A DNA stretch of 64,000 bases from an uncultured Myxococcales bacterium (GTDB lineage: Bacteria > Myxococcota_A > Polyangia > Fen-1088): contig CAZPUH010000492.1 in assembly GCA_964589215.1 (NCBI GenBank), forward strand, positions 10,221 through 74,220. Direction: 5' to 3'. Every line of letters starts with the position of its first letter. Within the stretch, counting starts at the first letter, position 1. Shown here one piece after another: positions 1 through 64,000 of the stretch. A model generated the notes under the pieces. It was not told the DNA's origin. It was given only the letters and a program-made list of their open reading frames with translations, and searched no databases. A program made the position numbers and the translations under genes.

Positions 1-1049
1 AACCCGTGAGTGTTGCCGTCGATCGGATCGGGGTCGCAGGTGAAGACCGTGGGCGCCTCGTTGTTCCGGAAGAACACGCCCTGGCCGAAGTAGCCGAGCA
101 CCAGCGACTTGTAGTGCACGTAGTTCGGCAGCGACTGGTTGAGGCGCTGGAACTCGTTGTCGCCGAAGACCTGCATCTCGCTCTGCGGGTCGAGGTGCCA
201 GTGATACAGGCCGTCCTCGTGGGTCGGCACGTTGGTCGCGCGCAGCTGCGCGATCACGGTTCGGATGTCGCGCACCGAGAAGGTGTCGGTGGAGTCGATC
301 GAGTCGATGCCGTTGCCGCCGCCCGAGTAGACGATCTGGCTGCACTTGGCCGTCTGCACGACCGCGCGCGCGGCGACGTTGGAGGGCAGGGCCGGCGTGA
401 AGGTGATCACCCCGCCGTGGATCGGGTCACCCGCCACGTCGGGGGAGACCGCCGTGATCAATCCCGTGTAGCCGATCGACGGAATGCTGAACGGAATCGG
501 GTTCGAGGCCGAAACCGGCTGCTGGGAGCCGCCGAACAGGTTCGTGGTGAAGCCCGTGATGTTCACGAGGTGCAGGGTGGTGGCCGTGCTCGACCCGCCG
601 GTGTCCGTCACGGTGTTGCCGGCCACATAGGCGTTGTAGCCCTTGTCCCGGATCACGCGGTTCAGCGACTGGCCGGCCTGCAGGCCCAGCTGGTGGATGT
701 TCCGCATGAACTGCGAGGCGATCTGCAGGTAGCTCGTCGGCATGTTCGTGCTGATCGAGTCGTTCCACTTCTGAGCCGTGGCGCTCCACTGCTCGACGCC
801 CCAGGTCTTGCCCACCGGGTCGACGTTCGCCTGGGCGGGGCGCGTGCGCGGCTTCATGAGGCCGGGCCGCGAGAAGGTCGCCGTGCCGCCCAGGTGGATG
901 CCCCAGAGCTCGCGCATCGCCTCCATCCGGAACAGCAGGTTCGGGTAGAGCGCGTCGCGATACACGCGCTGGAGCGTGTTCTGCTGGATCGTCGCCGCGA
1001 TCGACGGGTTGAAAATTACTTGGAGCGAGCCGTCGGGGAAGTTCGCCAT
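1..1049 (-). CDS. major capsid protein (putative; C-terminus beyond window edge)
   Basis: Own minus-strand translation from ATG 1049: MANFPDGSLQVIFNPSIAATIQQNTLQRVYRDALYPNLLFRMEAMRELWG..., open to position 1 with high GC3. GAGGA lies 8 nt upstream. It directly follows the scaffold-like gene. It is absent from the ORF track because there is no stop in the window. The + ORF 6..1295 is its antisense shadow. Function is from position only. Confidence 0.55.
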   Translation of the reverse strand, partial: MANFPDGSLQVIFNPSIAATIQQNTLQRVYRDALYPNLLFRMEAMRELWGIHLGGTATFSRPGLMKPRTRPAQANVDPVGKTWGVEQWSATAQKWNDSISTNMPTSYLQIASQFMRNIHQLGLQAGQSLNRVIRDKGYNAYVAGNTVTDTGGSSTATTLHLVNITGFTTNLFGGSQQPVSASNPIPFSIPSIGYTGLITAVSPDVAGDPIHGGVITFTPALPSNVAARAVVQTAKCSQIVYSGGGNGIDSIDSTDTFSVRDIRTVIAQLRATNVPTHEDGLYHWHLDPQSEMQVFGDNEFQRLNQSLPNYVHYKSLVLGYFGQGVFFRNNEAPTVFTCDPDPIDGNTHG

Positions 1050-1107
1050 TGTGTCGTGTCCTCGTCGTTCAGCGTCTGGTGGGGCCCAGAATTCCTGGGT
1101 CCATTCG

Positions 1108-1137
1108 ACTGTCGGGCAGGTGACAGTCGCCCGTCAA
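1108..1137 (-). promoter_or_regulatory. class II promoter-like element TTGACG-N18-GACAGT
   Basis: CCCCTCTTGACGG (gene orientation) upstream of the capsid gene. The same TTGACG context recurs at 2625, 4205, 7638 and 51888. The transcript would be leadered, with a GAGGA SD. Confidence 0.35.
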
Positions 1138-1174
1138 GAGGGGCAGCCGGCGCTGAACGACGGGACACGAGCTG

Positions 1175-2026
1175 CTACGGCAGGCCGTTGGCCCGCTTGT
1201 ACTTCGCCCACTCCTCGTCGGAGAGTTCCATCGCGTTGAAGGGCTTCGGCTTGTCTCCGGGCTGCTTCACGGGCGGGGTGGTCTCGCCGGGCTGACGCGA
1301 GGCGGGCGGCGCGGTGGTGGGGCTGATCGGAACGACGGCCGGTGGCTGCTGGCCGATCATGGGGTGCTGGGCGCGGATGTAGGCAAAGACGGCCGCTCCG
1401 TCGACCTCCGGCTCACGCTGAAACGCCGCCTTCACCTCTGGCGCCACACCATCGGGGTTCGCGCTGAACGCCGCGAAGAGATTGCCGTACTCCGCCATCG
1501 CGAAGTCGACGTAGCGGTCGAGGACGCCGGCGGTCTTGGCCTCCATCCGCATCTCCATGCGGGTGGACTCGCGGACCTGGCGGCGCTTCAACTTCGTGAT
1601 CCGGCGGTTCTGCTTCGCGATCCGCGCGTCCCGCTCGGCGATTGCGGCATCTCGTGCGGCGATCTCGTCCAGCAGCTTCTTCTCCTTGCTGCCTGGCGCC
1701 TGGGGCTGGGTCGGCTGACCGGGGGCGGGCGCCGCGCCGGCGGCTGCCTTCTCGGCCAGGAGCTTCTTCACCTGCTCGAGGGTGACGTCCGCCCCGAGTT
1801 CCTTCCGGAGGATGCGTGACGCCTCCTGGCGGATCCGCTTCATCTCGGCGGGCCCGAAGGGCTTCGGCGTCGCCGCCTGCTGCTGGGCTGGCCTTCGCGC
1901 GGCCGGCGGCGTCGCCGGCGCCCCGGCGGGCGGCGCTCCCGCTGCGGGCGTTCCGCCCGTGCCGGGGTCCGTGTTGCCGCCCTCGCCCCCTGCCGGCGCG
2001 CCCGCGCCTGGATCTGCATCGCCCAT
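1175..2026 (-). CDS. scaffolding protein (putative)
   Basis: 283 aa. A/P/G-rich N-terminus, then a charged helical core (AARDAAIAERDARIAKQNRRITKLKRRQ). GGAG lies 8 nt upstream of ATG 2026. It sits immediately upstream of the capsid gene. Confidence 0.5.
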   Translation of the reverse strand: MGDADPGAGAPAGGEGGNTDPGTGGTPAAGAPPAGAPATPPAARRPAQQQAATPKPFGPAEMKRIRQEASRILRKELGADVTLEQVKKLLAEKAAAGAAPAPGQPTQPQAPGSKEKKLLDEIAARDAAIAERDARIAKQNRRITKLKRRQVRESTRMEMRMEAKTAGVLDRYVDFAMAEYGNLFAAFSANPDGVAPEVKAAFQREPEVDGAAVFAYIRAQHPMIGQQPPAVVPISPTTAPPASRQPGETTPPVKQPGDKPKPFNAMELSDEEWAKYKRANGLP

Positions 2027-2145
2027 GATCGATCTCCGTACCCGCCGCGTCTCAGCCCGGTGGTGCTGCCGCTCGCTCCGGATGTCGATTCGCGCGCCGG
2101 CCCCGGTGCGAGCGGGTCAGCCGGCCGGCGCGCGTCGAAGACCGC

Positions 2146-2565
2146 CTACGGCGCGCTGCGGATGCCGGGCGAGCGCTGAAGGACACCTGCCGTCGTGTCG
2201 GTGTCCTTCAGGTACAGGAAGCTCGCCGCCGTCACGGCGTCGGCGCTGTTGAACAGCACCTTCACGCCGCCGTCCCAGACACACACGCCCGCGGGCGGGA
2301 TGATGGCCTGGGCGCCGGTGATCGGCCCGATGATGACCTCCTTCTCGTGCACGGTGCCGGTTTCGGCCGTCGCCAGCGCGCGCAGCAGACCGAGCGAGCT
2401 CGGCTGGTTGGCCAACGTCGCCACGTTGGACGACGGAACCACGCCGGTCTCGGTGAAGGCCAGCCCCTTGATCAACGCGTTCAGGAGGCCCCCGAAGGGC
2501 ATCTCCCGCAGCAGGTCGAAAGTGCTGTTCGGGGGAACGGTGTCCAACTGGGTGCGGATGCTCAT
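2146..2565 (-). CDS. hypothetical head-module protein
   Basis: 139 aa, MSIRTQLDTVPPNSTF...; GGAG SD; high GC3. Confidence 0.6.
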   Translation of the reverse strand: MSIRTQLDTVPPNSTFDLLREMPFGGLLNALIKGLAFTETGVVPSSNVATLANQPSSLGLLRALATAETGTVHEKEVIIGPITGAQAIIPPAGVCVWDGGVKVLFNSADAVTAASFLYLKDTDTTAGVLQRSPGIRSAP

Positions 2566-2600
2566 CGCGATCTCCTGATCGGGTGGTGGTGCCCGAAACG

Positions 2601-2630
2601 ATTCAACGCGCCCGCGACCCCACCCGTCAA
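2601..2630 (-). promoter_or_regulatory. class II promoter-like element TTGACG-N18-TTGAAT
   Basis: GCCCTCTTGACGG context between 2644..3048 and 2146..2565. Leadered, with an SD downstream. Confidence 0.35.
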
Positions 2631-2643
2631 GAGGGCGGAGCGA

Positions 2644-3048
2644 TCAGGACACGTCGCCGAAGACCGCGTAGGCGATGTCGCACGCCTGGCTGCCCGTCGA
2701 GATCGACATCGACAGCACCTCGTCGCCGGGGTTGCGCACGCGCAGCAAGAACTGATCGGAGACCGGGATCGTGGCGGTGCCGAGCGCGGTCACGATGTTC
2801 AGCTTGAACGTGGCGCCAGCCAGCAACTTGAAGGCGATCACGCGCGCCTTGGTCACCGTGCCGAACGGCACCGCGTAGGGTGACACGTCGCTCGACACGA
2901 GGTTGGACAGCGTCCCGTCCTGCTGGCCCGTGTAGGTGTCGCAGAAGGCGATCGGCAGGACTTCGGTCAGCCCGCAGGAATAGAGCCCGGACGCGGCGGG
3001 ACCGCCGACCAGGACCCCCTGGAGCTGAACGCCGATCGCCTGAGACAC
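2644..3048 (-). CDS. hypothetical protein, paralog of 52119..52508
   Basis: 134 aa. The C-terminal IPVSDQFLLRVRNPGDEVLSMSI aligns with IPVSDLLLIRAQNAGDQLTAIKI of 52119..52508. Confidence 0.65.
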   Translation of the reverse strand: MSQAIGVQLQGVLVGGPAASGLYSCGLTEVLPIAFCDTYTGQQDGTLSNLVSSDVSPYAVPFGTVTKARVIAFKLLAGATFKLNIVTALGTATIPVSDQFLLRVRNPGDEVLSMSISTGSQACDIAYAVFGDVS

Positions 3049-3055
3049 CGCGGTG

Positions 3056-3226
3056 TCAGCCGGCGCCGGTGCCGCCGTCGTTCAGGTTCTTGAACGGCGT
3101 GGGTGTCTCGCGCACGGGATTCTGACCGGTTCCCCAGGCGTCCTCGTCGGACAGCTTCGGGGGAGCCGACCCCTTGGCGATCTCTTCGTCGTGCTTCGCG
3201 TTCGGGTTCTCGCCGTCGGTCGCCAT
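3056..3226 (-). CDS. small PxPFK-motif protein a
   Basis: Own translation, 56 aa: MATDGENPNAKHDEEIAKGSAPPKLSDEDAWGTGQNPVRETPTPFKNLNDGGTGAG. GGAGA SD. Below the track size cutoff. Confidence 0.5.
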   Translation of the reverse strand: MATDGENPNAKHDEEIAKGSAPPKLSDEDAWGTGQNPVRETPTPFKNLNDGGTGAG

Positions 3227-3235
3227 CTTGGTCTC

Positions 3236-3394
3236 CTACTCGCCGCTGCCGGTGTTCGTGATCTTGAAGGGCACCGGCTCCGCCTGATGCTCCTTGTCCG
3301 ACTTGATGTCCGCGAGCCGCGGATCCTCGCCGCGCGCGCGCTGCTGGTCATACGCCGCGTTCGGGTCTTGCCCCTTGCCGCCGTCGGTGTCCAC
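3236..3394 (-). CDS. small PxPFK-motif protein b
   Basis: Own translation, 52 aa, GTG start: VDTDGGKGQDPNAAYDQQRARGEDPRLADIKSDKEHQAEPVPFKITNTGSGE. GGGAGG SD. Confidence 0.5.
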   Translation of the reverse strand: MDTDGGKGQDPNAAYDQQRARGEDPRLADIKSDKEHQAEPVPFKITNTGSGE

Positions 3395-3395
3395 G

Positions 3396-3584
3396 TCAGC
3401 CTCCCTGGCTGCCGACCTTGAAGGGGGCAGGCCCCTCGCTGGTCGAGTTGGTGGGGTTCGCGCGGTAGTCCTGCTCCCGCGGCTGCTGGCACTGCGGCGG
3501 CAGTCCCTCGGGGACGCTGCGCGCCTCCCGGAACTTTCCGGCCTCGGTGCCGATGCTGATGGCCTGCTCTCGTGGACTGGGCAT
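3396..3584 (-). CDS. small PxPFK-motif protein c
   Basis: 62 aa, MPSPREQAISIGTEAGKF...EGPAPFKVGSQGG. AGGAGG SD. This is the 3' part of track ORF 3396..3734. Confidence 0.55.
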   Translation of the reverse strand: MPSPREQAISIGTEAGKFREARSVPEGLPPQCQQPREQDYRANPTNSTSEGPAPFKVGSQGG

Positions 3585-3597
3585 GCTGCGCCTCCTG

Positions 3598-3780
3598 TCA
3601 GGGCGTGGGCGTGATTCGAAAGGGCTCGTCGTCGCGGACGGGGTTCTCCTCCGAGCCGTCTTCCAACCCGCCCGAGTTCCGCCGCTGCTCCTCGAGCAGC
3701 CGCGAATTGCGCCCGAGGCCGGGGCTCGTCTCATCGAGCCAGGGCATCGGGTTTTCTCCGGGCGCGTTGTTGATCGGCAC
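3598..3780 (-). CDS. small PF[KR]-motif protein d
   Basis: 60-aa track ORF ending ...NPVRDDEPFRITPTP. GTG start, 6 nt after the upstream stop. Confidence 0.45.
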   Translation of the reverse strand: MPINNAPGENPMPWLDETSPGLGRNSRLLEEQRRNSGGLEDGSEENPVRDDEPFRITPTP

Positions 3781-3786
3781 GACGGT

Positions 3787-4173
3787 TCAGTCCTCGTCCT
3801 CTTCGTCGTCCTCTTCCTCGTCGTCCTCGTCCTCTTCCTCGGCCGCCTCTTCGTGATCTTCCTCGTGCTCGTCGAGAAGATCTTCGATCTCGTCGGCCGA
3901 CTTCTCGAGGCTGTCCTGGAGCTTCTCGAACTTCTTCGTGAAGCTCTTGTCCTCGTCGTCGGGCAGCGTCACGCCCTTGAGCCCCTCGATCGCATCCGCG
4001 GTCTTCTTCAGCGCCGCGCAGGACGCGCACCCGCCATCGCCACCCCCGCCCTCGTCCCCGTCGGGCTCCTCGTGTCCGCCGGTGCCGCCGCTGGTCTGGC
4101 TGCCGCCGTGCGCCTCGTCATCGGCGCCGCCGTCCTTGGTTGCGTTCCGCACGTCGTTGAGCGAGTAGCCCAT
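3787..4173 (-). CDS. extremely acidic protein with poly-D/E tail
   Basis: 128 aa from ATG 4173 (MGYSLNDVRNATKDGG...), ending EEEDEDDEEEDDEEDED. Alternative ATG at 4185. Confidence 0.6.
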   Translation of the reverse strand: MGYSLNDVRNATKDGGADDEAHGGSQTSGGTGGHEEPDGDEGGGGDGGCASCAALKKTADAIEGLKGVTLPDDEDKSFTKKFEKLQDSLEKSADEIEDLLDEHEEDHEEAAEEEDEDDEEEDDEEDED

Positions 4174-4180
4174 GCGCGCC

Positions 4181-4210
4181 AGCATGCGGCCCCGCCAGAG
4201 CACGCGTCAA
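4181..4210 (-). promoter_or_regulatory. class II promoter-like element TTGACG-N18-CATGCT, 7 nt before ATG 4173
   Basis: GCCCCCTTGACGC context. The spacing implies a leaderless start at 4173. Confidence 0.35.
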
Positions 4211-4378
4211 GGGGGCGAACTCCGCGCCGGTAATCCGCCGGCGCTCGGACCCCTGCACGGAACGCCACGCCAGGGTGGGCGGGGGATGTGTCCGGCGCTG
4301 ATCAGCCGAGCAGGAACCAGCGCCCCGCCTGCGGCTGGGTGACCGTGCATCCCAGGTCCGCCGACGGATGTCGTTTAC

Positions 4379-4389
4379 GATTCTACGCG
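4379..4389 (-). promoter_or_regulatory. class I motif variant (CGCGTAGAATC)
   Basis: One mismatch to the 11-mer. Its TAG is the stop codon of 4383..4607. No start codon lies within 10 nt downstream. Confidence 0.35.
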
Positions 4390-4607
4390 CCAGGAGATGC
4401 CGGCGACCACCACTCGACATCGTCTCTCGTCGCAACGAACCTGCAGCCGCGCGGCATCAGCGCCCGCGCGCCATCTGGTCCGGTGGTGAGCATTCGCGCG
4501 CGGCTCGGTCTCAGCGCGACATCGAAGCCCACGGTGCGCCACCCCCATGATCTGGTTTCCCAAAACCCATCTCGGCGGCGCCGGATGGTCCAGAACGACG
4601 GCGTCAT
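4383..4607 (-). CDS. hypothetical Trp/Arg-rich small protein
   Basis: 74 aa, MTPSFWTIRRRRDGFWETRSWGW... ATGA overlap with the upstream stop at 4604. GC3 is high. Confidence 0.45.
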   Translation of the reverse strand: MTPSFWTIRRRRDGFWETRSWGWRTVGFDVALRPSRARMLTTGPDGARALMPRGCRFVATRDDVEWWSPASPGA

Positions 4608-5239
4608 GCCGGCGCTGGATTGATCAGCGCCAGAATGGCGCCCGCGGCCTGAGCCCGTGTCGCGATCGCCGATGGCGACTGGTCGCCGCCGTTCGCCGCC
4701 CGGGCCAAGTCGACGCAATAGCGCACCAGGTCGACCATCGCGATCTCAATCAGATGCTGCGTTCCGCCCGCCGTGTAGGCGCGCGCGGAGAGCTCGCGCA
4801 GGAAGCGCGCGCGCGGACCCAGCGGACTGCCATTCCGCGCCTCTGCGCCGGGCCGAGCGAAATCCTCGACCTTCCAGGCGACCTGGATGCCGTACCGGGC
4901 ATAGATCACGGTCTTGATGGCCTCCAGCTTCCGTCCGTCGTACACCGCCGACGTGGACGCCATGGTGCTCTGCGACCCCTCCGGGCGCTTCACCTCCACC
5001 AGCTTGGTTTCGGCGTTGAACGACCAGACGATGTCGCGCGGCTCTGTCATCCAGCCCGCGTCGTAGGACAGCAGGCAAACGAAGGCCCGCAGATCAGGAT
5101 CGGCCTTCCAATCTTTCTCCGGCTCGGCGGGCGCCGCTGGGGTGGCACCCGGCTCGATCAGCGCGGCGGCGCGGCCCGTCGGCGCGGGCTCGTCGGTCAG
5201 CGGGGGTCGAAACTTGCCGCGTTTCTTCGGCACGGTCAC
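4604..5239 (-). CDS. hypothetical protein
   Basis: 211 aa from GTG 5239, with a GTGA overlap on the upstream stop at 5236. The 5' part of the track ORF overlaps the previous gene. Confidence 0.55.
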   Translation of the reverse strand: MTVPKKRGKFRPPLTDEPAPTGRAAALIEPGATPAAPAEPEKDWKADPDLRAFVCLLSYDAGWMTEPRDIVWSFNAETKLVEVKRPEGSQSTMASTSAVYDGRKLEAIKTVIYARYGIQVAWKVEDFARPGAEARNGSPLGPRARFLRELSARAYTAGGTQHLIEIAMVDLVRYCVDLARAANGGDQSPSAIATRAQAAGAILALINPAPA

Positions 5240-5577
5240 GAGGTGCCTCGAAAGCCTGCCCGGATGATTCGATTGATCGATTCGCCCGCTGCGTAGCCCA
5301 TCGCGCGCATGTGGGCTTTCGCCGCCTCGTTCGCATCGCGCGTCTTCGCTACCAGGTTGTTCACGACGAGAGGATCGGCACCATCGAGAATCGCCTGGGC
5401 CCGGAACGCCTCGAGCTCCGGCACGAAGTCCGCCGGCAACGGTCCCGGACCGATCCACGTCAGGGACGCGTGCCAGCGGTCGAGTCCTTTCAGATCTCGC
5501 CAGGCAACACAGGCCGCGGTGATGTCGTCGAAGACGCGCTCCTCCTGCGCGTAGCCGTAAATCAGCTTCCAGGCCAT
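5236..5577 (-). CDS. hypothetical protein
   Basis: 113 aa, MAWKLIYGYAQEE... The class I motif ends 7 nt upstream of the ATG. Confidence 0.65.
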   Translation of the reverse strand: MAWKLIYGYAQEERVFDDITAACVAWRDLKGLDRWHASLTWIGPGPLPADFVPELEAFRAQAILDGADPLVVNNLVAKTRDANEAAKAHMRAMGYAAGESINRIIRAGFRGTS

Positions 5578-5583
5578 GTCCGA

Positions 5584-5594
5584 GATACTACGCG
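5584..5594 (-). promoter_or_regulatory. class I promoter-like motif CGCGTAGTATC
   Basis: Exact 11-mer. TAGTAT ends 7 nt before ATG 5577. Its TAG is the stop codon of 5588..6529. Confidence 0.6.
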
Positions 5595-6529
5595 CCCAGC
5601 CCGGCCGTGGTCGGCTTGACCTCGCCGCCGCTCGCCACGGTCGCCGGCGCCCCCCATTCCGGCAGCCAGCTGACCATCACCTCGCGGTCGTGCGGACGGT
5701 TTGGCGGGTGCATGTACTCGACCGTTCGCACCACCTCGCCGGCGGCGTTCTTCACCTGCCAGATGAACGGCGCCAGGACGTCGACGGTCTGCCCGTCCAG
5801 ATCCTTCGAGTCGTCCCCCTCGCGCACGTCTCTGGTGGCGACCAGCCGTTTCATCAGCCGCGGCGTGGCGCGCCGTTTGAAATCGACCATCCCTCGCTGG
5901 GCGGCCGCGTTGGTGGCGTAGCTCATTTCGGTTCTGACGATGCGCTCCGCCCGCCAGCGCTGCCCCTCGAACAGGCCGTGCAGTGGGTTGGGATCGAGCA
6001 GGCGATCCACGGCCTCGTCCACGGTCTCGGCCTGCACCATCGACTGCGCGAGCCCGTTCCGGATCGCGTTCAGCGCCTGGGGCCCGTAGAGCTTGGAGCT
6101 GCGCCTGAAGCGATCGAGCAGGGTGGGCGCGATCTCCGGATAGACGCCGCGCACCACCGCCAGCTGGGTCGCCTGGATCACCGGCGTCATGCGGCCCATC
6201 GCACCCTCGACCTTGCCGATCATGTGCGCGACCTGGCGGGCGCCGGTGTTGGCGGCGAGCTCGCCCGTCTGTTCGATGTGCCGCCGGAGCGGTTCCTCCA
6301 TGTCCTTGATCGCGCTCGTCACCTGGGCCAGCACCGCCCGCAAATGCACCACGCTGAAGTTGTCGGCGCCCGCGGTCACCTGCAACAGGCGCAGGCGCTT
6401 GGCCAGCTCCTCGCGCGCCTGAACATAGATCGGCTTGAGCCGGCCCACCGCCCGGACGTCGGTCAGCCCAGCCAGTTGGGCGCGCTGCAAGTCAACAACC
6501 TGGCGGATGAGCGGGAGCGGAGACGGCAC
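5588..6529 (-). CDS. head morphogenesis protein, SPP1 gp7 / Mu F family
   Basis: 313 aa with the family-typical QRWRAERIVRTEMSYATNAA segment. Lies downstream of the portal. GTG start with AGGA upstream. Confidence 0.8.
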   Translation of the reverse strand: MPSPLPLIRQVVDLQRAQLAGLTDVRAVGRLKPIYVQAREELAKRLRLLQVTAGADNFSVVHLRAVLAQVTSAIKDMEEPLRRHIEQTGELAANTGARQVAHMIGKVEGAMGRMTPVIQATQLAVVRGVYPEIAPTLLDRFRRSSKLYGPQALNAIRNGLAQSMVQAETVDEAVDRLLDPNPLHGLFEGQRWRAERIVRTEMSYATNAAAQRGMVDFKRRATPRLMKRLVATRDVREGDDSKDLDGQTVDVLAPFIWQVKNAAGEVVRTVEYMHPPNRPHDREVMVSWLPEWGAPATVASGGEVKPTTAGLGA

Positions 6530-6538
6530 GCGCCGATC

Positions 6539-6685
6539 CTACATCGGAAGAAGTGCCAGCAGCCGCCGGCCCCTTTCCGTGACTTGGGCTCCGGAGATGC
6601 ACGGGCCTCCTGGAGGGGACGGAGCGCGGCGTCCCGCGCTCACGATGGCCTTTCGGCTCCACCCAATCCGGCTGGCTGCTGGCAC
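6539..6685 (-). CDS. possible 48-aa leaderless ORF, or the 5' UTR of the Mu-F-like gene
   Basis: GTG 6685 lies 7 nt after the TAGTAT of motif 6692..6702. The ORF is open to TAG 6539. Its composition is not convincing. Confidence 0.25.
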   Translation of the reverse strand: MPAASRIGWSRKAIVSAGRRAPSPPGGPCISGAQVTERGRRLLALLPM

Positions 6686-6691
6686 GCCGGA

Positions 6692-6702
6692 GATACTACG
6701 CG
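6692..6702 (-). promoter_or_regulatory. class I promoter-like motif CGCGTAGTATC
   Basis: Exact 11-mer, 7 nt before GTG 6685 and about 160 nt upstream of the Mu-F-like gene. Confidence 0.55.
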
Positions 6703-6712
6703 GCGGCGTTCG

Positions 6713-7606
6713 TTACTGCGCGCGCGGCGTGAATACCGCCCACTTATCCAGGTGGATCTCCTGGTTCGTGCTGCCCGCCGTGATCTCGGCGACCATGCGA
6801 GCCGACGCCGGCCCGTTGTTGAAGTTCGTCAGCGTCGTCATGGTCGGGCCAACCAGCGCACCGTCATAGATCAGCTGCAGCGCCGTGCCGTTGAAGTACA
6901 CGCCGACGTCGTGATACGCGCTGTCGAACGAGACCCCGGTGTCAACGACCGTCGTCGATCCTGCTGCCGCCTCGAGCAGGATGTGCGTCGTGGAGCGCAC
7001 GCCATCGATCATTGCGCCGACGTTCGCCGTCCCGCCCGTGAGCGCGGCGAGCTGGAAGAAGGTGTTGGCGTCCGGGGTAGTGGCGACCTTGACCCGGCTG
7101 ACGATTGCCCAGTGGGTCGTGGTGTCGTTCGCGACGAGAGCGTTCCCGTTGCTGTTGTTCAGGATGGCGACCGCAACGGAGGTAGCGCCGGTCTTGATCT
7201 GCAGCACCCCCCCCGTCTCGGAGGTCAGTACGTTGACCGCGCCCGTCGAGACGATCGTTCCAACCGTTGACGCCAGGGTCTTGGTCGCCAGCTCGTCCTG
7301 AAATGGAATCGAGTCGATAACGGAGTCGGTTCTGTTCAGGAAGGCCAGATACCGGCCGAACCAATCCGCGTATCTCGGCGTCTGCTGCCATTGATTGTTC
7401 CCGGCGCCGTACTTCTCCCACGCCTGCGTGCCAGCTCCATTGAGCACAACGAAGCCAAGCGGCGCAGCCAGACCGCCATCGGCGGTGCTCGGATCGAAAC
7501 TGACGTACTTTTCCGGCGGCGTGACGATGCCGACGCGTGCGTTGTTGCCGCTGCAGGCCGCGATCAGGGCCAGCGAGGCGAGAGTGGCCAGCAGGAGCTT
7601 TTTCAT
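6713..7606 (-). CDS. lipoprotein, beta-rich
   Basis: MKKLLLATLASLALIAAC lipobox. 297 aa from ATG 7606 (track start is 7618). Confidence 0.7.
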   Translation of the reverse strand: MKKLLLATLASLALIAACSGNNARVGIVTPPEKYVSFDPSTADGGLAAPLGFVVLNGAGTQAWEKYGAGNNQWQQTPRYADWFGRYLAFLNRTDSVIDSIPFQDELATKTLASTVGTIVSTGAVNVLTSETGGVLQIKTGATSVAVAILNNSNGNALVANDTTTHWAIVSRVKVATTPDANTFFQLAALTGGTANVGAMIDGVRSTTHILLEAAAGSTTVVDTGVSFDSAYHDVGVYFNGTALQLIYDGALVGPTMTTLTNFNNGPASARMVAEITAGSTNQEIHLDKWAVFTPRAQ

Positions 7607-7613
7607 ACGCAGA

Positions 7614-7643
7614 AGCATCCGCCTGAGCTGGCCCTGCCGTCAA
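7614..7643 (-). promoter_or_regulatory. class II promoter-like element TTGACG-N18-GATGCT, 7 nt before ATG 7606
   Basis: The spacing supports a leaderless MKKLLL start. Confidence 0.4.
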
Positions 7644-7649
7644 CCGGGC

Positions 7650-8114
7650 CTACGCGGCGCCGCGCATCGGTGACGGTTTCTTTCCGTCTTCGATCTGGTT
7701 CTCTCGCGCGTGCACGCCGCCCTTGCCCGTATGGCACTCCTCGCAGAGAACGTGGAGCGCGTCCACCTCGTTCACGTGCCCCAGTTCGACGCCCTTTTTC
7801 AGGTCGCCTCGCTTCCGGGCCTCTGGATCCTCTGCGATTTCCTTGGGATGGCCCGAGATGTGGTCGAGGGTGATGTCCTTCTTTGGGGTCGGGCAGTGGC
7901 TGTTGGTGCAGCGCCACTTGTCGCGGCGGAACACCTCGAGCGCGATCGCCGGGTCAACGCCCCCCTTTCCGTCCTGCGCCAGCGTGGCGCCGTGCTTCTT
8001 CGCCTCGCGTTGGATCTGCCGGACGATACGAGCGTTGCGGCGCGCCTTCAGCGCCTTGCGTCGGTCGCGCTCGCCCTTCTTCACGACTGAGGCGACAGCC
8101 TCGCGCGTCGCCAC
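7650..8114 (-). CDS. HNH endonuclease
   Basis: CTNSHCPTP...LTLDHISGHP...HVLCEECH metal-binding pattern. AGGAGG SD. Confidence 0.75.
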   Translation of the reverse strand: MATREAVASVVKKGERDRRKALKARRNARIVRQIQREAKKHGATLAQDGKGGVDPAIALEVFRRDKWRCTNSHCPTPKKDITLDHISGHPKEIAEDPEARKRGDLKKGVELGHVNEVDALHVLCEECHTGKGGVHARENQIEDGKKPSPMRGAA

Positions 8115-8117
8115 CGG

Positions 8118-8672
8118 CTATTCCTCCTTGGTCAGCGGCACGCTTCGCAGAGCAGGGGCGCCGCCGCGCCAGTGCGCGGCCTGGACCGGATCATGCGGGC
8201 TGACGCCCACCTGGGCGGCCGCCTCGGCGTCCGGCACCAGCGCATTGAAGAACTCCGGCGGCACGCGGTTGTCCTCCGGCATGATGTCGGCCAATCCGTC
8301 GAGCATGGTCTGGTAGGGATCGGCCAGGCTGCCATTCGCGTCCAGCCCCGGCCGCAGGAGCTGGGAGGAGCCGCGGCGGAGCGGCGCCAGCGCGTGTCCT
8401 GGCGGCAGGATGCCGGCCGGCACACCGGACGGAGCCGCGGGCAATCCGTGTGCGGGCCGGCCGCTGGCATCAACCAGCCGCGACGAGGGGGCCGGCGGTG
8501 CCGCGACCTGCACCATCCGGAACCCGTGAACGGAGTCCGGCACCCAGGCGTAGCCGTCAGGTGGCGCCGGGAGGCCCTGCTGCGGCTGTCGCGCTGGCTG
8601 CGTCGGCGCTGGGGACTGGCGCTGCGGCGGCCCCGACTTGAACATCCGCTGCAGGTCGGCTCGGCTCGGCAT
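8118..8672 (-). CDS. hypothetical Pro-rich protein
   Basis: 184 aa from ATG 8672 (MPSRADLQRMF...). The start is uncertain because it overlaps 8557..9129 by 116 nt. Confidence 0.45.
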   Translation of the reverse strand: MPSRADLQRMFKSGPPQRQSPAPTQPARQPQQGLPAPPDGYAWVPDSVHGFRMVQVAAPPAPSSRLVDASGRPAHGLPAAPSGVPAGILPPGHALAPLRRGSSQLLRPGLDANGSLADPYQTMLDGLADIMPEDNRVPPEFFNALVPDAEAAAQVGVSPHDPVQAAHWRGGAPALRSVPLTKEE

Positions 8673-9129
8673 GCACCGAGGATACACCCGGGCTTGGGTA
8701 GGCGGGAGCCAGGTGGATACCGAGTTCCGCTGCTAACCGCGTGAAATTAGGCTGCTCACTTTCATCGTCAATTATTGCGTCGACCAGTGGTTTGCCGGGC
8801 AGCGTCCAGGGCGTCATCAGGCTCCAGACCCCCTCCGCCTCAAGGAACGCGCGCATCTCCTCGAACAGCCGCCAGGCGAGCTCGGCGGCCTCCGGCGCGC
8901 GGCCGGTCTCCCAGAAATCCTCCGCCTCCCAGCCGCCCGGTCCTTCGGCGTTGGCCAGATGGCAGGCTGGCGCGCAGCGGCACGAGAACAGCCAAATCCG
9001 AACGCCGGCCGCTGCGCAGCCCAGCACGAACTCCTTGGCGCGCGGCCGCCAGCGCATGGGCGCGCCGCGCTCGACCATGGTGGCGTCGAAATCCAGCGCG
9101 ACGACGCGCGCGCCGTCAGCAGCCGGCAC
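8557..9129 (-). CDS. HAD-superfamily phosphatase-like protein
   Basis: VVALDFDATMV (DxDxT motif) and GKPLVDAIIDDES (C-terminal HAD motifs). The low-complexity tail may be over-extended. Confidence 0.55.
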   Translation of the reverse strand: MPAADGARVVALDFDATMVERGAPMRWRPRAKEFVLGCAAAGVRIWLFSCRCAPACHLANAEGPGGWEAEDFWETGRAPEAAELAWRLFEEMRAFLEAEGVWSLMTPWTLPGKPLVDAIIDDESEQPNFTRLAAELGIHLAPAYPSPGVSSVHAEPSRPAADVQVGAAAAPVPSADAASATAAAGPPGAT

Positions 9130-9222
9130 GACCCACCCTGGCGCAGGTGGCGTCGCAGGCGCTGCATCGCCACCAGGACGTCCTGGCCCGCCGCCACATC
9201 GGCGGCGTCAACCACTTCCGCT

Positions 9223-10944
9223 TCACGGCCGCCCGCCGACCGCGGCCGCCCGCTCCAACTCGCTTTCGTAGGTCCCCAGCTGGTCGGCTGCGGCCTGCTT
9301 CGCCTCGGCCTCCGCCTTCGCCACCTCACCCTCGACGTCCTGCACGCCGTAGAACGGCGCCACCCGGCGTGCCGCCGTCGCCCGGGTGATGAACAGCGCC
9401 GCCTGGGCCTTCGCCGCGTTCTGGATCACCTGGCCCTTGTCGGCCTCGGTCGGCGGGAACCATGGGCCCCACAGGATGCTGACGTAGCCCCCCTCGCCCA
9501 GCGTGTACGGCTCCAGAGATTCATCGCCGGTGTCGGGGTCCTTCTTGCGCCGGAGCGGCAGATCGAACTGGACCACACCGATCCGTGGGTTGCCGTCCTC
9601 GTCCGGCGGCAGCTGACGTGGCGGCTGGCTCAGGAACTTTTGCGCCATGAAGACCACGATCTCCATCAGCGCCTCGATCGCCTCGCCGTACTGCTCGCGC
9701 AGGTCACCGGCCTTGGCCAGCATCGGCGCAAACCGGAGCTCGAGCGCCTCCGCGCTCTGCGCGGCCGCCATTGTTTCGTCGTTCGGAATCACCACCCCCG
9801 TAATCGTGTCCGTGTTCGCCTGCAGCTTGGTCGACAGCTCCAGCCCGGTGGTGACGCCGGCGCCTGACATCTCCATGTACTTGGCGCTCCCCTGCAGGCC
9901 GGTCTCGATGCCGTAGCGGGAACCTTTCTGCAAACCCTGTTGCTGCGCGACCTGGTTCACCGCGTGCGGATCGGTCGACGTCACGACGGTGGGGTCCATG
10001 TTTCCGAGCGTCGAATAAGCCGCCTGCGACAGGATGCGGTCGTCGGTGTCGATCGACTGGTAGGCGCCGTCGCAATCCGACTGCCCGTCCTCGGTCCCCT
10101 CCTCTTCGACAGCAGTGTTCAGGATCCATACGCCAGGGAAGCGGCCGAGATTGTGTTGAACCGCCAGCCCTTCTTCCGGAACCCACGACGCTGCTGGGTT
10201 CGCGATCGCGTCGTCGAACGCGACCTCCTTGTAAATGATGTCGCTCTTCTCGGTGATGATCCGCCGACACAGGTAATCGACCATCTCCGTCCCGATGATC
10301 TCGCCCTTGTCGTTGACCTTGTTCCGCTCGCGCACCGTCCGATACATGATCAGCAGGCCCGCCAACGAGCGATCCCGCGGGTCCTTCCAGACGGGCGTGC
10401 AGAACTTCGAGTTGTGCACCTCAAACGACCAGCGCCCCTCCCGCAGGTGAACGGTCATCGCCACCGATCCGATGCCGCCACCCAGGTTCCGTGCCGCACG
10501 CATCTTCGACCAGAACTTCGCCTTCTTGCGCACCGCCTCGAGGAAGGACGTCGTGTCCTCGTCGCCGTCGACCACGATCTGCGGCTTGCTCCGTTCGTTG
10601 AAGAGCAGGTTGGTGAACCGCTCGGTGGTCACCTTCGCCCGCCGCGTCGGCGCCGTCGGCCGCTTGTCCCTGACGTCGAGTTCTGGCCCGCCGCCGGTGG
10701 GAACCGTGCCACTCGGGTAGACGGCTTCGGCGGAGATCGTCTCCTTCGCCCGGGCCGGCATGTCGAACCAGTCGGTCTCTTGGTGGTCGTACTCCCGGCA
10801 GGTCAGAAACGCGTGCTTCCGATCGAGCGCTTTGAATCGCTCGGTCTCGTGGAAGACCGCCGTCCTCTGCAGGTGCTGGATGACCTGGTCGTCGGTGGGC
10901 TTGAAGGGTGCCGGCGCCGGCCGGCCATCAACGGTGGTGCTCAC
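9223..10944 (-). CDS. portal protein (putative)
   Basis: 573 aa, upstream of the Mu-F-like, scaffold and capsid genes. GTG start lies 7 nt after a TAGGCT hexamer. The N-terminus carries RPAPAPFK. Confidence 0.6.
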   Translation of the reverse strand: MSTTVDGRPAPAPFKPTDDQVIQHLQRTAVFHETERFKALDRKHAFLTCREYDHQETDWFDMPARAKETISAEAVYPSGTVPTGGGPELDVRDKRPTAPTRRAKVTTERFTNLLFNERSKPQIVVDGDEDTTSFLEAVRKKAKFWSKMRAARNLGGGIGSVAMTVHLREGRWSFEVHNSKFCTPVWKDPRDRSLAGLLIMYRTVRERNKVNDKGEIIGTEMVDYLCRRIITEKSDIIYKEVAFDDAIANPAASWVPEEGLAVQHNLGRFPGVWILNTAVEEEGTEDGQSDCDGAYQSIDTDDRILSQAAYSTLGNMDPTVVTSTDPHAVNQVAQQQGLQKGSRYGIETGLQGSAKYMEMSGAGVTTGLELSTKLQANTDTITGVVIPNDETMAAAQSAEALELRFAPMLAKAGDLREQYGEAIEALMEIVVFMAQKFLSQPPRQLPPDEDGNPRIGVVQFDLPLRRKKDPDTGDESLEPYTLGEGGYVSILWGPWFPPTEADKGQVIQNAAKAQAALFITRATAARRVAPFYGVQDVEGEVAKAEAEAKQAAADQLGTYESELERAAAVGGRP

Positions 10945-11109
10945 GCGCTCCAGCCTACGCCGGGCGGCCCATGTACCTCAACACGACCCGTCCGAGCCAG
11001 CGCAGCGCGCGCCGCCAAGCCCGCGGCCGAACCGGTGGCGCCGCCTGCCCGGCGACCCATCGCTCCAGCGGCGTGGGCAGGGTCGGCGCCGTCGATGGGT
11101 AGATCGGGA

Positions 11110-11568
11110 CTACTTGCGCTCGCGGGACCGGATTAGATCCTGCTTCGAGATCTTGCCCGCGCGCAGCTTTGCCTGCAGCTTGTAGTCCCGCAAGTACCGG
11201 TCCAACGACTCGGGCCCCTCCGGAAAGCCCGTGGCCAGATCGCGCGGCGTGAACGCCAGCAGGGGTGTCGGATTCGGCCATCGCCACTCGCCCTCCGTCT
11301 TGAGCTCGACGCCCGGCAGCTGCAACGCCTGCAGCCGCGCCAGCGGCCACCACTGGAACCCGTGGTACTCCAGGCACTGCCGATAGGGCTCGTCAGTGCG
11401 GCCCTGGGCGTTGTCGTCCTGCCACTCCCTCGCCTGCTTCGGGTCGAAGATGGGCTTGGTGACCGTGTTCGTCGCGTCCTCGCCACGCCGGATGCGGTCG
11501 AGCGTCTCCGCGAACTCCTTGTCGCCACTTCGCGCGGCGTCGACCGCCGCCTGCTCGAGAAAGCCCAT
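11110..11568 (-). CDS. hypothetical protein
   Basis: 152 aa from ATG 11568 (MGFLEQAAVDAARSGDKEF...). Confidence 0.55.
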   Translation of the reverse strand: MGFLEQAAVDAARSGDKEFAETLDRIRRGEDATNTVTKPIFDPKQAREWQDDNAQGRTDEPYRQCLEYHGFQWWPLARLQALQLPGVELKTEGEWRWPNPTPLLAFTPRDLATGFPEGPESLDRYLRDYKLQAKLRAGKISKQDLIRSRERK

Positions 11569-11573
11569 CGCAG

Positions 11574-11864
11574 CTACTGGCCCCGCGTCACGAGCTTGTT
11601 GATCGCGTCGCGGATGTCCGTCCGCCCCATGTCGTGGGCGGTCATGGCGGCGTTGTCGATGGCCGCGTCGCGACCCTCGATGAAGGCCCGGCAGCGTCCG
11701 AACGCGCCCGCCCACCAATTCTTCAGCCAGACGGCTGCGCGCGCGGCAAGTGGCGGATGGTAGACCGGACCGTCCTTCTGTGGCCGCGCCAGCCCCCGCA
11801 GGCGCCGCGCGAACCGGTCCGGCGCTTCGTTGTCGAGCTGCTCACGGATGTCGTCGCCACGCAT
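11574..11864 (-). CDS. hypothetical protein
   Basis: 96-aa track ORF with GGAG upstream. Confidence 0.55.
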   Translation of the reverse strand: MRGDDIREQLDNEAPDRFARRLRGLARPQKDGPVYHPPLAARAAVWLKNWWAGAFGRCRAFIEGRDAAIDNAAMTAHDMGRTDIRDAINKLVTRGQ

Positions 11865-11867
11865 GGC

Positions 11868-12149
11868 TCAGGGGCTCCGGCGCGCGTTCCGAGCCGCGAT
11901 CTGCTCCTCTTCCGACGTCAGCCCCGGATTCGTCGCGAAGAGCGGCTCCAGGCCGTCGGTCTTGCAGCGCTCCAGCACCGTCTCGGCGGCCTGCGCCGCC
12001 TGCGTGCTCGACGCCCTGACCTCCAGCCTGACGTAGTCCTCCGGCTTGGCCTGCCAGGTCTCCACGCCCGCCTTCCGGCAAACGACGTGGAAGTCCTGCA
12101 TGTGCTCCACCCGAAACTCGGCGTTCTTGTCCTTGGGCTGCTCCGACAT
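11868..12149 (-). CDS. hypothetical protein
   Basis: 93 aa from ATG 12149 (MSEQPKDKNAEF...). A TAGCCT hexamer lies 7 nt upstream. Confidence 0.55.
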   Translation of the reverse strand: MSEQPKDKNAEFRVEHMQDFHVVCRKAGVETWQAKPEDYVRLEVRASSTQAAQAAETVLERCKTDGLEPLFATNPGLTSEEEQIAARNARRSP

Positions 12150-12192
12150 GCCGACAAGGCTACGCCGGCCGACCCAGGCGGGGAAGCGCGAT

Positions 12193-12717
12193 TTACGTCG
12201 GCTGCTGACAGACCTGCGAAGCCGGACAGTGCCCCGGCCGGCAACCGCCCAGACATTCGCGGCAGGAACAGTGAACGCCGTCGCCCGGCGGGCAGCGCTC
12301 GTCGTGACACGCCTGACCAGCATGCCAGTGCAGGTTGTCGCCGGTATCGATCTCGTCGTCCGGCAGCGTCCACAGACTCAACTTCCCCCGCACCGGCTTC
12401 GAGCTCGCCGGCCTGACGTCCGCCAGCTGCCATCCGAACGGACCGACAAAGTGGATGTTGTTCGCATCGGTCACGACCCCCACGACGCGAACGGTGCAGA
12501 CGATGACGCCGCGCGGGAAGTCCTTTCGGTCGAACTTCTGACCGGTCAGCTTCTCGACGCGCGCGGCTCCTTCAGCGTCCCAGCCCTGTCCAGCGTGAAT
12601 CGCGAAGCGCGTGCCGTCCGCAATGGCCCGCGGCGGAGGATAGCTCCGGTTCTCGAACGCCTTCACGCCGCGCGCGATGAGCGTCGCCCAGGGCTGTTTG
12701 ACTGTCAGAACTCTCAC
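12193..12717 (-). CDS. ASCH domain protein with Cys-rich C-terminus
   Basis: VRVLTVKQPWATLIARGVKAFENR. GTGA overlap with the upstream stop. Confidence 0.6.
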   Translation of the reverse strand: MRVLTVKQPWATLIARGVKAFENRSYPPPRAIADGTRFAIHAGQGWDAEGAARVEKLTGQKFDRKDFPRGVIVCTVRVVGVVTDANNIHFVGPFGWQLADVRPASSKPVRGKLSLWTLPDDEIDTGDNLHWHAGQACHDERCPPGDGVHCSCRECLGGCRPGHCPASQVCQQPT

Positions 12718-13040
12718 TGGCGCACCGCCCAGCGCACGAATGATGAGAACGACGCGCGCCGCTCGGCTTCCGGAGTCTTCTCGGGGAACCAAGCGGCCAC
12801 TTCGATCTCGCGTCCGAACGGGGCGCAGATCGCGACCGCTCGCACCTCGCCAGTCGGTCGGTAGAACGGCCCGACCGCGTGCGGCCCCCGCCTGACCTCG
12901 GCCTCAGCCTCGTCAAGCGCCTGCTCGCGCGTCGCGTTTCCGGGCACGTGCAGGATGCGCGTGCCGCCCACCCATGCCTCGCCGATCCAACTGGCCGCCG
13001 ACCGGTACGCGCGCAGATCGAATCCGCCAGACCACTTCAT
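12714..13040 (-). CDS. hypothetical protein
   Basis: 108 aa, MKWSGGFDLRAYRS... ATGA overlap. Confidence 0.55.
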   Translation of the reverse strand: MKWSGGFDLRAYRSAASWIGEAWVGGTRILHVPGNATREQALDEAEAEVRRGPHAVGPFYRPTGEVRAVAICAPFGREIEVAAWFPEKTPEAERRASFSSFVRWAVRQ

Positions 13041-13228
13041 CGTGCACCTCCGGACGTTCTGACGTTGGCGAGAATGCTGACCGGCCGCGACAGCAGCCGC
13101 GCGAAGTCGCGTTCCGGCCGCGCCTCCGGCCGGATGATCGCGAGCTCGAACGGCCTGGCCAGCAGCGCAGCAAAGACGCTGCTGGCTTCGGCCGCGCCGG
13201 CCGGCCGAGTCTGCACCGCGGCGTTCAC
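13037..13228 (-). CDS. hypothetical protein
   Basis: 63 aa. GTGA overlap. Confidence 0.45.
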   Translation of the reverse strand: MNAAVQTRPAGAAEASSVFAALLARPFELAIIRPEARPERDFARLLSRPVSILANVRTSGGAR

Positions 13229-13746
13229 GCTGCACCCCCGACCGATTCACGGGTGTCGCACGGCGCGCTGGCGGCGTTGCCGCGCGCATGACCGGCGCAG
13301 AGACAGCCCATCGACGCGGCGCACGGCGGGATCGCGCGCTCCGGCACGCGCGCGACGTACTTCGATCGCGACCGGAACGACACGATCGCGGTCAGCGACG
13401 GCCGCGCGGACGGGGCTGCAACGGGCGCAGCCTGCGCCGGTTTGACGATCGCCGGCGGCGGAGACAGCCGGCGCGCCGGACCGGCCTTGAGTCCGAACAT
13501 GATGGCCAGGTCGTCGTACGTCACGATCTCCGAGCCGGTTCGGTGCACGACGCGGAAACTGGCCCCCTTGAACAGCTTCTGGTCCGACCACTTCCGGACG
13601 ATGCGCGTGGCCTTCGCGGTATCGTTCGCGTCGGCGTTCACCGACATCTCGAACGTTCCGAGCTTGCAGACAACGCGCGTGACGGTCTCTGGGATGTTCA
13701 GCACGGGACGGCGTTCCTTGGCCGGTCTCCAATTCAGTCGCGACAT
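13225..13746 (-). CDS. hypothetical protein
   Basis: ATG 13746 has AGAGG 7 nt upstream (track start is GTG 13752). Confidence 0.55.
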   Translation of the reverse strand: MSRLNWRPAKERRPVLNIPETVTRVVCKLGTFEMSVNADANDTAKATRIVRKWSDQKLFKGASFRVVHRTGSEIVTYDDLAIMFGLKAGPARRLSPPPAIVKPAQAAPVAAPSARPSLTAIVSFRSRSKYVARVPERAIPPCAASMGCLCAGHARGNAASAPCDTRESVGGAA

Positions 13747-13862
13747 GGACACACCTCTGACGTTGAAGTTGCCGCGCGCGTCGTGCGCGCGGCTGGAGTC
13801 GAGCTACATGGCTTCGTGGGCTCCGTGCGGGCCCCGACCGGAGTCAGGGCCCGAGGCGGAAA

Positions 13863-14906
13863 CTACGAAGCGAGGAACGTCTGGGCGGCCGCCGCCAGCG
13901 TCCGGTCGCTGACGTCGCCGAACCACGCGTTGCTGAGGCGCGTGTCGTTGTCGTTGCCGCGCTGCCAGGTCAGATACTCCGTCGCCGCGTTGTAGGCGGC
14001 CCAGGCCGTGCCGCGAACGCCGGGGGCATCGTTGCCGCGACCGGACTCGAACAGCTGGGAGACCGTCTCGAACACGCGCGATTCGCGCTCCTTGGTCGTC
14101 GTGAGCGTCGAGCCGGCCGAGACGAAGTCACGCGACATGAGCGCGTCGAAGCTGTCGCCCTCGACGGCCGACTGAGCGGCCGCGATCGCCGCGTCGCGCT
14201 TCGCCTTGACGCGCCGGAACACGCGGTCGACGAAGGTCCGGAGCGAAGCCTCGGTGACGTTGACACTGGCCAGTGCGCGGAACACCTCGGCCGCTTTCTC
14301 GAAGTCGTGGTCAACGCGATCGATCGTCTCTTGCACGAGCTTCAGTGCGTCGCCGCTCTTCGCGGTGTGCCGGATCTTGATCGTCGCGGTGCGACGGTCG
14401 GCGATCGACGCGCTCAGCGTGTTCTGGCAGACGACGCGAATCGGAGTCAGACCGACGTGCAGGGCAAGCGAGCCGTCGTGACCGTTCGCGACCAGCAGGT
14501 ACTTGGCGACGCGGTCACCAGCCTTCGGAACGATGACGGAGTCCTCGCGAGCGATCTTCGCGAGCATCCAGACGCGCGCGCCCTTGCGAAGAGAACCGGC
14601 CGTCTCGATGCTCACGGCGCGTTGCTCGACGAACGGCGCGAAGAACTGAAACGCGTCGGCGTTCTGGACCGGACGGTAACCGCAACCGACCGTGCCGAGC
14701 ACGCGGTTATCCGAGCTCCGGATCGTCGCGTAGCGGTCGACCGCGGTGCCGTCCGCCAGCTGCAGCTGTTCGAGCCGGACCGACCAGTCGAGACCGGCGA
14801 GCTTGAGCGCCTCGGCGATCGACTCCGGCGCGGTCTGCAAAGCAGTGCCGAGACCGTGCCAGGGGGTCTCGCCGACAAACATCATGTTCTCGATCTCGTG
14901 TGCCAT
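13863..14906 (-). CDS. DUF932 / phage-plasmid TIGR03299-like protein
   Basis: The N-terminus MAHEIENMMFVGETPWHGLG is characteristic of the family. 347 aa. GAGGAG SD. Confidence 0.75.
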   Translation of the reverse strand: MAHEIENMMFVGETPWHGLGTALQTAPESIAEALKLAGLDWSVRLEQLQLADGTAVDRYATIRSSDNRVLGTVGCGYRPVQNADAFQFFAPFVEQRAVSIETAGSLRKGARVWMLAKIAREDSVIVPKAGDRVAKYLLVANGHDGSLALHVGLTPIRVVCQNTLSASIADRRTATIKIRHTAKSGDALKLVQETIDRVDHDFEKAAEVFRALASVNVTEASLRTFVDRVFRRVKAKRDAAIAAAQSAVEGDSFDALMSRDFVSAGSTLTTTKERESRVFETVSQLFESGRGNDAPGVRGTAWAAYNAATEYLTWQRGNDNDTRLSNAWFGDVSDRTLAAAAQTFLAS

Positions 14907-14972
14907 TTGACGTCTCCTCGGTTCGGTGGCGGTGGGGTTCCGGCTCTTCGTTTCGTGCCGGCTACACGAGAC

Positions 14973-15000
14973 AGTCTAGCTTCTCCGTAATTGTTGTAAA
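14973..15000 (-). promoter_or_regulatory. class III sigma70-like promoter TTTACA-N16-TAGACT
   Basis: AT-rich island. Shares ATTTACAACAaTTACGGA with the copies at 24027 and 49710. An approximately 65-nt leader runs to the SD of the DUF932 gene. Confidence 0.6.
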
Positions 15001-15040
15001 TGTCTTTTCCCCGTCAGCCAGGGAATGGTGACGCCGGGCG

Positions 15041-15415
15041 CTACCAGCTGGCTAAGTCCGCAATACGCGCGGGGATAGCCACCGTCAATCCGGCTGGCTG
15101 CGGCCGGCATTCGCGCATCTGCAGCATTTCAATGAGCTCGGCCAGCGGCACGTTCCGGACGCCGAGCGGCCGGTTACCGTGGTAGAGAACCGCTTCCGGT
15201 CGCCGCAGCGCCGCGATCCCGTTTTCGATTGCTTTCGGTGACGTGACCGTCCACCAGCCGACGATGACCAACAGGTCGCAGCCGTCGACCAGCCGCAGGA
15301 AAAATTCCTTTTCGCGGTCGCCGAGACCGACGGCATCGAAGTCGACGCACCAGCGCAGGCACGGTGCCTGATCCATCAGCGACAGCATCAGCCCCGTCCC
15401 GCAAGCGACCAGCAC
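15041..15415 (-). CDS. hypothetical protein
   Basis: GTG 15415 is the first in-frame start after the upstream stop. Alternative ATGs at 15388 and 15376. Confidence 0.5.
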   Translation of the reverse strand: MLVACGTGLMLSLMDQAPCLRWCVDFDAVGLGDREKEFFLRLVDGCDLLVIVGWWTVTSPKAIENGIAALRRPEAVLYHGNRPLGVRNVPLAELIEMLQMRECRPQPAGLTVAIPARIADLASW

Positions 15416-15495
15416 GCCGGAGCTTCCGCGGCGCCCGTAGTCGACGATCGGGACGTCCGCGATCCGCGCTGCGGTGCCCGGATCGATCCAACGAC

Positions 15496-16647
15496 CTACG
15501 TGGCCGGCATCTCGGCGCAGGTCTCGAGTAGCTCCTGCGCCGCCAGCGCGGGCATCGCCGGACCCACGTACTCGAAGCTGGCCGTCATCCGGAGCGCGGC
15601 CCGCGTGCCCTTCATGCGCTGCCGCAGATCCGCCGTTCCGCCACCCGTCGGGTTCAGGGACGGCGCGCGCCGCAGGACGTAGTTCTTGTTCTTGAGATTC
15701 GCCGCGATCTCCGCCGGGTGGGCCGTGTTGCAAAACGCCCTGTATCCTAACCCGACCCACATCGCCGACGTGAACTCCCGCAGCGCGGCGCCGATGCCGA
15801 CGCCCTGAAAGTCGGGCAGGCACACCGTGCGGTGCCCGCGCCGGATCTTCCGCTCGTCACGCGTGCGTCCGACGAACGGCAGCCACGAGTGCCAGGCGAC
15901 CGGCTGACCGCGCCAGAAGGCGACGAAGCACACCGCCGCGGCGCTGTGGGCGCCGGTCAGATAGTGATGCGGCTTGAAGAGCCCCCACGCGGAATGATGG
16001 ACGCGGTTGATCGTGAGCTCGATGGGCGGTCGCCGTCGAACCGACCTCCATGTGAAGCGCCGCTCAGCCGGACGGTAAACCCAATCCGGTTGAAGCCAGC
16101 GTTCCACGTCGTCGTGACAGGTCACGGCGACCAGCTTCTGGTTGCGGCGGCGCACGGTCTTCGCCAGAGCGGCGCTCCCGATCTGCGCCACCGTGCGGTC
16201 GACCACCGAGGTGAACTCGTCGATCACGGCCAGCTCCGGAAGCTCCGCCAGAAGGCGCGCCAGCGACACACGGAACTGCTCACCGTTCGACAGAACGTGA
16301 AAGGGACGCACCCACGCCGGCGGCGAGCTGAAACCCACCGAAGACATCAGCGCGGTCACGTCCTTGATCGACATCGCGGCGGGGAAGGCGTCGAGGACGC
16401 TGCGGTCCTTCGGCCAGCGCATCTCGCGTCCCACCAGCTTTGGCCAAAAGTGGCGCGCCACGCTCGACTTGCCGCAGCCGCTCGGCCCCGTGATCAGCCC
16501 GATGTTCCAGGACTTCTTTTCGATCGGCAGGTCGGCCTCTAGCACCACCTCCGAGCGCTCCGCCGCGGGCACGTCGAAGATCCCTGACATCTGCTGGACC
16601 CGCGGCGACACGATGATCGGCGCGCTCAGCTTGATCGTCGCCTTCAT
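15496..16647 (-). CDS. ABC-type ATPase fused to a GNAT-like domain
   Basis: Walker A GPSGCGKSS, signature LSNGEQFR, Walker B LAVIDEFTS. The C-terminal half has HHYL... and LPDFQGVGIG (acyl-CoA-binding-type motif). Confidence 0.65.
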   Translation of the reverse strand: MKATIKLSAPIIVSPRVQQMSGIFDVPAAERSEVVLEADLPIEKKSWNIGLITGPSGCGKSSVARHFWPKLVGREMRWPKDRSVLDAFPAAMSIKDVTALMSSVGFSSPPAWVRPFHVLSNGEQFRVSLARLLAELPELAVIDEFTSVVDRTVAQIGSAALAKTVRRRNQKLVAVTCHDDVERWLQPDWVYRPAERRFTWRSVRRRPPIELTINRVHHSAWGLFKPHHYLTGAHSAAAVCFVAFWRGQPVAWHSWLPFVGRTRDERKIRRGHRTVCLPDFQGVGIGAALREFTSAMWVGLGYRAFCNTAHPAEIAANLKNKNYVLRRAPSLNPTGGGTADLRQRMKGTRAALRMTASFEYVGPAMPALAAQELLETCAEMPAT

Positions 16648-17261
16648 CAGGTCACGATCGCCCGGGTCTTCAGCCCCATCGCCTGGAACCGCTTGAGCAG
16701 CTGCACCTGCTGCTTTTCTCCCTTGCACTCGACCACGATCGAGTAGGTCGACTTGATCTCCGGGATCGCCGGCTCTCCCACCTTTGCCAGGAAGCTGACC
16801 AGCTCCTTCTCGCGCACGCCTGTGCCCACCAGATCGCCGTCCAGCTCGGCTAAAATCTTCCCCATCGCGGCGTTGTCGTACCCGCCGATCTCGCCGATCC
16901 GCTGGGTCAGGACGTACTTCTTCAGCTGGCGCAGGTTCTTGAACGACATCCCGCGCATCGTCCAGACGAACCACTCGCCATCCTTGTCCAGCACGCGCGC
17001 TGGCGGTGGCTCGCCTGCCTCCTTCATCGCCGCCAGCTCCTCGACCCGCCCGTGCCCGGCGAACAGGAAGCCGCTTTTTTCGTCGATGCCAGGCGTCTCC
17101 ACGGCGCCGTGTTCGCGGTAGCTGTCGCCGATCAGATCCAGCGCGTGCTTCTTCGGATTCCACGGCGCGCGCCGCTTGAGGAGCTCGGTCAGCGCCACGC
17201 GCTCGAGGCGAGGTTCGCCAACCGGTTCGATCTTCGCCGCCTTCTTCTTCGCGGCCGCCAT
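16647..17261 (-). CDS. ParB-like nuclease domain protein
   Basis: LTELLKRRAPWNPKKH...FAGHGRVEE resembles ParB/Srx N-terminal motifs. Confidence 0.5.
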   Translation of the reverse strand: MAAAKKKAAKIEPVGEPRLERVALTELLKRRAPWNPKKHALDLIGDSYREHGAVETPGIDEKSGFLFAGHGRVEELAAMKEAGEPPPARVLDKDGEWFVWTMRGMSFKNLRQLKKYVLTQRIGEIGGYDNAAMGKILAELDGDLVGTGVREKELVSFLAKVGEPAIPEIKSTYSIVVECKGEKQQVQLLKRFQAMGLKTRAIVT

Positions 17262-17674
17262 CAGGCTTCGCCGATTTCGTACGCGTGCAGCTCCTCGCCG
17301 TCCGGCAGCACCACCAGGGTGGCCGGGTGGGGGTGCACGAGGTTGCCCAGGATCTGGCCGACCTGCTGCAGCCAGCCCTTTTCGGCCGCGTCGACCGACT
17401 TGCGGTGGATCGTGAAGATGACCCCCTTGCGGTCGCCGCCCAGGTTCACATCGATCCGCTTGACCGGCAGCGCGTCGCCGGCGATCGCCTCGACATCGAC
17501 CGGCGCCACTTCGACCACCCGCACGTGCTTGGTCGGCCGGTCGGCGTCCTTCGCGCGCTGTTCACAGACTGTGCAGCCATTCTTCACGGTGCGCGTGGGC
17601 TTGCCCAGGGTGGGGCAGCGACATTGGGCGATCACGCGCCCGCAGGAACAAATGACCGTCGCGTGTTCGTGCAT
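17261..17674 (-). CDS. hypothetical Cys-rich protein
   Basis: 137 aa, MHEHATVICSCGRVIAQCRC... A class I motif lies upstream. Confidence 0.6.
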   Translation of the reverse strand: MHEHATVICSCGRVIAQCRCPTLGKPTRTVKNGCTVCEQRAKDADRPTKHVRVVEVAPVDVEAIAGDALPVKRIDVNLGGDRKGVIFTIHRKSVDAAEKGWLQQVGQILGNLVHPHPATLVVLPDGEELHAYEIGEA

Positions 17675-17682
17675 CTGCCCCG

Positions 17683-17693
17683 GATACTACGCG
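17683..17693 (-). promoter_or_regulatory. class I promoter-like motif CGCGTAGTATC
   Basis: Exact 11-mer. TAGTAT ends 9 nt before ATG 17674. Confidence 0.6.
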
Positions 17694-17700
17694 CGGTCGC

Positions 17701-18453
17701 CTACCGGCGGGTGAAGTTCCGGCGCAGCGGCACCCCGCCCCCCTTAGGTGACCACTTCGCCAGCGCATCGCGACTAAACCACCACGCCATCACGCCGTCG
17801 CTCGTGGCGAAGACGGGGTAGTTCTTCACCTCCTCCTTGAACCGGCACCAGTGGCACGGGCAGGTCGACTCGTGCCCCTCCCATTCGCCGCCCGGAAAGA
17901 TCCAGGCGCCGTTGTTCATTTCGACCTCGAGCACCGGCAGGCCGACGTCCGGATCCGCCTTGTTCGAACCGGTCGTGAAGGACTCGACCTTCGGCCAGTA
18001 GGGCAGGTCGGCCTCCTTCACCCAATCGACCAGCGCCTCCTGGTATCCGTTGTTCTCGACCTGAATCCACTGCGGACCCAGCTCCTGATCGACGATGCCG
18101 ATCTGGCGTGCGGTCTCGGGCGAGCTCCAGGCGCCGAACCGGACATCCAGCAGCCCGCGCCGGTTGTTCGCCATCAGCCCCACGGTGACGATCGCCACGC
18201 CGGGCCGGCGCTTGCCGGACAGGTCGACCCCCGTGTAACAGAGCGGCTTGCGGGCCCGGAGCTCGCCGGCCGTCAGGCCGTGCTGGATGCATTTCTCGAA
18301 GCTGGGGAACTTCAGGTCGCCCGGCGCGACCGCCTGCATCAGGTAGCCCTTTTGGAAGGTCGCCATGTCGATCATGGCGTCCTGGAGCTTCTGCTTTCCG
18401 TGCTTCAACTCCCAGATCGGAAGAGACGGCAGCCGGATCGAGTGGTTCGGCAC
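17701..18453 (-). CDS. terL: terminase large subunit, nuclease (C-terminal) half
   Basis: RNase-H-like terminase nuclease pattern: YTGVDLSGKRRPGVAIVTV, IQVENNGYQEALVDWV, FTTGSNKADPDVGLPVLEVEM, TSDGVMAWWFSRDA. There is no ATPase domain in this ORF. Confidence 0.7.
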   Translation of the reverse strand: MPNHSIRLPSLPIWELKHGKQKLQDAMIDMATFQKGYLMQAVAPGDLKFPSFEKCIQHGLTAGELRARKPLCYTGVDLSGKRRPGVAIVTVGLMANNRRGLLDVRFGAWSSPETARQIGIVDQELGPQWIQVENNGYQEALVDWVKEADLPYWPKVESFTTGSNKADPDVGLPVLEVEMNNGAWIFPGGEWEGHESTCPCHWCRFKEEVKNYPVFATSDGVMAWWFSRDALAKWSPKGGGVPLRRNFTRR

Positions 18454-18456
18454 CGG

Positions 18457-19956
18457 CTACCCCGTCGTGAACGCGGGCGGCATCGGTGCCAAGGAATCGG
18501 CCAGCGCAATCGGCGGCACCACCGCGCCCGCCACGCCCGCGGGGACCGCCAGCGGCGAGACCGGCAGCAGCAATGGCGGGACCCGCGCCTCCACGACGCC
18601 CCACGCCACGTTGCGCCACCACGCGGCAACGTAGGCATCCTTTCTGAGCCCGTAGTCGGGCATCCAGGCGTGCTCGGCAGCGTCCAGGGCGACGATTACA
18701 GGCGCGTTCGCCGGCGCCCCGCTGTCATCCCCCTCGAGGACCATGTTCCGCAGCCTGCCGCCCCGGCCATCGCGAACCGCGAGCACCCAGCTGGCGGCCG
18801 CGCGCGCCGCCTGGCGGAAGTCCGCCGCCCAGGCGTCGACCGACCCGAAGGCTTCGACCGCCGCGGCCGTGAACGCCGGGCCAGGTCCGGCGGCGCCCGC
18901 GCCGCGCGCCAGCCCCTCGAAGTAGAGTTCGTGCAGGACGACCGCGTTGTGGACGGCCGGCAGGCGCCGGCGGGCGGCATCCGCGGGGCTGGGCCCCGCC
19001 TCCCGGCCCAGGAATTCGCCCACGGTGAAGTCCAGCGCAGTGAACGGCACTCGGCGGCCCACCCGTTTGATCGGCGCGGGTCCGTAGGCCATCCCCTGGC
19101 CCACCAGCATGTCCTCAACCGCCAGGAGCTTGGCCAGCGCGGCGGGCCGGTCGGCGTAGGTCTCCCGCCACCGCGAGCCGGGGTCCAGCCAGCAGGCGAA
19201 CGTCTCCGCCCAGTCCTCGTCGGGGTGCTTCTGGCCGTAGTGCGCCAACGGCGCGCTGGCGTTCTGCGCGATGTAGGACACGTAGGCATCGCTGGCGGCC
19301 GGGTCGGGCGTGAAGTCGTCCTGGTAGGGCGCCGCGAAGTTCCCGAAGGTCTCCCCCCACTTGATCCGCTGGTACAGCAGGTAGGCGTAGCCCAGGGCGT
19401 GTCCGAGCTCGTGACGCAGGATGCGCAGGACGTCGTCGACCGAGTACCGCAGGAAGTTGTCGTTCACCAGCGCCCAAAGGGCGTCGCTCGCCAGGTACCA
19501 GGGCAGGTTGATCGAGACCGCCTGATCGGCCGTCCAGAAGTCGGAGTCGCCCACGTACCAGGACGGCCGCCAGGTGATGCCGCGATCCTGCAGCTCCCCC
19601 TCCACCTGGGCGATGGCTTCGGCCAGCTTTCCGGTCGGCTCGAGCAACGGCAGGTCCCGCACCGGGGTGACCAGCAGCTGGTGGGCTTCCGCCGCTGGCA
19701 GCCCGCCGGTTGACCGCGCGCTGGCGCCAGCCACCGCGTCGAGCTCGGCCATCTCAACGACGTAGCGCCGATAGAGCTCCAGATGGTCGGCTAGCACCCG
19801 GTCGGAGATCCCGACCAGACCGCCCGTCAGGAGCGCCGTGAAATCACGCGGCGCGGCCGGTGCCGGCGCCTGCTTTTCCTCGGCGGCCCAGCGGCGCGCC
19901 ATCGCGGGGTGTGTCGCCCACATCCATCTTCGTTGCTTGGCGCTCTGCCATGGCAT
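18457..19956 (-). CDS. zinc metallopeptidase-like (HELGH) domain fused to a Fe/Mn-SOD-like domain
   Basis: RHELGHALGY. C-terminal FGSVDAWAADF...ASWVLAV...LDAAEHAWMPDYGLRKDAYVAAWWRNVAWGVV parallels the SOD pattern FGS.D..F..GSGW.WL..D.WEHAYY..R..Y...W.vvNW. Confidence 0.6.
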   Translation of the reverse strand: MPWQSAKQRRWMWATHPAMARRWAAEEKQAPAPAAPRDFTALLTGGLVGISDRVLADHLELYRRYVVEMAELDAVAGASARSTGGLPAAEAHQLLVTPVRDLPLLEPTGKLAEAIAQVEGELQDRGITWRPSWYVGDSDFWTADQAVSINLPWYLASDALWALVNDNFLRYSVDDVLRILRHELGHALGYAYLLYQRIKWGETFGNFAAPYQDDFTPDPAASDAYVSYIAQNASAPLAHYGQKHPDEDWAETFACWLDPGSRWRETYADRPAALAKLLAVEDMLVGQGMAYGPAPIKRVGRRVPFTALDFTVGEFLGREAGPSPADAARRRLPAVHNAVVLHELYFEGLARGAGAAGPGPAFTAAAVEAFGSVDAWAADFRQAARAAASWVLAVRDGRGGRLRNMVLEGDDSGAPANAPVIVALDAAEHAWMPDYGLRKDAYVAAWWRNVAWGVVEARVPPLLLPVSPLAVPAGVAGAVVPPIALADSLAPMPPAFTTG

Positions 19957-19965
19957 GCGCCCCAG

Positions 19966-19976
19966 GATACTACCGT
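19966..19976 (-). promoter_or_regulatory. class I motif variant (ACGGTAGTATC)
   Basis: Two mismatches in the GC-rich extension. TAGTAT ends 10 nt before ATG 19956. Confidence 0.45.
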
Positions 19977-20194
19977 CGTGTCGCCCGCCGTTGAAGCCGG
20001 TCGCGCTGGCCGATGACCAGACACTCCGGACAGGTCACCATCGACAGCTCCACCGTCAACGGCGCGGCCGGAGACCAATCCGCACCGCACCGCGCCCGGA
20101 AGTTCGGCCCCAGCAGGTGCATCACGCGCGCTGGCCTGTGGTCCGGCTTTTCCCTGCGGCCGAACAGGCGCCGCGCCCAGCTGAACAAGCCCAT
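19970..20194 (-). CDS. hypothetical protein
   Basis: 74 aa. A class I motif lies 6 nt upstream. Confidence 0.5.
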   Translation of the reverse strand: MGLFSWARRLFGRREKPDHRPARVMHLLGPNFRARCGADWSPAAPLTVELSMVTCPECLVIGQRDRLQRRATRR

Positions 20195-20199
20195 GCCCA

Positions 20200-20210
20200 G
20201 ATACTACGCG
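20200..20210 (-). promoter_or_regulatory. class I promoter-like motif CGCGTAGTATC
   Basis: Exact 11-mer. TAGTAT ends 6 nt before ATG 20194. Confidence 0.6.
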
Positions 20211-20237
20211 CTCACAGGAGCGTCAGCTGCGGCGGCA

Positions 20238-20735
20238 TCACGACGACCTCGTGACCGCGGTCAAGCCGACGCTCCTCGAGCGGCGTCTGCCGCAGCAGAC
20301 GGATCCGCCCTTCGGTCCGCTCCCAGTCTGCCGGCCACAGCATCCACGCGTAATCGGCGCTGTCGCCGCCGGACGCTTCGATTGACGCAGGAACTCGAAC
20401 GCCCACGTGTACGGCGGGTTGCTCAGCACCACCGCGACGTCAGGATCGGGCGCGTCGGTGACGTGCAGGAAATTCTCGATCCGCGCGTTGGCGCCGCACA
20501 GCCTGACTAACTCCGACCGTTCCTCCTCCCGAATCTCGAACGCGCGCCACTCCGGTGGCCGGTTGCCGGGCGACGCGTCCACGGTACGGATGATCGCGCC
20601 ATTGCCCGCGGCCGGCTCGACCCACGGGCCATGACGCGTCGGTCGCCATGCCTCGAGCAGACGTCGCACGCACCAGCTGGGCGTCGTGTAGAAGTCCTCT
20701 GGCTCTCGCGGGCCACCGCGGCCGGCGGCGCTCAC
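20238..20735 (-). CDS. DNA methyltransferase (NPPY class), apparently frame-disrupted after motif IV
   Basis: DFYTTP, VEPAAGNGAI (motif I), LSNPPY (motif IV). After AFEFLRQS this frame becomes R/C/G-rich nonsense, while the -1 frame (track ORF 20212..20406) reads protein-like. GTGA overlap at 20735. Confidence 0.55.
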   Translation of the reverse strand: MSAAGRGGPREPEDFYTTPSWCVRRLLEAWRPTRHGPWVEPAAGNGAIIRTVDASPGNRPPEWRAFEIREEERSELVRLCGANARIENFLHVTDAPDPDVAVVLSNPPYTWAFEFLRQSKRPAATAPITRGCCGRQTGSGPKGGSVCCGRRRSRSVGLTAVTRSS

Positions 20736-21457
20736 GAGTTGGCGACCTCGATCAGGACGCGTGCGTGGCAGACATCCGGCTCTCCCGGCGCCGGCAACGG
20801 GCACCAGCAGGCAAGGCTCCGACCCCTGAGCTCGCGCCGCGCCTGCGCGACCAGGTCCGGCATCCCTTCGAGCAATGCCCGGAACGCCTCCACGGCCGCC
20901 TCGCGCGTCGGATACCGCTCACAGACCCGGAACGGGTTGCCCCAGCGTCCCGGCCGGCTGACCACAATCGTGCCTTCAGGCTTCCGCCAGCCCTTCGCGC
21001 GCGAGAGCTGGATGCGCTTCGGCGGCGGCAACTGTGGGATCTCGACGGTCGCCCACGCCAGCATCCGCTTCCAGTAGGCGCCGTTCAGCGCGGGCGGGTC
21101 GAGCACCTGCGACCGACCGATCCACTTGTACCAGCGCACGCGCACCGGCGGACCGCCGCCGAGCAACTGCGGCTTGATCTCGAACTGCCAGCCGGTCTCG
21201 TTGCCGTCGTCGTCGACGTTGCAGTGCGGACAGCCGCCGTCACTGTCGTAGCAGTAGACGTGCATTCGAAAGCGGTCATTCTCAAAGTCGACGCCGTAGC
21301 CGTACCTCCCGCCAAGCGCACCGCCGCCCAGCTCGCCCAGACCAGCGCGCGCGAGTCGTTCCGTCAGGTCGCGCAGGTCGCGGGCGACGACGCCTTCCAG
21401 ATCTTCGCCCAGATCATCCGCGGTTGGCGCCGTGATGATGCGCAGGTCGTCCGGCAT
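20732..21457 (-). CDS. DUF4326 domain protein with N-terminal extension
   Basis: SRPGRWGNPF...LRGRSLACWCP...CHARVL is the DUF4326 pattern. Confidence 0.7.
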   Translation of the reverse strand: MPDDLRIITAPTADDLGEDLEGVVARDLRDLTERLARAGLGELGGGALGGRYGYGVDFENDRFRMHVYCYDSDGGCPHCNVDDDGNETGWQFEIKPQLLGGGPPVRVRWYKWIGRSQVLDPPALNGAYWKRMLAWATVEIPQLPPPKRIQLSRAKGWRKPEGTIVVSRPGRWGNPFRVCERYPTREAAVEAFRALLEGMPDLVAQARRELRGRSLACWCPLPAPGEPDVCHARVLIEVANS

Positions 21458-21463
21458 TCCGGA

Positions 21464-21474
21464 GATACTACGCG
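21464..21474 (-). promoter_or_regulatory. class I promoter-like motif CGCGTAGTATC
   Basis: Exact 11-mer. TAGTAT ends 7 nt before ATG 21457. Its TAG is the stop codon of 21468..22223. Confidence 0.6.
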
Positions 21475-22223
21475 GCGAGCTTCGGGTACGGCAGGCTCTT
21501 CGGCAGACAGCGGCGCAAGCTGCGGTCGAGAGCCCAGGCGTATTTGAGGTTTCCCGGGTGGCGCACCGGTCGCGTCAGGCGGTCGATGTCGCCGAGTTCG
21601 CCAGTCCCCCCGTAGCCGCGCAGCAGGCGAGAGACGTACTCGTGCCCGCGCTGCCGGTGCACCAGCTTCTGAATCGCCCGCCTCGGCAACACGCGCCCGT
21701 CCGGCAGCAAGCGCACGATCTCAGCCTTGCTCCGGCCGAGATAGACGCCATTCGTGGCCTGGTACACCGTGCCGACGTGGCCCGGGTGCACGAGCTCGCC
21801 CACGGCTGTCAGACGCGGCATGGGGTCCGAGAACGACACGATCCCCGCGACCTCGCGCCGGAGTTCTTCGAAGCATCGCGCGATAAACCAGGACTCCCCG
21901 TTTGCCGGCACATCGTCGAGCAACACGAGCCGGCCGAGTTCGGTGGCCTCGGTCGCCTTGACCGGAAAGACCTTCGTCAGCGTGACGTCATTCACCGGAT
22001 GAGAGAACACCGCCACACCCACCAGCTGTCCCGCGCGATAGAGCCCGAACCGGAACCGCGCGGCCGGAAAGCTACCAGAGTAGTGATGCCGGATGACGAA
22101 CGCCTTGGGCGTGTCGTCGTCTTCGATGCGGCCCACCTCATAGCGCCGCGTTTCGATCGGCTCACCGGCCGGACGGTACGACCCGCGCCGATCGCGCCAG
22201 CGCTGATTTACCGGTGTAATCAC
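21468..22223 (-). CDS. GNAT-fold, Mom-like protein (putative base-modification enzyme)
   Basis: FVIRHHYSGSFP, LVGVAVFSHP, ELGRLVLLDDVPANGESWF, SFSDP...GHVGTVYQATNGVYLG. This recalls the Mom-family/GNAT pattern from memory and is not verified. GTGA overlap start at 22223. Confidence 0.45.
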   Translation of the reverse strand: MITPVNQRWRDRRGSYRPAGEPIETRRYEVGRIEDDDTPKAFVIRHHYSGSFPAARFRFGLYRAGQLVGVAVFSHPVNDVTLTKVFPVKATEATELGRLVLLDDVPANGESWFIARCFEELRREVAGIVSFSDPMPRLTAVGELVHPGHVGTVYQATNGVYLGRSKAEIVRLLPDGRVLPRRAIQKLVHRQRGHEYVSRLLRGYGGTGELGDIDRLTRPVRHPGNLKYAWALDRSLRRCLPKSLPYPKLAA

Positions 22224-22426
22224 GGCGGCGCGGCGGTCTCCGTACCGCACTCGCCGCAGATGAATACGATCCGGATCAGATCGAGCGCCATCGGCTTGCG
22301 GCAACGTGGACACGGGCGCGGCGCTGGCGCCTTCGGACGTCCAACCCAGCCGGAGGGCAGAACCGGCGGCACATCATCGAGCTCACGCAGCCCTTCGCAA
22401 TCGCTGCATTCTCCCGTCGCGCACAT
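22220..22426 (-). CDS. zinc-ribbon small protein
   Basis: CSDC...CPRC...CGEC Cys pairs. 68 aa. Confidence 0.55.
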   Translation of the reverse strand: MCATGECSDCEGLRELDDVPPVLPSGWVGRPKAPAPRPCPRCRKPMALDLIRIVFICGECGTETAAPP

Positions 22427-22710
22427 CAGATGTTCCTCCGGCGGTAGGCTGCGCGCGCGAAATCCTCGGGACAGACGGTTGCCGTGTAGTCGGTCGGGAT
22501 CGCTCGCAGCCAGGCATCAGCGAAGCTCTCGAACCGTTCCGGCGCTGATTGCTCCAGCTCCCCCGTCTCGGTCTTGAACCAGCGGAACACCAGAATGCGG
22601 CCGGTCAGCAGGTCATCGTGGATGGTGATCAGCTCCGGCAGGATCGGCAGCGCTCCGGGCGTGACGTAGCCGGGGAAGCGGGAGACCAGGACGCGGGCGA
22701 TGGCGGTCAT
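22426..22710 (-). CDS. hypothetical protein
   Basis: 94 aa, MTAIARVLVSRFPGYV... ATGA overlap. Confidence 0.55.
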   Translation of the reverse strand: MTAIARVLVSRFPGYVTPGALPILPELITIHDDLLTGRILVFRWFKTETGELEQSAPERFESFADAWLRAIPTDYTATVCPEDFARAAYRRRNI

Positions 22711-22937
22711 CGCGGACCCCCGGAGTCCTGATCTGTCGTCTTCGGGATGGCTGTCGGAAGACGATCGGCGAGTTCCTGAAGCACGTGATACGCGCAGCGC
22801 GGCTGCTGCGGACACGGTTCATAGAGAGGTCGCCTACACATGCCTGATGCGACTCCAAATGCGCGCAGGACGAAACCTGCGGCTACGCTGGCCTCCCGCA
22901 ATAATTCGGCGTCGGCGCCGCTCGTTTCAGAATCCAT
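22707..22937 (-). CDS. hypothetical protein
   Basis: 76 aa from ATG 22937. Confidence 0.45.
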   Translation of the reverse strand: MDSETSGADAELLREASVAAGFVLRAFGVASGMCRRPLYEPCPQQPRCAYHVLQELADRLPTAIPKTTDQDSGGPR

Positions 22938-23097
22938 GGGCCGCCTTTTCCGCGCCGTCCGGCGTTCCCGCATTCCGAGCGACTCGGCGGCTTCCGTTCA
23001 CGCAGGCCGCGCACAGCTGACCGACGTCGGGCCCTACGATGACCACGCGCCCGGTGACGCCGCACGCGGTGCAGAATCCGCTGTTCGTCGTCTTCAT
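22927..23097 (-). CDS. zinc-ribbon small protein
   Basis: 56 aa, MKTTNSGFCTACGVTGR...CAAC. ATGA overlap. Confidence 0.5.
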   Translation of the reverse strand: MKTTNSGFCTACGVTGRVVIVGPDVGQLCAACVNGSRRVARNAGTPDGAEKAAHGF

Positions 23098-23384
23098 CGG
23101 GCGCCTCCATCCGGAGATCGCCACAGGATCGTGTTGGTACCGGAGAACACGAACGCCCTTTCGCCCAACCTGACGACCAGGTAACCCCGCAAGAAGCCAT
23201 CGCCGCGCGACGCATTCTCGATTCGCGTCGCCTGCCCGGCGGCCACGCGATGGTCCGTGTACGTCTTGTCGTGCAGCCAGGTCCGCCCCTTGCCGTCCAT
23301 GATGACGATCGCGAATTCGCGCTCTGCGGCGACCTTGGTCAGCCCAAGCGTCGCGATATCCCCGAGCCAATTCTCAGAAGCCAT
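23094..23384 (-). CDS. hypothetical protein
   Basis: 96 aa, MASENWLGDIATLGLTK... GAGGAG SD. Confidence 0.55.
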   Translation of the reverse strand: MASENWLGDIATLGLTKVAAEREFAIVIMDGKGRTWLHDKTYTDHRVAAGQATRIENASRGDGFLRGYLVVRLGERAFVFSGTNTILWRSPDGGAR

Positions 23385-23658
23385 GGGCGTTCTTCTCCTC
23401 AATGGCGGGCGCCGCGTCCGGCCCCGCGTCCGCCGCCGTGACAACCGGCGCCGCGTCGTCGTCGTCCGCCGAGCCGGCGATCTCGAAGCTGGGCGGCGGG
23501 GTCGTCTCGTGCACCGGCGCCGTCCAGATCGACGACCCAGCGCTGAGCGTTCCGACCGTCTCGACTGGCACCGGTGCATGCGCCGCACAGCCGGCCAGCC
23601 CCAGAAAGATTCCGAGCGCCAGCGCGAGCCGCATCACTCCGTGTTCCTGCCGGTTCAC
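23374..23658 (-). CDS. lipoprotein
   Basis: MRLALALGIFLGLAGC lipobox. Start is GTG 23658 (GTGA overlap) or ATG 23634. Confidence 0.6.
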   Translation of the reverse strand: MNRQEHGVMRLALALGIFLGLAGCAAHAPVPVETVGTLSAGSSIWTAPVHETTPPPSFEIAGSADDDDAAPVVTAADAGPDAAPAIEEKNAHGF

Positions 23659-24020
23659 AGCGCACCGTCCTGCTGTCGCTGCGCGCGATACTTCCGCATG
23701 AGCTCCTCGCCGGTCTCATGCTCGATCGGCGTCGTCTCCTCTTCGTCCGTCGCGACCGGAACGGCTTCGACCTCGGCGATCGGTGTACGTGCGCGGACGG
23801 CCGACAGCACCAGATCCCATGTCTCTTTACTCGGGGCGTTAACCTTCGCCTTCTTCGCAAAGATCGCTCGCTCCGGCACCGATAACGCGGCAAGAAACTC
23901 CGCGATGATCCGGTTTTGCTCGCTGGTCTCGCCGGTCGGAACGACCGACAAAATGGCCAGCACCTTGCGGCTGCGGGCCGCCTCTTCGTGCGGATTGCGT
24001 TTGCTGTTCGTCATCATCAT
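23655..24020 (-). CDS. hypothetical protein (candidate early gene)
   Basis: 121 aa, MMMTNSKRNPHEE... ATG lies 6 nt after the class III -10. Confidence 0.65.
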   Translation of the reverse strand: MMMTNSKRNPHEEAARSRKVLAILSVVPTGETSEQNRIIAEFLAALSVPERAIFAKKAKVNAPSKETWDLVLSAVRARTPIAEVEAVPVATDEEETTPIEHETGEELMRKYRAQRQQDGAL

Positions 24021-24026
24021 GAGACG

Positions 24027-24055
24027 AGCTTAGCGCCGTCCGTAAGTGTTGTAAA
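24027..24055 (-). promoter_or_regulatory. class III sigma70-like promoter TTTACA-N17-TAAGCT, leaderless
   Basis: The -10 ends 6 nt before ATG 24020. Shares a 19-nt block with the other two copies. Confidence 0.65.
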
Positions 24056-24074
24056 TGTTTTTTCGGGCGGCCGG

Positions 24075-24281
24075 TCAGGAAAGCTGGTTCCTTGCGATTT
24101 CTCGCTGCTTTCCAGCGACAGACGCCTGACACTTGCTGCAATTGGGACTGACATTGAATACGTGCTGACCGAGTTCGTGCGCGTCCTCGGCGATAGCTTC
24201 CGCGATCCGTCGTTCGAGCGCCACACGGTCTTCCTCCGCGCGGATCCGCTTGTCCATGCTGCGGCGCCAGCGGCGACTCAC
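24075..24281 (-). CDS. hypothetical protein
   Basis: 68 aa. GTGA overlap. Confidence 0.5.
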   Translation of the reverse strand: MSRRWRRSMDKRIRAEEDRVALERRIAEAIAEDAHELGQHVFNVSPNCSKCQASVAGKQREIARNQLS

Positions 24282-24454
24282 TCGTCCGGCTCCGGTTCAG
24301 ACGGCGCGATCTCGGCACTGCCGTACACGCGCGCGCCGTCCGGAGCCTGATGAAGAACGACCGTCACAGGCACCCCGTGTTTGGGGATCACGATGTCGTG
24401 CGCGTGCTGGACATCGTCGGCCGCGAAGTGAACGAAGAACCTCGGCGCGCTCAT
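24278..24454 (-). CDS. hypothetical small protein
   Basis: Own translation, 58 aa: MSAPRFFVHFAADDVQHAHDIVIPKHGVPVTVVLHQ... ATGA overlap. Below the track cutoff. Confidence 0.45.
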   Translation of the reverse strand: MSAPRFFVHFAADDVQHAHDIVIPKHGVPVTVVLHQAPDGARVYGSAEIAPSEPEPDE

Positions 24455-24978
24455 GTATGCGCGGCCTCCTGCTGTTCGCCCGCGTGCAGATCAGACCACG
24501 ACTTCCACCCGGCGGCCGTGAAGTCGCGCGAGTACACCTCGCTGCGCGGGAGCAGCGGCGTCTTGAAATCTGGCGCCGTAAAGACGCGGTAGTGCCACAC
24601 GTCGAAACGCTTTCCGTCCGGAGAGAACGGAGGCTCTGCCCAAATGAGCCGAGTCATTCCGTCGAAGAAGATCTCACACCAACGTTTCGCTTTAGCGTGG
24701 TCGTGCGGCGCCGACTGCATCGTCTCCCTGTCGAAGAACGACAGCGACAGATGAAGGCACTGATTGTAGTCGGGGTTTTTCCACCATCCCATCGCATGCA
24801 TGCCGGCGTCGCGCGTGTAGAGCAGCGTGCATCCGAACGCTGGCTCGACGCGGCGGCACCGATCGATGTACCTCGCCATGCGCCGGTCGCGATGGGCCAT
24901 CCCGTCGTAATAACCGTACTGCGCCACCCGTCGCATGTCGGAGGCAATCTCCTCCATCGTCTGGACGGGTCCGCTCAT
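24451..24978 (-). CDS. hypothetical protein
   Basis: 175-aa track ORF. ATGA overlap. Confidence 0.6.
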   Translation of the reverse strand: MSGPVQTMEEIASDMRRVAQYGYYDGMAHRDRRMARYIDRCRRVEPAFGCTLLYTRDAGMHAMGWWKNPDYNQCLHLSLSFFDRETMQSAPHDHAKAKRWCEIFFDGMTRLIWAEPPFSPDGKRFDVWHYRVFTAPDFKTPLLPRSEVYSRDFTAAGWKSWSDLHAGEQQEAAHT

Positions 24979-25247
24979 GTTCCACTGTACGGGCCCGCGA
25001 CCCGTCCCTTTCGCTCGGCGAAGAACTGCAGGATCTTCTCCGCTCGGTCAGCTGCGCGTCGTTCCGGATCTGCCTGCGCGATTTTCAGGATGCCGAGCAC
25101 CGCGTGGAACAGCGCCTCGCCCAGATTCTCCGGCGACGGCTCGGTCAGCAGCGCGGACGCGCGCGCGAAGCTGTGCTGGGCGGTTTCTAGCGCGTGCCGG
25201 AGTCGCTCGCCTGCTCGCCTGGTGTCGGCCGCCTTCGTTCCGTTCAC
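24975..25247 (-). CDS. hypothetical protein
   Basis: 90 aa. GTGA overlap with the Gp37/Gp68 stop. Confidence 0.5.
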   Translation of the reverse strand: MNGTKAADTRRAGERLRHALETAQHSFARASALLTEPSPENLGEALFHAVLGILKIAQADPERRAADRAEKILQFFAERKGRVAGPYSGT

Positions 25248-26386
25248 GGCGTCCTCGGCGTCGGAAACTCGCGCACGCGGAGTCCGCGAGGCCACTCGCG
25301 CAGATCGCCACCGTGACTGTCCATGAGTCTGATGCGCACCGGCGCACCCTGATGCTCCTCGCGAAAGCCGTTGATGTTCTCGTCGATCTGGTACATCTGT
25401 CCGTCCGGGCGTTCCGGTGGCCAGCCGTTCTCCTCGCCGTCCTCGAAGGCGCACGGCGCCAGCCGCCCGTCGTTCGGCACGACCACGTTGGCGCCCATCT
25501 GCTTCACGAACACCGCCACGCCGGCCGCCTTGCACTGCGCGACCAGCAGCTCCGCCCACGCTGGCTCGAAGCGGCGCGCGCGCTGACCGCTCTCGCCGCC
25601 CACGACCACCCAGTCGAGTTCGGGAGCGAAGCCCGAGCGAATCCACTTCGGGTTACCGCGCTCGCGGTCAATCTCAAGCCAGCTTCGCAGGTCCAGCTTG
25701 CCCAGCAGAGGTTCGGCGCTCACCCAGCGCACTGCCGCCGGCGTCGCCAGCAGGGCGGGGATGCGATCGTTTGCGGTCTCCTGGTTCTCGGCGGAGACGC
25801 CTAGGTGCACGTTCGGGAGCGGCCACTCCGGCGGATCCTCGATGAGAGGGTCCCCTCTTCCGGGCTCGAACCCGTCCTTGCTGTCGTGCTTCGTCAGGAA
25901 GGCGTTGACCTCGGGAACGCCGAACATCTCGGTTACGCAGGCGTGAATGCCGTCTCCGACCATGTCCACGCGCGACGCCCACTCGAACCACTTCCGCATC
26001 CGCTCCGCCCGCTTCGTCAGGATCTGATGCGTGTGCTGCTGCGTCGCCGCCATCACTCCGAAGCAGGCCGCGATCCATTCGTTCGACACCCAGTCGCCGA
26101 ACAGGTCCGTCATGTCGCACCAGAAGATTTTCGCTGGCCGCTTGCGTGCGAGCACTGACACCAGCTTCTTCGGATTCAGCGATAGGACAGGCATGTGCTC
26201 GCCTCGCTGCTCCTGGAACTGCGGCAGCCCGAAGCGAGGTTGCATGCGCGACGCGTAGCAGTTCTTGCAGCCGGGCGAGATCTTCTCGCAGTAGTGCCCC
26301 GATCGCGCAGCGCCCGGCGCGCTCGCGGGTCTCGCCTCGATGGGGTTGACGGTGAAATTGGTCCACTCGATGAGGGTGCGATTCAT
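25244..26386 (-). CDS. phage Gp37/Gp68 family protein
   Basis: MNRTLIEWTNFTVNP...CEKISPGCKNCYA is the family N-terminal signature. 380 aa. Confidence 0.75.
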   Translation of the reverse strand: MNRTLIEWTNFTVNPIEARPASAPGAARSGHYCEKISPGCKNCYASRMQPRFGLPQFQEQRGEHMPVLSLNPKKLVSVLARKRPAKIFWCDMTDLFGDWVSNEWIAACFGVMAATQQHTHQILTKRAERMRKWFEWASRVDMVGDGIHACVTEMFGVPEVNAFLTKHDSKDGFEPGRGDPLIEDPPEWPLPNVHLGVSAENQETANDRIPALLATPAAVRWVSAEPLLGKLDLRSWLEIDRERGNPKWIRSGFAPELDWVVVGGESGQRARRFEPAWAELLVAQCKAAGVAVFVKQMGANVVVPNDGRLAPCAFEDGEENGWPPERPDGQMYQIDENINGFREEHQGAPVRIRLMDSHGGDLREWPRGLRVREFPTPRTP

Positions 26387-26617
26387 TCAGGCTGGCCTCA
26401 GGTCAAGGAACGGGCATTCCGGTCCGCACGGTGTTGGATCTCCGGCCGAGGTGAACACCAGTCCGGTCTCGTCGCAGGTCTCGCAGCCCTCAGGCTGCAG
26501 ATTCAGGCACTCCGGGCAAAGATCGACCTCCAGCCCATGTCGCTCGTGCGCGTGCGAAAGCCGCGCGAGCTGCTGCGCCTCCGTTCCGATCCCCAGTCGG
26601 TCACCGCTCGTTTTCAC
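26387..26617 (-). CDS. Cys-rich small protein
   Basis: 76 aa with CPEC and CETC pairs. GTGA overlap. Confidence 0.5.
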   Translation of the reverse strand: MKTSGDRLGIGTEAQQLARLSHAHERHGLEVDLCPECLNLQPEGCETCDETGLVFTSAGDPTPCGPECPFLDLRPA

Positions 26618-26898
26618 GGCCCAATCGCTCCCTCCGCCCGCTGCCGCTGCGCGGGTCCAAACTGCGCTTCGATCGCCGCCAGCACCTGCTCGACATCGCC
26701 AAACGGCGCCCCCCAGGTCGTGCCCAGCCGCGGCACCTCGACCACCACCTGGCCGGTCTCCTCGACCACGCCCCAGGTCGACTGGTTGATCGGCCAGCCG
26801 GACCGGATCGCCAGCCAGCAGGCGTAGGCGCGCTGGACACGGTCCATCCGCGCGTGACCGGCGCGTCGCTGTTCGTCTGGCGGATTCAGATCGAGCAT
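26614..26898 (-). CDS. hypothetical protein
   Basis: 94 aa from ATG 26898 (MLDLNPPDEQ...). Confidence 0.5.
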   Translation of the reverse strand: MLDLNPPDEQRRAGHARMDRVQRAYACWLAIRSGWPINQSTWGVVEETGQVVVEVPRLGTTWGAPFGDVEQVLAAIEAQFGPAQRQRAEGAIGP

Positions 26899-27089
26899 CA
26901 ACGCCTGACCTTTTTGCACCGCTTGCAGGTGGCGCATCGCGGATCGAGCGTCCAGAGCAGCCCCCGCCGGCCGCCCGCCAAGCGCTTGGTCCAGTCGCCG
27001 ATCGGGCGCGCGCGGCGCTCGTGCCGGATGTAGTCCCGGCAGATGGTGCAGCCGCGTGGGCTGTGCTTCGTGGCGCCGGCGGGAATCAT
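26898..27089 (-). CDS. zinc-ribbon small protein
   Basis: MIPAGATKHSPRGCTICRD...CATCKRC. A class I motif lies upstream. Confidence 0.5.
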   Translation of the reverse strand: MIPAGATKHSPRGCTICRDYIRHERRARPIGDWTKRLAGGRRGLLWTLDPRCATCKRCKKVRR

Positions 27090-27100
27090 TTGACCCACCG

Positions 27101-27111
27101 GATACTACGCG
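27101..27111 (-). promoter_or_regulatory. class I promoter-like motif CGCGTAGTATC
   Basis: Exact 11-mer. ATG 27089 is 12 nt downstream (GTG 27098 is 3 nt downstream). Confidence 0.55.
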
Positions 27112-27129
27112 CGCTGGCGCGCGGCGCGC

Positions 27130-27381
27130 TCAGGTCCGGATCGGTTCGAGCCGCAGCCGAGCCACCGCGATTTCGTTCGTGGGCTTCACGTGCTGGATCG
27201 GCACCAGCGTCACCCGTCCGACCGGCACGTCCTCGTCCCCCGCCGTCACCTCGAGCTCGACCAGCTTGGGCTCGCCCAACACCTTCGTCGGGTAGCCCAG
27301 CATGATCGCCTGCACCGTAACGTCCCGCCCGCGGTGCTGGACGGTGGCGCGGACCTCAGCTCTCCGGTCGATCAGCGTCAT
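27130..27381 (-). CDS. hypothetical protein
   Basis: 83 aa, MTLIDRRAEVRATVQH... ATGA overlap. Confidence 0.5.
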   Translation of the reverse strand: MTLIDRRAEVRATVQHRGRDVTVQAIMLGYPTKVLGEPKLVELEVTAGDEDVPVGRVTLVPIQHVKPTNEIAVARLRLEPIRT

Positions 27382-27491
27382 CGCCCGTGCGATGCCGGAT
27401 GCGCGCCGCCCGCGTGCGCCAGGCCGATGACCGTCAGGCCGGCGAACGCCAGTGCGCCGGCCAGGATGATGGCGGACCAGACGCGCGACAT
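27378..27491 (-). CDS. small single-pass membrane peptide
   Basis: 37 aa, MSRVWSAIILAGALAFAGLTVIGLAHAGG... 1-nt TGATG junction. Confidence 0.45.
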   Translation of the reverse strand: MSRVWSAIILAGALAFAGLTVIGLAHAGGAHPASHGR

Positions 27492-27784
27492 CAGCGGCAC
27501 GCGTCGATCGCCGCGCAGCTGGATGCGGCGCTGCGGCAGCCAAGATCCCAGGTGGCGATCCCGGTGCCCTGCACGTTGGAGCACACCTCTTCGCATGACG
27601 CGCCCTGCGGCGTCGGCTGCGCGAAGGGGCAGCCGAGACGGCGCCCGTTCTGGCAGACGGCGGCGCAGGTGCCGGGCGCGGCGGCGGCATCGCTCGCATC
27701 TGGCGTCACCGGCGGGGGCGCGGGCGGGCAGCCGGGGCAGCTGGCCAGCACGAGGAATGCCAGCAAACCGATCGCGCGGATCAC
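27491..27784 (-). CDS. Pro/Cys-rich lipoprotein
   Basis: VIRAIGLLAFLVLASCPGCPPAPPPV lipobox. GTGA overlap with the peptidase stop. Confidence 0.6.
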   Translation of the reverse strand: MIRAIGLLAFLVLASCPGCPPAPPPVTPDASDAAAAPGTCAAVCQNGRRLGCPFAQPTPQGASCEEVCSNVQGTGIATWDLGCRSAASSCAAIDACR

Positions 27785-28647
27785 GGCGTCACCCCCTGGT
27801 AGTCGGCGAACCACAGATCGTTGGTCGACTCGTCCATCAGGTACTTCGGTGTCATCCAGAACATCCCCCGGTCGCCCCAGCCCTCGGACCAGGAATTGAC
27901 GACCCTGAATTTCACGCCGCCCACCACACCCGGGTCGAAGACGGCGCGGACGATCCGCATGCAGTGCCCCCCGTCGATGTCACCCGGATCGGGCGCGTCG
28001 ACCAGGAACCCCGGCGGGAGCCGGTTCGACGCGAAGGCGTTGGTGACGTTCGTTCCGAAGACGACCGGGCAGGGCTTTCCGCCTTTGCCTGCGGCCGAGA
28101 GGGCGCGCAGCACATCGTCTACCCGCCTCGTTCCCGTGCTCATGATCCGCCCGTAGTCGATTGGCGCGCGCTGGTCGTACGCCAACCGAAAGACGTCCGC
28201 CGGCGGCTTGCTCATCGCCGGGCTCGGGTTCGCGTCGGTGTATGGCAGCGCGCTCTCGGGAGGCAGTCCAAGGCGCTCCAACACCTCCGCCCCATCGCCG
28301 ACGTAGGCCCCTTCAAACCGGCTGATGTCGCCCTCGATGGCATGCATCAGGTACATCAGCCAGAGCCGCGACCCGAGCGTCGGGGACGGGTTCCCGTTGC
28401 GCTGAACGCAGTCACGGACCGCGCCGGCCCAGCCGTGGGATACGCAGTAGGGCGCTCCGCCCTGGTCGAGGATCCCGGCGGCCCGGATCGCGTCTTCATC
28501 GAGGCCGCAGTCGGTCGTCGGCACGGGGATGCCGGCCAGCGTCGTCGCCGCGTCCCGTCGCGGCGGCACGCCGAGAAGATGCCGCAGGTCGGGCTTGTAG
28601 CCGTGGCCCGCCTCGGGATGGCCGCGCTTCTGAAAGTCCTCGACCAT
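27781..28647 (-). CDS. papain-like (C1 family) cysteine peptidase
   Basis: QGGAPYC (Q-x5-C as in papain Q19/C25), DGGHCMRIV (His), VVNSWSEGWGDRGMFWM (NSWG..WG..G). Confidence 0.65.
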   Translation of the reverse strand: MVEDFQKRGHPEAGHGYKPDLRHLLGVPPRRDAATTLAGIPVPTTDCGLDEDAIRAAGILDQGGAPYCVSHGWAGAVRDCVQRNGNPSPTLGSRLWLMYLMHAIEGDISRFEGAYVGDGAEVLERLGLPPESALPYTDANPSPAMSKPPADVFRLAYDQRAPIDYGRIMSTGTRRVDDVLRALSAAGKGGKPCPVVFGTNVTNAFASNRLPPGFLVDAPDPGDIDGGHCMRIVRAVFDPGVVGGVKFRVVNSWSEGWGDRGMFWMTPKYLMDESTNDLWFADYQGVTP

Positions 28648-28649
28648 GA

Positions 28650-29186
28650 TCAGGTGCTCTTCTTCATGCCGAAGCTGAACACCCAGTGCAGCTCGCTCGG
28701 CAGTGACGAGACGCCAATGAACTCCTCGGCGCCGAACCCGACGCTCACCCAGTCGATGATCGTCAGGATCGGCAGCGCCTCGATCGCGAAGTATTTCGCG
28801 CCAGGGACGGAGCTCGAATTGTCTATCAGGCTCGCCTGGACGAAGACGTCGAAGGCGATCACGGCGTTGGTCATCGTCCAGCCCGCGGGCTTGTACTTCA
28901 GCCCATAGCCGATGCCCGGCACGATCCCCGTCACGTACTGGCGGCTCTTCAGGTCGATCTGGAAGACGTCGAAGCCGACGGACGGACCGAGCCAGAGGTC
29001 TCCCGTTGCACCGACCTTGACGTCCCCCGTTGCCCCGTCTGTCGGCAGCGGCTGGACGGGCTCCGCGTGCGGTCCGCTCAGGTAGGTGCGGCCAAATTCA
29101 GCGCGCGCCGGCGGCGCGCCACACAAGATCAATAGGGCCGCAATGGCCGGGAGCAAAAGGCGGGCGGCGTTCTTCATGCCGTCCAT
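28650..29186 (-). CDS. secreted beta-rich protein (possible outer-membrane protein)
   Basis: Signal peptide MKNAARLLLPAIAALLILCGAPPARA/EF, then alternating aromatic/Gly beta-like segments. Confidence 0.55.
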   Translation of the reverse strand: MDGMKNAARLLLPAIAALLILCGAPPARAEFGRTYLSGPHAEPVQPLPTDGATGDVKVGATGDLWLGPSVGFDVFQIDLKSRQYVTGIVPGIGYGLKYKPAGWTMTNAVIAFDVFVQASLIDNSSSVPGAKYFAIEALPILTIIDWVSVGFGAEEFIGVSSLPSELHWVFSFGMKKST

Positions 29187-29222
29187 CGTGCTCCCGGCCA
29201 GGATCGGGTGTCAACGCGTGGT

Positions 29223-29636
29223 TCAGTTCGGCTCTTCCTCGTCGTCGCCCTTGGGGCCCCGCTCCAAACCGGTGACGGGCATGAACTCCTGCAGCTCCTC
29301 GGCCGTCATCGCGCGCTCCTCGACCACCTCGTCGTTATCGTCGCGCCGGACCAGCACCTTCTTGTTTGCGAAGTGGAACTCATTGACCACGTACATGGTC
29401 CGGTTCTCCTTCTCCTCCTCGCAGTCGATCCGAAGCTGGGCGTTCTCCGCCTTCAGCGTCTTCACCTTGTCCTTGAGGGGGCGCATGTCCTCCTCGAGAT
29501 TCACGATCTTGGTGAGGTTCTTTCGGATCTGTGTCTGCTTTTCGGCGACCTCCTCCGGCGTGATGTCGACCTGAATCTCTTTCTTAAACCGCTTGCTTCG
29601 CTCGACGTCTCCGCTGCTGCTGCTCTTCTTCCCCAT
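29223..29636 (-). CDS. hypothetical coiled-coil protein
   Basis: 137 aa, K/E-rich, in a locally lower-GC region. Confidence 0.6.
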   Translation of the reverse strand: MGKKSSSSGDVERSKRFKKEIQVDITPEEVAEKQTQIRKNLTKIVNLEEDMRPLKDKVKTLKAENAQLRIDCEEEKENRTMYVVNEFHFANKKVLVRRDDNDEVVEERAMTAEELQEFMPVTGLERGPKGDDEEEPN

Positions 29637-29639
29637 CGG

Positions 29640-29999
29640 TCAGTTTCCCTTTCCGCTCTTTTTCTCGAGCTTGTCCCTCACCATCTCGCCGTACTTTGCG
29701 GCGAGCATCTTGCCGAGTTCGCGGCCGGCCGCCACGAGCTCGCGCCGATCGTCGGTGATCGGCAAGTCCTCGACGATGGCCACGATCGCCCCGTAGTGCA
29801 TGAAGACGGTCGCAACGTCGCCCGGGATCAGGCCGGCCTCTTCGATCCGGTCCTCGATCGCCTTGTTCGTGGTCAGGGTCTCGGTGACCACCTTCGAAAC
29901 CAGGGCCTCGACCATCTTGGGTTGCATGCCCCGGATGCCGCGGCACACCTTCTTGACGTCTTCCATTGCCTTCTCGACGTCTTCGGGGCTGAAGTTCAT
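29640..29999 (-). CDS. hypothetical protein
   Basis: 119 aa from ATG 29999 (MNFSPEDVEKAM...). The class I motif ends 7 nt upstream. Confidence 0.6.
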   Translation of the reverse strand: MNFSPEDVEKAMEDVKKVCRGIRGMQPKMVEALVSKVVTETLTTNKAIEDRIEEAGLIPGDVATVFMHYGAIVAIVEDLPITDDRRELVAAGRELGKMLAAKYGEMVRDKLEKKSGKGN

Positions 30000-30005
30000 C
30001 CCCGG

Positions 30006-30016
30006 GATACTACGCG
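30006..30016 (-). promoter_or_regulatory. class I promoter-like motif CGCGTAGTATC
   Basis: Exact 11-mer. TAGTAT ends 7 nt before ATG 29999. Confidence 0.6.
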
Positions 30017-30029
30017 GCAACGGACGATT

Positions 30030-32036
30030 TCAGACCGGAGAACCGACCGGATAGTCTTCGAGCTCGGTCCCAAAGACCTCCTGGTCGTAAAAATCCAGGC
30101 TCGGCATCTGAATTCGCTGGATCAGGGTCAACCAACGGCGATCATTCTTGATGTCGTTCGAGTAGTCGTCGGATGACCATGCCGTGGCGAACGCCAGCGC
30201 ACGGGCCTCGGGGCCATCGAGCCGCGACATCCAGGTGCCGGTCGCCATCTTCTTGATCTTCGCCCGGACGGCTGCCTCTTCGCTGTTCTTCTGAGTGCAG
30301 ACGTCGTCCATGAACAGATAGTCCGCCTTTGACCCGATGCCCTCGGTCAGCACCCCGCGCGCCTGGATCGTCGGATCGGTGCCGTGCCCCTGGCGCTCGA
30401 CGAAGGCGTCTTGGGTGTCCCACTTTTGGCCGCGCCGGATGTGAGGGAACACCCGGCGGTATTCGTAGCTCTCGATCAGGCTCTTGATGGACGCCACGCG
30501 CAGCTTGGCCATGTCGTCGTTCGCGCAGACGACTTTGATGCGGACCTGTGGGTTCCGGCCCACGAGATAGGCGGCCAGCGGCACCAGAAAGCCGGTGTTG
30601 TGCACGATCACGTCGCTGGTCAGATACGTGTGATGCCCGTCGACTTCCATCCCAAAGGTCGGTTGGACCCCCATGTCACGGATGGTGACGATTTCGTCCC
30701 AGAAGATCTCAGGAGCCGTCAGCTTCAAGAGATAGGCGTTGCCCTCTGCTTCCGCCGCCAAGCGGACAACGCCGCGCGCCGTGCCCATCTGACGGTGGTT
30801 TTTCGTTTTGGCCTGATCGAGCGATACGCCCGTGTTGACCTTGTGCCAATGCGCCGTCCGCTTCAGGTATTTGCGGTACCCCAGCGGGATGATGTCGTTG
30901 TTCGTCAGGCGTCCGGTAGTTCGCGGCCCGAAGGTGGCCAGCTTCTGTCCCTTTTCTCCAGGCACGGGAACACGTTCGCGGAACAGGTCGAGCCACGGCC
31001 GACGTACTCGAAGTCGCCACGACGCGTGATGTCGCCCCAGGTACTTTCCGTTCTTCGGGAAAACGACGGAAACAATGCCCAGCCGCAACAGCAGCGACTG
31101 GACATCATCGAGGAGACCACGATTCACCGAATAGAGTTCGACGTTCCCCTTTGCGTCCACGTGCCCATCGCAGGCCACGTACGCGCCGATGTATCTGGCG
31201 ATCTGGTCAACGGGGGCAGAGAAGATTTTCGGGGGCGTTACCTTCGTCCAGGCGGTGCAGTGTTCGTGGGCTTGTTGCTCCATGAACCAGCTCCTGCATC
31301 CGCCGAGAACTCTCACGCCAGGCGTTCTCGGAGGATAGTTGAAGCGGGTGCTTCTGAAGCCTGCTCTCTCTGCCGCCGCTGCAATCGCATCGAGGAGATG
31401 GGGATCGCCATTCGCGACTTCGATTCCGGTTTGCTTTACCGATCCATCTCCGACGATGAATCCGAACAACTCCGGCTCGCCATCTCGTAGGCGATGCGTC
31501 CCCATATTCGGCAGGTTGTTGGCTACCGCGACGCTTCTTCCAATGGCGAGATCGGCTGCCTTCACCCAGCCGTTCACCGTCAGGAATGGATGCTCTTCCG
31601 TGACGTCTATCTCGCGCCCGCTGCGCAGCCCGATGCGGATGACCCGTCTATCTCCGTTGCCGAATACGCGCGCCCAGGCCGGCGCAAATCGGCCGGTCTC
31701 AGCGTCATAGGCGACGACGCTGACCATCAGCCCACATAGGTTGCCGATCGCGGCCGTCGTTCCGTCAGAAAGTTGGACCTTCGAGTGCGCGGGCTGGCAT
31801 TTACCGGAACTGAACGGCGCCATGATCATCGCGTGCTTTCCGCGGTTCCAGGCGTGGTTGACGTGCACGATCCAGGCGCGGTGCAGGTAGTGCAGTTCGA
31901 CGGGCCCACCGTCCTCGTCCTTGGCGCAAAACTCGATGAAGGCAGCGAGATTCACCCGCGCCTTCCGGATCTGTTCTTGGACCAGGCGCTTGGCGACGAT
32001 CAGGTCTTCGATGTTCGCGACGGCGGTAGTGGCCAT
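30030..32036 (-). CDS. terL: terminase large subunit, ATPase (N-terminal) half, interrupted by an intein
   Basis: From ATG 32036. Extein: Walker A MAPFSSGK|T (split by the intein), Walker B ADYLFMDDV, then ATAWSS. Extein total is 267 aa with no nuclease domain. Confidence 0.75.
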   Translation of the reverse strand: MATTAVANIEDLIVAKRLVQEQIRKARVNLAAFIEFCAKDEDGGPVELHYLHRAWIVHVNHAWNRGKHAMIMAPFSSGKCQPAHSKVQLSDGTTAAIGNLCGLMVSVVAYDAETGRFAPAWARVFGNGDRRVIRIGLRSGREIDVTEEHPFLTVNGWVKAADLAIGRSVAVANNLPNMGTHRLRDGEPELFGFIVGDGSVKQTGIEVANGDPHLLDAIAAAAERAGFRSTRFNYPPRTPGVRVLGGCRSWFMEQQAHEHCTAWTKVTPPKIFSAPVDQIARYIGAYVACDGHVDAKGNVELYSVNRGLLDDVQSLLLRLGIVSVVFPKNGKYLGRHHASWRLRVRRPWLDLFRERVPVPGEKGQKLATFGPRTTGRLTNNDIIPLGYRKYLKRTAHWHKVNTGVSLDQAKTKNHRQMGTARGVVRLAAEAEGNAYLLKLTAPEIFWDEIVTIRDMGVQPTFGMEVDGHHTYLTSDVIVHNTGFLVPLAAYLVGRNPQVRIKVVCANDDMAKLRVASIKSLIESYEYRRVFPHIRRGQKWDTQDAFVERQGHGTDPTIQARGVLTEGIGSKADYLFMDDVCTQKNSEEAAVRAKIKKMATGTWMSRLDGPEARALAFATAWSSDDYSNDIKNDRRWLTLIQRIQMPSLDFYDQEVFGTELEDYPVGSPV
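30597..31799 (-). mobile_element. intein with LAGLIDADG homing endonuclease in the TerL P-loop
   Basis: 401 aa. Starts at Cys (codon 31799..31797) right after GK and ends HN, followed by Thr (30596..30594). Block B is VTEEHPF. LAGLIDADG motifs are LFGFIVGDGSV and IGAYVACDGHV. C-terminal end is SDVIVHN. Confidence 0.8.
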
Positions 32037-32058
32037 CTCGGCCCATGGTAGACGATCC

Positions 32059-32069
32059 CGCGTAGTATC
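32059..32069 (+). promoter_or_regulatory. class I promoter-like motif CGCGTAGTATC (only + strand copy)
   Basis: Exact 11-mer on the top strand. TAGTAT ends 7 nt before ATG 32076. Confidence 0.6.
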
Positions 32070-32075
32070 GAGCAC

Positions 32076-32441
32076 ATGACGTATGTGACCCTGACGCCGA
32101 AGACCAACCGGATCACGGTCCGCACGACGCTCCGCCCCAGCGCCGCCTACGCCCACCGCGACTTCGCCGTCAGCATCCAACCGGTGCACGCCGGCCTGAC
32201 GTTCACCGTGTGGGGTCGGACCGAGCCTGGACGGGCGAAGTTCAGGCCATGCACCGAGCTCGGCGACGACTTCCTCAGCCGGGTCGAGGAGGTCGTGGTT
32301 GGCGCGGGACTGGATGAACTATCCAAGCTGGCGCTCGGTCGGACCCAGGACGACGCCACCGTGAAGCGGATCATTGACGTGGTCCGCGATCTGCTCGAGT
32401 GCACGGCGGCGCCCGAGCAGAAGCTGGCGGACGCCGCCTAG
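32076..32441 (+). CDS. hypothetical protein (plus strand)
   Basis: 121 aa with very high GC3. Divergent from TerL across a 39-bp gap. Confidence 0.65.
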   Translation: MTYVTLTPKTNRITVRTTLRPSAAYAHRDFAVSIQPVHAGLTFTVWGRTEPGRAKFRPCTELGDDFLSRVEEVVVGAGLDELSKLALGRTQDDATVKRIIDVVRDLLECTAAPEQKLADAA

Positions 32442-32995
32442 GCCACCAGCGGCGGGCGAGCCGCCACCAGCGGCGGTGCGCCCGGCATCACGATCCCGCT
32501 GACCGTCTTCGGCGCCCGGCCCCAGGCCACGATCGCAGCCTCGATGTTCTCCTCCCAGCTGTCGTCGCCACCAGACGGATACGGCACCGCGCCAGAGAGA
32601 ATGTCGCGCGCGCTGATGCCCTGGAGCTGGATGTGCGGCTGTTCGAAGTTGAGATAGGTCAGCCCCACCTGGGCGGCCAACAGATGGAACTCGTCCCAGC
32701 TGTGGCCCGCCGGCGGCGTCCAGGACCACGCTCCGTTGAAGTACCAGACCCAGTCGCAGGCCAGGCCGTACTGGTGCAGCGACTGCCAGGCCATCTCGTA
32801 GGTGACCTTTCGACCGGGCGTCCCGACGCCCTCCACGCGCCCCTCGGTGTAAAGCAGCGCCTGCCGATCGGGCGAGCGCCACATCTCGAACGGCTCGATC
32901 GGAAGCCCCTTGCCCTGCACCAGCGCCAGAAGATCGGCGTTGAGCTTTCGGAAGGTCGGGTGCAGGTGGCTCGGGTCGACGTCGCGCGCGCTCAT
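32438..32995 (-). CDS. endolysin, peptidase M15 (VanY / L-Ala-D-Glu peptidase-like)
   Basis: RSPDRQ, SLHQYGLACD (SxHxxGxAxD), EQPH motifs. Confidence 0.75.
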   Translation of the reverse strand: MSARDVDPSHLHPTFRKLNADLLALVQGKGLPIEPFEMWRSPDRQALLYTEGRVEGVGTPGRKVTYEMAWQSLHQYGLACDWVWYFNGAWSWTPPAGHSWDEFHLLAAQVGLTYLNFEQPHIQLQGISARDILSGAVPYPSGGDDSWEENIEAAIVAWGRAPKTVSGIVMPGAPPLVAARPPLVA

Positions 32996-33005
32996 GCGCC
33001 GAATG

Positions 33006-33335
33006 CTACCCGAGCTTCGGCGTCACCTGGTAGCGGAAGAAGTCGCCAGGCGGATAGGTCACCATGCCGTCGTTGAACGTGACCAGCAGCAGGCCCGGGC
33101 GCGCGGTCTCGGTCGCCAGCCAACGATGCTGCACGTAGGCCCCTTTCCGATCGATGTAGTCCTGGGCGGGGTCCAGGGTCGTTTTGCTGGCGCCGCCGCA
33201 GCCATCGGCCGGCCGGACCGTGCAGGTGACTGTCTTGCCGGTCAGGTCGGGCGCCGTGCCGTCAGCGCCCAGCAGCTGGACCTGCGCCGGCGGCGCCGTG
33301 TCGCCCTGCCTGACCTCGCCGTCCGGGACCCGCAT
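33006..33335 (-). CDS. beta-sandwich (BppU_N/Ig-like?) small protein
   Basis: 109 aa, MRVPDGEVRQGDTAPP...DLTGKTVTCTVRP... The fold call is tentative. Confidence 0.5.
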   Translation of the reverse strand: MRVPDGEVRQGDTAPPAQVQLLGADGTAPDLTGKTVTCTVRPADGCGGASKTTLDPAQDYIDRKGAYVQHRWLATETARPGLLLVTFNDGMVTYPPGDFFRYQVTPKLG

Positions 33336-33679
33336 CACAAGTCCTCGGCGCCAACGGCGTCCCGGGCCTTGCGCTCCTGGATCACTCGCTGCTTTCGCGC
33401 CTGCTCGGCGTCTCCGGTCACGTGGATCGGCATCGGGATCACGGCCACGCTCATCACCACCAGGCCGCGCGGCAGCTCCCAATCTGGTCCGCGCACGATG
33501 TGGGAGACGCGGAGCATCACCTCGTCACCGGTATAGCACTGCTCGACGGGGTCCCACTCCTGCAGGAGCAGGCGGTGACCGTCCATGAACCCCCGGTCGT
33601 CCCGGCGGATTTCGCAGCGCTTGTCACCGCGCTTGACCGCCCGGAAAGCCCCTGGGTGCGCCTTCAGGCGGTGGGTCAC
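33335..33679 (-). CDS. DUF3850 (ASCH-like) protein
   Basis: VTHRLKAHPGAFRAVKRGDKRCEIRRDDRGFMDGHRLLLQEW matches the DUF3850 pattern. GTGA overlap start. Confidence 0.65.
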   Translation of the reverse strand: MTHRLKAHPGAFRAVKRGDKRCEIRRDDRGFMDGHRLLLQEWDPVEQCYTGDEVMLRVSHIVRGPDWELPRGLVVMSVAVIPMPIHVTGDAEQARKQRVIQERKARDAVGAEDL

Positions 33680-33900
33680 CGGCGAGCGGTCTGACGCTGA
33701 TGCGGGGGACAGTTCACCGTCTTCCCGTTGCCCGCGCACCTCCGACACAGCCTCCGCCCGCAGAGCTCGCCCGCTTTTCTTCCGCTGAGCGGGTACCTGC
33801 AGGTCGTGGTTGCCGGGTTCTGGCATCCGGGTTCACTGCATGATGCCTCACTTGCTCGAGGCGGGCAAAAGAAGATCGACGCCTGGTCAGCCTTGTTCAT
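33676..33900 (-). CDS. Cys-rich small protein
   Basis: 74 aa from ATG 33900, with multiple Cys pairs. Confidence 0.45.
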   Translation of the reverse strand: MNKADQASIFFCPPRASEASCSEPGCQNPATTTCRYPLSGRKAGELCGRRLCRRCAGNGKTVNCPPHQRQTARR

Positions 33901-34183
33901 GTTGCGGCCCCTCCTGCTGTCGCTTCGCACTCAACGCCTGCTGGGCGAGCGACGCGACATACCGCTTCGCCGCCTGGTCCCAGTAGAGCGCCATCGACTG
34001 AATGAACGCGTCGCGCCTCTGGCCCATTTGCAGCGACCGAACCGCCATCGCGCAGGCGGCCGCGTCGAATTCCAGCGCCGCCAACGCCTGGGCCTGCGGA
34101 TCTGCGTTCCAACTGGCGGCGCGCGCGGCCGCCCCCGGCAGCTCCTGGCCTTCCCCCTGTGATCCGTCGTCGTCTAAAAACAT
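33887..34183 (-). CDS. hypothetical protein
   Basis: 98 aa. A TAGGAT hexamer lies 8 nt upstream of the ATG. Confidence 0.55.
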   Translation of the reverse strand: MFLDDDGSQGEGQELPGAAARAASWNADPQAQALAALEFDAAACAMAVRSLQMGQRRDAFIQSMALYWDQAAKRYVASLAQQALSAKRQQEGPQHEQG

Positions 34184-34203
34184 CGGTGACTATCCTACAC
34201 CGC

Positions 34204-34659
34204 TCACCCGCGGCGCCGAATGAACGTCATGATCTCCTCGGCGCGCTGGCCGAAGGCGGCTCGAACGGCCATGACGGAATCATCCGCGGTGCGTGGCACA
34301 GGTCGAGTAGCGACCTTCCGGTTGGCGTCTTTGACGTACGGGTCCTCCCGAATCACGAAGACGATCCGCGCCCGCCGGTCGTAGCGCATGTGTTCCGGTC
34401 CGACCATGGACCGCAGACGATCTGGATCGTCGTCGCCTGCCCGCCTGTCCCGAACCTTCTCGGGGATGAATCTCCATCCCGCAAAGATCGCCGCCGCGGC
34501 CGCCGCCGCCCGCGCCTCCGGCGGCATGTCGAGCCAGCCCACGAGCTCCGGCGCGTCGACATCAAATGGACCCACTGAGGTGCGGCGCCGCATCTCCTCC
34601 AACTTGCGGGCCCTGGCAGCCGCGTCGGTCTCGACAGGCTCAGGCAGGGGTTTCGGCAT
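34204..34659 (-). CDS. hypothetical protein
   Basis: 151-aa track ORF. Confidence 0.55.
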   Translation of the reverse strand: MPKPLPEPVETDAAARARKLEEMRRRTSVGPFDVDAPELVGWLDMPPEARAAAAAAAIFAGWRFIPEKVRDRRAGDDDPDRLRSMVGPEHMRYDRRARIVFVIREDPYVKDANRKVATRPVPRTADDSVMAVRAAFGQRAEEIMTFIRRRG

Positions 34660-35038
34660 CTGACGCTGGCGCCTCCATCACCTCGACGTGATCGGCCGGC
34701 CACCACGCGCGCCCCTCTCGATCGATGATCACTTTCTTACCGTGCCGCTTGAAGAACCTGCTGGTGGCGCATTTGCACGGCTCGACGCCCTGAGCTTCTC
34801 CGGCTAGGCGCAGCCCCACGATCCCCTTGCCCCGGCAGGTGCCGCACTTCGGCCGGGCGAAAGGCGTGATGTCGGACGCCGTGACGATCCGGCCCCGTTC
34901 GACATGCAGGTTGCGGCTAGGATCAAGCGCGGCCGCTTCCTTCTCGGCGCGGCGAGTTCGGCGAGCGGTGACCTTGGCGCGTGCGCGGGCGCTGCGGGCC
35001 GCTTTCTTCGCGAGCTTTCGTTTCGAGGGCTTGCTCAT
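34640..35038 (-). CDS. hypothetical basic protein
   Basis: 132 aa, MSKPSKRKLAKKAARSARARAK... ATGA overlap. Confidence 0.55.
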   Translation of the reverse strand: MSKPSKRKLAKKAARSARARAKVTARRTRRAEKEAAALDPSRNLHVERGRIVTASDITPFARPKCGTCRGKGIVGLRLAGEAQGVEPCKCATSRFFKRHGKKVIIDREGRAWWPADHVEVMEAPASDAETPA

Positions 35039-35310
35039 CGTCCCTGGTCCCAGGTTTTGGTCGCCGGATTCCAACGTCGACCGCACCGTCGTGCGTTGCG
35101 CAGAACGATGTCGGCGATCTCACCCAGCAGCACACCACCCGGTTCATCCCAGCGTATGCGGACCATGTCGATGGCCTGCTGGCTCCGCTCGTCGAAGATC
35201 GGCCGGGCCGCTCGGTTCAATTTCACCAGCAGGGCCAGCAGCTTCTGGGTGTCCGTGAAGAAGTCCTGATCCTCGCGATGGCTTGTCGCGACCGTGATGG
35301 GATTCGGCAT
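35035..35310 (-). CDS. hypothetical protein
   Basis: 91 aa from ATG 35310 (MPNPITVATSHRE...). The class I motif ends 8 nt upstream. Confidence 0.6.
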   Translation of the reverse strand: MPNPITVATSHREDQDFFTDTQKLLALLVKLNRAARPIFDERSQQAIDMVRIRWDEPGGVLLGEIADIVLRNARRCGRRWNPATKTWDQGR

Positions 35311-35317
35311 GCCCGCT

Positions 35318-35328
35318 GATACTACGCG
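35318..35328 (-). promoter_or_regulatory. class I promoter-like motif CGCGTAGTATC
   Basis: Exact 11-mer. TAGTAT ends 8 nt before ATG 35310. Confidence 0.6.
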
Positions 35329-35348
35329 CGCCACGTCGTTCCCGGATT

Positions 35349-35897
35349 TCAGGTCACGTGTTCGAGCTCTTCCAACGTGCGCCCCGGCGGGAGCTTGCCC
35401 GGGTTTTGGCGCATGTAGGCGAGTTCGTCGTCGGTCAAGCTGTCCCAGCCACGCTTCGTCAGGGTTTCGACCTGAATGGGCGCAAAGTTGCCTTCGATCT
35501 GGGCGACCAGACGTTCGAACTGGGCCGTGTCCGCGTGCTTTCCCTTGGCGATGAGCGACCGTATCGTTCGGTGCAGGCGCGACAACTGTCGGGCCTTCAG
35601 AAATAGGCGCTCCGACGAATACTCCTCCTCGAGCTGCTTTCGGGCTCGAGCCATGTAGTCGTCGATGGTCCGGAGCGGAATCTCCCCGTAGCCCATCTCC
35701 TTGAGCGCCTCTTGGATCTGTGCACGGGCAGCGCCCGACACCACGGACGCGTAGACGGCGTTGCTGATTTGCATCCGCTCGGCCTCGGTCCCTTTCGTTC
35801 CCCAGGGGAGGCCGGTCTTGCCGATGCCGCTACGTTTTGCTGCCGCTTTGGCTTGTCGCGTCTTTGCTGCTACGACCACGGCGACCGATGCTACCAC
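35349..35897 (-). CDS. hypothetical protein (helical, possibly DNA-binding)
   Basis: 182-aa track ORF with an uncertain start. A small-terminase-like role is only a guess. Confidence 0.5.
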   Translation of the reverse strand: MVASVAVVVAAKTRQAKAAAKRSGIGKTGLPWGTKGTEAERMQISNAVYASVVSGAARAQIQEALKEMGYGEIPLRTIDDYMARARKQLEEEYSSERLFLKARQLSRLHRTIRSLIAKGKHADTAQFERLVAQIEGNFAPIQVETLTKRGWDSLTDDELAYMRQNPGKLPPGRTLEELEHVT

Positions 35898-35913
35898 CGA
35901 CGGCCGACGCTGC

Positions 35914-36225
35914 TCAAACCGGCGTCAGTCTCGATCGCACCCTGGCCACCGTGTGGCGCAGAACTGGGTCGTACCCGAAATGCTCGGTGATGACCGCAAT
36001 CAGGGCATCCATCGCGTCCTTTTGGCCAGCCACGAACCCGTCGTGATATCCCTGGCGCCGCCCGTTCTCAAATGCCGCCGCGACGTCCCCTGCGATGGGA
36101 TGGGGCGCGGTCACGGGATCGCGCGTCGTTACCGGGACCGGTAGCCGGGGGGCGTCGGTCTCCGTCGGCGCGGCGAACCACTCGGGGGACGCATCTTCGT
36201 CGTCGTCTGGTGGCAGACCGGGCAC
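35914..36225 (-). CDS. hypothetical protein
   Basis: 103 aa, GTG start. Confidence 0.5.
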   Translation of the reverse strand: MPGLPPDDDEDASPEWFAAPTETDAPRLPVPVTTRDPVTAPHPIAGDVAAAFENGRRQGYHDGFVAGQKDAMDALIAVITEHFGYDPVLRHTVARVRSRLTPV

Positions 36226-36336
36226 GTGCCCAGCGTACGCTCGCCGGCGCCGCCCGTCAGCGGGCCAGGCGCGCGCGCCCCATCTCGTCCCATCGAGCGC
36301 GCTCCTTCCAGCGCTTCCAGGCGAGGCGCAGCCAGG

Positions 36337-36534
36337 TCATGGGCGGACCCATCTTCGACATCGCTTGCAGCGTCGCCAGCAATCCCGGTAACACGCCTCG
36401 TTGCCACAGAAGGGCTCGCCGGGGATGTGCCCGCGATACCAGCAGGTCAGTGACAGAGCCGAAAGGCGAACGATCGCAGACGCCACGAGCGCCAACCAGG
36501 AATAGAGAACGACACGAACCGCGCACCAGATCAC
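36337..36534 (-). CDS. small membrane protein with Cys-rich tail
   Basis: 65 aa from GTG 36534 (GTGA overlap): VIWCAVRVVLYSWLALVASAIV... Confidence 0.45.
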   Translation of the reverse strand: MIWCAVRVVLYSWLALVASAIVRLSALSLTCWYRGHIPGEPFCGNEACYRDCWRRCKRCRRWVRP

Positions 36535-36752
36535 GGGCGGGCTCCATATACCGATGCCCGCCAGATCAGTCGAGCGCACCGAGCCACAAGCGGATCAATC
36601 GTCCTGTCGGGATGCCCTTCGCACCTGCCGAGTACCCGAGCGGCCCTAGGATGCGTAATGCGCTTGGCCGCTGGCTCGCGAAGGTCGAAAAGAAAGGCGC
36701 CGCAACCGTCATTCACGCAATCCCAGTATCGGCTTCCGTTGCGCTGGCGCAT
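36531..36752 (-). CDS. hypothetical small protein
   Basis: 73 aa from ATG 36752, with lower GC3 than its neighbours. Confidence 0.35.
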   Translation of the reverse strand: MRQRNGSRYWDCVNDGCGAFLFDLREPAAKRITHPRAARVLGRCEGHPDRTIDPLVARCARLIWRASVYGARP

Positions 36753-36768
36753 CCGATGCCGTCCCTGG

Positions 36769-37785
36769 TCAGCCCCCACGCTTCACCTCCCCTTCGCCGA
36801 GCAGCTCGACGGCAGCGGCGTCCATGGCGGCGTCAAGCCCGTAAGGCACGTAGGGTTCGACGTGGCGCCTGACGCAGGCGATGGCTTCGCGGGCGACGGC
36901 GTTGGCGAGGACGACCGCGTCGTCGGTCGTGACGAATCCGGCTGGCTCCCGCGTCGGCTCCTTCATCCACGCGTCCACGATTTGTTCCAGCTTCCCCGGC
37001 TTGGGGGCGGGCGGCGCTGGCTTGAGGCGATAGCGGGCCACCGACCAGCCGTCGCGCACGACGTGCCACGAACACGCAACGTCGCCGCTCCGGGGCATCC
37101 ACTCACCCCACGAGGACCAGTTGCCATCCTTGAGCCGCGAGGAAATTTCCACCGTGCGGCCCTTGCGATGAACCGCACACGCCTCCGCGAACGTCAGCTC
37201 TCCCGGCTCTCGTACGGGCGCCGCGGGGGCGGCGTGCATCTTCGCCAAGCAGTCAGGGCACGTGACGTCGTCTCGATCGTCCGTCCACGAACAGCGATTG
37301 GACGCCGACCACTTAACCCCGCACGGAGCGGTGGCACTCGGCGGCGGCCCCTCGGGGCAATACAACTCCAGGCCGGGAATGAAGTGGACCGGCTCGGGCG
37401 GCGGCTCTCTTACTGGGGCGGCGGCAAGCGCGCACTCCACGGAGCACAGCGTTGCGTCCGGGTTGGCCTGGGGATTAAACGCCTTGCCGCACTGACTGCA
37501 CGTCCGCATCCAAACGACATTCGCCTTCGCGGGCTCTCTTACTGGGGAGGCGGCGGGGGCGGGACCGACGTAGACCGCACCGCCAATATCGTCGGCGAAC
37601 CATTCCCTTTCCCGGTCCGCAGGGTCCTTCTCGCAGTGGACAATCACCATGTCTCGCCGGCTTCGCCGCAGGACCGTGAACTGCTCCCCGTCGGCCAATC
37701 GCCACACGTGACCAGGTTCAAACTGCGTCGGTCGCGCCCCTTCTACGGGAGCGGCTGGGGTGGGGCGGTTCGGGTGGTCGGTCAT
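36769..37785 (-). CDS. hypothetical multi-zinc-ribbon protein with AAPVREP linkers
   Basis: 338 aa from ATG 37785, with a class I motif 7 nt upstream. A(A/S)PVREP occurs three times. Confidence 0.6.
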   Translation of the reverse strand: MTDHPNRPTPAAPVEGARPTQFEPGHVWRLADGEQFTVLRRSRRDMVIVHCEKDPADREREWFADDIGGAVYVGPAPAASPVREPAKANVVWMRTCSQCGKAFNPQANPDATLCSVECALAAAPVREPPPEPVHFIPGLELYCPEGPPPSATAPCGVKWSASNRCSWTDDRDDVTCPDCLAKMHAAPAAPVREPGELTFAEACAVHRKGRTVEISSRLKDGNWSSWGEWMPRSGDVACSWHVVRDGWSVARYRLKPAPPAPKPGKLEQIVDAWMKEPTREPAGFVTTDDAVVLANAVAREAIACVRRHVEPYVPYGLDAAMDAAAVELLGEGEVKRGG

Positions 37786-38336
37786 GCCTCCGATACTACG
37801 CGGCGCCCGCGCCAGGATACCCTCTCGGCGGCAGCACGTTCCTCCCAGCCAGCGCGCTCCTCCGGCGACAGTGCATCCCAGGCGGCCCGCGCCCGGTTCG
37901 CGAGCCGCATCCTGACCATGTTCTGGCCGGTCCAATCGAGCTCCACGTACCACCAGCTCTTGCCTCCCTCCCGGCCGTCGATCCCCTTGTGGATTTGCTC
38001 GCACAGGCAGGCACCAACGTCGCCCACGTCGTAGCGCTTTCGGTCCGACAGGTGGGCGAACTCCCGTCGCCCGCGGCATCGCCGGTGTTCAATCCCCAGG
38101 AGCCGCTGCAGGTCGGCGTCCAGCTTCATCTCGCATCCGCGCGCGTGGCAGAACGCCATGAACCCCGCCTCCCGCGGGCGGCGTTCGTGCTTCGTTTTCT
38201 TTTCGCGAACGGGCTTGGGGTGGGCGAAGTCAGCCGTCAGTGCGGCCGACTTCTTCAGTTGGCGCCGCTGAACGCCCCACTCCTTTCGCCGGAGCGGCTT
38301 CGGCTCCTTCTTCCGTCGCTCCGGCTTCTGGATCAC
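37782..38336 (-). CDS. hypothetical Cys/His-rich basic protein (NinG/DUF968-like?)
   Basis: 184 aa with FMAFCHARGC...C.GRREFAHL. The family call is tentative. Confidence 0.5.
   Translation of the reverse strand: MIQKPERRKKEPKPLRRKEWGVQRRQLKKSAALTADFAHPKPVREKKTKHERRPREAGFMAFCHARGCEMKLDADLQRLLGIEHRRCRGRREFAHLSDRKRYDVGDVGACLCEQIHKGIDGREGGKSWWYVELDWTGQNMVRMRLANRARAAWDALSPEERAGWEERAAAERVSWRGRRVVSEA
37792..37802 (-). promoter_or_regulatory. class I promoter-like motif CGCGTAGTATC
   Basis: Exact 11-mer inside the 3' end of 37782..38336 (coding RRVVSEA). TAGTAT ends 7 nt before ATG 37785. Confidence 0.6.
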
Positions 38337-39142
38337 AGGATTAGACTGCCAAGTTGGAAGCCGGCCGCTTGGGCGTGCCCCCCTCCTCCGTACTTCTTTG
38401 CGATCGCCGAGACGTCGACATCGCCACGCGACCGCAATCCGTAACTGATAAGACCATCAGCGCGCCGCCACCAGCCGATCGAAATCGGGGCCGCCATGGC
38501 CAAATGCTCGAGCAGTTCAGAGATGTCGACCTGGGGCGCGTTGACAACCAGTGCCTGGTGCCCCTCAAACTCCGTGCGGTACGCGTTCTTCGCCACCTCC
38601 CGCACGTACTGCCCCGTCTTCGACTCGACCACTGCGCCGAGCCGGGTGGCAGTGTCGATGTCTCCGTCTCTGGCCTCGACGTCCCAGACGGTGAAGTCGA
38701 ACGCGAGCACGGACAGGTAAGCGTTCACCGATCGACTGTCCGGAAGCCGGTAGCGCCACAGGTCGCGGTCCTCTACGTAATCGACCATCCACGGCCGGCT
38801 GCGCCCGGGGAAGAAAAAGTCCCAGGCCATGCCAGCGCCGCTGCGGTTCATGTCGAACGTCGCGTACGGCGCACCGCGCAGCGCCTCCTCGGCCGTCTTG
38901 TGATGATCGATCACGGTCAGAGAGTTCGCTTCCTCGGCCATCCGATCCATCGTCGACCGCGGATAGCTGAAGTCGAGCACGTAGACCTCGCGGCCAGCTA
39001 CATCTGGCGGCGTCTGGCCGTGGGCGGCCGGGTAGAACTCCGCCTCGGCCAGCGCGCGCCGCGCCACCCATGCGGCGCAAAATCCGTCGCGGCACTGTCC
39101 GTGGTAGATGACCAGCGGGATCGGATTCGTCTGTTCGGTCAT
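38333..39142 (-). CDS. DHH-family phosphoesterase
   Basis: YHGQCRDGFCAAW, VLDFS, VIDHHKT (DHH), GGGHAQAAGF (DHHA1 GGGH). AGGAGGAG SD. Confidence 0.75.
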   Translation of the reverse strand: MTEQTNPIPLVIYHGQCRDGFCAAWVARRALAEAEFYPAAHGQTPPDVAGREVYVLDFSYPRSTMDRMAEEANSLTVIDHHKTAEEALRGAPYATFDMNRSGAGMAWDFFFPGRSRPWMVDYVEDRDLWRYRLPDSRSVNAYLSVLAFDFTVWDVEARDGDIDTATRLGAVVESKTGQYVREVAKNAYRTEFEGHQALVVNAPQVDISELLEHLAMAAPISIGWWRRADGLISYGLRSRGDVDVSAIAKKYGGGGHAQAAGFQLGSLIL

Positions 39143-39157
39143 GATCTTCTTCTCCTC

Positions 39158-39358
39158 CTAGTTCCAGATGTTGTGGCGCGCTCCGAACCAGATCGCGAGC
39201 GCGCCTGGAACCGACAGCAGAAGCGAGAACACAGCCGCCTTTGCCAGGCGCTGCCACTTTTCCTGTTCCCAGCCGGCCCTGCGCCAAGTGAACCAGTCGA
39301 GCCCGGCAACGATGACGAACCAGATCGTGATGTTGATGACCAGCACCTGGAGCAGCAC
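39158..39358 (-). CDS. small two-TM membrane protein
   Basis: 66 aa, VLVINITIWFVIVAGLDWF...AAVFSLLLSVPGALAIWF. Confidence 0.55.
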   Translation of the reverse strand: MLLQVLVINITIWFVIVAGLDWFTWRRAGWEQEKWQRLAKAAVFSLLLSVPGALAIWFGARHNIWN

Positions 39359-39361
39359 GGC

Positions 39362-39598
39362 CTACTCCTCCCCTCGAACGATGCGCCCGATCTTTACCTG
39401 CCAGGGCTCGACCGGCGGCATCGGCAGATCATCCTCGAGCACACGCTGCAGTTGCTGCCAGCGGACTCCCATGCCTTCCGGCGGCGTGAATTGCGCCGAC
39501 TCGGTGATGGCGGCGAGCCTGTGACGCATTTCCTCGTGCTTGCCGGCCGGAATCTCGGCCACAATTCGTTCGATAACCTTGCTGATGTCGCGTCCCAT
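39362..39598 (-). CDS. hypothetical protein
   Basis: 78 aa. The class I motif ends 6 nt upstream. Confidence 0.6.
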   Translation of the reverse strand: MGRDISKVIERIVAEIPAGKHEEMRHRLAAITESAQFTPPEGMGVRWQQLQRVLEDDLPMPPVEPWQVKIGRIVRGEE

Positions 39599-39603
39599 GG
39601 TCG

Positions 39604-39614
39604 GATACTACGCG
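39604..39614 (-). promoter_or_regulatory. class I promoter-like motif CGCGTAGTATC
   Basis: Exact 11-mer. TAGTAT ends 6 nt before ATG 39598. Confidence 0.6.
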
Positions 39615-39621
39615 GGCGCCA

Positions 39622-41208
39622 TCAGCGTTCGACGACGACCTTTACGTCCGGCTGGGCGCTGTAGGCGTTGTCCTCGACGAAGAACAGCCCCAGCGTGGCC
39701 ATCTCCTTCATCGCCTCCCACACACGCGGGTTCGCGGTCTTGTGACCCAGACGGGTGAGCTCCTTGAACACGTCGCCTGCCTTCCGTGGCTCTTTGAACC
39801 AGCCGCGCATGTACAGCGCCGCGATCTTGGCCTTCAGCGACCCGTCCTCGAAGCTGACCTCGCGACGTTCCTCGCGCACGTGTAGCTCTGGCTTGGTCGT
39901 GACGAGTTTGATCAATGTCGGCGCCTCCTTCATCAAGCGGGCGCGAACTTCGCGGTAGATTGCGTCCATATCGACGTTGCCCGCTGGCGCGTCAACGCGC
40001 GCGGTGGGCGGCGTGCTGACCGTTCCCTGGCGTTCGAGAATCTGCTCCATCCCGTCTAGCAGCCGGTCGAGCTTGTCTTCCTGTTCCTGCGTCATGTCGT
40101 CGTCCTTTGGTTCTGACCGCCGGAGCTCCGGCAGCTGTTCGGTTTGTTCCGTGGCGAGCATCGGGCGCGGGTCGAGATCTTCGAATCGTCCGGCGGCGGG
40201 CAGGCTCCGGCCGTAGTCGCCGCGGCTCGCGCCGTCGGCATCGCCACGCCCCAGCGCGATCTCTCGCGCCACATGCGCGTCCAACCAAGACGGCCGCACG
40301 TAGACCAGCCGCGCGCCGGCGGACGTGCATGCGAAGAACTGGCCCCGGCGAAGGCCGGCAACATCGTCCGGTTTCGGTTTCCGCACGCCGCCCGGGATCT
40401 GTTCGATCGCCCGCTTGACCTCGTTGCGCTCGCGCTGCGCGCCCAGCAGCCATACGGTCGCCGAGCGGAGCAAGGTCTTATCCACGCCGGCGATGTCCTG
40501 CGAATCAAACCAGACGAAGTTGCGCAGGTTGGCGCCCTTGCGCACCAGCGCCTCGGCGGCCGCCCGGACCGGCGTGCTCCTGCCCTGTGGCACAAATTCC
40601 CACGCCTCCGGGATCACCGTGATCACCCCGCTCTCCTTCTCGTAAATCTGCTCCAGCACGGTCCGGATGATCAGCGACTGAACCTCGGTCGAATACTTCT
40701 CCAGATCCATCACCCGCAGCCCCACCGCGCCCTTGAAATCGAACTGCTGTCGCGTCGGCAGTTTCGACAGCTGCGGAAGCACCCGATCCAGATACTCGCC
40801 CAGCAGCATGAAAATGTCGGCGTCCATCGAGCGCCGGGATCGGTCCTGCAGCTCCCGCGCGTTGCGCCGCACGTCAGCCAACGTCTTGGCGTTCTTCGCC
40901 GCCTTGATCAGCCAGGCGCGTTCGAACTTCATGCGCTGCCGCTGGGATGCCTCGAGCAGCGCCTCGACGAACGGCCAGTCAGCCTGGTCCTTGAAGTACG
41001 GCAGCACGCGGCGCGCGCTGGCGAACGACGCCTCACCGCGCTTGGTGACGAAGGCGATCGCCGGGGCCCCGGAGCGCTCGACCAGCGCCTCCAGCGTGGT
41101 GGTCTTTCCGGCCAGCTGGCTCTGTCCGGTGACGACCATGTGTCCGAGCGGGATCGAAACCTCCTCGCCGGTTCCAACCTCGAAGCCCAGGTGGACGCTC
41201 TTCTTCAT
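39622..41208 (-). CDS. HerA/FtsK-like P-loop ATPase with C-terminal winged-helix-like region
   Basis: Walker A GQSQLAGKTTT, Walker-B-like ITVIPEAWEF. 528 aa. Confidence 0.55.
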   Translation of the reverse strand: MKKSVHLGFEVGTGEEVSIPLGHMVVTGQSQLAGKTTTLEALVERSGAPAIAFVTKRGEASFASARRVLPYFKDQADWPFVEALLEASQRQRMKFERAWLIKAAKNAKTLADVRRNARELQDRSRRSMDADIFMLLGEYLDRVLPQLSKLPTRQQFDFKGAVGLRVMDLEKYSTEVQSLIIRTVLEQIYEKESGVITVIPEAWEFVPQGRSTPVRAAAEALVRKGANLRNFVWFDSQDIAGVDKTLLRSATVWLLGAQRERNEVKRAIEQIPGGVRKPKPDDVAGLRRGQFFACTSAGARLVYVRPSWLDAHVAREIALGRGDADGASRGDYGRSLPAAGRFEDLDPRPMLATEQTEQLPELRRSEPKDDDMTQEQEDKLDRLLDGMEQILERQGTVSTPPTARVDAPAGNVDMDAIYREVRARLMKEAPTLIKLVTTKPELHVREERREVSFEDGSLKAKIAALYMRGWFKEPRKAGDVFKELTRLGHKTANPRVWEAMKEMATLGLFFVEDNAYSAQPDVKVVVER

Positions 41209-41217
41209 CGCGAACCG

Positions 41218-41228
41218 GATACTACGCG
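41218..41228 (-). promoter_or_regulatory. class I promoter-like motif CGCGTAGTATC
   Basis: Exact 11-mer. TAGTAT ends 10 nt before ATG 41208. Confidence 0.55.
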
Positions 41229-41243
41229 CGCCCGGCTCGTGCG

Positions 41244-41444
41244 ATGCTGGAGCCCATGCGGATCATCCTGTCCCTGCTGGGCGGCCTGCTGACCATCGGC
41301 ACCGGGTGCTATGCCGGTCACGACTGCAAGCCCGGGCAGGCGTGCTGGACTAACTGCGCGACCGATCCGAACGGGCCCGGGTGTGCTGACCCCTGGCAGC
41401 CGGTCCCGATCGGCGCGCGGCCCGACGGCGGCGCCCGAGACTGA
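41244..41444 (+). CDS. small secreted/lipoprotein-like Cys-rich protein (plus strand)
   Basis: MLEPMRIILSLLGGLLTIGTGC... 66 aa with very high GC3. Convergent with dnaB. Confidence 0.5.
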   Translation: MLEPMRIILSLLGGLLTIGTGCYAGHDCKPGQACWTNCATDPNGPGCADPWQPVPIGARPDGGARD

Positions 41445-42866
41445 TCACCAGCGCAGGTCTTCCTGGGGATCTGGCTCGTGATCCTCGCGCTCCTCGAAGA
41501 CCGTGTATTCGGGCAGCCAGTCGACCTGGATCGTTCCAGGGTGACCGCCGCGGTACTTGCCGAAGATCAGCTTGGCGGGGTGCCGCCCCACCGCAGGCGG
41601 CGCGCTGTCCCACCAAGGAAAGACCACGACGTCCGCGTCCTGCTCGACGGCGCCTGACTCGCGCAGGTCGGTCAGGTTTGGCGCCCGCATCTTGCCGTCC
41701 TTGCCCACCATGTTCCGATTGAGCTGGCTGCAGAGCACCACTGGGCAGCCGAGTTGTTTGGCCAGCTTCTTCATCGCGCGCGTGATCTTGGCGACCTCGC
41801 GCTCGCGCGTGCGCTCGTCCTTGTCGGCCTCCACCAACCCCAGGTAGTCGACGATCACCAGCGCGCGCCCCTCCGGTGCGTGCCGCGCGCGCCAGCGCCG
41901 CGCCTCAGCGCAGATCTGCTGGGTGCGCAGGACGCGTTCGTCGACCCACAACGGGATTTCGTACAGCTTGCCCATCGCGCCCGTGAGGCGCACCCATTCG
42001 GGTCCGGTGAGCCGCCCGAGTCCGATCGCGTGACCGTTCACCTTGGCCGCGTTGGCCATGGCGCGCTCGATCAGTTCGTCTCGGCTCATCTCCAGCGAAA
42101 ACACCAGCGTGGGCACGCCCGCTCGAGCAGCCGCCACCGCCACCGTGTTGACCGCCCAGGCGGTCTTCCCGCCGCCCGGACGCGCGGCGACGATGATCAG
42201 GTGCTTGGCCCGAAGGCCGCCCACTTTGCGATCCACCGACGCGATCCCGGTCGGCACCAGGAAGTCCTCCGGCGCGCTGGCCCGTCGTTCGATCCGCTCG
42301 GTGACGTCGACCAGCACCTCGCCGATTCGCCGCGGGCCATCGTCGCCGCGCAGCTCGAGTCCCGCCACCGATCCCCGTAGGTCGTTCAGGAACGCCTCGA
42401 CGTCGGTTGGCCCCCCGTAGGCCACCGACACCGCCTCCAGGCATGTCGCGATCGCCCGCCGCAACGTTGCCTTGGCCGCGATCACCCTGGCGTAGTGCCG
42501 AACGTTCTCCGCCGTCGGCGTGTCATTCGCCAGCGAGACCAAGAACGCCTCGCCCCCGTCCAGCCGCTGCAGCCGCCCGCGAGCGCGGAGTTCGTCGGCA
42601 ACCGCCAAAATCTCCACCGGCCGACCCGCTGCGGCGACGTCCCGCATCACCTCGAAGATCTCCCGGTGCACGGGGAAGAAGAAATCGTCCACCCCGAGAT
42701 CGGTCAGGTCGTCGAGCGACGCAGGCCGGATGAACACCGACCCCAGCGCCCCCCGCTCCGCCCGTTCGCTGTGCGGCGGCACCTTCCCAACCAGGTCGAG
42801 CGTGGCATTTTTCCCCACGCCGTCAGACCGCCTGGCTTCGCTTCTGCTGCGCGCGTTCTCGTCCAA
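41445..42866 (-). CDS. dnaB: replicative DNA helicase DnaB
   Basis: PPHSERAERGALGSVF N-terminal motif, Walker A ARPGGGKT, FSLEMS, IVDYLGL. The start (TTG 42866) is uncertain. Confidence 0.85.
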   Translation of the reverse strand: MDENARSRSEARRSDGVGKNATLDLVGKVPPHSERAERGALGSVFIRPASLDDLTDLGVDDFFFPVHREIFEVMRDVAAAGRPVEILAVADELRARGRLQRLDGGEAFLVSLANDTPTAENVRHYARVIAAKATLRRAIATCLEAVSVAYGGPTDVEAFLNDLRGSVAGLELRGDDGPRRIGEVLVDVTERIERRASAPEDFLVPTGIASVDRKVGGLRAKHLIIVAARPGGGKTAWAVNTVAVAAARAGVPTLVFSLEMSRDELIERAMANAAKVNGHAIGLGRLTGPEWVRLTGAMGKLYEIPLWVDERVLRTQQICAEARRWRARHAPEGRALVIVDYLGLVEADKDERTREREVAKITRAMKKLAKQLGCPVVLCSQLNRNMVGKDGKMRAPNLTDLRESGAVEQDADVVVFPWWDSAPPAVGRHPAKLIFGKYRGGHPGTIQVDWLPEYTVFEEREDHEPDPQEDLRW

Positions 42867-42874
42867 GCCGTTCC

Positions 42875-42885
42875 GATACTACGCG
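42875..42885 (-). promoter_or_regulatory. class I promoter-like motif CGCGTAGTATC
   Basis: Exact 11-mer. TAGTAT ends 9 nt before TTG 42866. Confidence 0.55.
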
Positions 42886-42889
42886 CGCC

Positions 42890-43582
42890 CTAGGAACGCT
42901 TCGCAGGGCCAGGCTGGGCGGCGCCACGCATGCTGGCTCCGGCGATCGAGATGAACCGCCCGCTTTCACGGATGCGATCGGAGATCCGCTCCCGGTAGCG
43001 GTCCTTGAACTCGATCGCGCTCAGACCGGTGGTCATGACTGTCGGCAGCGCCCGGTCGTACCGGGTGTCCAGCACCTCGGTCAGCACCGACAGGAACCTC
43101 CCCTTCTGGTCGGCGTACTCGACGCCCAGGTCGTCGATCACCATGCGCGGCGCGTCCAGCAGCAGGTCCATCTGCTCCCGGTCGTAGCAGTCCCAGCGCG
43201 ACAGTGTGGCCGCCTTCACGAACAGGCAGCCCGGCTGCCAGCCGCCGATCAGCCAGAGCGCGGCGGCCGTCGTCTTGCCCACGCCGGGGTTTCCAGACAG
43301 CACCACCAGCGCGGCGCCGTCCTGCTGGGCCAGCAGCCTGGTCGCGTTCGTCTCGATTTTGCCGCCGCGCGCCAGCCGCACGTCTTTGGGCGGCACGCCG
43401 GCCAGCGCCATCTCGCGGTCCCGATCGTCGGCTGATGCCGTGGCGTCTTCGGCCGCCGCCCGCGCGCGCTCGGCCAAGATCCGCTCCTCCTGTTCCTTCC
43501 CCTCCGGCGTGCGCAACCAATCGGCCATCGCCGCCGCGAATGCCTCGGGCGTCGTGAACTCCCAGATTCGAGGCTTTTTCAC
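42890..43582 (-). CDS. DnaC/IstB-like AAA+ helicase loader
   Basis: LSGNPGVGKT, MVIDDLG, TVMTTG. GTGA overlap. Confidence 0.75.
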   Translation of the reverse strand: MKKPRIWEFTTPEAFAAAMADWLRTPEGKEQEERILAERARAAAEDATASADDRDREMALAGVPPKDVRLARGGKIETNATRLLAQQDGAALVVLSGNPGVGKTTAAALWLIGGWQPGCLFVKAATLSRWDCYDREQMDLLLDAPRMVIDDLGVEYADQKGRFLSVLTEVLDTRYDRALPTVMTTGLSAIEFKDRYRERISDRIRESGRFISIAGASMRGAAQPGPAKRS

Positions 43583-44475
43583 AGCGGCACGACCCCATTC
43601 GGCCGGTCGTAGACCCGTTGGTCGACGTGCCCGACCCGCTCACCCGCCGCAGCCGGCGCCGCCGGCTCCTTGGCCGGCACCAGCAGGCCGTTGAAGGCGG
43701 TGACGAACCAGGCCCATGGGTGTCTGGCCTTGACCATCCGCGGTGACCGGTCAGCCAGAAACTCCGCGAACATCACGGGAGCTCGGTCCTGCGCCGCCAG
43801 CCGCTGGCCGGGGGTCATGTGCCCCAGCAGGTCGCCGAGGGCGGCCGTGGCCTTCGTCGCCGCCTCCCCCCCACCAGGAAGCGTCAGCGTCTGATAGGCC
43901 GCCGACCATGCCGTGCCGAACTTTCGTTGCCAGACGAACTCGTTCCAGATTCTGGCATCCGGTGTGCTACGCGCGCCCGCCGGAGCCCCAGATCCAAGAG
44001 AAAGAGGATCAGATCCTGATCGCAGATCTGCTTCTGCTTGGGCAGACAGAGCGGGACTTTCGGGACTTGTCCCGGACTGTCCCGGACAAGGTGGGACATC
44101 CGCCGACGCACGCGCACGTTGGTCTCTCTTCCGCAACCGCTCGTATTCACGCCTGACCTCTTCGTCTCTGGCCTCACGGAAGCGTTGGTAGTTCAGGAGC
44201 AGCCAGCCCCGTTCAACCTCGCGAATCCGGCGCCCCTCGTGTTCTTTGCTGCGCGAGAACGGGTCAGGTGACGACAGCTTCTGAAGAGCCGCGAGCGTCT
44301 CCTCGATCGAGATCCTTGCGCGACCGGCCAGACCAGGAACGCTGGCTCCCACATAGCCGTGCTGATCGGCCATGGCCAACATTGTCACCCACACGATTCG
44401 GGTGGCGTTGTCCTCCGTCCAAATGCTGGAGTCCACGATCGACGAAAACAGTTTCGTAAAGCTTCGTTCGTTCAT
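43579..44475 (-). CDS. replication initiation protein (winged-helix N-terminus)
   Basis: From ATG 44475: MNERSFTKLFSSIVDSSIWTEDNATRIVWVTMLAMADQHGYV... Lies upstream of the loader and helicase. Confidence 0.55.
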   Translation of the reverse strand: MNERSFTKLFSSIVDSSIWTEDNATRIVWVTMLAMADQHGYVGASVPGLAGRARISIEETLAALQKLSSPDPFSRSKEHEGRRIREVERGWLLLNYQRFREARDEEVRREYERLRKRDQRARASADVPPCPGQSGTSPESPALSAQAEADLRSGSDPLSLGSGAPAGARSTPDARIWNEFVWQRKFGTAWSAAYQTLTLPGGGEAATKATAALGDLLGHMTPGQRLAAQDRAPVMFAEFLADRSPRMVKARHPWAWFVTAFNGLLVPAKEPAAPAAAGERVGHVDQRVYDRPNGVVPL

Positions 44476-44479
44476 TGCA

Positions 44480-44620
44480 TCAGCTCCCGCATGACGCGAT
44501 GGGCCTCGCGGTGACATCGCCGTCGGCGAGCAGAAGCAGCGTCAACCACACCCAGCGTGTAACCACTGGTCGACTGGGCAAGCTCGAGTCGAGTACAGCT
44601 TTCTGAACGCGAACATCCAT
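44480..44620 (-). CDS. 46-aa fragment paralogous to the initiator N-terminus
   Basis: MDVRVQKAVLDSSLPSRPVVTRWVWLTLLLLADGDV aligns with IVDSSIWTEDNATRIVWVTMLAMADQHGYV. Confidence 0.35.
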   Translation of the reverse strand: MDVRVQKAVLDSSLPSRPVVTRWVWLTLLLLADGDVTARPIASCGS

Positions 44621-44854
44621 TCCGATGCCTCTCGTGCTGCCCGGCCCCTGCGCCAACCTGCCCTTTTCTTCGATGTTTGCGCGCACCTCCGTCAGAGCGT
44701 GACTGGTGCAGGGACCGGGCAATACGAAAACACCGGAGGGCGCGCCTCGACCATATGCGTGGATCTGGGACAGCGGATCCAGATCTTTTTTTCGACTTCG
44801 TGACTTGCGTTTCGAACGCGTGGACTTACGCGCTGGCGTCCACAGCCTGTGGAT

Positions 44855-45568
44855 TCAGAACGTCGGATCGTCGTCGGCTGGCGTCGGTGGCTCCGGCGCG
44901 GGCGCCTGCTGATCCAGATCCTCCCACTCCGGCGCGCGTGGGTCGACCTCGCGCACCAGAGCGGCGATCCCATCGTTCGTCGCCTGGTCGCCGCCCGCCG
45001 CACCGACCAGCGCCTGCACGACCTTGGTCACCTGGAACGCGCTCGCGCGGTAGCCGCGCGCCGCGAACTTCTGCAGGCGCAGCAACGTCCCGCCGGCGGT
45101 GTTGTCGACCGGATCCATGTAGACCAGACGTCGGGCGGCCAGGTCGACGTAGAACCGCGGATCGCAGACCGACGCCCAGCCAACACCGTTCCGGCGCCAC
45201 CAGACCGCCGCCCGCGCCACGGAGAAGTCGAACGAACGGATCAGCTGCTCCGGCGTGCTGTATGACCAGCGGGTGATGAACTGCACGGTCCGCCGGTCGC
45301 GCGCGACGACCGTGATGGCGTTGGAGCTGTCGACCTGGCGGGCGGAGCAGAACGGCGGCAGCTTGGACTTGTAGGCGGCCGCTGCCTCCCGACATGCCGC
45401 CTCGTCGGCGCCGAAGACATCGATGTCGGAAATCTTCTCCCCCGTCACCGCCGCACGCACGACGCCGCCCGCCACCACGACGTCGTGCGTCTTTGCGATC
45501 TCGACGAGTTCGCCCGGCAGCTTCCGAACCACCCGCGCGACATCCCGATCGTCGAGCGTTGTCGTCAT
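44855..45568 (-). CDS. Pol-beta-fold nucleotidyltransferase (CCA-adding / poly(A) polymerase head-like)
   Basis: VVAGGVVRAAVTGEKISDIDVF resembles GGxVRDxxLGxxxxDxD. ATGA overlap start at 45568. Confidence 0.5.
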   Translation of the reverse strand: MTTTLDDRDVARVVRKLPGELVEIAKTHDVVVAGGVVRAAVTGEKISDIDVFGADEAACREAAAAYKSKLPPFCSARQVDSSNAITVVARDRRTVQFITRWSYSTPEQLIRSFDFSVARAAVWWRRNGVGWASVCDPRFYVDLAARRLVYMDPVDNTAGGTLLRLQKFAARGYRASAFQVTKVVQALVGAAGGDQATNDGIAALVREVDPRAPEWEDLDQQAPAPEPPTPADDDPTF

Positions 45569-46437
45569 GGCTTGAACGCTTCGATCTGGTCCGCCAACTT
45601 GCGCAGACGCCCCTGCGCCCATTCGATGGCGTCAGCGCACGGCTCCGCGAGCGCGGGCGCTGCCTCGGCCAGGGCGCGGATCCGGCCCGCGTAGACCCTG
45701 ACCTTCTCGACGTCCGGCGCCAGCGCCGCAAGGCGCGCCTCCTCCGCGCGGGCCCGCTCCTCGGCTTCAGCCGCCTCGCGCCGCGCGCGCTCAGCCGCCT
45801 CGCGCTGCTCCTGTTCCAGCCGTGCGGCCGCCTCCCGCTCCCGCAGCTCGCGCTCCCGCGCCTCCTGCTCGCGCCGCTGGGCCGCCAGTCGGTCACGTTC
45901 GGCCTGGGCGGCCGCCTCTTCCTGGCGGCGCCGCTCGGCGAGCTTGGCCTCCTCTTCGGCCAGCCTCCGGCGTTCTTCGGCGAGCCGCGCCTCTTCCTCC
46001 GCGCGCTTCTTCTTCGCCTCGGCCTCGTCGGCCTCGCGCTTGACCCGGAGCTCCTCCTCGAGCTTGATCAGCTCCGCTCGCTCCTCGTCCCGCTTGCGCT
46101 TGGCCTCGGCCTCGTCGACCGCGTCCTTGGCCGCCTGCAGCGGATCTTCGATGTCGGAGATGAGCTTCGTCAGCTCCTTCGCCGCGGCGTCGACCCGCCT
46201 GCCGTACTCCAGCGAATCGGCCTTGAGCTCCTTGCGCCGCTTCTCGACCTTGCCCCGCAGATCCCGCAGCGTCCCGATCGCCTTTCGGCCGACCTCATAG
46301 TTCGCTGGCGTGTCGAACGTGACGCCCTGAAATCGAGCTCGCAGCTCTGCGATCGCCTCTCCGGACACCCCGTACCTGGCGACCAGCTGGGTCGCCGTCG
46401 GGATGTCCGTGTTCGTCGTCGTCACTTCTTCAGCCAC
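45565..46437 (-). CDS. E/R/A-rich coiled-coil protein
   Basis: 290 aa with a long charged helical repeat region. Alternative GTGA-coupled start at 46425. Confidence 0.6.
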   Translation of the reverse strand: MAEEVTTTNTDIPTATQLVARYGVSGEAIAELRARFQGVTFDTPANYEVGRKAIGTLRDLRGKVEKRRKELKADSLEYGRRVDAAAKELTKLISDIEDPLQAAKDAVDEAEAKRKRDEERAELIKLEEELRVKREADEAEAKKKRAEEEARLAEERRRLAEEEAKLAERRRQEEAAAQAERDRLAAQRREQEARERELREREAAARLEQEQREAAERARREAAEAEERARAEEARLAALAPDVEKVRVYAGRIRALAEAAPALAEPCADAIEWAQGRLRKLADQIEAFKP

Positions 46438-47483
46438 GGCGGCGTCTCCTCGTCCGTCTGCGGGTTGCCCTTGGCCGGCTTGCGCGTCTTCTTCTCGCGC
46501 TCCAGCGCTTCGATCTCCTCCTGCGTCGGCGCCGCCGCCGCGCGGTCAGCCGCGTCGGGGTCGTCACCTGCGGGCTGGCTTTTGACCTCCGGCTTGGGGG
46601 CCGGCTCCTTGGTCTCCGGCTTCGCGTTCGCCGCGGACTCCGGGCGCTTGATCGGCTCGCGCTTGCCGACCTCTCCGGGGATCGGGGTGGCCGTCATGAT
46701 CTGGGGGAACACCTCGTCGACCGGCTCGCCGTCCTTCACGCGCGTGCCAAGACCGATCAGCACCTCGATGTCCTCGATCGTGACGTCGTCCAGATGCTCA
46801 CGCTCGACCACCGCCAACATACGCTCGACCGACACACCCATCCGCTGGCAGGCCGCGGCGATGTCCTTCCGCTTCTCCGGCATCGATTTGCCCTCGCCGG
46901 CGGCCATCTGTCGGACGCGCACGAAGATCTGATCCACCAGGGCCCGCGGCACGACTCGGAAGATCGCGTTTCGGAGCGCGATCGAGCTGGCCGCATTCTG
47001 GGTGAGGATGATCATGTCCTCGCTGTAGCGGTGACCTTCGGATGTCGTGATCCGGCGCTTCACCTCGGAGATCATGCGGACGTTCCGCTGGACGTCCCAG
47101 CAGATGCCCTGGCACGTCACCGTCGTTTCATCGACGTCCACCGGGCGCGCGGCGGCATGCAGGTTGGTGTACGTCGACGCCACGATTTCGGCCAGACGGA
47201 TCGACGGTCCGATGATGTACTTGATCTTGCCCTTCTCCCGCCGCTTGAGCGTGTACATGCAGCTCTTCGCGACCTCCTGACTGGTGATCGCGATCGAAGT
47301 GGCTTCGCGCACGAACGTGCCGACGCTACGCGGATACCGATGGGCCGCGTCCAGCTGGGCGTCGACCTCGCTCCGATTGAGGGCTGACAGCGTCTGGGTG
47401 TCTGGTCGGATCAGCTGCGCCTCCTCGTCCATCCGCATCAAGTCCGTGTTCACGTCGTCTTCATCGTTCGTCGCCATCGTCAC
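46422..47483 (-). CDS. putative single-strand annealing recombinase
   Basis: 353 aa, immediately downstream of the Cas4-like exonuclease, the classic exo/annealase pairing. I did not recognise a family. Confidence 0.4.
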   Translation of the reverse strand: MTMATNDEDDVNTDLMRMDEEAQLIRPDTQTLSALNRSEVDAQLDAAHRYPRSVGTFVREATSIAITSQEVAKSCMYTLKRREKGKIKYIIGPSIRLAEIVASTYTNLHAAARPVDVDETTVTCQGICWDVQRNVRMISEVKRRITTSEGHRYSEDMIILTQNAASSIALRNAIFRVVPRALVDQIFVRVRQMAAGEGKSMPEKRKDIAAACQRMGVSVERMLAVVEREHLDDVTIEDIEVLIGLGTRVKDGEPVDEVFPQIMTATPIPGEVGKREPIKRPESAANAKPETKEPAPKPEVKSQPAGDDPDAADRAAAAPTQEEIEALEREKKTRKPAKGNPQTDEETPPWLKK

Positions 47484-48640
47484 TCCTTGACCCGCAGGTC
47501 CATCAGCTTTTCGTTGGTCTCGGTCGTCACCGCTCCGGCCGCCTCAAGGGCCTCGGCAACAGCTTCGATCGCTTTCTTCTTCCCACCCTTTGGCGTCTTC
47601 GCCGCCACCGCGTCGTCGACCGCCGACATCCCGATCTTCATGCAGCCCAGGATTTCGTCTTCTGTCAGGTGCTCGCGAAGCACTGGCAGCCCCAGCTTCG
47701 GTGATACTACGCGCCGGGGGCTGTCAATGAAGCGCAGCTCCCGGCCGTCACCGTCCGGCAGCGCGCCGCCGGCCGCGCGCACCCGCTTCTGGACGGCCTC
47801 GTGCAGGCTCTTGCCCAGCCGCTCGACCGACTTCCAGCGCCGCCAGATAGAGACCACCTCGCTGTCCGACAGGTCGCCCAAGCCAGCCTCGACCTTCGCC
47901 GCCATGGCCTCGCCGCCGAACACCAGGACGTCCCGCCGCGCGGTCGTCGCGAGCGCCGGGCAGGCCGCCGCGCGCGGGCAGATCGAGCAGTGGCCCCCCG
48001 GGTGGTAGACGCCGTCCCACTGCACGACGCGCTCCCGAACCTCGTCCAGCCACTGCCAAAGATTCTCTCGCGTCATCCGCTCTACGCGCTCGGTCTGGCC
48101 GGACCGCATCCAGCCGACGAACCCGTCCACCTTCTCGACTGACGGGTAGTTTCCCAGCACCAGCGCCGAGTACGCGTGCACTTGATGCTGGTAGTCCCGG
48201 TCCATCCGGCCGAACTTCCAGTCACCGTGGGCCGCCATCAGCCGCGCCACCGCCAGCGCGTCGATGTGCCCGCTCAGCTCCAGGACGACTCCGGGCGCGA
48301 TCTCGAAGCTCGCCTCCAGGTAGACCTCGCTCTGGGCCGGCCGCAGCCACTCGCGCACGGACTTCCAGACCTTCAGCCCGATGAATGCCGTGATCTTTAG
48401 GTCATCGACATCCACCGACCAGCGACGCGCGATCGGTTCCAGATCGACCTCGTAGAGCGTGGTGGCGTCGGCGTCCACCAGCGCCGCCATGACAGCGTGC
48501 CCGGCTGACCCGCCGTCGCCGGCGTCGCTCACCGGGTCGACCAGAACGCCGCCCTCTTGCACCGGACGAGCCGAGCCGGGGCAGGTAAAGGCCGCCGGCA
48601 TCGAGCTCGCCCGAATCCGGAAAACGACGCGCTCGCTCAC
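47480..48640 (-). CDS. PD-(D/E)XK (Cas4/RecB-like) nuclease with 4-Cys cluster
   Basis: GHIDAL...DWKFG, QHQVHAY (QxxxY). Cys pattern is C(19)...C-x2-C-x5-C (HCSICPRAAAC). Confidence 0.65.
   Translation of the reverse strand: MSERVVFRIRASSMPAAFTCPGSARPVQEGGVLVDPVSDAGDGGSAGHAVMAALVDADATTLYEVDLEPIARRWSVDVDDLKITAFIGLKVWKSVREWLRPAQSEVYLEASFEIAPGVVLELSGHIDALAVARLMAAHGDWKFGRMDRDYQHQVHAYSALVLGNYPSVEKVDGFVGWMRSGQTERVERMTRENLWQWLDEVRERVVQWDGVYHPGGHCSICPRAAACPALATTARRDVLVFGGEAMAAKVEAGLGDLSDSEVVSIWRRWKSVERLGKSLHEAVQKRVRAAGGALPDGDGRELRFIDSPRRVVSPKLGLPVLREHLTEDEILGCMKIGMSAVDDAVAAKTPKGGKKKAIEAVAEALEAAGAVTTETNEKLMDLRVKE
47703..47713 (-). promoter_or_regulatory. class I motif copy internal to the nuclease gene
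   Basis: Exact 11-mer (coding SPRRVVSP), 220 nt upstream of recombinase start 47483. No start codon lies within 10 nt. Confidence 0.4.
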
Positions 48641-48957
48641 GACGCCGCCGGGATCTCGAACGCCTTCTGGAGAGTCGCCAGGTGGATCCAGACGTTGCCG
48701 CTGGGTCCCTTCTTTACGGGCGCGGGCCCGCCAACCAACTGCGGAATCGCCACCGTGTCGCCGTCCAGGTGCCGGCGCACGCGGTCATAGATGCTGGTGG
48801 CAGCTCGATTGACGGCGCGGGCGGCGGCGGCCACAGACACGTAACCGTCGCCGTCCATCTTGGCCGCCTCCGCCGCGTCGGGCTTTCGCCCGCGTGGGTT
48901 ACCGCCGCCGTGCTTCTTCTTCCTGATCTTCTTCGGTTTCTTCTGGGGCTTCGCCAT
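48637..48957 (-). CDS. HTH DNA-binding protein with Lys-rich N-terminus
   Basis: MAKPQKKPKKIRKKKHGG...YVSVAAAARAVNRAATSIYDRVRR. The class I motif ends 7 nt upstream. Confidence 0.6.
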   Translation of the reverse strand: MAKPQKKPKKIRKKKHGGGNPRGRKPDAAEAAKMDGDGYVSVAAAARAVNRAATSIYDRVRRHLDGDTVAIPQLVGGPAPVKKGPSGNVWIHLATLQKAFEIPAAS

Positions 48958-48963
48958 GCGGCA

Positions 48964-48974
48964 GATACTACGCG
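48964..48974 (-). promoter_or_regulatory. class I promoter-like motif CGCGTAGTATC
   Basis: Exact 11-mer. TAGTAT ends 7 nt before ATG 48957. Its TAG is the stop codon of 48968..49630. Confidence 0.6.
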
Positions 48975-49630
48975 CGCCGCCCCTCCGAGCCCTCGCCGAG
49001 CATGATGCGGATGTGCGAGACCACCGGATCGCGGCCGACAGCCTCCACGAACTGCCGCAGGATCGAGCGAGCCGTGAGCGGTGGCAGCTTGGCGCGGCGG
49101 GCCAGCGCGGACAAATCGGCGTTCCGCGCCGGGCCCATCGCCGCGCGCACCAGCTTCTGCCCGCGAGGCTCGAGCTTCTTCAGCAGCATGGCCGTGCGGA
49201 TCACGCGCTCTCGCTCGCCGCGCATCCCGATCTCTGGCGCGTCATCAGCGGACGCCGCGAACCGCTCCTCGCTCCGCTCGCCCTCCCCGCCCGTCCACGT
49301 CAGGGACTTCGTCCGGAACAGGTTGCTCGTGTCCTCCTTCGTCCTGCCACCGATCGCTCCGTCTGAAATCGTCAGCACCGTCGCCTGACGACGAAGCGCA
49401 AGCTTCGTCCGGCGGAACGCCGCCGTGCAGGCGACGCTGAACGGCTTGTCGAACGTCCGGTGACCGTACCGCTCCCGCCAATCTGCAGCCACCACGTACG
49501 CGACCTGCAGCGCCTCCTCGCGGTGTTCCCGGCGATATTTGGAGCTCACGTACCTGGCCACCTCGAGCGGCTCGACGGTGATGCCCCTCTTTACGGCCGA
49601 CTTCGAATCGACGACAGTTTCTGACTGCAT
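48968..49630 (-). CDS. sigma-70-family-like (ECF-sized) factor, putative
   Basis: Region-2-like EEALQVAYVVAADWRERYG...FSVACTAAFRRTKLALRRQ. Region-4-like LEPRGQKLVRAAMGPARNADLSALARRAKLPPLTARSILRQ. GAGGAGG SD. Confidence 0.45.
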   Translation of the reverse strand: MQSETVVDSKSAVKRGITVEPLEVARYVSSKYRREHREEALQVAYVVAADWRERYGHRTFDKPFSVACTAAFRRTKLALRRQATVLTISDGAIGGRTKEDTSNLFRTKSLTWTGGEGERSEERFAASADDAPEIGMRGERERVIRTAMLLKKLEPRGQKLVRAAMGPARNADLSALARRAKLPPLTARSILRQFVEAVGRDPVVSHIRIMLGEGSEGRRA

Positions 49631-49659
49631 GCGGACCTCCTCTTGGCGGTGGGGGTTCT

Positions 49660-49701
49660 GAAGAGGAGCGGGGTCGGATTCGTCCGGCCCCGCTCCTCTT
49701 C
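49660..49701 (-). promoter_or_regulatory. 19-bp stem-loop at the predicted 5' end of the sigma-like mRNA
   Basis: GAAGAGGAGCGGGGTCGGA-TTCG-TCCGGCCCCGCTCCTCTTC on the top strand. There is one non-Watson-Crick position. It starts about 8 nt after the class III -10. Confidence 0.5.
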
Positions 49702-49709
49702 TCTCCCGG

Positions 49710-49738
49710 AGCCTAGCGGCGTCCGTAAGTGTTGTAAA
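49710..49738 (-). promoter_or_regulatory. class III sigma70-like promoter TTTACA-N17-TAGGCT
   Basis: AT-rich island upstream of the sigma-like gene. Shares a 19-nt block with 14973 and 24027. Confidence 0.6.
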
Positions 49739-49744
49739 TAAAAT

Positions 49745-50275
49745 TCAACCGGGGGCCGCGATTCTCGCGTAATGCGCGAGCAACAGAGCGTCGGCCCTGC
49801 CCAGCAGCAGCGCGCCGCGCGGTGTTCGCAGCTGGCCAGCCACAGAAGGATAAAGCTCAGTGGCGCGCACCAAGGCGGACTCGTCTCTCTTCGGCAGATC
49901 GCGTAGCAGCGCGCGCGTCCAGGTGACCGGGCTGACGAGTCGATGAGTCACCATCTTCGCCTCCAGAATCCCCAGCCACACGCCGTAATCGCGCCCGAAG
50001 CCGAAGGCGCCGGATATTCCCTGCTTCGGCATGGCATGCACGTCCTCGATCACGGCATCCAGGCCGCCCTCGCCGAGGACGATGGCCGCGGAGATGATGC
50101 TCACCATGCCGGCTCGATTGCAGCGGCGTCTGATCTTTGGGTTGCCGCCCTTCGTCTTGGCGCCCTTGCGGTCGACCGTCGTCGTGAACGGCGTGTCCCA
50201 AAACGTCACCCTGTCGCCTGGACGAATCAGCGCCACCGCCCCCGTCAGCCCAGGGTCGATCCCCAGCCAGCTCAC
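49745..50275 (-). CDS. RuvC-like Holliday junction resolvase
   Basis: VSWLGIDPGLTGAVALI... and VIEDVHAMPKQG...FGFGRDYG. GTGA overlap start at 50275. Confidence 0.65.
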   Translation of the reverse strand: MSWLGIDPGLTGAVALIRPGDRVTFWDTPFTTTVDRKGAKTKGGNPKIRRRCNRAGMVSIISAAIVLGEGGLDAVIEDVHAMPKQGISGAFGFGRDYGVWLGILEAKMVTHRLVSPVTWTRALLRDLPKRDESALVRATELYPSVAGQLRTPRGALLLGRADALLLAHYARIAAPG

Positions 50276-50583
50276 AGAGGCCACCAGCGCGGCGTGAGTT
50301 CCCGGCGCTCTTCGACCAGCCCGAGGATCGTGCCGTCCAGGAACGACGCCGCTACGTTCGCGATGATGCTGTCGCCGGCCGTCCAGATCCCGGTCAGCTC
50401 TCGATGCCTCAGCATCATGTCGAGCGAGACCGCCATCTCGTGCCGGCGCAGCTTTCGCACGTAGTCGTTCCAAAGCCAGACCGCCTCGTCCCACTGCTGA
50501 CGCGCGCTTGCCTCGACCGGAGGCGTTGCTTGTGGCTGTGGCGGCTGCGCGCCGGGATGATGGTTCCGTGCTGCCCAGGTCAT
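50272..50583 (-). CDS. hypothetical protein
   Basis: 103 aa. The class I motif ends 7 nt upstream. Confidence 0.6.
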   Translation of the reverse strand: MTWAARNHHPGAQPPQPQATPPVEASARQQWDEAVWLWNDYVRKLRRHEMAVSLDMMLRHRELTGIWTAGDSIIANVAASFLDGTILGLVEERRELTPRWWPL

Positions 50584-50589
50584 GCCCGG

Positions 50590-50600
50590 GATACTACGCG
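50590..50600 (-). promoter_or_regulatory. class I promoter-like motif CGCGTAGTATC
   Basis: Exact 11-mer. TAGTAT ends 7 nt before ATG 50583. It is preceded by the hairpin GCCGGGC-AGT-GCCCGGC. Confidence 0.6.
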
Positions 50601-50652
50601 CCGGGCACTGCCCGGCCTCAAGCGTTACGGCTCGTCGGCCATCGCCAGAGCA

Positions 50653-50970
50653 TCAACCTCGATCGGTCTCTGCCTGACGACGCCGCGCGAAGTCCTCGAG
50701 CTGACGAGCGAGTTCGTGGGCCGTGTCGCCGAAGTCCCTGAAAGCGGCCGCGGCACCGAAGACGTACGAGGCCCGACGCTCCTGGTCAAGCGACTCCCAT
50801 TCTCTTCGAACCGCGCGGACGCGATCGAGAGTGCGCAGAACAGTCCGCTCAAGCCCTCCCCAGGCTGATCCAACAGGGGAGTCAGGACGTCGTGCATCGA
50901 GGTCGATGGGGGTTGAGGTGTCATCGGCAGCATCTCCGCCAGGGGGCCGCGTTGTTTGATTCGTCGCCAT
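50653..50970 (-). CDS. hypothetical protein
   Basis: 105 aa. I chose this over the overlapping frame 50625..51071 because its sequence is protein-like, although its GC3 is lower. Confidence 0.4.
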   Translation of the reverse strand: MATNQTTRPPGGDAADDTSTPIDLDARRPDSPVGSAWGGLERTVLRTLDRVRAVRREWESLDQERRASYVFGAAAAFRDFGDTAHELARQLEDFARRRQAETDRG

Positions 50971-50973
50971 GGA

Positions 50974-51414
50974 TCAGCGAAGTGGCAAGCGCGACCGTTC
51001 GACTCGATCTGGCGCGAGTCGTTCCCCATCGCGTGCAGGCGAAGCTGGAGCTTCCACGCCGCGGTCCGCATAAAACGACCACGCGCGCCGCACGGTGTGC
51101 CAGATGGCTCCTGCGTTTTGCACGGCCTTCACCGTGCCGGTCACAATCACGCCGACGCTGCCCGCCACGGTGGCCGCGGTCTTCAGCTCGCTCGCGCGCC
51201 GTTCCCACCAGGCTGTCCAGCGCGGCCAGGCCGCCTGCCGACGCTCCCGGCGCGCGGCGGCCAGTATCGCCTTCTGCTGGGCCCTCTCCTCGCGCTCGCG
51301 CCGGCGGATGTCCGCCTGCTCGAGACGCTTCAGGTCCAGGAAGTCTTTCACCAGATGCCCGACCGGCGCCAGCGCGGACCACGGTCCGAGGGGGGCCGAA
51401 GCTGCGAGCGCCAT
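50974..51414 (-). CDS. hypothetical protein
   Basis: 146 aa. GC3 is high over the first ~110 codons. Confidence 0.5.
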   Translation of the reverse strand: MALAASAPLGPWSALAPVGHLVKDFLDLKRLEQADIRRREREERAQQKAILAAARRERRQAAWPRWTAWWERRASELKTAATVAGSVGVIVTGTVKAVQNAGAIWHTVRRAWSFYADRGVEAPASPARDGERLAPDRVERSRLPLR

Positions 51415-51446
51415 ACGCCATCATGCGTTCCGTTCTGGATCGCTGT

Positions 51447-51857
51447 CTAGACCTGCGGGGCCGCCTGACGGTCGAGCTTCGCCTGGAACTTCTCGTTTGA
51501 AGGCACGGGGTTGCGCGCCAGGAAGCCCATGACGATGCCCGCCAGGCCGACCAGATGGAACAGCACCGTCACGTGCGGGTGGGACAGCATCAGGGCGTTG
51601 AGCCAGACGCCGTGCACGGTCTGGGTGGCCGCGATCAGGAGTGACAGGTAACCGAGCTTCTGGGCGGTCGCGACCGATACCACGACGGGCTGGAACCCGA
51701 ACGTCATCAGCACGCCCCCAAGGGCCTCCAAGCACGAAATCCCGCCGGGAGACATCGCCAGCTGACCCGCCATCGCGGCGCCCGCGACGGCGCCGACCAG
51801 CAGCGCGACCAGCGACATGAAGACCTTGAACACCTTGGCCAGGAGCGTGAGGTTCAT
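51447..51857 (-). CDS. multi-pass membrane protein (holin candidate)
   Basis: 136 aa from ATG 51857, with 3-4 hydrophobic spans (VFMSLVALLVGAVAGAAMAG, GVLMTFGFQPVVV, LGYLSLLIAA, LFHLVGLAGIVMGFLA). Confidence 0.5.
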   Translation of the reverse strand: MNLTLLAKVFKVFMSLVALLVGAVAGAAMAGQLAMSPGGISCLEALGGVLMTFGFQPVVVSVATAQKLGYLSLLIAATQTVHGVWLNALMLSHPHVTVLFHLVGLAGIVMGFLARNPVPSNEKFQAKLDRQAAPQV

Positions 51858-51863
51858 GACGTC

Positions 51864-51893
51864 ATCGTGGCAGGCAAAAAAAGACTTCGTCAA
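51864..51893 (-). promoter_or_regulatory. class II promoter-like element TTGACG-N18-CACGAT, 6 nt before ATG 51857
   Basis: Lies in a 260-nt non-coding gap. The spacing implies a leaderless start. Confidence 0.35.
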
Positions 51894-52118
51894 GATGCCT
51901 GCGCCTTGCGTTTTGTTTCGGCGTGCTTATGGGGGCCGCCGCGCCTTGACGATGTCGGAGCGAGGCCCACGTTGGCGGAACGATGGAAACCGCGGCGTTC
52001 GACAGCATTCCGGATGAGCATCCCACCGTCCTGGAGCCGGACGAATTCGAGTGGGTCGGCTGCGGGCCAGCCCGCGGCGCCTACGAAGAGGCGGTCCGCG
52101 ACCGCCAGGTCGAGCTCC

Positions 52119-52508
52119 TCAGGTCAGATTGCCGGCCAGCAGGTACTCGATTCGCCCCTGGCCGATGATCTTGATGGCGGTCAGCTGATCGCCGGCGTTT
52201 TGCGCGCGAATCAGCAGGAGATCGGAGACGGGGATCACTTGGTCGGTGCCTGCGCCGGAGGTGAGCTTCACCACCAGGCTCTGCCCATCGACCGCGCGAA
52301 CCGCGAACACGCGGATCGCGGTGATCTGCTGACCTAGGTTCGGCAGGAAAGGTGAGCCGGTCGTGCCGTTGATGCTGGCCGCGCCCGCGTAGGCGGCGTC
52401 GTAGGTGCCCCGGAACGCCAGGTCCAGGGTCTGCATGAGCGCGGCGGCGTCCGTCGGCGGCGCGGGCGTCGAGTTGACGGTCCCGCTCATCGACACGTCA
52501 TACGACAT
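52119..52508 (-). CDS. hypothetical protein, paralog of 2644..3048
   Basis: 129 aa, MSYDVSMSGTVNSTPAPP...IPVSDLLLIRAQNAGDQLTAIKIIGQGRIEYLLAGNLT. Confidence 0.6.
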   Translation of the reverse strand: MSYDVSMSGTVNSTPAPPTDAAALMQTLDLAFRGTYDAAYAGAASINGTTGSPFLPNLGQQITAIRVFAVRAVDGQSLVVKLTSGAGTDQVIPVSDLLLIRAQNAGDQLTAIKIIGQGRIEYLLAGNLT

Positions 52509-52960
52509 CAGGACGGGCCCTTGGCCTGCAGGACGATCGTCGCGACTCCCGTGCCACCGGAGCCCGTGAACTTGATGCGAATGTACTTGAATTCGTAGAA
52601 GTCGATCGGGATCGGGAATGTCTGCGGCGAACCGGAGGCCGCCGGGGGGCTGGTCCCCAAGGTGTAGGTGCCCCACTTCGCATCCGAAGTCGGATCGTCT
52701 ACCCCCGGCGAGTAGTCGTTGCTGTACTGGATCGACCACGTCCCGCTTGCCGTTCCGGTGGTGCGGACGGCGTACCCGATGACGGTGAGCGTATCGACGC
52801 GGTAGGCGGTGCTCCTGACCGTCCCTCCGATCGTGATCTGCTCTTTGGCGTTGACGCTCGAGACATCGCCGGACCCGACCAGATGGGAAGCATGACCACC
52901 ACCGGTCGCGCACCCGAGCGCTGCGGCCAGACACCACGTGAGAACGGCGACACGGTTCAT
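52508..52960 (-). CDS. lipoprotein-like secreted beta-rich protein
   Basis: MNRVAVLTWCLAAALGCATGG. ATGA overlap with the Skp-like stop. Confidence 0.6.
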   Translation of the reverse strand: MNRVAVLTWCLAAALGCATGGGHASHLVGSGDVSSVNAKEQITIGGTVRSTAYRVDTLTVIGYAVRTTGTASGTWSIQYSNDYSPGVDDPTSDAKWGTYTLGTSPPAASGSPQTFPIPIDFYEFKYIRIKFTGSGGTGVATIVLQAKGPS

Positions 52961-53580
52961 TTCTTCGTCCCTTCCTTGGTGCCCATCTTCGCCGCATCCA
53001 GAGCGGCCTTCAACCTGGCCTCCGCCTCACCCTTTTCCTTCTGCAGCTTGGCGTTTTCCGCACGCAGCTGCTCCTCGTCTTTGCCTTCTCCTGCGTCGAG
53101 TCGGCGAACGATGTCCGCCGTGACGTCCAGCGCAGGAGATACGAACGCCGCCGCCCCACCGACAGGAACGATGGCGGACAGATGTCGCGCTCGTGCAATC
53201 ACCGGGAGGATGCGTTTTACACGGGCGTCGATTTGCTGGTAGTTCGCGTTCGCTCGCTGCTGATCCAGTTGCTGGTACTGCGCCAGAATCTGCTGCTGGT
53301 AGCGCTCCTTTGCCTCAGCTTCCTGGCACGCCTGAGTCTTACCTGCGATCGGCTGTCCCGCTGTCTTGGCGCATGCATCAGCGGCTTTCTTCGCGTCGTC
53401 CGCAGCGCGCCCGATCTCGCCGTTCCATTTGGCCTCGTCAGTCTTCAAAGCATCGGCAGCGGCCTTGCTGTCGGCGCAGTCTGCATGGACCTTCGCGAGA
53501 TCGTAGTAGACGCCCTCCGCTCGAGCGGCAACGGGCAGCAACAGCATGGCGGTGATGAGGAACACGACGATGCGCGGCAT
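52957..53580 (-). CDS. Skp/OmpH-like periplasmic chaperone
   Basis: Signal peptide MPRIVVFLITAMLLLPVAARA/EG, a Q-rich coiled-coil arm, and C-terminal ILPVIARARHLSAIVPVGG...DVTADIVRRLD typical of OmpH. GGAGA SD. Confidence 0.5.
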   Translation of the reverse strand: MPRIVVFLITAMLLLPVAARAEGVYYDLAKVHADCADSKAAADALKTDEAKWNGEIGRAADDAKKAADACAKTAGQPIAGKTQACQEAEAKERYQQQILAQYQQLDQQRANANYQQIDARVKRILPVIARARHLSAIVPVGGAAAFVSPALDVTADIVRRLDAGEGKDEEQLRAENAKLQKEKGEAEARLKAALDAAKMGTKEGTKK

Positions 53581-53593
53581 TGATGGTCTCCGT

Positions 53594-56500
53594 TCAGGGT
53601 ACGAGCAGGATAGAACACATCATATCCGGACAGTTCGACGTCGAGGGGTCGCAGTTGTTGGCGCTTCCGAGCCCAGTCAGATCCAGCCCCCACGTGTCAG
53701 AAGTAGATGAACCAGCGACTGAGACCGTTGAGAAATACGTCCCGTCCGGAGTACCGGACGCGAACGACAGATTCGCGCCCGTGTCGACACCGTTCCTCGC
53801 GGCCTTGAAGGTGTAGTTGCCACCCGTGATCGTGGCGTGCTCGTATTTGCACGACAGCGTGACCTTCGACGCCGCGACGCCAGTCGGATACTCGACCTGT
53901 GTGAAGCTGATGGAACCGAGGGGATTTAGAGAGTAGCCGCCCTGAACCAGCTCGCCGGCGTTCAGCAGCGTATAGAGCCGCGTCGTGTAGTACAGGCTCG
54001 CGACGAGAGCCGGAGAGACGCGAAGGAATCCTGTACCTGTCGCAGCCGTCACCACGCCACCCGCCGCCAGGTCGCCGAACGCGACCCCACCGCTGGCTAT
54101 GTGCAGGGCGTAGAGACCGAGCCCGTGAACGTTAGACGATGTCGGCGCACCGTCGATGTACAGGGTCGTCGCTTCGGTCAGTGCCGGAAGGCTGACGCCT
54201 GTGTAGAGCGGCGCGCCGATGCGCAGCGTTGACCAGATGCCGGAGGTCCGGCCAGCCGGGACGGTCGTGTTCGCAGGGCTGATCAAGAACAGCGTGTTGT
54301 CCGGTCCGTCCTCGAGACCACCACCACCGACAAAGAACTGCGCGTGGTCGAAGTTCGCGTTGTTCGTGTGGCCGACGACAAACGCTGCGTTCGTCGGCAG
54401 ACCGACGCCATTGATCCCTACCTGGTTCGCCAACGCGAGCTGGTTCGACCCGTTCACGGTGTGGTTCGCGTCGATCAGCAACGATGCGTTGGTCCGGAAT
54501 GGGCCGCCGCCGCTGTCGGCCGCGTGGAGCGGCGCCTGGAAGTTCAGCGTCGCCTCGTTCGTGACCGGTACGCCGTCGGACTCGACGACCTGGATCGTGT
54601 TCGTAAACGACGCCGCCGTGACACGTCCGTAGATGTCGACGGTTATGGTTGGCGTGACGTAGGTCCCGGCGGTGACACCGGAAGTGACCAGGCTCAGAAG
54701 CGGGTCCGCTGTCGTTCCGATGTTCACGATGCCGTTCGTTGCCGAGACCGAATGCACGTAGTCTGTCCCTGCCGAGGCAGGCACCAGGACGTGGCTGCCA
54801 TTGGTCTTGACGATGCTGTTCACCGCCACGCCGTCGTCTTCGATGTTCGTCGTGGCGAAGGTGGAACCGTCGTAGATCAGACCAGCGGATTCAGTGAACC
54901 CGCCGTTCGAGCCGCTGCCACGCGGGATTCGGTTGATCGACGCTGAGAAGATCCCCGGCGTAGATTGCCCACCGGATACGACGTTCATGAGTACGCCGTT
55001 CCCGATCAGACCGAGGTTGAACGCGCTGGTGCTGGTGCTACCGGTGACGATAGCTCCCTGGATCGTGATGTTGGGCGCCGTGCCGCCGGAAGAAAATATC
55101 GGCGCCGTCGCCGTCACGGCGGTTACCGTTCCGCCGCCCCCGCCCGATCCGTTTGTCGCTACGGTGATTCGACCGTGAGCGTCCCAAGTGATGTTGCAAT
55201 TCGTGCAGCTGCCGACGCCGATGATGTTGGAGAGCCGGGCATCTGGCAGGGTACCGGTTCCGAGATCAGATGCCGATCCGGACTGGGCCACGGCTGCCAG
55301 CGCCGCCCATCCATCCTCGCGCAGGAAGCGCGTGGTGCCGGCTATCGAACCAGGATCTGGCACCGCGCCGCGGGCATGCGATGGTCCGCTGGCGACGAAA
55401 TCGCTGATCCCCAGCGTGCGGTCGGCGGAAAGATCTCCGCCGCCGGTCAAAGGCGGAGCCGTCGCGATCGTCCTCGTGGCGGGGACCTTGCTGGCCAGAT
55501 CGCTAACGAGATTCTGGACGACGCTTTCGGTGATGGTGCCGAATCCCAGCGACGATCCGGACTCACGCAGGACGCCGCCAGAACCGGCCGCGACGGGGAT
55601 GTCCGCCCAGTTCCCCGTGCTGTTGCTTGAGCGACCCGGGATGGACAGGGGTCCGCCCTGCTGAAGGAACGGATAGGTGACGCCGTTGGCGTCCAAAGCC
55701 CATGTGCGGTTCGCAGACAGGTCATGGGGCGCGTGGTCACCGCCGATGCTGATGGGTGCCGTACCCTGCACCGTGCGCGAGCTCGGCGTGAGCCCCGTCG
55801 TGTTGATGATGGGGTTTCCGGCAACGCCATCGGGATTCGTGATCGTGATGGTGCCATCGGTGTTGGTCAGGGTGCGGTTGGTTGTGGTGCCGACACCGGT
55901 TCGGATCACGAAGCCGTTCCCCCCTGTGTCCGGGAGATAGGTCGTTGTGTCGACCACCAGGCGGTCGCTGGTCGCGTTCACGTGTCCGGTTCCGAGCCCC
56001 GTAATCGACGTCCCCGCGGTGGAGACCGTCAGGGGCGCCCACGTCGAGCTGCCGACCTTGTTACCGCAGGCGTCGACGATGCCGGCCGATGCCTGCGCCC
56101 ACGTCACGATCGTCCCCGTGCAGAGGCGGAGGTCACCAAGGGTGCCGGTGACGGTCGGCTGCGTGACCAGCACGATCGTCGTGCTGAACGCCCCCGTGAG
56201 GTCGACGCCGACGTCGGTGTTTCCGGCGCTGCCGCTGACGAGGTTCAGCATCGTGACCCAGGACTGCCCGGAGATCTTGATCGCCGGATGCGCGCCGGCC
56301 TGGGTCGCGACGATCGCGCCGAGCGTGCCGTTCATGGAGTTCATTGACAGGGCGGCCGGCTGTGCCCCATCGCTGATGATGCGCAACGGCCGCTCGCCGA
56401 TCGCGGATGCGCCGCCGAGGGTCACGCCTGCAAAGCTGCCAGCTTGTTTGCCGCCGATCGCGAGCCTAGGGTAAACGACCGCGCCGTCGCCAACGTAGAA

Positions 56501-58429
56501 CGATTGCGAGTCGCTGACGGCAACCGGGGGCGAGCTCGTCCCGTTCAGCACGTATGCCGGCAGAGAGATAGCGTTGTCGCCGAAGTCGAAGTTGATGAAG
56601 CCATCGATCCGCCCCGCACCGCCCACGCGCGGAAACGACACGCCGTCGACATAGACGTAAAGGCCCTGGGTGTGCCCGGTCGAGTCGATCGAGAGGGGGA
56701 CGCCGTTGCCGGCGGACAGCCCACCGAGGTTCGAGAAGGCGAGGAACATGTCCCCCTGCGGGTACAGGAGGCCGGTCATGTTGATGCCGACGAAGAAGTT
56801 CGACATGAACCCCGTCAGTCCGTTGCCGGTGATCCTGAACCCCTGCGGAGACGTCGGCACCGGCGTCACGACCCCCGGCGCCTCGATGTAGAACACGTCG
56901 CCCGTTCCCGGCGTGGCCGGCAGGGCGGTGTTGTTGCTCAGCGTGAGCGTCGCGCCGGACGCTCCGACAATCGCCGCGGTCACATTGCGAAGTGCCGCAG
57001 TCGCCGTGCTCGAGGAGAACCGGATCCGGTACCCGACCGGGCTGCCCGGCTCGGCGGGGAAGGTGACCGTCCCGCCGCCGTTGATGCGGCACGGGATCAC
57101 CGTTGTCGTCGCGCCGGCAGTGGGGTTGTACCCGCCCGCGTTCATGCTCGGCGCCGTCACCGCACCGACGTAGATCAGGTCGGCCGCCGACCCGTCGAAC
57201 GCCGTCACGCCCGCGGTGGCGTTGGTTCCGGTGCCGCGCGCGACGAACTGCGCGTACCCCTGCATGCCGTTGATTGCGGCGAGGAGCGAGTCCGAATAGG
57301 TCCCCTGGTTCGAAACGACGGCCGCCCTCCGGCCCGCGCCCTGCAGCGGGAAGATGCTGCCGAACCCCGTGTACGTCTTCTTTGCGACGAGCCCGGCTGC
57401 CTGCGTCGCCGCCGCGACGTCGGCCGCCGAGGACGAGACCGGATCGGCGTACCCCTTGTTTGCGTCGTTGCCGTTCACGGTGTCCACCGCGTAGATGCGG
57501 GGAATGCCGATCGGCCAGTTGGCGACGATGCCGGAAGTCGCAGCCGGGCCGATGGGGCGGAACGCCACGGTGGTTCCATCGAAGGTTGCCGCGGTGTTGG
57601 CGGTGAGCGCCAGGATCGGTCCCGGGATGGCGGTGCCCGCGGCGGCGACGCCGAACAGCGAGGGACCGGTCTGCGTTCCGAATGCCGTGACGTTGCTTCC
57701 CGCGGCGGCCGTGACGGCGCCGCTCAGCGCGTTCCGCTGCAGGAGGCCACCAGCCACAGCGAGGGTGGCATCGAAGTTGAGCTGCAGGTTTGTGCCGGAG
57801 AGGGAGAGCGGCGCGGAAACTCCGATCTCCGACGGTGGCGCAGGGCTGCCCGTGGGGTTGCCGAGCAGCTTGTTCGCCCCCACGTTCTGGATCTTCTGGT
57901 AGGTGACCGCGCCGTCGGCGACCTTCACTGTCGTGACAGCACCGTCGGCCAACTTGGCGGTCGTGATGCCGCCGGTAGCGATCGACAACGTCCCCGTGTT
58001 CAGCGCGAATTCTGGCGCGAGCGTCAGGCTGTTGAGCAGGCCGGAGCCGTTGAAGTAGGCCGCGGTGTTCGGTGTTCCAGACACGCTGGTGCCCGGCACG
58101 ACGCCGACCTTGATAGTGCTCGGGGTCGGCATGACGATCGATCCATCAGCTGGCGCCAGCGGCGCCTGGACGTCTGCCCCGCTGGCCGCGTTCCCCAGAA
58201 CGCCGCAGCGGAACAGCGGCGATCCCCCAGTGAACCAGATGCCGCATGGCAGTCCCGATCCTGGCATGTCTCCCAGGCGGATCGAGTTGCCGCTCGTCGT
58301 CGGGACACCCTGGTTCTTCGCCACGTGCCCCTGATAGTCCTGGTCCGTGTACAGAAGTTGGTCGGCGTGAGCGGCGCCGCCCACGACCACGCACACCAGA
58401 ATGGCGACGATGATCTTGATGTTCTTCAT
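53594..58429 (-). CDS. giant fibre-like protein with N-terminal signal peptide
   Basis: 1611 aa from ATG 58429 (ATGA overlap with the upstream stop). N-terminus is MKNIKIIVAILVCVVVGGAAHA/DQ. Tail-fibre-type repeat ITTAKLADGAVTTVKVADGAVTYQKIQN. G/T/S/A/N-rich throughout. The track extension to 58615 overlaps the previous gene. Confidence 0.7.
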   Translation of the reverse strand: MKNIKIIVAILVCVVVGGAAHADQLLYTDQDYQGHVAKNQGVPTTSGNSIRLGDMPGSGLPCGIWFTGGSPLFRCGVLGNAASGADVQAPLAPADGSIVMPTPSTIKVGVVPGTSVSGTPNTAAYFNGSGLLNSLTLAPEFALNTGTLSIATGGITTAKLADGAVTTVKVADGAVTYQKIQNVGANKLLGNPTGSPAPPSEIGVSAPLSLSGTNLQLNFDATLAVAGGLLQRNALSGAVTAAAGSNVTAFGTQTGPSLFGVAAAGTAIPGPILALTANTAATFDGTTVAFRPIGPAATSGIVANWPIGIPRIYAVDTVNGNDANKGYADPVSSSAADVAAATQAAGLVAKKTYTGFGSIFPLQGAGRRAAVVSNQGTYSDSLLAAINGMQGYAQFVARGTGTNATAGVTAFDGSAADLIYVGAVTAPSMNAGGYNPTAGATTTVIPCRINGGGTVTFPAEPGSPVGYRIRFSSSTATAALRNVTAAIVGASGATLTLSNNTALPATPGTGDVFYIEAPGVVTPVPTSPQGFRITGNGLTGFMSNFFVGINMTGLLYPQGDMFLAFSNLGGLSAGNGVPLSIDSTGHTQGLYVYVDGVSFPRVGGAGRIDGFINFDFGDNAISLPAYVLNGTSSPPVAVSDSQSFYVGDGAVVYPRLAIGGKQAGSFAGVTLGGASAIGERPLRIISDGAQPAALSMNSMNGTLGAIVATQAGAHPAIKISGQSWVTMLNLVSGSAGNTDVGVDLTGAFSTTIVLVTQPTVTGTLGDLRLCTGTIVTWAQASAGIVDACGNKVGSSTWAPLTVSTAGTSITGLGTGHVNATSDRLVVDTTTYLPDTGGNGFVIRTGVGTTTNRTLTNTDGTITITNPDGVAGNPIINTTGLTPSSRTVQGTAPISIGGDHAPHDLSANRTWALDANGVTYPFLQQGGPLSIPGRSSNSTGNWADIPVAAGSGGVLRESGSSLGFGTITESVVQNLVSDLASKVPATRTIATAPPLTGGGDLSADRTLGISDFVASGPSHARGAVPDPGSIAGTTRFLREDGWAALAAVAQSGSASDLGTGTLPDARLSNIIGVGSCTNCNITWDAHGRITVATNGSGGGGGTVTAVTATAPIFSSGGTAPNITIQGAIVTGSTSTSAFNLGLIGNGVLMNVVSGGQSTPGIFSASINRIPRGSGSNGGFTESAGLIYDGSTFATTNIEDDGVAVNSIVKTNGSHVLVPASAGTDYVHSVSATNGIVNIGTTADPLLSLVTSGVTAGTYVTPTITVDIYGRVTAASFTNTIQVVESDGVPVTNEATLNFQAPLHAADSGGGPFRTNASLLIDANHTVNGSNQLALANQVGINGVGLPTNAAFVVGHTNNANFDHAQFFVGGGGLEDGPDNTLFLISPANTTVPAGRTSGIWSTLRIGAPLYTGVSLPALTEATTLYIDGAPTSSNVHGLGLYALHIASGGVAFGDLAAGGVVTAATGTGFLRVSPALVASLYYTTRLYTLLNAGELVQGGYSLNPLGSISFTQVEYPTGVAASKVTLSCKYEHATITGGNYTFKAARNGVDTGANLSFASGTPDGTYFSTVSVAGSSTSDTWGLDLTGLGSANNCDPSTSNCPDMMCSILLVP

Positions 58430-59316
58430 GGGGTGATGGTTCCGTTGCATTCGCGCGCGTAAGCCGTCTGCCCTACCGGGGACTTCATCGTGATCTGGAT
58501 GGGCACTGCCGTTCCGGGGTTCGTGAACGAAGCCGTGAATCCAGTCTTCGCGTAGGTCGCTGACGAGGTGACCGCAGGCGATCCGACTGCTGTTCCGCCC
58601 CCCGGCGCCGTCCACCGGTCGACAAAGTTTCCGCCCACGTACAGCTTGAAGGTCGTGGCGCCACTGGGGCTCTTGGCTTGGAAAGCGAAGTTCGCGGTCA
58701 GGATGCCAGCTGGACGAACGGCACCGTCGAAAGTGAACTGCCAGATCACGACCTCGTTGCCGCTGGCGTCATCGGGAGAATCGTTCGCGCTGAATGACTC
58801 GCCCCCCGTACCCCCACCGCCACCACCGCCCGCTACGAGCCCCCGCACGGCCTCGAGCCAGCGATTCAGCTGGGTCGCCCAGCCGAGCAGAATGGTGATG
58901 ACGCTGGTGTCCTCGAGCTGCTCGAAGCCTCCCAGCTTGCGCAGCGTGCGCACCCCTCCACCTGGTCCCGGGATGGCGATGCCGGCCAACCGGCAGAGGA
59001 TGACCCGGACCCTGGTCTCGCCCGGCGATCCGGGGTTGATGGTCGCCTGGACGACGTAGGTGCCGTCCGTCTTGAAGCTGCCAGCGTCGCTGTCGACCGT
59101 GAAGCTGGCCGTCGTGGCCACGGACAGCAGGACGGGCTCCGGTCCGGCGCCGCCCGCCGCGCTGCCCTCCGGGCGTCCGACGAGCTCCCAGCGCACGTTG
59201 GTGACCCCGACCAGGCTGGACAGAGAGAGGGCCACGAGGTCCCCGCTGACCAGATCCTCGCGGTAGCCGGAGGTAGAGCCGGTTCCGTTGCGGGTTGAAA
59301 CAATCGCGAGCGGCAC
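58426..59316 (-). CDS. tail/baseplate-associated structural protein (putative)
   Basis: 296 aa with a poly-Gly linker GGGGGGGTGG. GTG start lies 6 nt after a TAACAT hexamer. Confidence 0.55.
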   Translation of the reverse strand: MPLAIVSTRNGTGSTSGYREDLVSGDLVALSLSSLVGVTNVRWELVGRPEGSAAGGAGPEPVLLSVATTASFTVDSDAGSFKTDGTYVVQATINPGSPGETRVRVILCRLAGIAIPGPGGGVRTLRKLGGFEQLEDTSVITILLGWATQLNRWLEAVRGLVAGGGGGGGTGGESFSANDSPDDASGNEVVIWQFTFDGAVRPAGILTANFAFQAKSPSGATTFKLYVGGNFVDRWTAPGGGTAVGSPAVTSSATYAKTGFTASFTNPGTAVPIQITMKSPVGQTAYARECNGTITP

Positions 59317-59360
59317 CCCGCCATGTTAGGCGGGGGCCCGACGAGCCCGCCAGAGGGGGG

Positions 59361-60917
59361 CTACGTCAGGGTGGTCATCCCGATCATCCGAACCCGATGG
59401 GCGTAGCCCTTGACGCTGATGTTCACGGTGTCCCCCGTTGTGCCACCCTTGAGCCACAGCGCCCCCTGCCCCGGAGCCGGCCATGGAAGGCGGCCGTTCG
59501 TCAGGCCGCCGACCGCGACCGCGGGAATTGATGCCACGAGCTCCATCGGCCCATAGCCGCTGCTGAACTGCGGCGAGATCCCGCCAGCCGTGGTGTCCGG
59601 ATGGACGTTGTAGTAGCCGGGGGTGGAGCCGACCAGCGCCGCACTGAGGGACACCGAGGCCGTCGTGGGAAAGCCGATCTGGGCCGCCGACGGCGGCGTG
59701 CTGAACGGATCGGCTGCGGCACCCGTGCGGACGACGAAAATGCTGTTTCCGCCCGCGACCGCTGATCCGAAGTAGGTGACGTCGTCCTCCATGATGAGAC
59801 CGGCCCGACGCGTGGTGTTGGCGACGACCATGCCGAAGCCGATGTAGACGGCGCCGGCGGGCGCGACCGTCTGACCGTTCACGGTCATGTTGGCCGTCGG
59901 TTTCCCGGTCGAGAGATTCGGCGGCGTCAGGCTCTCGACGATCGTGATCGGAGACAGAATGCCCGACGTGGAGTTCAAGCTCGGCAGCCTGTTGTGGCGA
60001 CCGCCGACCGCGTAGACGTAATAGATCTTGTTCCACTGGGCAGGTGCCGCCACGGTGAACGGATTCGCTGCGGTGTCTTGAACAACGCCTCCGTTGACGG
60101 AATCCAAGACGCCGTAGAACTCGTGCAGCTCGCCGTCGATCAGCACTCGGTGGAGGCCCGATACTGACATCGTCGAGCTGGCCGAGGCGGGATTCGCGGC
60201 CAGGTCCCACTTGAGTCCGAGTCCCGACACGACGCCGCTCATCGCGGCGAACGGGTACTCCACGCGCCGCCAGGATGCACGCGCCTGCGCGAACGAAGCG
60301 GCGGAGCCGGCCCCCGGTGGCACCCACACGTAGAACAGCGCCAAGGCGCCGACAGGAATCGCCGGCACCACCGGATTCCCCGAAGGTGTGCCCGCGATGA
60401 CCGACAGCGTGGCGGTCGGGGCTGACGTCTTGAAAACGTTCTGCGGCGTGATCGTGCGCGCCACGGGATCGACGAGAATGTTGCGGCTCTGCAGGTCGGT
60501 GTCGACCATCGCGGCCGTCGCCACAATGACGTCGATCCGAGGATTGGTTCCGTCCGGATTCGTGTGGGTGACCGTGCCCACCGGCCAGCGAACCTGCAGA
60601 TATCCGCTGTCGTCAGCGGTCAGCGTGGAATATCCGGGGTACCAAAGCAGGCCGGATCCGGCGCCGATCGTCACCGAGAATCCAGAGGCGCCGGTCAGCG
60701 TGGGTGCCTCTTCGATGCCTGAGATCGGCGTCCCGTTGAACTGAAGCAGATCCGCCGGCCCGCCAGGATTCGGAACATCGGAGTCGAACGATCTCGCCCG
60801 AGACGCTTCCAGGTCCTGACGAGCCTTTGCGGCAAGGTACTGGGCGCGCATCAGGTCGCTCGAGGCCAAGACCTCTCGGGCGTTCCACTTCTCGATTCTC
60901 TCGGTCACTCCGGCCAT
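59361..60917 (-). CDS. tail fibre / receptor-binding-type structural protein (putative)
   Basis: 518 aa, within the baseplate module. A TAGCAT hexamer lies 6 nt upstream of the ATG. Confidence 0.55.
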   Translation of the reverse strand: MAGVTERIEKWNAREVLASSDLMRAQYLAAKARQDLEASRARSFDSDVPNPGGPADLLQFNGTPISGIEEAPTLTGASGFSVTIGAGSGLLWYPGYSTLTADDSGYLQVRWPVGTVTHTNPDGTNPRIDVIVATAAMVDTDLQSRNILVDPVARTITPQNVFKTSAPTATLSVIAGTPSGNPVVPAIPVGALALFYVWVPPGAGSAASFAQARASWRRVEYPFAAMSGVVSGLGLKWDLAANPASASSTMSVSGLHRVLIDGELHEFYGVLDSVNGGVVQDTAANPFTVAAPAQWNKIYYVYAVGGRHNRLPSLNSTSGILSPITIVESLTPPNLSTGKPTANMTVNGQTVAPAGAVYIGFGMVVANTTRRAGLIMEDDVTYFGSAVAGGNSIFVVRTGAAADPFSTPPSAAQIGFPTTASVSLSAALVGSTPGYYNVHPDTTAGGISPQFSSGYGPMELVASIPAVAVGGLTNGRLPWPAPGQGALWLKGGTTGDTVNISVKGYAHRVRMIGMTTLT

Positions 60918-60950
60918 GGGCCGATGCTACAGTGACCCCGCCGCGCGCGT

Positions 60951-61382
60951 CTATCTGGCGGCGCCCGCCACGTTCCCCGTGCCGGAGCCGCCGCATGTCG
61001 TGACCGGAATGCACACCGGGTCGAAGACGTTCCCATCCGGGTTGGGCGCGATGCGACATGGACACCCGGCCGCCTCTCCGCCACGGCCTCCCTCGCCACC
61101 GCTTCCAGCTGCCTGGGCGCCACCGGCGCCGGCATCCATGCCCGACGGCGCGCTCCCGCTGCTCCCGGCACCGCCAGCGCTGAGACTCAGCCCGCGACGT
61201 CCACCGGCAGCTTCGGCGCCCGCTCCGCCGGCCGCCGAGCGACCGGCATCCGAGGAGGACGCGCTAACGTCTCCGCAGCCAGCCGCGCTCAGCGCCAAGA
61301 CCGCCAGGGCCGCCAGAAGCACCACCAGCGCCACCCCCGTACGATTCGGGTTCTTTCGGATCAAATGGTCGATGTCGAGCAT
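60951..61382 (-). CDS. Gly/Ala-rich lipoprotein
   Basis: From ATG 61382: MLDIDHLIRKNPNRTGVALVVLLAALAVLALSAAGC. The class I motif ends 7 nt upstream. Confidence 0.6.
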   Translation of the reverse strand: MLDIDHLIRKNPNRTGVALVVLLAALAVLALSAAGCGDVSASSSDAGRSAAGGAGAEAAGGRRGLSLSAGGAGSSGSAPSGMDAGAGGAQAAGSGGEGGRGGEAAGCPCRIAPNPDGNVFDPVCIPVTTCGGSGTGNVAGAAR

Positions 61383-61388
61383 GGTCGA

Positions 61389-61399
61389 GATACTACGCG
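61389..61399 (-). promoter_or_regulatory. class I promoter-like motif CGCGTAGTATC
   Basis: Exact 11-mer. TAGTAT ends 7 nt before ATG 61382. It lies inside the tail module. Confidence 0.6.
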
Positions 61400-61418
61400 T
61401 CCCCGCCAATGCCTGAAG

Positions 61419-63056
61419 TCACAGCGCCATTTCGACCACCTCGACAGCAACGACGAGGTGCACAAGGTGCGTGCCGTCGCTGGTGATGTAGCCGCGAATT
61501 TGCGTGACGCGCTGGCTCGGTGGCGGAATGGACTGGGTGTCAGTGCCGCCGTATGGGCTCGTAATCAGCTGATGCCCGTCCTCGAGATCGGCATGCACCT
61601 CGTGAGTGGCACCTGCCACAGGCGACGCCGAGTCGTGACCAGCCCAGATTGCGTTCACGTACCAGATCTTTCCCGCCGGCGGAGTCAACGTGATGACGAG
61701 CGTGGTGCTGGCGGAGCTGCTGGACCCGGAGCCGATCTCAAGTTGATTCGGCTCCAGGAAGACGTCGAAGTTCACGCCTCCCGCGTGTTTGACGGTGACG
61801 TCCTGGATCATCGCCATCAGCGCCGCCGTGGTCTGCGGAGGGAAGACGTCGGTCGCTTCGACATACCCAAGGACGGGATCGTCACAGAACGCGTCGTCGT
61901 CCAGGAACATCGCGAACTGACCCGGATCGCCGACGAGCCCCTGCGCCTGAATCAGGAGGTAGGCGGTCATCGTTCGCCGATCGAGGATCGTGACGCCGGA
62001 CGCCGGGTCGTCGAGGAAGTCCACGTCGACCGCCATGCCGTCGAAGCTGCCGAGACCGTAGAAGCTTTTCAGGGCCGGCGTGGCCTGATCGCGGAATGGC
62101 TCCAGAACCATGAACGGCGGCAGCCCGTACTTTTGAACGGCCTGCTGAACAGTCAACGCGATCGCGATGGGGCTGACCGCGTCCGGGATGTTGCGGATGC
62201 GCGCGCGGTAGGCGTCGGTCTGCTCGCCCGGCTGGCGCAGCACGCCGCGCTCCTTGCCGTGCACCGACAGGTAATCGGCCGCCCCGCCTAGAATCTGGGT
62301 GCTCGACGCCACCTCAAACGTCGTGCCATCCACCCCCGCGGTCTGCGTCATAACCCCGCTGCCGTTGACCGCCGCCGTCACGGTGCCGTCGGCGTTGACC
62401 GTCCAGGTGTCGCCGACATCGTAAGTGCCGGACGCGAAGGTCAGGACGATCAGCGTCCCTGGGACGGGGAATGCGTAGCTGACGACGTTTGGGGTCAACA
62501 CCGGCGCGGAAGGGGGGCCGTTGTTGATGGCCCAGGTGAAGGACATGAAGCCGAGGTTCGCCCCCGCCGTCACGACGATCGTCACGACTGCCACCGGAGC
62601 CATCAGGACGCCGCCGGCGCCGCTCGATGCGATCGGCGGGCTGCTGGGGTCGACCGCGAACCCCGGGTCGTCCTCGGTGTTGACGAGCTCGGTCTGGCGG
62701 AGCGTCTGGACCGGAAGAACCAGGGTCGTCTGGGTGGTGACCGCCACCGCCAGCTGCAGGATCGCCTGGCAACCGCGCGCATCGCGAAATACGTAGCCCT
62801 GGGGGATGGTCCCAGTGGTGCTGCCGGAACTCCGCTTGATGGTGATCGAGGCCGTGCCCGGCGAGCCGCCGGACGCCTGTGATAGCGTCCCCTGGGCGAT
62901 GTTGTGGGGGATCGAGATCCCAAGCCGGGCGAATATCTGGACGTAGGCGCCCAGCACGGCGGCGCTGTCCGGATCGGCGAGCAGCGGCTGGAGCCAGCCG
63001 TCGTTGTCGGTGGTTCGCCGGAGCAGCGCCAGGAGGCTGTTGAAGTCCTCGGCCAC
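61419..63056 (-). CDS. baseplate protein (J-like / wedge, putative)
   Basis: 545 aa. GTG lies 4 nt after the upstream stop. Follows the baseplate J-like gene. Confidence 0.5.
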   Translation of the reverse strand: MAEDFNSLLALLRRTTDNDGWLQPLLADPDSAAVLGAYVQIFARLGISIPHNIAQGTLSQASGGSPGTASITIKRSSGSTTGTIPQGYVFRDARGCQAILQLAVAVTTQTTLVLPVQTLRQTELVNTEDDPGFAVDPSSPPIASSGAGGVLMAPVAVVTIVVTAGANLGFMSFTWAINNGPPSAPVLTPNVVSYAFPVPGTLIVLTFASGTYDVGDTWTVNADGTVTAAVNGSGVMTQTAGVDGTTFEVASSTQILGGAADYLSVHGKERGVLRQPGEQTDAYRARIRNIPDAVSPIAIALTVQQAVQKYGLPPFMVLEPFRDQATPALKSFYGLGSFDGMAVDVDFLDDPASGVTILDRRTMTAYLLIQAQGLVGDPGQFAMFLDDDAFCDDPVLGYVEATDVFPPQTTAALMAMIQDVTVKHAGGVNFDVFLEPNQLEIGSGSSSSASTTLVITLTPPAGKIWYVNAIWAGHDSASPVAGATHEVHADLEDGHQLITSPYGGTDTQSIPPPSQRVTQIRGYITSDGTHLVHLVVAVEVVEMAL

Positions 63057-63060
63057 CGGG

Positions 63061-64000
63061 CTACCCGAAGCTGATGTCCTGCAGCCGCAGTCGGATGATC
63101 GTGCTGTTGGTGGCGGGCACGATGTCGCCGACCGGAACGGGCAGGCTCGCGTCGGTCACGATAACGCCGGGCACCGCGCGCGCGGCCGCGATCAGGTCGG
63201 AGCGGCGCAGCGGCTGGCCCGGCTGATTGAACTGACTCATGGCCACGGCGGTCGCGGCCACCGCGGCGCTGGCGGCCTTGGTGTCGATCCCGGACTCGAA
63301 GTCGAGATCGTACTGAACCGCCTCGAACACCACCGTCCCGCCCGACACGAAGACCGGGATACCGGCCGAGCGATACCAGAGCAGGTTGTCCTTCACTGCC
63401 TGAATCATCAGCGAGGACGCGTTGCCGTTGGCGTCGCCGATCACGAGCTCGACCGCGCCAGCCGGCAGCGCGGTGCCGGGATTCACGATCTCGAACGCTG
63501 TCGCCACCGCCACCCCGGACAGGTACTGCTTTGTCTGGCTGGTGTTGGCGGGGTCCGACGTCTGGGCCGCCAGCTGGATCGCCGCCAGGATGCCGCGCCG
63601 GATGGACAGGAAGAAGACCAGCGCGCGCCCCCGGAACTGCGCGTCGCTCTCGGCCAGCGTGCCGCCAGCGGCGGGCGCGGGGTTGGTGACCGTGATCGTC
63701 GGGTCGAAGGTGCTGTCCACGAAGGCGGTCAGCGTGTTCACCTGGATGTTCTGGTCCGGGCCCACGACGGCCGCGAAGGCGGAGATCGGCGTGGTCACAC
63801 CCTTCACCAGGTCGGTGGGCCCGAACGGCACGTCGGTCTGGAGGGAGAAGATCGAGCCGCTGGCCGTGCTCATCCGCGTGCCCGCCGCGATCGTGCCACC
63901 GCCCGCGCCGAATGTCGGGCGCCGCAGGACGACATCCACCGTGGCGGCCGCGGCCGGGTTCCTTGTGATCCCAAAGTTGTCGTACACCTTCCGGTCGAGC
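63061..64000 (-). CDS. baseplate J-like protein (N-terminus beyond window edge)
   Basis: The frame stays open to position 64000 (..LDRKVYDNFGITRNPAAAATVDVVLRR...AESDAQFRGRALVFFLSIRRG). The architecture resembles gpJ/gp47-family proteins. Confidence 0.55.
   Translation of the reverse strand, partial: LDRKVYDNFGITRNPAAAATVDVVLRRPTFGAGGGTIAAGTRMSTASGSIFSLQTDVPFGPTDLVKGVTTPISAFAAVVGPDQNIQVNTLTAFVDSTFDPTITVTNPAPAAGGTLAESDAQFRGRALVFFLSIRRGILAAIQLAAQTSDPANTSQTKQYLSGVAVATAFEIVNPGTALPAGAVELVIGDANGNASSLMIQAVKDNLLWYRSAGIPVFVSGGTVVFEAVQYDLDFESGIDTKAASAAVAATAVAMSQFNQPGQPLRRSDLIAAARAVPGVIVTDASLPVPVGDIVPATNSTIIRLRLQDISFG

Follow-up and report, generated by a model that had tools for sequence, protein, structure and literature searches.

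Introduction

Phage-directed sigma cascades are a well-established concept. In phages phiEco32 and 7-11, host sigma-70 promoters serve the early genes, including a phage sigma gene whose product then reads a single element of 9 to 12 bp (PMC4331800). The T4 protein gp55, a member of the sigma family, acts at late promoters (TATAAATA) that consist of a single -10-type element without a -35 element (PMC2988020, PMC7892883). In SPO1, the early genes depend on the host sigma A, which is followed by successive phage sigma factors, gp28 and gp33-34 (PMC13401047). Repeated short elements are also found in the cluster A mycobacteriophages, whose stoperators are dozens of identical asymmetric sites of ~13 bp in one orientation, often at gene ends, with variants that track lineages (PMC9283540, PMC6550527).

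The window described here (the whole stretch of 64,000 nucleotides that was analyzed, from a contig assigned to an uncultured Myxococcales bacterium) contains a sigma-like phage gene, P0001, and repeated copies of an 11-bp element, CGCGTAGTATC, which we refer to as the class I motif. P0001 is most likely a very divergent addition to the known phage sigma cascades, one that extends known biology and does not overturn it. Like the elements of phiEco32 and 7-11, which are read by gp36-type sigma factors, the class I motif is a short, highly conserved single element repeated before genes. However, the motif sequence differs, P0001 has no detectable sequence relation to those factors (no match in PHROGs), the element abuts the start codon, no anti-sigma gene is recognized, and the host is high in GC. 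The absence of a PHROGs match also separates P0001 from the gp55-type late sigma factors, as does a sigma4-like helix-turn-helix (HTH) domain in its structural model, whereas gp55 lacks sigma4 and depends on both gp33 and the sliding clamp. This phage, like SPO1, encodes two sigma-like proteins, but the SPO1 factors read bipartite promoters, no homology to them is detected, and for the present phage we infer the order of action. Stoperators, finally, are repressor sites without a fixed spacing to start codons, whereas here a TAnnnT hexamer lies at promoter distance.

The sigma-like gene and its expression signals

P0001 occupies positions 48968..49630 of the minus strand, which carries almost all genes of the window, and encodes 220 amino acids from an ATG start. 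Its GC3 of 0.86 is usual for the coding strand in this window of 67% GC. A Shine-Dalgarno (SD) sequence, AAGAGGAGG (49644-49636, minus strand), lies 5 nt 5' of the ATG and is kept in relatives, in agreement with the preliminary description of a 220-aa product with a strong SD. Between the SD and the promoter, the 5' untranslated region (UTR) contains a very stable hairpin (49660..49701, minus strand; dG -41.9 kcal/mol, z = -5.4). The hairpin is present at the same place in 8 relatives, and 7 of its 10 predicted pairs show changes on both sides.

The promoter of P0001 (49709..49741, minus strand) is of the host type, with a -35 element TTTACA (49738-49733), a 17-nt spacer and a -10 element TAGGCT (49715-49710), and it belongs to a shared block, TTTACAACACTTACGGA. 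Exactly three sites of the form TTTACA-N16/17-TAnnnT occur in the window (49738, 24055 and 15000). All three are on the minus strand and have in common a 17-nt block, TTTACAACA(C/A)TTACGGA. The second (TTTACAACACTTACGGA..TAAGCT, 24027..24055, minus strand) stands 6 nt before the ATG at 24020 and is leaderless, and the third (TTTACAACAATTACGGA..TAGACT, 14973..15000, minus strand) is followed by a leader of ~60 nt with an SD and then by a DUF932 gene (ATG at 14906). Ahead of the homologous gene, 7 relatives keep the pattern TTTACAAC(A/G)TTTAC..-TAnnnT, with a spacer of N16/17. The promoter had earlier been described as canonical and as one of three in the window; the number stands and the pattern is conserved, but "canonical" is generous, as TAGGCT agrees with TATAAT at 3 of 6 positions and a scanner tuned to E. 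coli did not list the site. The conservation of promoter, 5' UTR with its hairpin, and SD in 7 relatives fits early expression of P0001 by host RNA polymerase, which had also been proposed from the DNA alone.

Upstream of P0001 lie a Holliday-junction resolvase gene (49745-50275, minus strand) and, ahead of it, a 103-aa gene (50272-50583). A short hairpin with a T-run at the end of the resolvase gene (49746..49758, minus strand), just 5' of the P0001 promoter, is possibly a terminator or an UP-like T-tract, and relatives have T-runs at the equivalent place ahead of the promoter of the sigma-like gene. Downstream, the first gene behind the motif copy at the P0001 stop codon (48637..48957, minus strand) encodes 106 aa with a basic N-terminal tail and a resolvase-type HTH, and it directly follows the sigma-like gene in relatives too. 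The 106-aa protein has no family match, only a weak resemblance to resolvase-type HTH proteins, and no cysteine, which leaves no place for an HxxxCxxC-type zinc motif. No recognizable anti-sigma gene is found next to P0001.

Family membership and predicted fold of P0001

The family of P0001 comprises 13 members (13 clusters in a set of 1.8 billion representative proteins). As a single sequence, P0001 has no sigma match in Pfam, PHROGs or NCBIfam models, and the family profile has no sigma match among PDB sequences. Word-indexed protein searches, with either P0001 or the family profile, returned only P0001 and two known members, and 50,697 phage records searched by megablast and tblastn gave no match to the region, to P0001 or to the second sigma-like protein of the phage.

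Sigma models do appear across the family. TIGR02937 (sigma70-ECF) matches 5 members of the 13, with a best E of 1.2e-4 and scores of 18-22 bits where the curated cut-off is 42.9, and its alignments are colinear, covering model positions 5-155 of 165 in P0009, 24-156 in P0008 and 16-131 in a further alignment. TIGR02989 matches P0012 over model positions 13-154 of 158 at 19.7 bits, against a cut-off of 124.55, and Pfam Sigma70_r2 matches 4 of the 13 members (best E = 0.0019). Every one of these matches falls under its curated cut-off, which is short of membership by sequence threshold; as evidence of remote homology, they are colinear over sigma2 and sigma4 in several members, and sigma models rank at the top. 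By hhalign, a DDxxQEA-like stretch of the family, which includes the invariant Q42, pairs weakly (E = 0.014-0.027) with region 2.1/2.2 of RpoE. A word-indexed search with RpoE yielded only close RpoE orthologues, so that the profile-profile comparison with sigma factors stayed weak.

An AF2 model built from the family alignment has a mean pLDDT of 75.8 and two confident helical domains, whereas a model from the single sequence (pLDDT 40) was unusable. The predicted domains are a sigma2-like domain (residues ~20-83), a disordered linker (86-135) and a sigma4-like HTH domain (~139-210). Among the top 50 Foldseek matches in the PDB, ~48 are sigma chains, such as SigB, sigma32, SigE, SigH and AlgU (best probability 0.97), and phage sigma and ECF proteins make up most of the top matches in BFVD. 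Across the two databases, the best probabilities are 0.97-1.0 and the best E values 0.04 and 0.0046, with no match at E < 1e-3. The model does not define how the two domains are oriented to each other, which keeps the TM-scores low (0.2-0.33).

The modeling points to a sigma-like fold of P0001, and judged from profiles and model together P0001 is most likely a remote two-domain protein of the sigma-70 family, ECF-like in having sigma2 and sigma4 without region 3. The preliminary description had read region-2-like and region-4-like segments in the product and proposed a check against Sigma70_r2 and ECF models. The segments are supported at the family level, by profiles and predicted fold, but are undetectable by Pfam or PHROGs in the single sequence; likewise, P0001 itself gives no match in the profile check, and it is the 13-member family that gives sub-threshold colinear matches.

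The group IV (ECF) sigma factors, such as E. coli RpoE and M. tuberculosis SigH, share with the P0001 model the order sigma2-linker-sigma4 and a length of ~200 aa. Sub-threshold, full-length TIGR02937 and TIGR02989 matches link them to the P0001 family, and SigE, SigH, SigL and AlgU are among the best structural matches of the P0001 model. The P0001 family nevertheless stays under every curated cut-off, and its candidate promoters lack the -35 (AAC)/-10 (CGT) pattern. P0001 further differs from ECF factors in its own promoter, which is of the primary-sigma type and does not look autoregulated, and in its downstream neighbor, an HTH protein and not a recognizable anti-sigma factor.

Distribution of the class I motif in the window

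The class I motif occurs in 17 exact copies and 1 copy with a single mismatch, against 0.53 expected; none of 100 shuffles reached 18. All but one of the 18 copies are on the minus strand. The ~18 sites counted earlier are thus confirmed.

Two copies lie upstream of P0001, at 61389..61399, 6 nt before the ATG of an ORF at 60951-61382, and at 50590..50600, 6 nt before the ATG of the 103-aa gene (both minus strand). The copy at the end of P0001 spans 48964..48974 (minus strand), and the TAG of its TAGTAT (48970-48968) is the stop codon of P0001, as had been noted from the sequence; the next ATG is 6 nt on. This copy had also been called the first class I motif, which is incorrect in the direction of transcription, where the copies at 61389 and 50590 precede it.

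On the same strand, further copies stand before the TTG of a DnaB-like helicase ORF (42875..42885, 8 nt) and before the ATG of genes encoding 528 aa (41218..41228, 9 nt), 78 aa (39604..39614, 5 nt), 338 aa (37792..37802, 6 nt), 91 aa (35318..35328, 7 nt), 119 aa (30006..30016, 6 nt), a DUF4326 protein of 241 aa (21464..21474, 6 nt), 74 aa (20200..20210, 5 nt), 137 aa (17683..17693, 8 nt) and 113 aa (5584..5594, 6 nt). The minus-strand copy at 27101..27111 is followed 2 nt on by a GTG and 11 nt on by an ATG, both of an ORF of 63-66 aa, and that at 6692..6702 lies 6 nt before the GTG of a 48-codon ORF ahead of a MuF-like gene. The sole plus-strand copy (32059..32069) precedes the ATG of a plus-strand gene (32076-32441) by 6 nt. 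One minus-strand copy (47703..47713) falls within the gene of a PD-(D/E)XK nuclease and is not followed by a start codon; the related contig L003 keeps the same codons. The one-mismatch variant, CGCGTAGAATC (4379..4389, minus strand), is not close to any start codon; outside the window, this variant is found again 7 nt before a gene (L023, 12448).

Promoter-like geometry of the class I motif

An ATG that opens an ORF of at least 40 codons lies 5-9 nt downstream of 13 of the 18 sites, compared with 3.5% of random positions (P ~1e-15). When GTG and TTG are included, a start codon follows 15-16 of the 18 sites at this distance, each with its TAnnnT hexamer in the orientation of the gene and with no SD. 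The orientation of the motif follows the gene strand and flips with it, and the geometry is the same as that of the phage's own -35/-10 promoters placed 5-7 nt before start codons. The phage carries many other -10-only promoters of the leaderless type. The class I motif is all-or-none, with 11 two-mismatch copies against 13.8 expected; the other host-type -10 elements of the genome are variable and have TG in front, where class I has CGCG.

No -35 word is enriched at the class I sites, and the bipartite ECF pattern (AAC/CGT) is absent from them; a -35 element at variable spacing was rejected on the same ground. An SD function of the motif was also rejected, as it has no purine run, and no complementarity to the usual anti-SD was seen by inspection. 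Judged from its promoter-like position, orientation and geometry, the class I motif is a promoter-like element of the -10 type (TAGTAT), and the abutment of the element on the start codon implies that the mRNAs would be leaderless.

Conservation in relatives

The sigma-like family and a class I-type motif co-occur in all 10 contigs that bear a homologue, with motif variants of the form GCGTA(G/A/C)TATC; the phage of P0004, for example, has TAATAT and that of P0010 TACTAT. Relatives come from samples SRR22941848, SRR28494088, ERR7626357, SRR16630523 and JGI 3300077727. Each relative has a motif copy at the 3' end of its sigma-like gene, irrespective of reading frame. The motif is near-constant while the sigma-like proteins are only 29-46% identical between phages, and two contigs, L020 and L052, mix motif variants, which argues against a strict covariation of protein and motif.

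Alignment of the nuclease against IMG/VR found only eight relatives, 30-33% identical, that lack gene and motif alike, a comparison that is confounded by phylogeny. The same alignment against GTDB genomes and metagenome contigs gave no match. Searches with the early-promoter pattern in viral contigs, the gene-end motif in metagenome contigs and an exact 53-mer in genome contigs returned chance matches in low-GC contigs only. Repeats in two distant relatives, L014 and L018, were considered as analogous promoters and rejected, as they turned out to be tandem arrays with units of 81 and 15 bp.

Candidate readers of the class I motif

We propose, as a tentative assignment that falls a little short of an even chance, that P0001 is the factor that reads the class I sites. 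Host RNA polymerase would transcribe P0001 from the conserved TTTACA-N17-TAnnnT promoter, giving an mRNA with a strong SD and a folded 5' UTR; the window would have three such early units. The sigma-like protein, the most likely factor, would then direct core polymerase to the class I sites, where CGCGTAGTATC would serve as a -10-type element, with TAGTAT at the place of the hexamer, CGCG at the extended -10 position and no -35 element. Transcription from the motif would begin at the start codon or 1-2 bases before it, producing leaderless mRNAs for ~20 genes. With P0001 expressed, the replication and middle genes would be turned on, the first being the HTH gene behind its own stop codon.

The link between P0001 and the motif is favored indirectly by the co-occurrence of the two in all 10 related contigs, by their joint absence from the eight distant relatives and by the sharpness of the motif, which is unlike the phage's other host-type promoters, and among the ~86 proteins of the window Pfam detects neither a further sigma factor nor an RNA polymerase. 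Several observations complicate it. P0001 has a sigma4-like domain, yet the sites lack a -35 element, and it is unusual for a sigma factor with a sigma4 domain to read sites of this kind. The two motif copies at 50590 and 61389 lie upstream of the gene. The near-constancy of the motif beside diverged sigma-like proteins and a second sigma-like gene of the phage complicate the link as well.

A motif that stays almost unchanged across sigma-like proteins diverged to ~30% identity would also fit a conserved host factor, and the host primary-sigma holoenzyme could read the class I sites as -10-only promoters, a reading that we consider unlikely, if by no means negligible. P0001 would in that case have another role: to direct a different class of promoters, to control the TTTACAAC..TTTACGG early promoters by autoregulation, or to act as a simple HTH regulator. 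TAGTAT, TAATAT and TACTAT all fit TAnnnT, with variation between phages confined to the least-read third position, and the abundance of other -10-only, leaderless-type promoters in the phage points the same way; some high-GC bacteria make common use of such promoters and of leaderless mRNAs (PMC4633059). Host promoters, however, are unlike a set of 17 identical 11-mers without an excess of degenerate copies, and the variable host-type -10 elements of this phage, with TG and not CGCG in front, argue against this reading, as does the lack of the motif in the 8 distant relatives without the sigma-like gene, insofar as phylogeny does not confound it.

The second sigma-like gene of the same phage lies just outside the window (L023:13481-14224) and encodes 247 aa with an RpoD-like region 4.2 and a region-2-like N terminus. 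Its product scores 27.6 bits against Pfam Sigma70_r4 (cut-off 24.1, E = 2e-6) and aligns with TIGR02937 over both halves (E = 8.8e-4). The TAG stop codon of this gene is also within a copy of CGCGTAGTATC, and a contig with a 57%-identical homologue of the protein carries GCGTAGTATC three times and GCGTACTATC twice. It is nonetheless rather improbable that this second protein reads the class I sites and that P0001 serves another promoter class. Its recognition helix, TRERVRQIQ, resembles those of primary sigma factors, which fit a TTGACA-type -35 element that the class I sites lack. The gene sits among late and structural genes behind a class I-type variant promoter, with no host-type promoter seen in front, and its place behind such a promoter makes it look like a product of class I transcription and not its cause.

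That the motif is no promoter at all, and is instead an oriented protein-binding site (a stoperator-like repressor site or roadblock) or an RNA-level signal (a processing site that makes leaderless mRNAs, or a translation signal), is very improbable: its asymmetry, sharpness, single orientation, mostly intergenic position and single-base variants between related phages do recall stoperators (PMC9283540, PMC6550527), a small conserved HTH protein is encoded immediately downstream of P0001, and 5-9 nt is also the SD window, but the spacing to start codons is fixed, the TAnnnT core lies at the distance seen in the phage's -35/-10 promoters, the motif has neither an SD-like purine run nor visible anti-SD complementarity, and no repressor or integrase family is found in the window.

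The proposal that P0001 reads the class I sites can be joined with the remaining observations into a broader reading, which we regard as possible but doubtful. P0001 would represent a new sigma branch whose holoenzyme needs only an 11-bp element from -16 to -6 and starts at the start codon, with a uniform leaderless regulon of at least ~20 genes. The two sigma-like genes would be hard-wired into the cascade, because the stop codon of each is built into a promoter copy, and the order would run from the host sigma to the first sigma-like protein, then to the class I promoters (including that of the second sigma-like gene), and then to late promoters with a -35 element.

Significance and context

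If P0001 is the reader, the pair would form a compact orthogonal sigma/promoter system from a high-GC host, with an 11-bp single element and no -35 element. It would lend itself to work on how a promoter can be specified by a sigma2 domain alone and could be used as a part for synthetic biology, and the phage would clearly exemplify viruses that build much of their gene expression on leaderless mRNAs. The P0001 family also illustrates that the sigma factors of uncultured phages can fall below all standard annotation thresholds.

In the papers found, neither the motif nor the sample accessions are mentioned, and the window has no tRNA genes and no Rfam matches. The matches of the portal protein are just 23-26% identical and belong to Ralstonia and Komagataeibacter phages.

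Locus of the sigma-like gene

The window has a GC content of 67%, and nearly all of its genes lie on the minus strand. The sigma-like open reading frame (48968..49630, minus; 220 amino acids, ATG start, GC3 of 0.86) lies behind a Holliday-junction resolvase gene (49745-50275; PHROG 1770, E = 2.7e-23). All on the minus strand, the features from the end of that gene onward are a small hairpin with a T-run (49758-49746), a -35 element TTTACA (49738-49733), a 17-nt spacer, a -10 element TAGGCT (49715-49710), a 5' UTR hairpin of very high stability (49701-49660; dG -41.9 kcal/mol, z = -5.4), and the Shine-Dalgarno (SD) sequence AAGAGGAGG between hairpin and ATG. A copy of the 11-bp class I motif, CGCGTAGTATC with the core TAGTAT, lies at the 3' end of the gene (48974-48964, minus), and the TAG of TAGTAT is indeed the stop codon (48970-48968, minus), as had been proposed. 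The ATG of the next gene (48637-48957, minus) follows 6 nt past this copy. Placed directly after the sigma-like gene in every relative as well, this gene encodes a 106-amino-acid protein with a Lys/Arg-rich tail and a resolvase-type helix-turn-helix (HTH; weak PDB profile match, E = 0.037), which could be a cofactor or a regulator of the early promoters.

The sequence statements of the preliminary description on the sigma-like gene were all correct, with two qualifications. The promoter, described as canonical, is present as TTTACA-N17-TAGGCT and is one of three in the window, but TAGGCT fits TAnnnT and not TATAAT. TAnnnT is the usual pattern of -10 hexamers in high-GC organisms, and the promoter is absent from the list of an E. 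coli-tuned scan. In the direction of transcription, two class I copies, at 61389 and 50590, come before the one at the stop codon, which had been called the first.

A conserved early promoter

We counted exactly three TTTACA-N16/17-TAnnnT sites in the window (49738, 24055, and 15000), all on the gene strand (minus), in agreement with the number first reported. The three promoters have a common 17-nt block, TTTACAACA(C/A)TTACGGA, which includes the spacer and is also kept in all relatives. Since the spacer is conserved and the block contains a TTTAC...TT(T)AC direct repeat, an extra operator may overlap the early promoters. Seven related contigs carry an equivalent arrangement ahead of the homologous gene or of a small extra ORF preceding it, in the order T-rich tract, TTTACAAC(A/G)TTTAC.., TAnnnT at 16-17 nt, usually an A-run, GC-rich hairpin, SD, and ATG. 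The hairpin is kept in eight relatives, mostly after an A-run, with changes on both sides in 7 of its 10 predicted pairs. The comparison provides strong evidence that the promoter of the sigma-like gene is real, conserved, and of the primary-sigma type. Candidate roles for the hairpin are RNA stability, translational control, and antisense termination; read on the opposite strand, it (49660-49701, minus) would resemble an intrinsic terminator. In four related loci (L003, L005, L008, and L009), the SD-ATG behind the early promoter opens a 94-119-amino-acid ORF that overlaps the start of the sigma-like gene.

A divergent family of sigma-like proteins

The 220-amino-acid protein (P0001) was described as having region-2-like and region-4-like segments, which we recover at the family level and in the predicted fold, but not with P0001 alone, which has no match in Pfam or PHROGs at E <= 10. 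It also has no match among phage records, and a word-indexed protein search returned nothing except P0001 itself. Twelve relatives with 29-47% identity emerged from an exhaustive HMMER search covering 1.8 billion representative proteins. The family consensus contains the stretches DDxxQEAALxALExRERYG....NPFxxxxxxAFRxTxLAxxR and LxxxExRLxxxA.......LRxLAxRxKLxRxRAxxVLRxF, which we read as the patterns that ECF sigma factors show in regions 2.1-2.4 and 4.1-4.2.

The suggested profile comparison with sigma models returned matches, but every score is below the curated cut-offs, and formal sigma-family membership by those thresholds is not reached. Scanned singly, 5 of the 13 family members match NCBIfam TIGR02937 (sigma70-ECF; best E = 1.2e-4), three match TIGR02989, and four match Pfam Sigma70_r2. 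The alignment is colinear across nearly the whole sigma model, both domains included, in four members (P0007, P0008, P0009, and P0012). An hhalign comparison of the family with E. coli RpoE (a sequence 100% identical to 1OR7) aligned only the DDxxQEA stretch, weakly (E = 0.014-0.027), to region 2.1/2.2. The AF2 model built on the family alignment (pLDDT 75.8) has confident helical domains at residues 20-83 and 139-210 with a disordered linker between them. Searched with Foldseek, it retrieves sigma chains in about 48 of the top 50 PDB matches (SigB, sigma32, SigE, SigH, SigL, AlgU, sigma70, and sigma28) and mainly phage sigma/ECF proteins in BFVD. Taken individually, the matches have weak E-values (0.04 and 0.005), and the arbitrary placement of the two domains relative to each other keeps TM-scores low.

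Sequence and predicted fold thus converge on P0001 being, most likely, a remote ECF-like protein of the sigma-70 family, with ECF sigmas as its structurally closest family. The P0001 family would be a new and highly divergent addition to the sigma-70 superfamily, from a lineage of uncultured phages. Among its members, P0007 and P0009 have an N-terminal HTH extension fused to the sigma-like protein, and P0010, P0012, and P0013 have a C-terminal DUF2924 domain.

The class I motif as a probable leaderless promoter

The window contains 17 exact copies of the class I motif and one single-mismatch copy, against 0.5 expected. Two-mismatch matches are at chance level (11 beyond the 18, against 13.8 expected), and the motif is therefore all-or-none. 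Positions flanking the 11 bp are uninformative, and the -35 zone has no enriched word. An ATG of an ORF of at least 40 codons lies 5-9 nt downstream of 13 of the 18 copies, compared with 3.5% of random positions (P about 1e-15); 15-16 copies qualify when GTG and TTG are counted. Where independent gene calls cover the stretch, the linked starts coincide with called starts in four of five cases. The sole plus-strand copy precedes a plus-strand gene (32076-32441), and outside the window a copy in reverse orientation stands ahead of genes that are likewise reversed. The motif sits too close to the start codon for an SD to fit between them. Promoters with a -35 (TTTACA, TAGACG, or TTGACG at 17-18 nt) and TAnnnT 5-7 nt before the start codon also occur in the phage and its relatives, and many TG-TAnnnT sites show this spacing.

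Given this count, sharpness, start-codon spacing, orientation, and shared geometry, class I copies are very probably promoters of leaderless mRNAs, with TAGTAT as the -10 hexamer, CGCG in the extended -10 position, and the 5' end at the start codon, possibly with 1-2 additional bases. The phage would, with the same high probability, possess a sharply defined class of -10-only promoters yielding leaderless mRNAs. Some high-GC bacteria are well known to combine leaderless mRNAs with -10-only promoters (PMC4633059). Leaderless transcription seems general in this phage and its host, since many further genes (minus-strand starts 34183, 10944, 8672, 6529, 59316, and 60917) have TAnnnT, often after TG, 6-8 nt ahead, in some cases with TTGACG/TAGACG at 17-18 nt. 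One class I copy (47703-47713, minus) falls within the coding sequence of a PD-(D/E)XK nuclease and is not followed by a start codon, and the same codons (PRRVVSP) are kept at L003 7982; this copy may be an internal promoter or may be kept via the peptide.

Homologue-bearing contigs were recovered for nine family members. Their shared gene order is a resolvase or RusA gene, the early promoter, the optional 94-119-amino-acid ORF, the sigma-like gene, the HTH gene of about 106 codons, the PD-(D/E)XK nuclease gene, and further on DnaB. Every such contig has the motif, on the strand of its genes and 5-9 nt ahead of start codons, in lineage-specific variants: CGCGTAGTATC in the window and L003; CGCGTAATATC in L005, L008, L009, L019, and L021; GCGCGTACTATCC in L010; and CGCCTACTAT in L022, while L020 mixes one TAGTAT and one TAATAT copy. 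Each recovered relative has a copy at the 3' end of its sigma-like gene. This copy is translated in most of them as a C-terminal R-V-(I/V)-S; the window copy is offset by one frame and provides the stop codon, indicating that the DNA element and not the peptide is conserved. In eight more distant IMG/VR phages, found via the nuclease (30-33% identity), the motif is absent and no homologue lies within 10 kb. The co-occurrence of motif and homologue supports a link, confounded by shared ancestry. Two of the distant relatives contain long tandem arrays with periods of 81 bp (L014 450-1341) and 15 bp (L018 42-300), which are unrelated to the class I motif.

Candidate readers of the class I sites

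The preliminary description proposed a cascade in which host RNA polymerase transcribes the sigma-like gene, whose product then reads the class I sites. This interpretation is partly supported and the cascade plausible; that P0001 is the reader is a tentative proposal, somewhat short of even odds. P0001 is sigma-like and is encoded behind a conserved early-type promoter and immediately ahead of a class I copy, and no other sigma or polymerase candidate emerged when about 86 window proteins were scanned with Pfam. There is also precedent in phiEco32 and 7-11, which use host sigma-70 promoters early and then a phage sigma reading a single 9-12-bp element (PMC4331800). However, class I sites have no -35 element although P0001 has a sigma4-like domain, the motif is almost constant while the protein falls to about 30% identity, and motif variants are mixed in some relatives (L020 and L052).

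Recognition by a host sigma factor is unlikely. Host-type -10 elements elsewhere in this genome vary and follow a TG, in contrast to the all-or-none class I motif, whose copies are nearly uniform within the window; both points favor a dedicated phage factor. Less probable still as the reader, yet the main complication and a serious alternative or additional player, is a second sigma-like protein of 247 amino acids. Its gene (L023:13481-14224) lies on the extended contig some 1.5-2.2 kb past window position 1 and is oriented like the genes of the window. The protein matches Pfam Sigma70_r4 above the cut-off (E = 2e-6) and aligns with TIGR02937 over both halves (E = 8.8e-4), and it has a region-2-like N-terminus, an RpoD-like region 4.2 helix (TRERVRQIQ), and a Cys/His cluster between the N-terminus and region 4. 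The TAG stop of its gene lies inside a CGCGTAGTATC copy (L023 14218), the 8.8 kb past the window hold four more exact class I copies and, 7 nt ahead of the start of a gene, a TAGAAT variant, and a contig with a 57%-identical homologue also has motif copies. Because of its primary-sigma-like -35 recognition helix and its place among late genes behind a class I-type promoter, we infer that this protein more closely resembles a factor for late promoters that contain a -35, with its own gene transcribed from class I promoters. The remaining probability falls to a reader that we have not seen. Non-promoter readings of the motif are very improbable; mycobacteriophage stoperators have a superficially similar site pattern (PMC9283540, PMC6550527), but the fixed, promoter-like spacing to start codons argues against them.

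The functionally closest analogues of the proposed system are phiEco32-type sigmas with single-element promoters, T4 gp55, whose late promoters are -10-only (PMC2988020, PMC7892883), and the SPO1 sigma cascade (PMC13401047). We found no mention of the class I motif or the sample accessions in the searchable literature and no close relative of this phage among 50,697 phage records. Systems of this kind are already known; this one contributes new instances in its protein family, its motif, and its leaderless architecture.

Other genes in the window

Several further genes were noted on the minus strand. A 668-amino-acid protein (30030-32036) contains an intein with a LAGLIDADG endonuclease domain, and a 488-amino-acid protein (18457-19923) is an unusual fusion of a putative zinc metallopeptidase domain with the C-terminal domain of iron/manganese superoxide dismutase. 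Mom-like (21468-22250), DUF4326 (20732-21457), DUF5131 (25244-26386), and Gad2-like (Pfam PF26128; 44855-45568) proteins might, as a guess, form a DNA-modification and anti-defence set of the middle region.

Follow-up and report, generated by a model that had tools for sequence, protein, structure and literature searches.

The genes considered here lie on the minus strand of a 64,000-nucleotide stretch of DNA (the window), where they run head-to-tail from 59316 to 52119. They encode a short fibre/adaptor of 296 aa (58426..59316), a giant fibre-like protein of 1611 aa (53594..58429), a Skp/OmpH-family periplasmic chaperone of 207 aa (52957..53580), a predicted lipoprotein of 150 aa (52508..52960) and a small protein of 129 aa (52119..52508). 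The junctions are ATGA, 13 nt, ATGA and TGATG: the tight coupling noted in the original prediction was reproduced, as was every other statement it made about the sequence. Co-transcription of the cluster is suggested only by this tight spacing; a scan for promoters and terminators gave no signal exceeding shuffle expectation. Signal calls rest on a simple n/h/c-region heuristic plus conservation. The heuristic flagged only six of the ~68 window proteins as signal-peptide-like, three of which are contiguous in this cluster, and the strongest hydrophobic core among the flagged proteins is that of the giant.

The start of the giant had been placed at ATG 58429, which overlaps (as ATGA) the TGA of the upstream 296-aa gene. 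This overlap was recovered, an independent gene caller chose the same start on Logan contigs, and homologues start at the equivalent signal peptide; a 62-codon upstream extension is not conserved. The protein is G/T/S-rich, as first described (G 14.3, A 12.0, T 11.6, S 8.8%), with a computed mature mass of ~158 kDa and pI of 5.0. The tail-fibre repeat, ITTAKLADGAVTTVKVADGAVTYQKIQN, was located at residues 155-182 (57884..57967) and overlaps a Pfam match to DUF5907 (residues 162-220; score 28.2 bits, cut-off 27). The repeat matches 3941 proteins in a 1.84-billion representative library. The giant itself has 15 homologues in a protein database of 5.8 billion sequences, and all but one (P0013) are giant fibre-like proteins in phage-type contexts.

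Residues 300-830 (55940..57532) form a conserved central domain carrying the motifs RIYAVD..NGNDANKGYADP ... GSTGNTDVGLDL ... PTVTGT.GD.RL ... TWAQA, with invariant columns in alignments A3 and A5, and the domain also occurs in shorter signal-less tailspike-like proteins. Its AF2 model has a pLDDT of only 53.9, and Foldseek, PDB profile and Pfam searches returned no significant match. The C-terminal tip-like beta domain (approximately residues 1480-1611; 53597..53992) contains a cysteine cluster (C1527, C1593, C1600, C1605) and a weak match to CBM_6 (residues 1534-1580; E = 0.012, below threshold); on reading the sequences, the signal-less fibres P0011 and P0012 appear to end in the same kind of domain. 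The adjoining 296-aa protein consists of a baseplate-anchor domain (residues 3-164), a Gly-rich linker and a small C-terminal beta domain. The anchor domain is 58% and 52% identical to the N-termini of two signal-less fused giants (P0011 and P0015, respectively), and residues 170-294 share 39% identity with the C-terminal end of a protein from the baseplate region of locus L003.

The giant had been credited with a textbook Sec signal peptide. It begins MKNIKIIVAILVCVVVGGAAHA followed by DQ, with predicted cleavage before D23: the n-region carries K2 and K5, the h-region spans 15 residues (Kyte-Doolittle 3.84) and A-H-A occupies positions -3 to -1 (residues 1-22; 58364..58429). Equivalent n/h/c architecture, built from different sequences, is found in P0002, P0006, P0007, P0009, P0010, P0046, L011, L012 and L013. 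Across nine diverged giants from distinct contigs it is thus the physico-chemical form of the signal, and not its sequence, that is conserved. Homologues that lack the signal begin with the baseplate-anchor domain or straight with fibre sequence.

Cysteines show a corresponding pattern. The first conserved pair in the giant, C62...C75 (58205..58246), lies in the motif GDMPGSGLPC...FTGGSPLFRC, and an equivalent pair exists in seven of nine signal-bearing giants (the exceptions being L011, with its first pair at 96/109, and L013, with none near the N-terminus). Nine of the 11 mature cysteines of the window giant have a partner at most 21 residues away (2.6 expected, p = 0.0016). For signal-bearing giants together the count is 78 of 95 (24.4 expected; p <= 0.023 for each protein), whereas in signal-less homologues it is 25 of 70 by the same measure (25.5 expected). 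Local pairing restricted to the signal-bearing proteins is as expected for folding in an oxidising compartment, and the giant is very probably exported.

The Skp-like gene begins 13 nt past the stop of the giant and is preceded by GGAG. Its product has a signal peptide (residues 1-21, ending PVAARA and followed by EG), a Skp core (22-163) and an extra C-terminal helix (169-202) ending KK. The initial Skp/OmpH-like assignment survives both profile searches and predicted-structure comparison. The protein matches Pfam OmpH (E = 9.7e-13) over positions 4-141 of the 141 in the profile, scoring 49 bits where the gathering score is 32.4. A profile of six phage Skp-like proteins matches solved Skp/OmpH chains end to end (9yjt, 2e-9; 8gl8_G, 9e-7; 4kqt, 1e-5); these matches extend over the entire Skp core, with both the N-terminal 'f/yVD..rV' strand and the C-terminal 'DlT.eVi.rLn' motif inside them. 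With the AF2 model (pLDDT 82.7) as query, the only significant Foldseek matches were Skp structures, which fill the top seven places (1sg2_C/1u2m_C: TMt 0.78, rmsd 2.6-2.8 Å). Membership of the Skp family is therefore almost certain. The phage family is rare: a search of the 5.8-billion-sequence database returned only eight relatives, and one of 50,697 phage records none.

A Skp-like gene lies within 0-3.5 kb of the giant in all nine distinct phage contigs with a signal-bearing homologue (the window, L003, L004, L006, L007, L011, L012, L013 and L016) and in none of 12 with a signal-less one: hmmsearch found no Skp-like ORF in L008, L009, L010, L014, L015, L019, L020, L021, L023, L027, L033 or L034, some of which have short flanks (for example L009, L019, L033 and L034). 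The association (Fisher 3e-6; 2e-5 once the two loci identified by way of Skp are set aside) is inflated by common descent among the loci. In L007, L011 and L013 the giant and Skp-like genes share 4 nt, and in a further three of the nine loci 13-32 nt separate them. Together with the conserved signal and the paired cysteines, these data uphold the initial proposal that a fibre-like protein is exported and served by a periplasmic Skp of the phage's own. Such export alongside a dedicated Skp is well supported by sequence comparison, and the giant is likely to be the client or partner of the chaperone. A search of the literature found no published description of this arrangement.

The close relative L008 shares with the window Baseplate J (60%), a 545-aa gene (49%), a 518-aa gene (49%) and the small protein (61%). 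The same slot in L008 is occupied by a giant that has no signal and is joined to the anchor domain (here borne by the separate 296-aa protein); Skp and lipoprotein are both missing. Because the flanking genes are shared while the giant is signal-less and fused, the giant-plus-Skp pair seems to act as a cassette that can be swapped in and out of the tail-fibre slot. The genes preceding the giant vary from locus to locus. In L003, L004, L006 and L013 a protein of ~325-360 aa, which reads like a short fibre, stands at the end of the baseplate genes, beside or just before the cassette. Directly downstream of the giant in L004 and L012 is a DxD-motif protein with a twin-arginine signal (MHDRRDFL...); its L008 homologue has no signal, the alignment pairing residue 1 of L008 with residue 31 of L004. 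Signal-bearing SGNH hydrolases are present in four of the nine cassettes (the window's own cassette has no SGNH esterase). The Tat-signalled DxD protein and the SGNH hydrolases support relocation of the whole module.

No single conserved unit spans the four genes from the giant to the small protein: in L009 the lipoprotein adjoins a fused giant that lacks a signal, and in L008 the small beta protein likewise has a signal-less giant for a neighbour. The conserved pair is, on the loci compared, the giant plus the Skp-like gene, with the other two outside it. The lipobox claim stands. The 150-aa protein begins MNRVAVLTWCLAAALG followed by C, the lipobox cysteine is invariant in the two aligned homologues (L004 and L009), and the lipobox (L-G-C17, Ala at +2) precedes a beta-rich mature domain. 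The protein is 55% identical to L009 7418-7855, the neighbour of the signal-less fused giant, and has no match in Pfam, NCBIfam, PADLOC or the PDB. It is most simply read as a separate protein of the Llp/Cor kind that may block superinfection. The true start of the small protein is at 52508, within the TGATG overlap, giving 129 aa rather than 130; it has no signal peptide and no family or PDB match, and is 61% identical to L008 10041-10430, downstream of that locus's signal-less giant. It is, as first suggested, a paralogue of a 134-aa head-module protein (2644..3048, minus strand; 31% identity over 95 aa, E = 4e-10; alignment A8) and is unrelated to export. The head-module gene precedes a scaffold-like gene and the gene for the major head protein (3..1133; phrog_1357), in a module that also includes a portal (9223..10944) and a Mu F-like protein (5588..6529).

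Our best overall explanation, to which we give about an even chance, is that a tail-fibre-derived giant has moved out of cytoplasmic virion assembly. It would be made late, as the overlapping genes suggest, together with the baseplate and fibre genes, exported unfolded through Sec and, to judge from the conserved signal peptide, cleaved after A-H-A22. In the periplasm a trimer of the phage's own Skp would hold it while local disulfide loops form and the giant oligomerises, a step suggested by the strict co-occurrence of signal and Skp and by the cysteine-pair signature. The mature giant would then stay out of the virion as a receptor-binding-protein-like accessory on the host envelope or receptor polysaccharide, acting in the infected cell or after release at lysis; by masking or destroying receptors (the secreted SGNH esterases of relatives may be cited here) it could exclude other phages and keep progeny off debris. 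A destination outside the virion is itself evenly poised, and is preferred by a small margin over that of a virion fibre matured in the periplasm: the giant has no anchor domain, which stays on the separate 296-aa protein; genes upstream of it differ between loci; a short-fibre-like protein is encoded near the cassette in four of them; and exported proteins beside receptor-binding genes are an established class (T5 Llp, PMC9586334). The roles first proposed for the giant, a surface adhesin or decoy, an exclusion layer or a structure used at assembly or exit, are likewise hypothetical. Wherever the giant ends up, part of the fibre module seems to be made outside the cytoplasm, the compartment in which the virions of tailed phages assemble.

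Several observations sit uneasily with this explanation. A rigid fibre with chains of ~158 kDa would be oddly shaped for a protein confined to the periplasm. A route across the outer membrane was not found: family searches of the giant gave no match to an autotransporter, TPS or T9SS C-terminal domain, and neither a secretin nor Omp85 turned up among the window proteins scanned. The central domain is only putatively enzymatic (a beta-helix or depolymerase). Moreover, the giant retains a fibre body and, on reading the sequences, a tip-like C-terminal domain, as true virion fibres do; it is translationally coupled to the anchor protein by ATGA; and its N-domain is kept in giants that are mosaic in other respects (P0009, P0046, L012), which is usual for domains that attach to the virion. 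These features fit a virion fibre equally well or better. The giant may then be a long tail fibre, exported for disulfide folding under the phage Skp with modifying enzymes, that joins cytoplasm-assembled particles only after holin opens the inner membrane, or after lysis, by docking non-covalently, one candidate site being the C-terminal domain of the 296-aa protein. It sits exactly in the slot of the anchor-fused giant fibre of L008; the DxD protein acquires its Tat signal in just those loci in which the fibre acquires a Sec signal, as though an entire maturation pathway had changed compartment; L004 encodes a second signal-bearing protein (248 aa) with a fibre C-terminal motif; and paired cysteines suit a particle exposed to the environment. 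In T4, fibre attachment is the last and a separable step of assembly, which counts for the same possibility. We nonetheless regard the virion fibre as the less probable destination, a tentative alternative. Joining would be confined to the short interval between holin action and outer-membrane rupture, or would follow dilution; no recognisable docking partner is conserved beside the giant across loci; the short-fibre-like proteins imply that the giant need not be the receptor-binding protein; and the literature yielded no precedent in tailed phages.

It is improbable that the Skp-like gene stands beside the giant by genomic coincidence and serves other clients (phage outer-membrane proteins or lipoproteins), relieves general envelope stress, or forms a spanin-like pair with the lipoprotein. 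The window does encode further exported proteins (lipoproteins 6713..7618 and 23374..23658; a signal-bearing beta-rich 178-aa protein, 28650..29186), holin-like membrane proteins follow the cassette (51447..51893 and 50974..51414), and the Skp-like and lipoprotein genes overlap by ATGA like some spanin pairs. Yet what the Skp-like gene tracks is the signal peptide of the giant, not the presence of a lipoprotein: L009 combines the lipoprotein with a signal-less giant and lacks Skp in its available sequence, most loci have no lipoprotein after the Skp-like gene, and in three loci that gene overlaps the giant gene itself. The protein has the Skp fold, and a cleavable A-x-A signal or lipobox in place of the uncleaved transmembrane anchor that defines an i-spanin. 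Least probable is an ordinary cytoplasmic virion fibre whose hydrophobic N-terminus is retained (buried, for example, in a trimer or the baseplate): the fibre homology is real and the signal prediction heuristic, but small -3/-1 residues and n/h/c form kept without sequence in nine diverged proteins are typical of signals and not of structural helices, h-regions of 12-15 residues fall short of the length of a membrane anchor, cysteine pairing of this kind is confined to the signal-bearing set, and linkage to a periplasmic chaperone and other signal-bearing proteins, a Tat substrate included, is strict.

Several known systems share features with this cluster. Dedicated tail-fibre helpers are known in T4 gp57A/gp38, lambda Tfa and intramolecular C-terminal chaperones, all cytoplasmic. 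Here too a helper gene stands next to the fibre gene served, but the folds are unrelated: this helper comes from a family of periplasmic chaperones, and export signals are present on it and on its partner. Cor of phi80/N15 is a superinfection-blocking lipoprotein encoded beside a receptor-binding gene, and T5 Llp is of the same class (PMC9586334). The 150-aa protein likewise lies directly beside fibre genes with a predicted outer-membrane destination, and its homologues adjoin such genes whether or not the fibre has a signal; unlike Llp and Cor it has no detectable similarity to any family, its mature part is 134 aa (~60 aa for Llp) and its function is putative. M13 pIII/pVIII resemble the giant as an adsorption protein with a cleavable Sec signal and periplasmic disulfide maturation (PMC8310372), but inoviruses assemble at the membrane and are extruded, whereas the window holds a tailed phage (portal, Mu F-like, major head protein, Baseplate J) with cytoplasmic assembly. 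Secreted bacterial giants also carry DUF5907 repeats, and among the 148 best repeat-bearing proteins 48 begin with a signal-peptide-like stretch; the ones examined are cellular (P0013 belongs to a tandem array on a contig of 833 kb and has no Skp in its vicinity), whereas the phage giants lie in tail modules and share their central domain and tip with phage fibres and tailspikes.

Like the phage protein, E. coli Skp (1SG2/1U2M; PF03938) has a cleavable signal, a body of N- and C-terminal strands and a long helical hairpin 'tentacle'. The phage-encoded protein differs in a C-terminal helical extension of ~40 residues and in hairpin cysteines, some of its relatives are lipoproteins (L011-L013), and its presumed client is a 158-kDa fibrous protein rather than a beta-barrel. 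E. coli Skp is strongly basic, whereas the computed mature pI of most phage Skp-like proteins is ~7-8.6. The best structural match is SkpA of the Flavobacterium johnsoniae type 9 secretion extended translocon (8GL8; PMC10994853), which also carries a C-terminal extension helix. Sequence identity is only ~20%, T9SS components are absent, the giant bears no C-terminal signal of that system, and the phage replicon is 67% G+C with its only host hint pointing to Pseudomonadota, not Bacteroidota. The SkpA trimer structures the N-terminus of SprA and is required for export of the giant adhesin SprB; more than a holdase, it grips its partner's N-terminus and is reserved for a secretion pathway through which giant fibrous adhesins pass, and so provides a precedent for a repurposed Skp (PMC10994853).

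Past Baseplate J (63061..63987), the minus strand carries genes of 545, 518 and 296 aa and, directly downstream of these baseplate and fibre genes, the gene for the 1611-aa fibre-like protein (the giant; 53594..58429), the start codon of which forms an ATGA overlap with the stop codon of the 296-aa gene (58426..59316). A gene for a 207-aa Skp/OmpH-like protein (52957..53580) begins 13 nt beyond the giant with GGAG in front; next on the same strand are genes for a 150-aa lipoprotein (52508..52960, ATGA overlap) and a 129-aa small protein (52119..52508, TGATG overlap). The spacing that led to the original prediction of a tightly coupled group was reproduced, and a gene caller returned the same four genes, with the same giant start, on contigs assembled by Logan. 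Co-transcription is suggested by this spacing, the one basis for that part of the prediction, a scan for promoters and terminators being uninformative. A frameshift joining the giant to the 296-aa gene was dismissed, since the giant frame is closed beyond a Gly-rich linker by a stop (58769-58771) and the signal peptide would end up internal.

Signal peptides were called by a simple n/h/c heuristic together with conservation. The heuristic flags six of the approximately 68 predicted window proteins, three of which are the neighbouring giant, Skp-like protein and lipoprotein; the most hydrophobic core of the six is that of the giant. The N-terminus of the giant (MKNIKIIVAILVCVVVGGAAHA/DQ) consists of two lysines (K2 and K5), a 15-residue hydrophobic core (h-region I6-A20), a Gly-Gly break and A-H-A at positions -3 to -1, all as the heuristic expects of a Sec/SPase I substrate, and eight further homologues display an equal n/h/c architecture on unrelated sequences. 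By these measures the Sec signal peptide proposed for the giant stands. At giant codons 52-55 (58265..58276), GGGAG precedes the in-frame Met55 ATG by 2 nt, a poor spacing; the closest N-domains keep this Met within a GDM. The case for an internal start there, which would produce a cytoplasmic isoform lacking the signal, is weak.

The Skp-like protein begins MPRIVVFLITAMLLLPVAARA/EG, a positive by the signal heuristic with a cleavable A-R-A. It matches Pfam OmpH (PF03938) at 49 bits, against a gathering score of 32.4, over profile positions 4-141 of 141. In an alignment (A1) of the window protein and five homologues encoded on related contigs, both the N-terminal strand of Skp (f/yVD..rV) and its C-terminal motif (D-l-T-.-e-V-i-.-r-L-n) can be recognised, and positions 22-163 of the A1 profile match solved Skp/OmpH chains end to end (9yjt, 2e-9; 8gl8_G, 9e-7; 4kqt, 1e-5). 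The AF2 model (pLDDT 82.7) has a strand (24-27), two helices (36-72 and 78-131), a second strand (137-140) followed by a short helix, and an extra C-terminal helix (169-202). In a Foldseek search of the PDB the top seven matches are all Skp, namely Flavobacterium T9SS SkpA, E. coli Skp (best chains at TMt 0.78 and rmsd 2.6-2.8 Å; 1sg2_C, 2.6 Å) and Caulobacter CC_1914. Threshold, profile and fold thus sustain the Skp/OmpH-like call, and because these lines of evidence agree, both a plain coiled-coil artefact and an i-spanin are excluded.

An i-spanin has a periplasmic coiled coil held by an N-terminal transmembrane anchor that is not cleaved, and its o-spanin partner is a small lipoprotein encoded within or just after it. 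The window lipoprotein (134 aa when mature, beta-rich, 6% Pro) occupies such a position; nevertheless, a two-component spanin is ruled out by the cleavable A-R-A signal and Skp fold of the first protein, and by the fact that most loci carry no lipoprotein after the Skp-like gene. The Skp-like family is rare: nine relatives in total were found in a 5.8-billion-sequence protein database, and none by tblastn among 50,697 phage records. All nine phage Skp homologues carry signals or lipoboxes, and anchoring in the signal-bearing set is of two kinds, soluble and lipoprotein (the latter in three loci). The Skp-like proteins of the window and of L004, one of the phage loci compared, have Cys in both arms of the helical hairpin.

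A further question concerns the distribution of the Skp-like gene among relatives of the giant. All six-frame ORFs of each locus were searched with an HMM built from A1. Downstream of the giant, the Skp-like ORF follows at 13 nt in the window, 32 nt in L003 and 20 nt in L016, and four genes on in L004; in L007 it lies upstream and overlaps the giant, and in L006 it lies two genes upstream. Two loci were found by searching IMG/VR with the Skp alignment: in L011 the Skp-like ORF overlaps a 1067-aa signal-bearing fibre, and in L012 it lies 3.5 kb from a 1531-aa signal-bearing giant. In L013, a 72-kb contig in a MAG labelled Pseudomonadota and the sole match when one genome per GTDB species was scanned with the giant alignment, it overlaps a 1754-aa signal-bearing giant. 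In contrast to these nine signal-bearing loci, all with a Skp-like ORF, none was detected in signal-less loci L008, L009, L010, L014 and L015, nor in seven more (L019, L020, L021, L023, L027, L033 and L034) holding complete signal-less homologues from IMG/VR and JGI metagenomes. The difference (9/9 vs 0/12) gives a Fisher P of 3e-6, or 2e-5 without the two loci found through Skp, values in which independence is overstated, the phages being related, and in which some of the 12 Skp-negative loci have short flanks. The synteny in relatives on which the prediction was to be judged is present: among the loci compared, each signal-bearing giant has a Skp-like gene close by, and with the signal-less ones none was detected.

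Cysteine content distinguishes the same two sets. In extracytoplasmic proteins, disulfide-bonded loops appear as close pairs of cysteines. Across the nine signal-bearing giants, counting mature parts only, 78 of 95 cysteines lie within 21 residues of another, where 24.4 are expected from random placement, and the pairing is significant in each giant singly (P≤0.023); in eight signal-less homologues the count is 25 of 70, against 25.5 expected on the same model. Since the pairs are confined to the signal-bearing set, they argue that these giants fold in an oxidising compartment. Taken with the linkage to a periplasmic chaperone, this signature suggests that the giant is exported and cleaved, and together with the signal architecture it favors the central claim of the original prediction, namely an exported fibre-like protein with its own periplasmic chaperone.

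The linkage extends to the giant and Skp-like protein and not to all four genes. The lipoprotein (N-terminus MNRVAVLTWCLAAALG/C) is soundly called, with a lipobox AAL-G-C17, R3, and a Cys that is invariant in the homologues of L004 (SIGC) and L009 (LVSC). The small protein is, as claimed, a paralogue of head-module gene 2644..3048 (31% identity, E = 4e-10). However, a lipoprotein homologue (55% identical) lies directly upstream of a signal-less fused giant in L009, with others in L004 and L012, and the best homologue of the small protein is in L008, where the giant is also signal-less. The two proteins track neither signal peptide nor Skp and fall outside the giant/Skp pair; neither has a Pfam, NCBIfam, PHROG, PADLOC or PDB match.

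Several other window genes encode exported or membrane proteins. A 301-aa lipoprotein (6713..7618, LIAAC lipobox) is encoded within the head module, with portal and Mu F-like genes on either side; by BLAST, its homologues in L003, L006 and L007 sit in the fibre/Skp region of the giant, and the lipoprotein next to the giant in L013 resembles it by N-terminal motif only. A 178-aa beta-rich protein with a signal peptide (28650..29186) could be an outer-membrane protein and is a possible alternative client of Skp; after it comes a 288-aa protein (27781..28647) whose motifs are papain-like (…NSWSEGWGDRGMFWM) and which weakly matches a PHROG peptidase. Another lipoprotein (23374..23658; 94 aa), in which a textbook lipobox, LAGC, is combined with an acidic tail, is 53% identical to part of an L012 ORF (16123-17031); a spanin pair formed with the overlapping upstream 121-aa gene is not obvious, that gene having no transmembrane segment. 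Directly downstream of the four genes are a multi-pass holin-like protein of 148 aa (51447..51893) and a 146-aa protein (50974..51414) whose N-terminus is rich in Arg and Glu and which has a transmembrane segment at its centre; homologues of the 146-aa protein come after the Skp region in L004 and L012.

Fifteen homologues of the giant were found in the protein database, all of them long (931-1789 aa). P0002, P0006, P0007, P0009 and P0010 start with a signal peptide of the same architecture and different sequence (e.g. MRRSRVLLPILALLSLGGVARA/DQ), after which come a conserved motif and a pair of cysteines; P0003, P0004, P0005, P0008, P0011, P0012, P0014 and P0015 have no signal peptide. The signal-bearing set is diverse (19-41% identity across whole giants), and the N-domain is conserved in P0009, P0046 and L012. 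The tail-fibre repeat noted in the original prediction (residues 155-182) overlaps a Pfam DUF5907 match (residues 162-220), and repeats of this type occur in about 3900 proteins of a representative library; they swamped a search of that library with giant residues 1-200, in which only P0009 and P0046 match the N-domain. One third of the best 148 repeat-bearing proteins have signal peptides, and these look mostly like cellular surface proteins; P0013, a cellular DUF5907 giant, has no Skp nearby. The central domain (residues 300-830) is common to shorter signal-less tailspike-like proteins, and a tandem double copy of it is present in some signal-less relatives (P0003, P0004 [L015]; L021, 10001-13916). 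From its sequence it looks like the start of a beta-helix enzyme. The AF2 model, however, has a low pLDDT (53.9), and none of Foldseek, PDB-profile and Pfam comparison yielded a significant match, so that no enzymatic claim (beta-helix or depolymerase) is made.

At the N-terminus of these proteins an exchange of parts is evident. The N-terminal domains of P0011 and P0015 are 58% and 52% identical, respectively, to residues 3-164 of the window 296-aa protein, the baseplate-anchor domain; judged from sequence, these two must be long fibres covalently fused to a baseplate anchor. In the window the anchor domain is on the separate 296-aa protein and the giant, which has no N-terminal baseplate-attachment domain, has a signal peptide in its place. 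In other respects the giant shows homology to virion fibres: a DUF5907 repeat, homologues in phage tail modules, a match to a Bradyrhizobium phage tail fibre repeat, and, by sequence reading, a C-terminal domain like that of signal-less phage fibres.

The exchange is clearest in L008, a contig whose identity to the window (Baseplate J, 60%; 545-aa gene, 49%; 518-aa gene, 49%; small protein, 61%) marks its source as a close relative. Between its homologues of the 518-aa and small-protein genes, L008 encodes the anchor-fused, signal-less P0011, a 197-aa protein with a DxD motif and a 186-aa protein, with neither Skp nor lipoprotein among them; in the window the corresponding slot is filled by the giant with its signal peptide, preceded by the 296-aa anchor protein and followed by Skp and the lipoprotein. 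The DxD-motif protein, which has no Pfam family match, reappears directly downstream of signal-bearing giants in L004 (14821-15504) and L012 (6549-7241), where it carries an additional N-terminal twin-arginine (Tat) signal, MHDRRDFLAGVAAIAVAGSALPARA; the L008 protein (8811-9404) has no signal, and the alignment begins at residue 31 of the Tat-bearing form vs residue 1 of the L008 form (37% identity, E = 5e-34). Signal-bearing SGNH/GDSL hydrolases, possibly receptor-deacetylating enzymes, are present in four of the nine signal-bearing cassettes (L003, 13188-14003; L004, 16712-17599; L012, 9246-9992; L013, 16123-17010), that of the window having none, and L004 encodes a second signal-bearing protein (248 aa) with a fibre-type C-terminal motif. 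Since the DxD, SGNH and 248-aa proteins also carry signals, the giant is not the sole signal carrier: a set of fibre-module proteins bears export signals in these phages, and homologues in sister phages are without them.

The gene content of the window is that of a tailed-phage genome, with nearly all genes on the minus strand and a G+C of 67%: major head protein (3..1133), Mu F-like protein (5588..6529), SPP1-type portal (9223..10944), DnaB helicase (41445..42866) and a VanY-like peptidase that is a putative endolysin (32438..32995), 19 kb from the holin-like genes. An identical giant is also found on 80-88 kb contigs, from NCBI and from the Logan assemblies of SRR12170516 and SRR12170515. 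Megablast of 50000-64000 against the 50,697 phage records gave zero matches, and portal and giant searches of phage records gave only distant ones, in Ralstonia, Komagataeibacter and Bradyrhizobium phages (for the portal, 26% identity to those of Ralstonia phages). Because these matches are so remote, no cultured relative or host is assigned; the two hints of a host are the Pseudomonadota label on the MAG holding L013 and the remote portal matches. Other genes encode a 719-aa protein with an intein splicing domain and a LAGLIDADG homing endonuclease (30030..32189); a 499-aa protein (18457..19956) joining a zinc metallopeptidase-like region to a C-terminal Fe/Mn superoxide dismutase domain (E = 3.5e-15), a combination unusual in phage; a PD-(D/E)XK nuclease (47480..48640); and DUF932, DUF5131, DUF4326, DUF3850, Mom-family DNA-modification and DHHA1-domain proteins (13863..14906, 25244..26386, members of alignment A6). 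The plus-strand GC skew flips sign over the fibre region (52000..60000), probably through the C-rich coding strand of the Thr/Ala/Ser/Gly-rich fibre genes, and G+C falls to 63.5% across the Skp-like and lipoprotein genes.

What the sequences show directly is gene order and overlaps, Skp-family membership, the conserved signal architecture, co-occurrence, the cysteine signature and the cassette swap. From these we infer a route in which the giant would be exported via Sec and cut before D23, its unfolded chain being caught by a trimer of the phage Skp, and would then acquire disulfides and oligomerise in the periplasm. No autotransporter, TPS or T9SS C-terminal domain was found in the giant (Pfam, NCBIfam, E≤0.1), and neither its domains nor the window proteins scanned include a partner or signal for outer-membrane secretion; DsbA/thioredoxin, secretin and integrase are absent from the 35 further window proteins scanned.

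As to the destination of the giant, we lean slightly toward a non-virion accessory that resembles a receptor-binding protein and masks or destroys receptors, either on the infected cell or after release by lysis. The lean derives from the missing anchor domain, from the variation between loci in the genes upstream of the giant, from the secreted esterases that accompany it, and from exported accessory proteins beside fibre genes being an established class. It derives also from a short-fibre-like protein (~325-360 aa) encoded in L003, L004, L006 and L013 that, by sequence reading, closes the baseplate genes beside or just before the cassette. Alternatively, the giant is a fibre of the virion, exported and folded with disulfides in the periplasm with the assistance of Skp and of Tat- and Sec-exported modifying enzymes, and joined to cytoplasm-built particles once a holin has breached the inner membrane. 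The fibre slot of the giant, the ATGA overlap that couples it to the anchor protein, an N-domain conserved in P0009, P0046 and L012, the retained tip and the relocation of an accessory enzyme together with the fibre are explained at least as well by assembly into the virion, which on balance we regard as rather unlikely although a serious contender.

The assembly of tailed-phage particles, fibres included, is taken to be wholly cytoplasmic, and Skp is known from cells, as a chaperone for outer-membrane proteins. An uncultured phage lineage appears to carry an exchangeable cassette in which a giant with a Sec signal and neighbours with Sec, Tat or lipoprotein signals are always joined by a phage Skp; sister phages have signal-less versions and no Skp. 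Whatever the destination of the giant, this would mean that phages are able to carry a periplasmic chaperone of their own and that the compartment of fibre modules is switchable by the addition of signals; the contrast between signal-bearing and signal-less homologues is a ready-made experimental design. Acting at the envelope, the giant would be a new kind of receptor-masking or receptor-destroying device. On the virion, it would be categorically new and would change the textbook picture of tailed-phage assembly, making it a two-compartment process that would correspond, in prokaryotes, to the maturation of viral spikes in the ER.

Taken singly, the components (Skp chaperone, Sec signal, fibre and lipoprotein) all belong to known kinds. 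What is, to our knowledge, new is the apparent conserved and exchangeable phage cassette that would send a giant protein of fibre type out of the cytoplasm along with a periplasmic chaperone dedicated to it; in 8 million full-text papers, searches turned up neither a Skp encoded by a phage nor, for tailed phages, tail-fibre proteins with signal peptides. The lipoprotein resembles T5 Llp, a superinfection-blocking lipoprotein encoded beside a receptor-binding gene (PMC9586334), in position and lipidation only; this is an analogy and not membership, no Llp/Cor-type family being matched in Pfam, NCBIfam, PHROG or PADLOC. For the chaperone a precedent is T9SS SkpA, which the giant adhesin SprB needs for its export and whose trimer, with a C-terminal extension helix, holds and structures the N-terminus of a partner (PMC10994853). 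By analogy, the window protein may form a trimer that captures the unfolded giant, in which case Skp scaffolds would have been recruited for very large non-barrel clients beyond the T9SS of Bacteroidota. The phage protein has a C-terminal extension comparable to that of SkpA, and in three loci it bears a lipid anchor.
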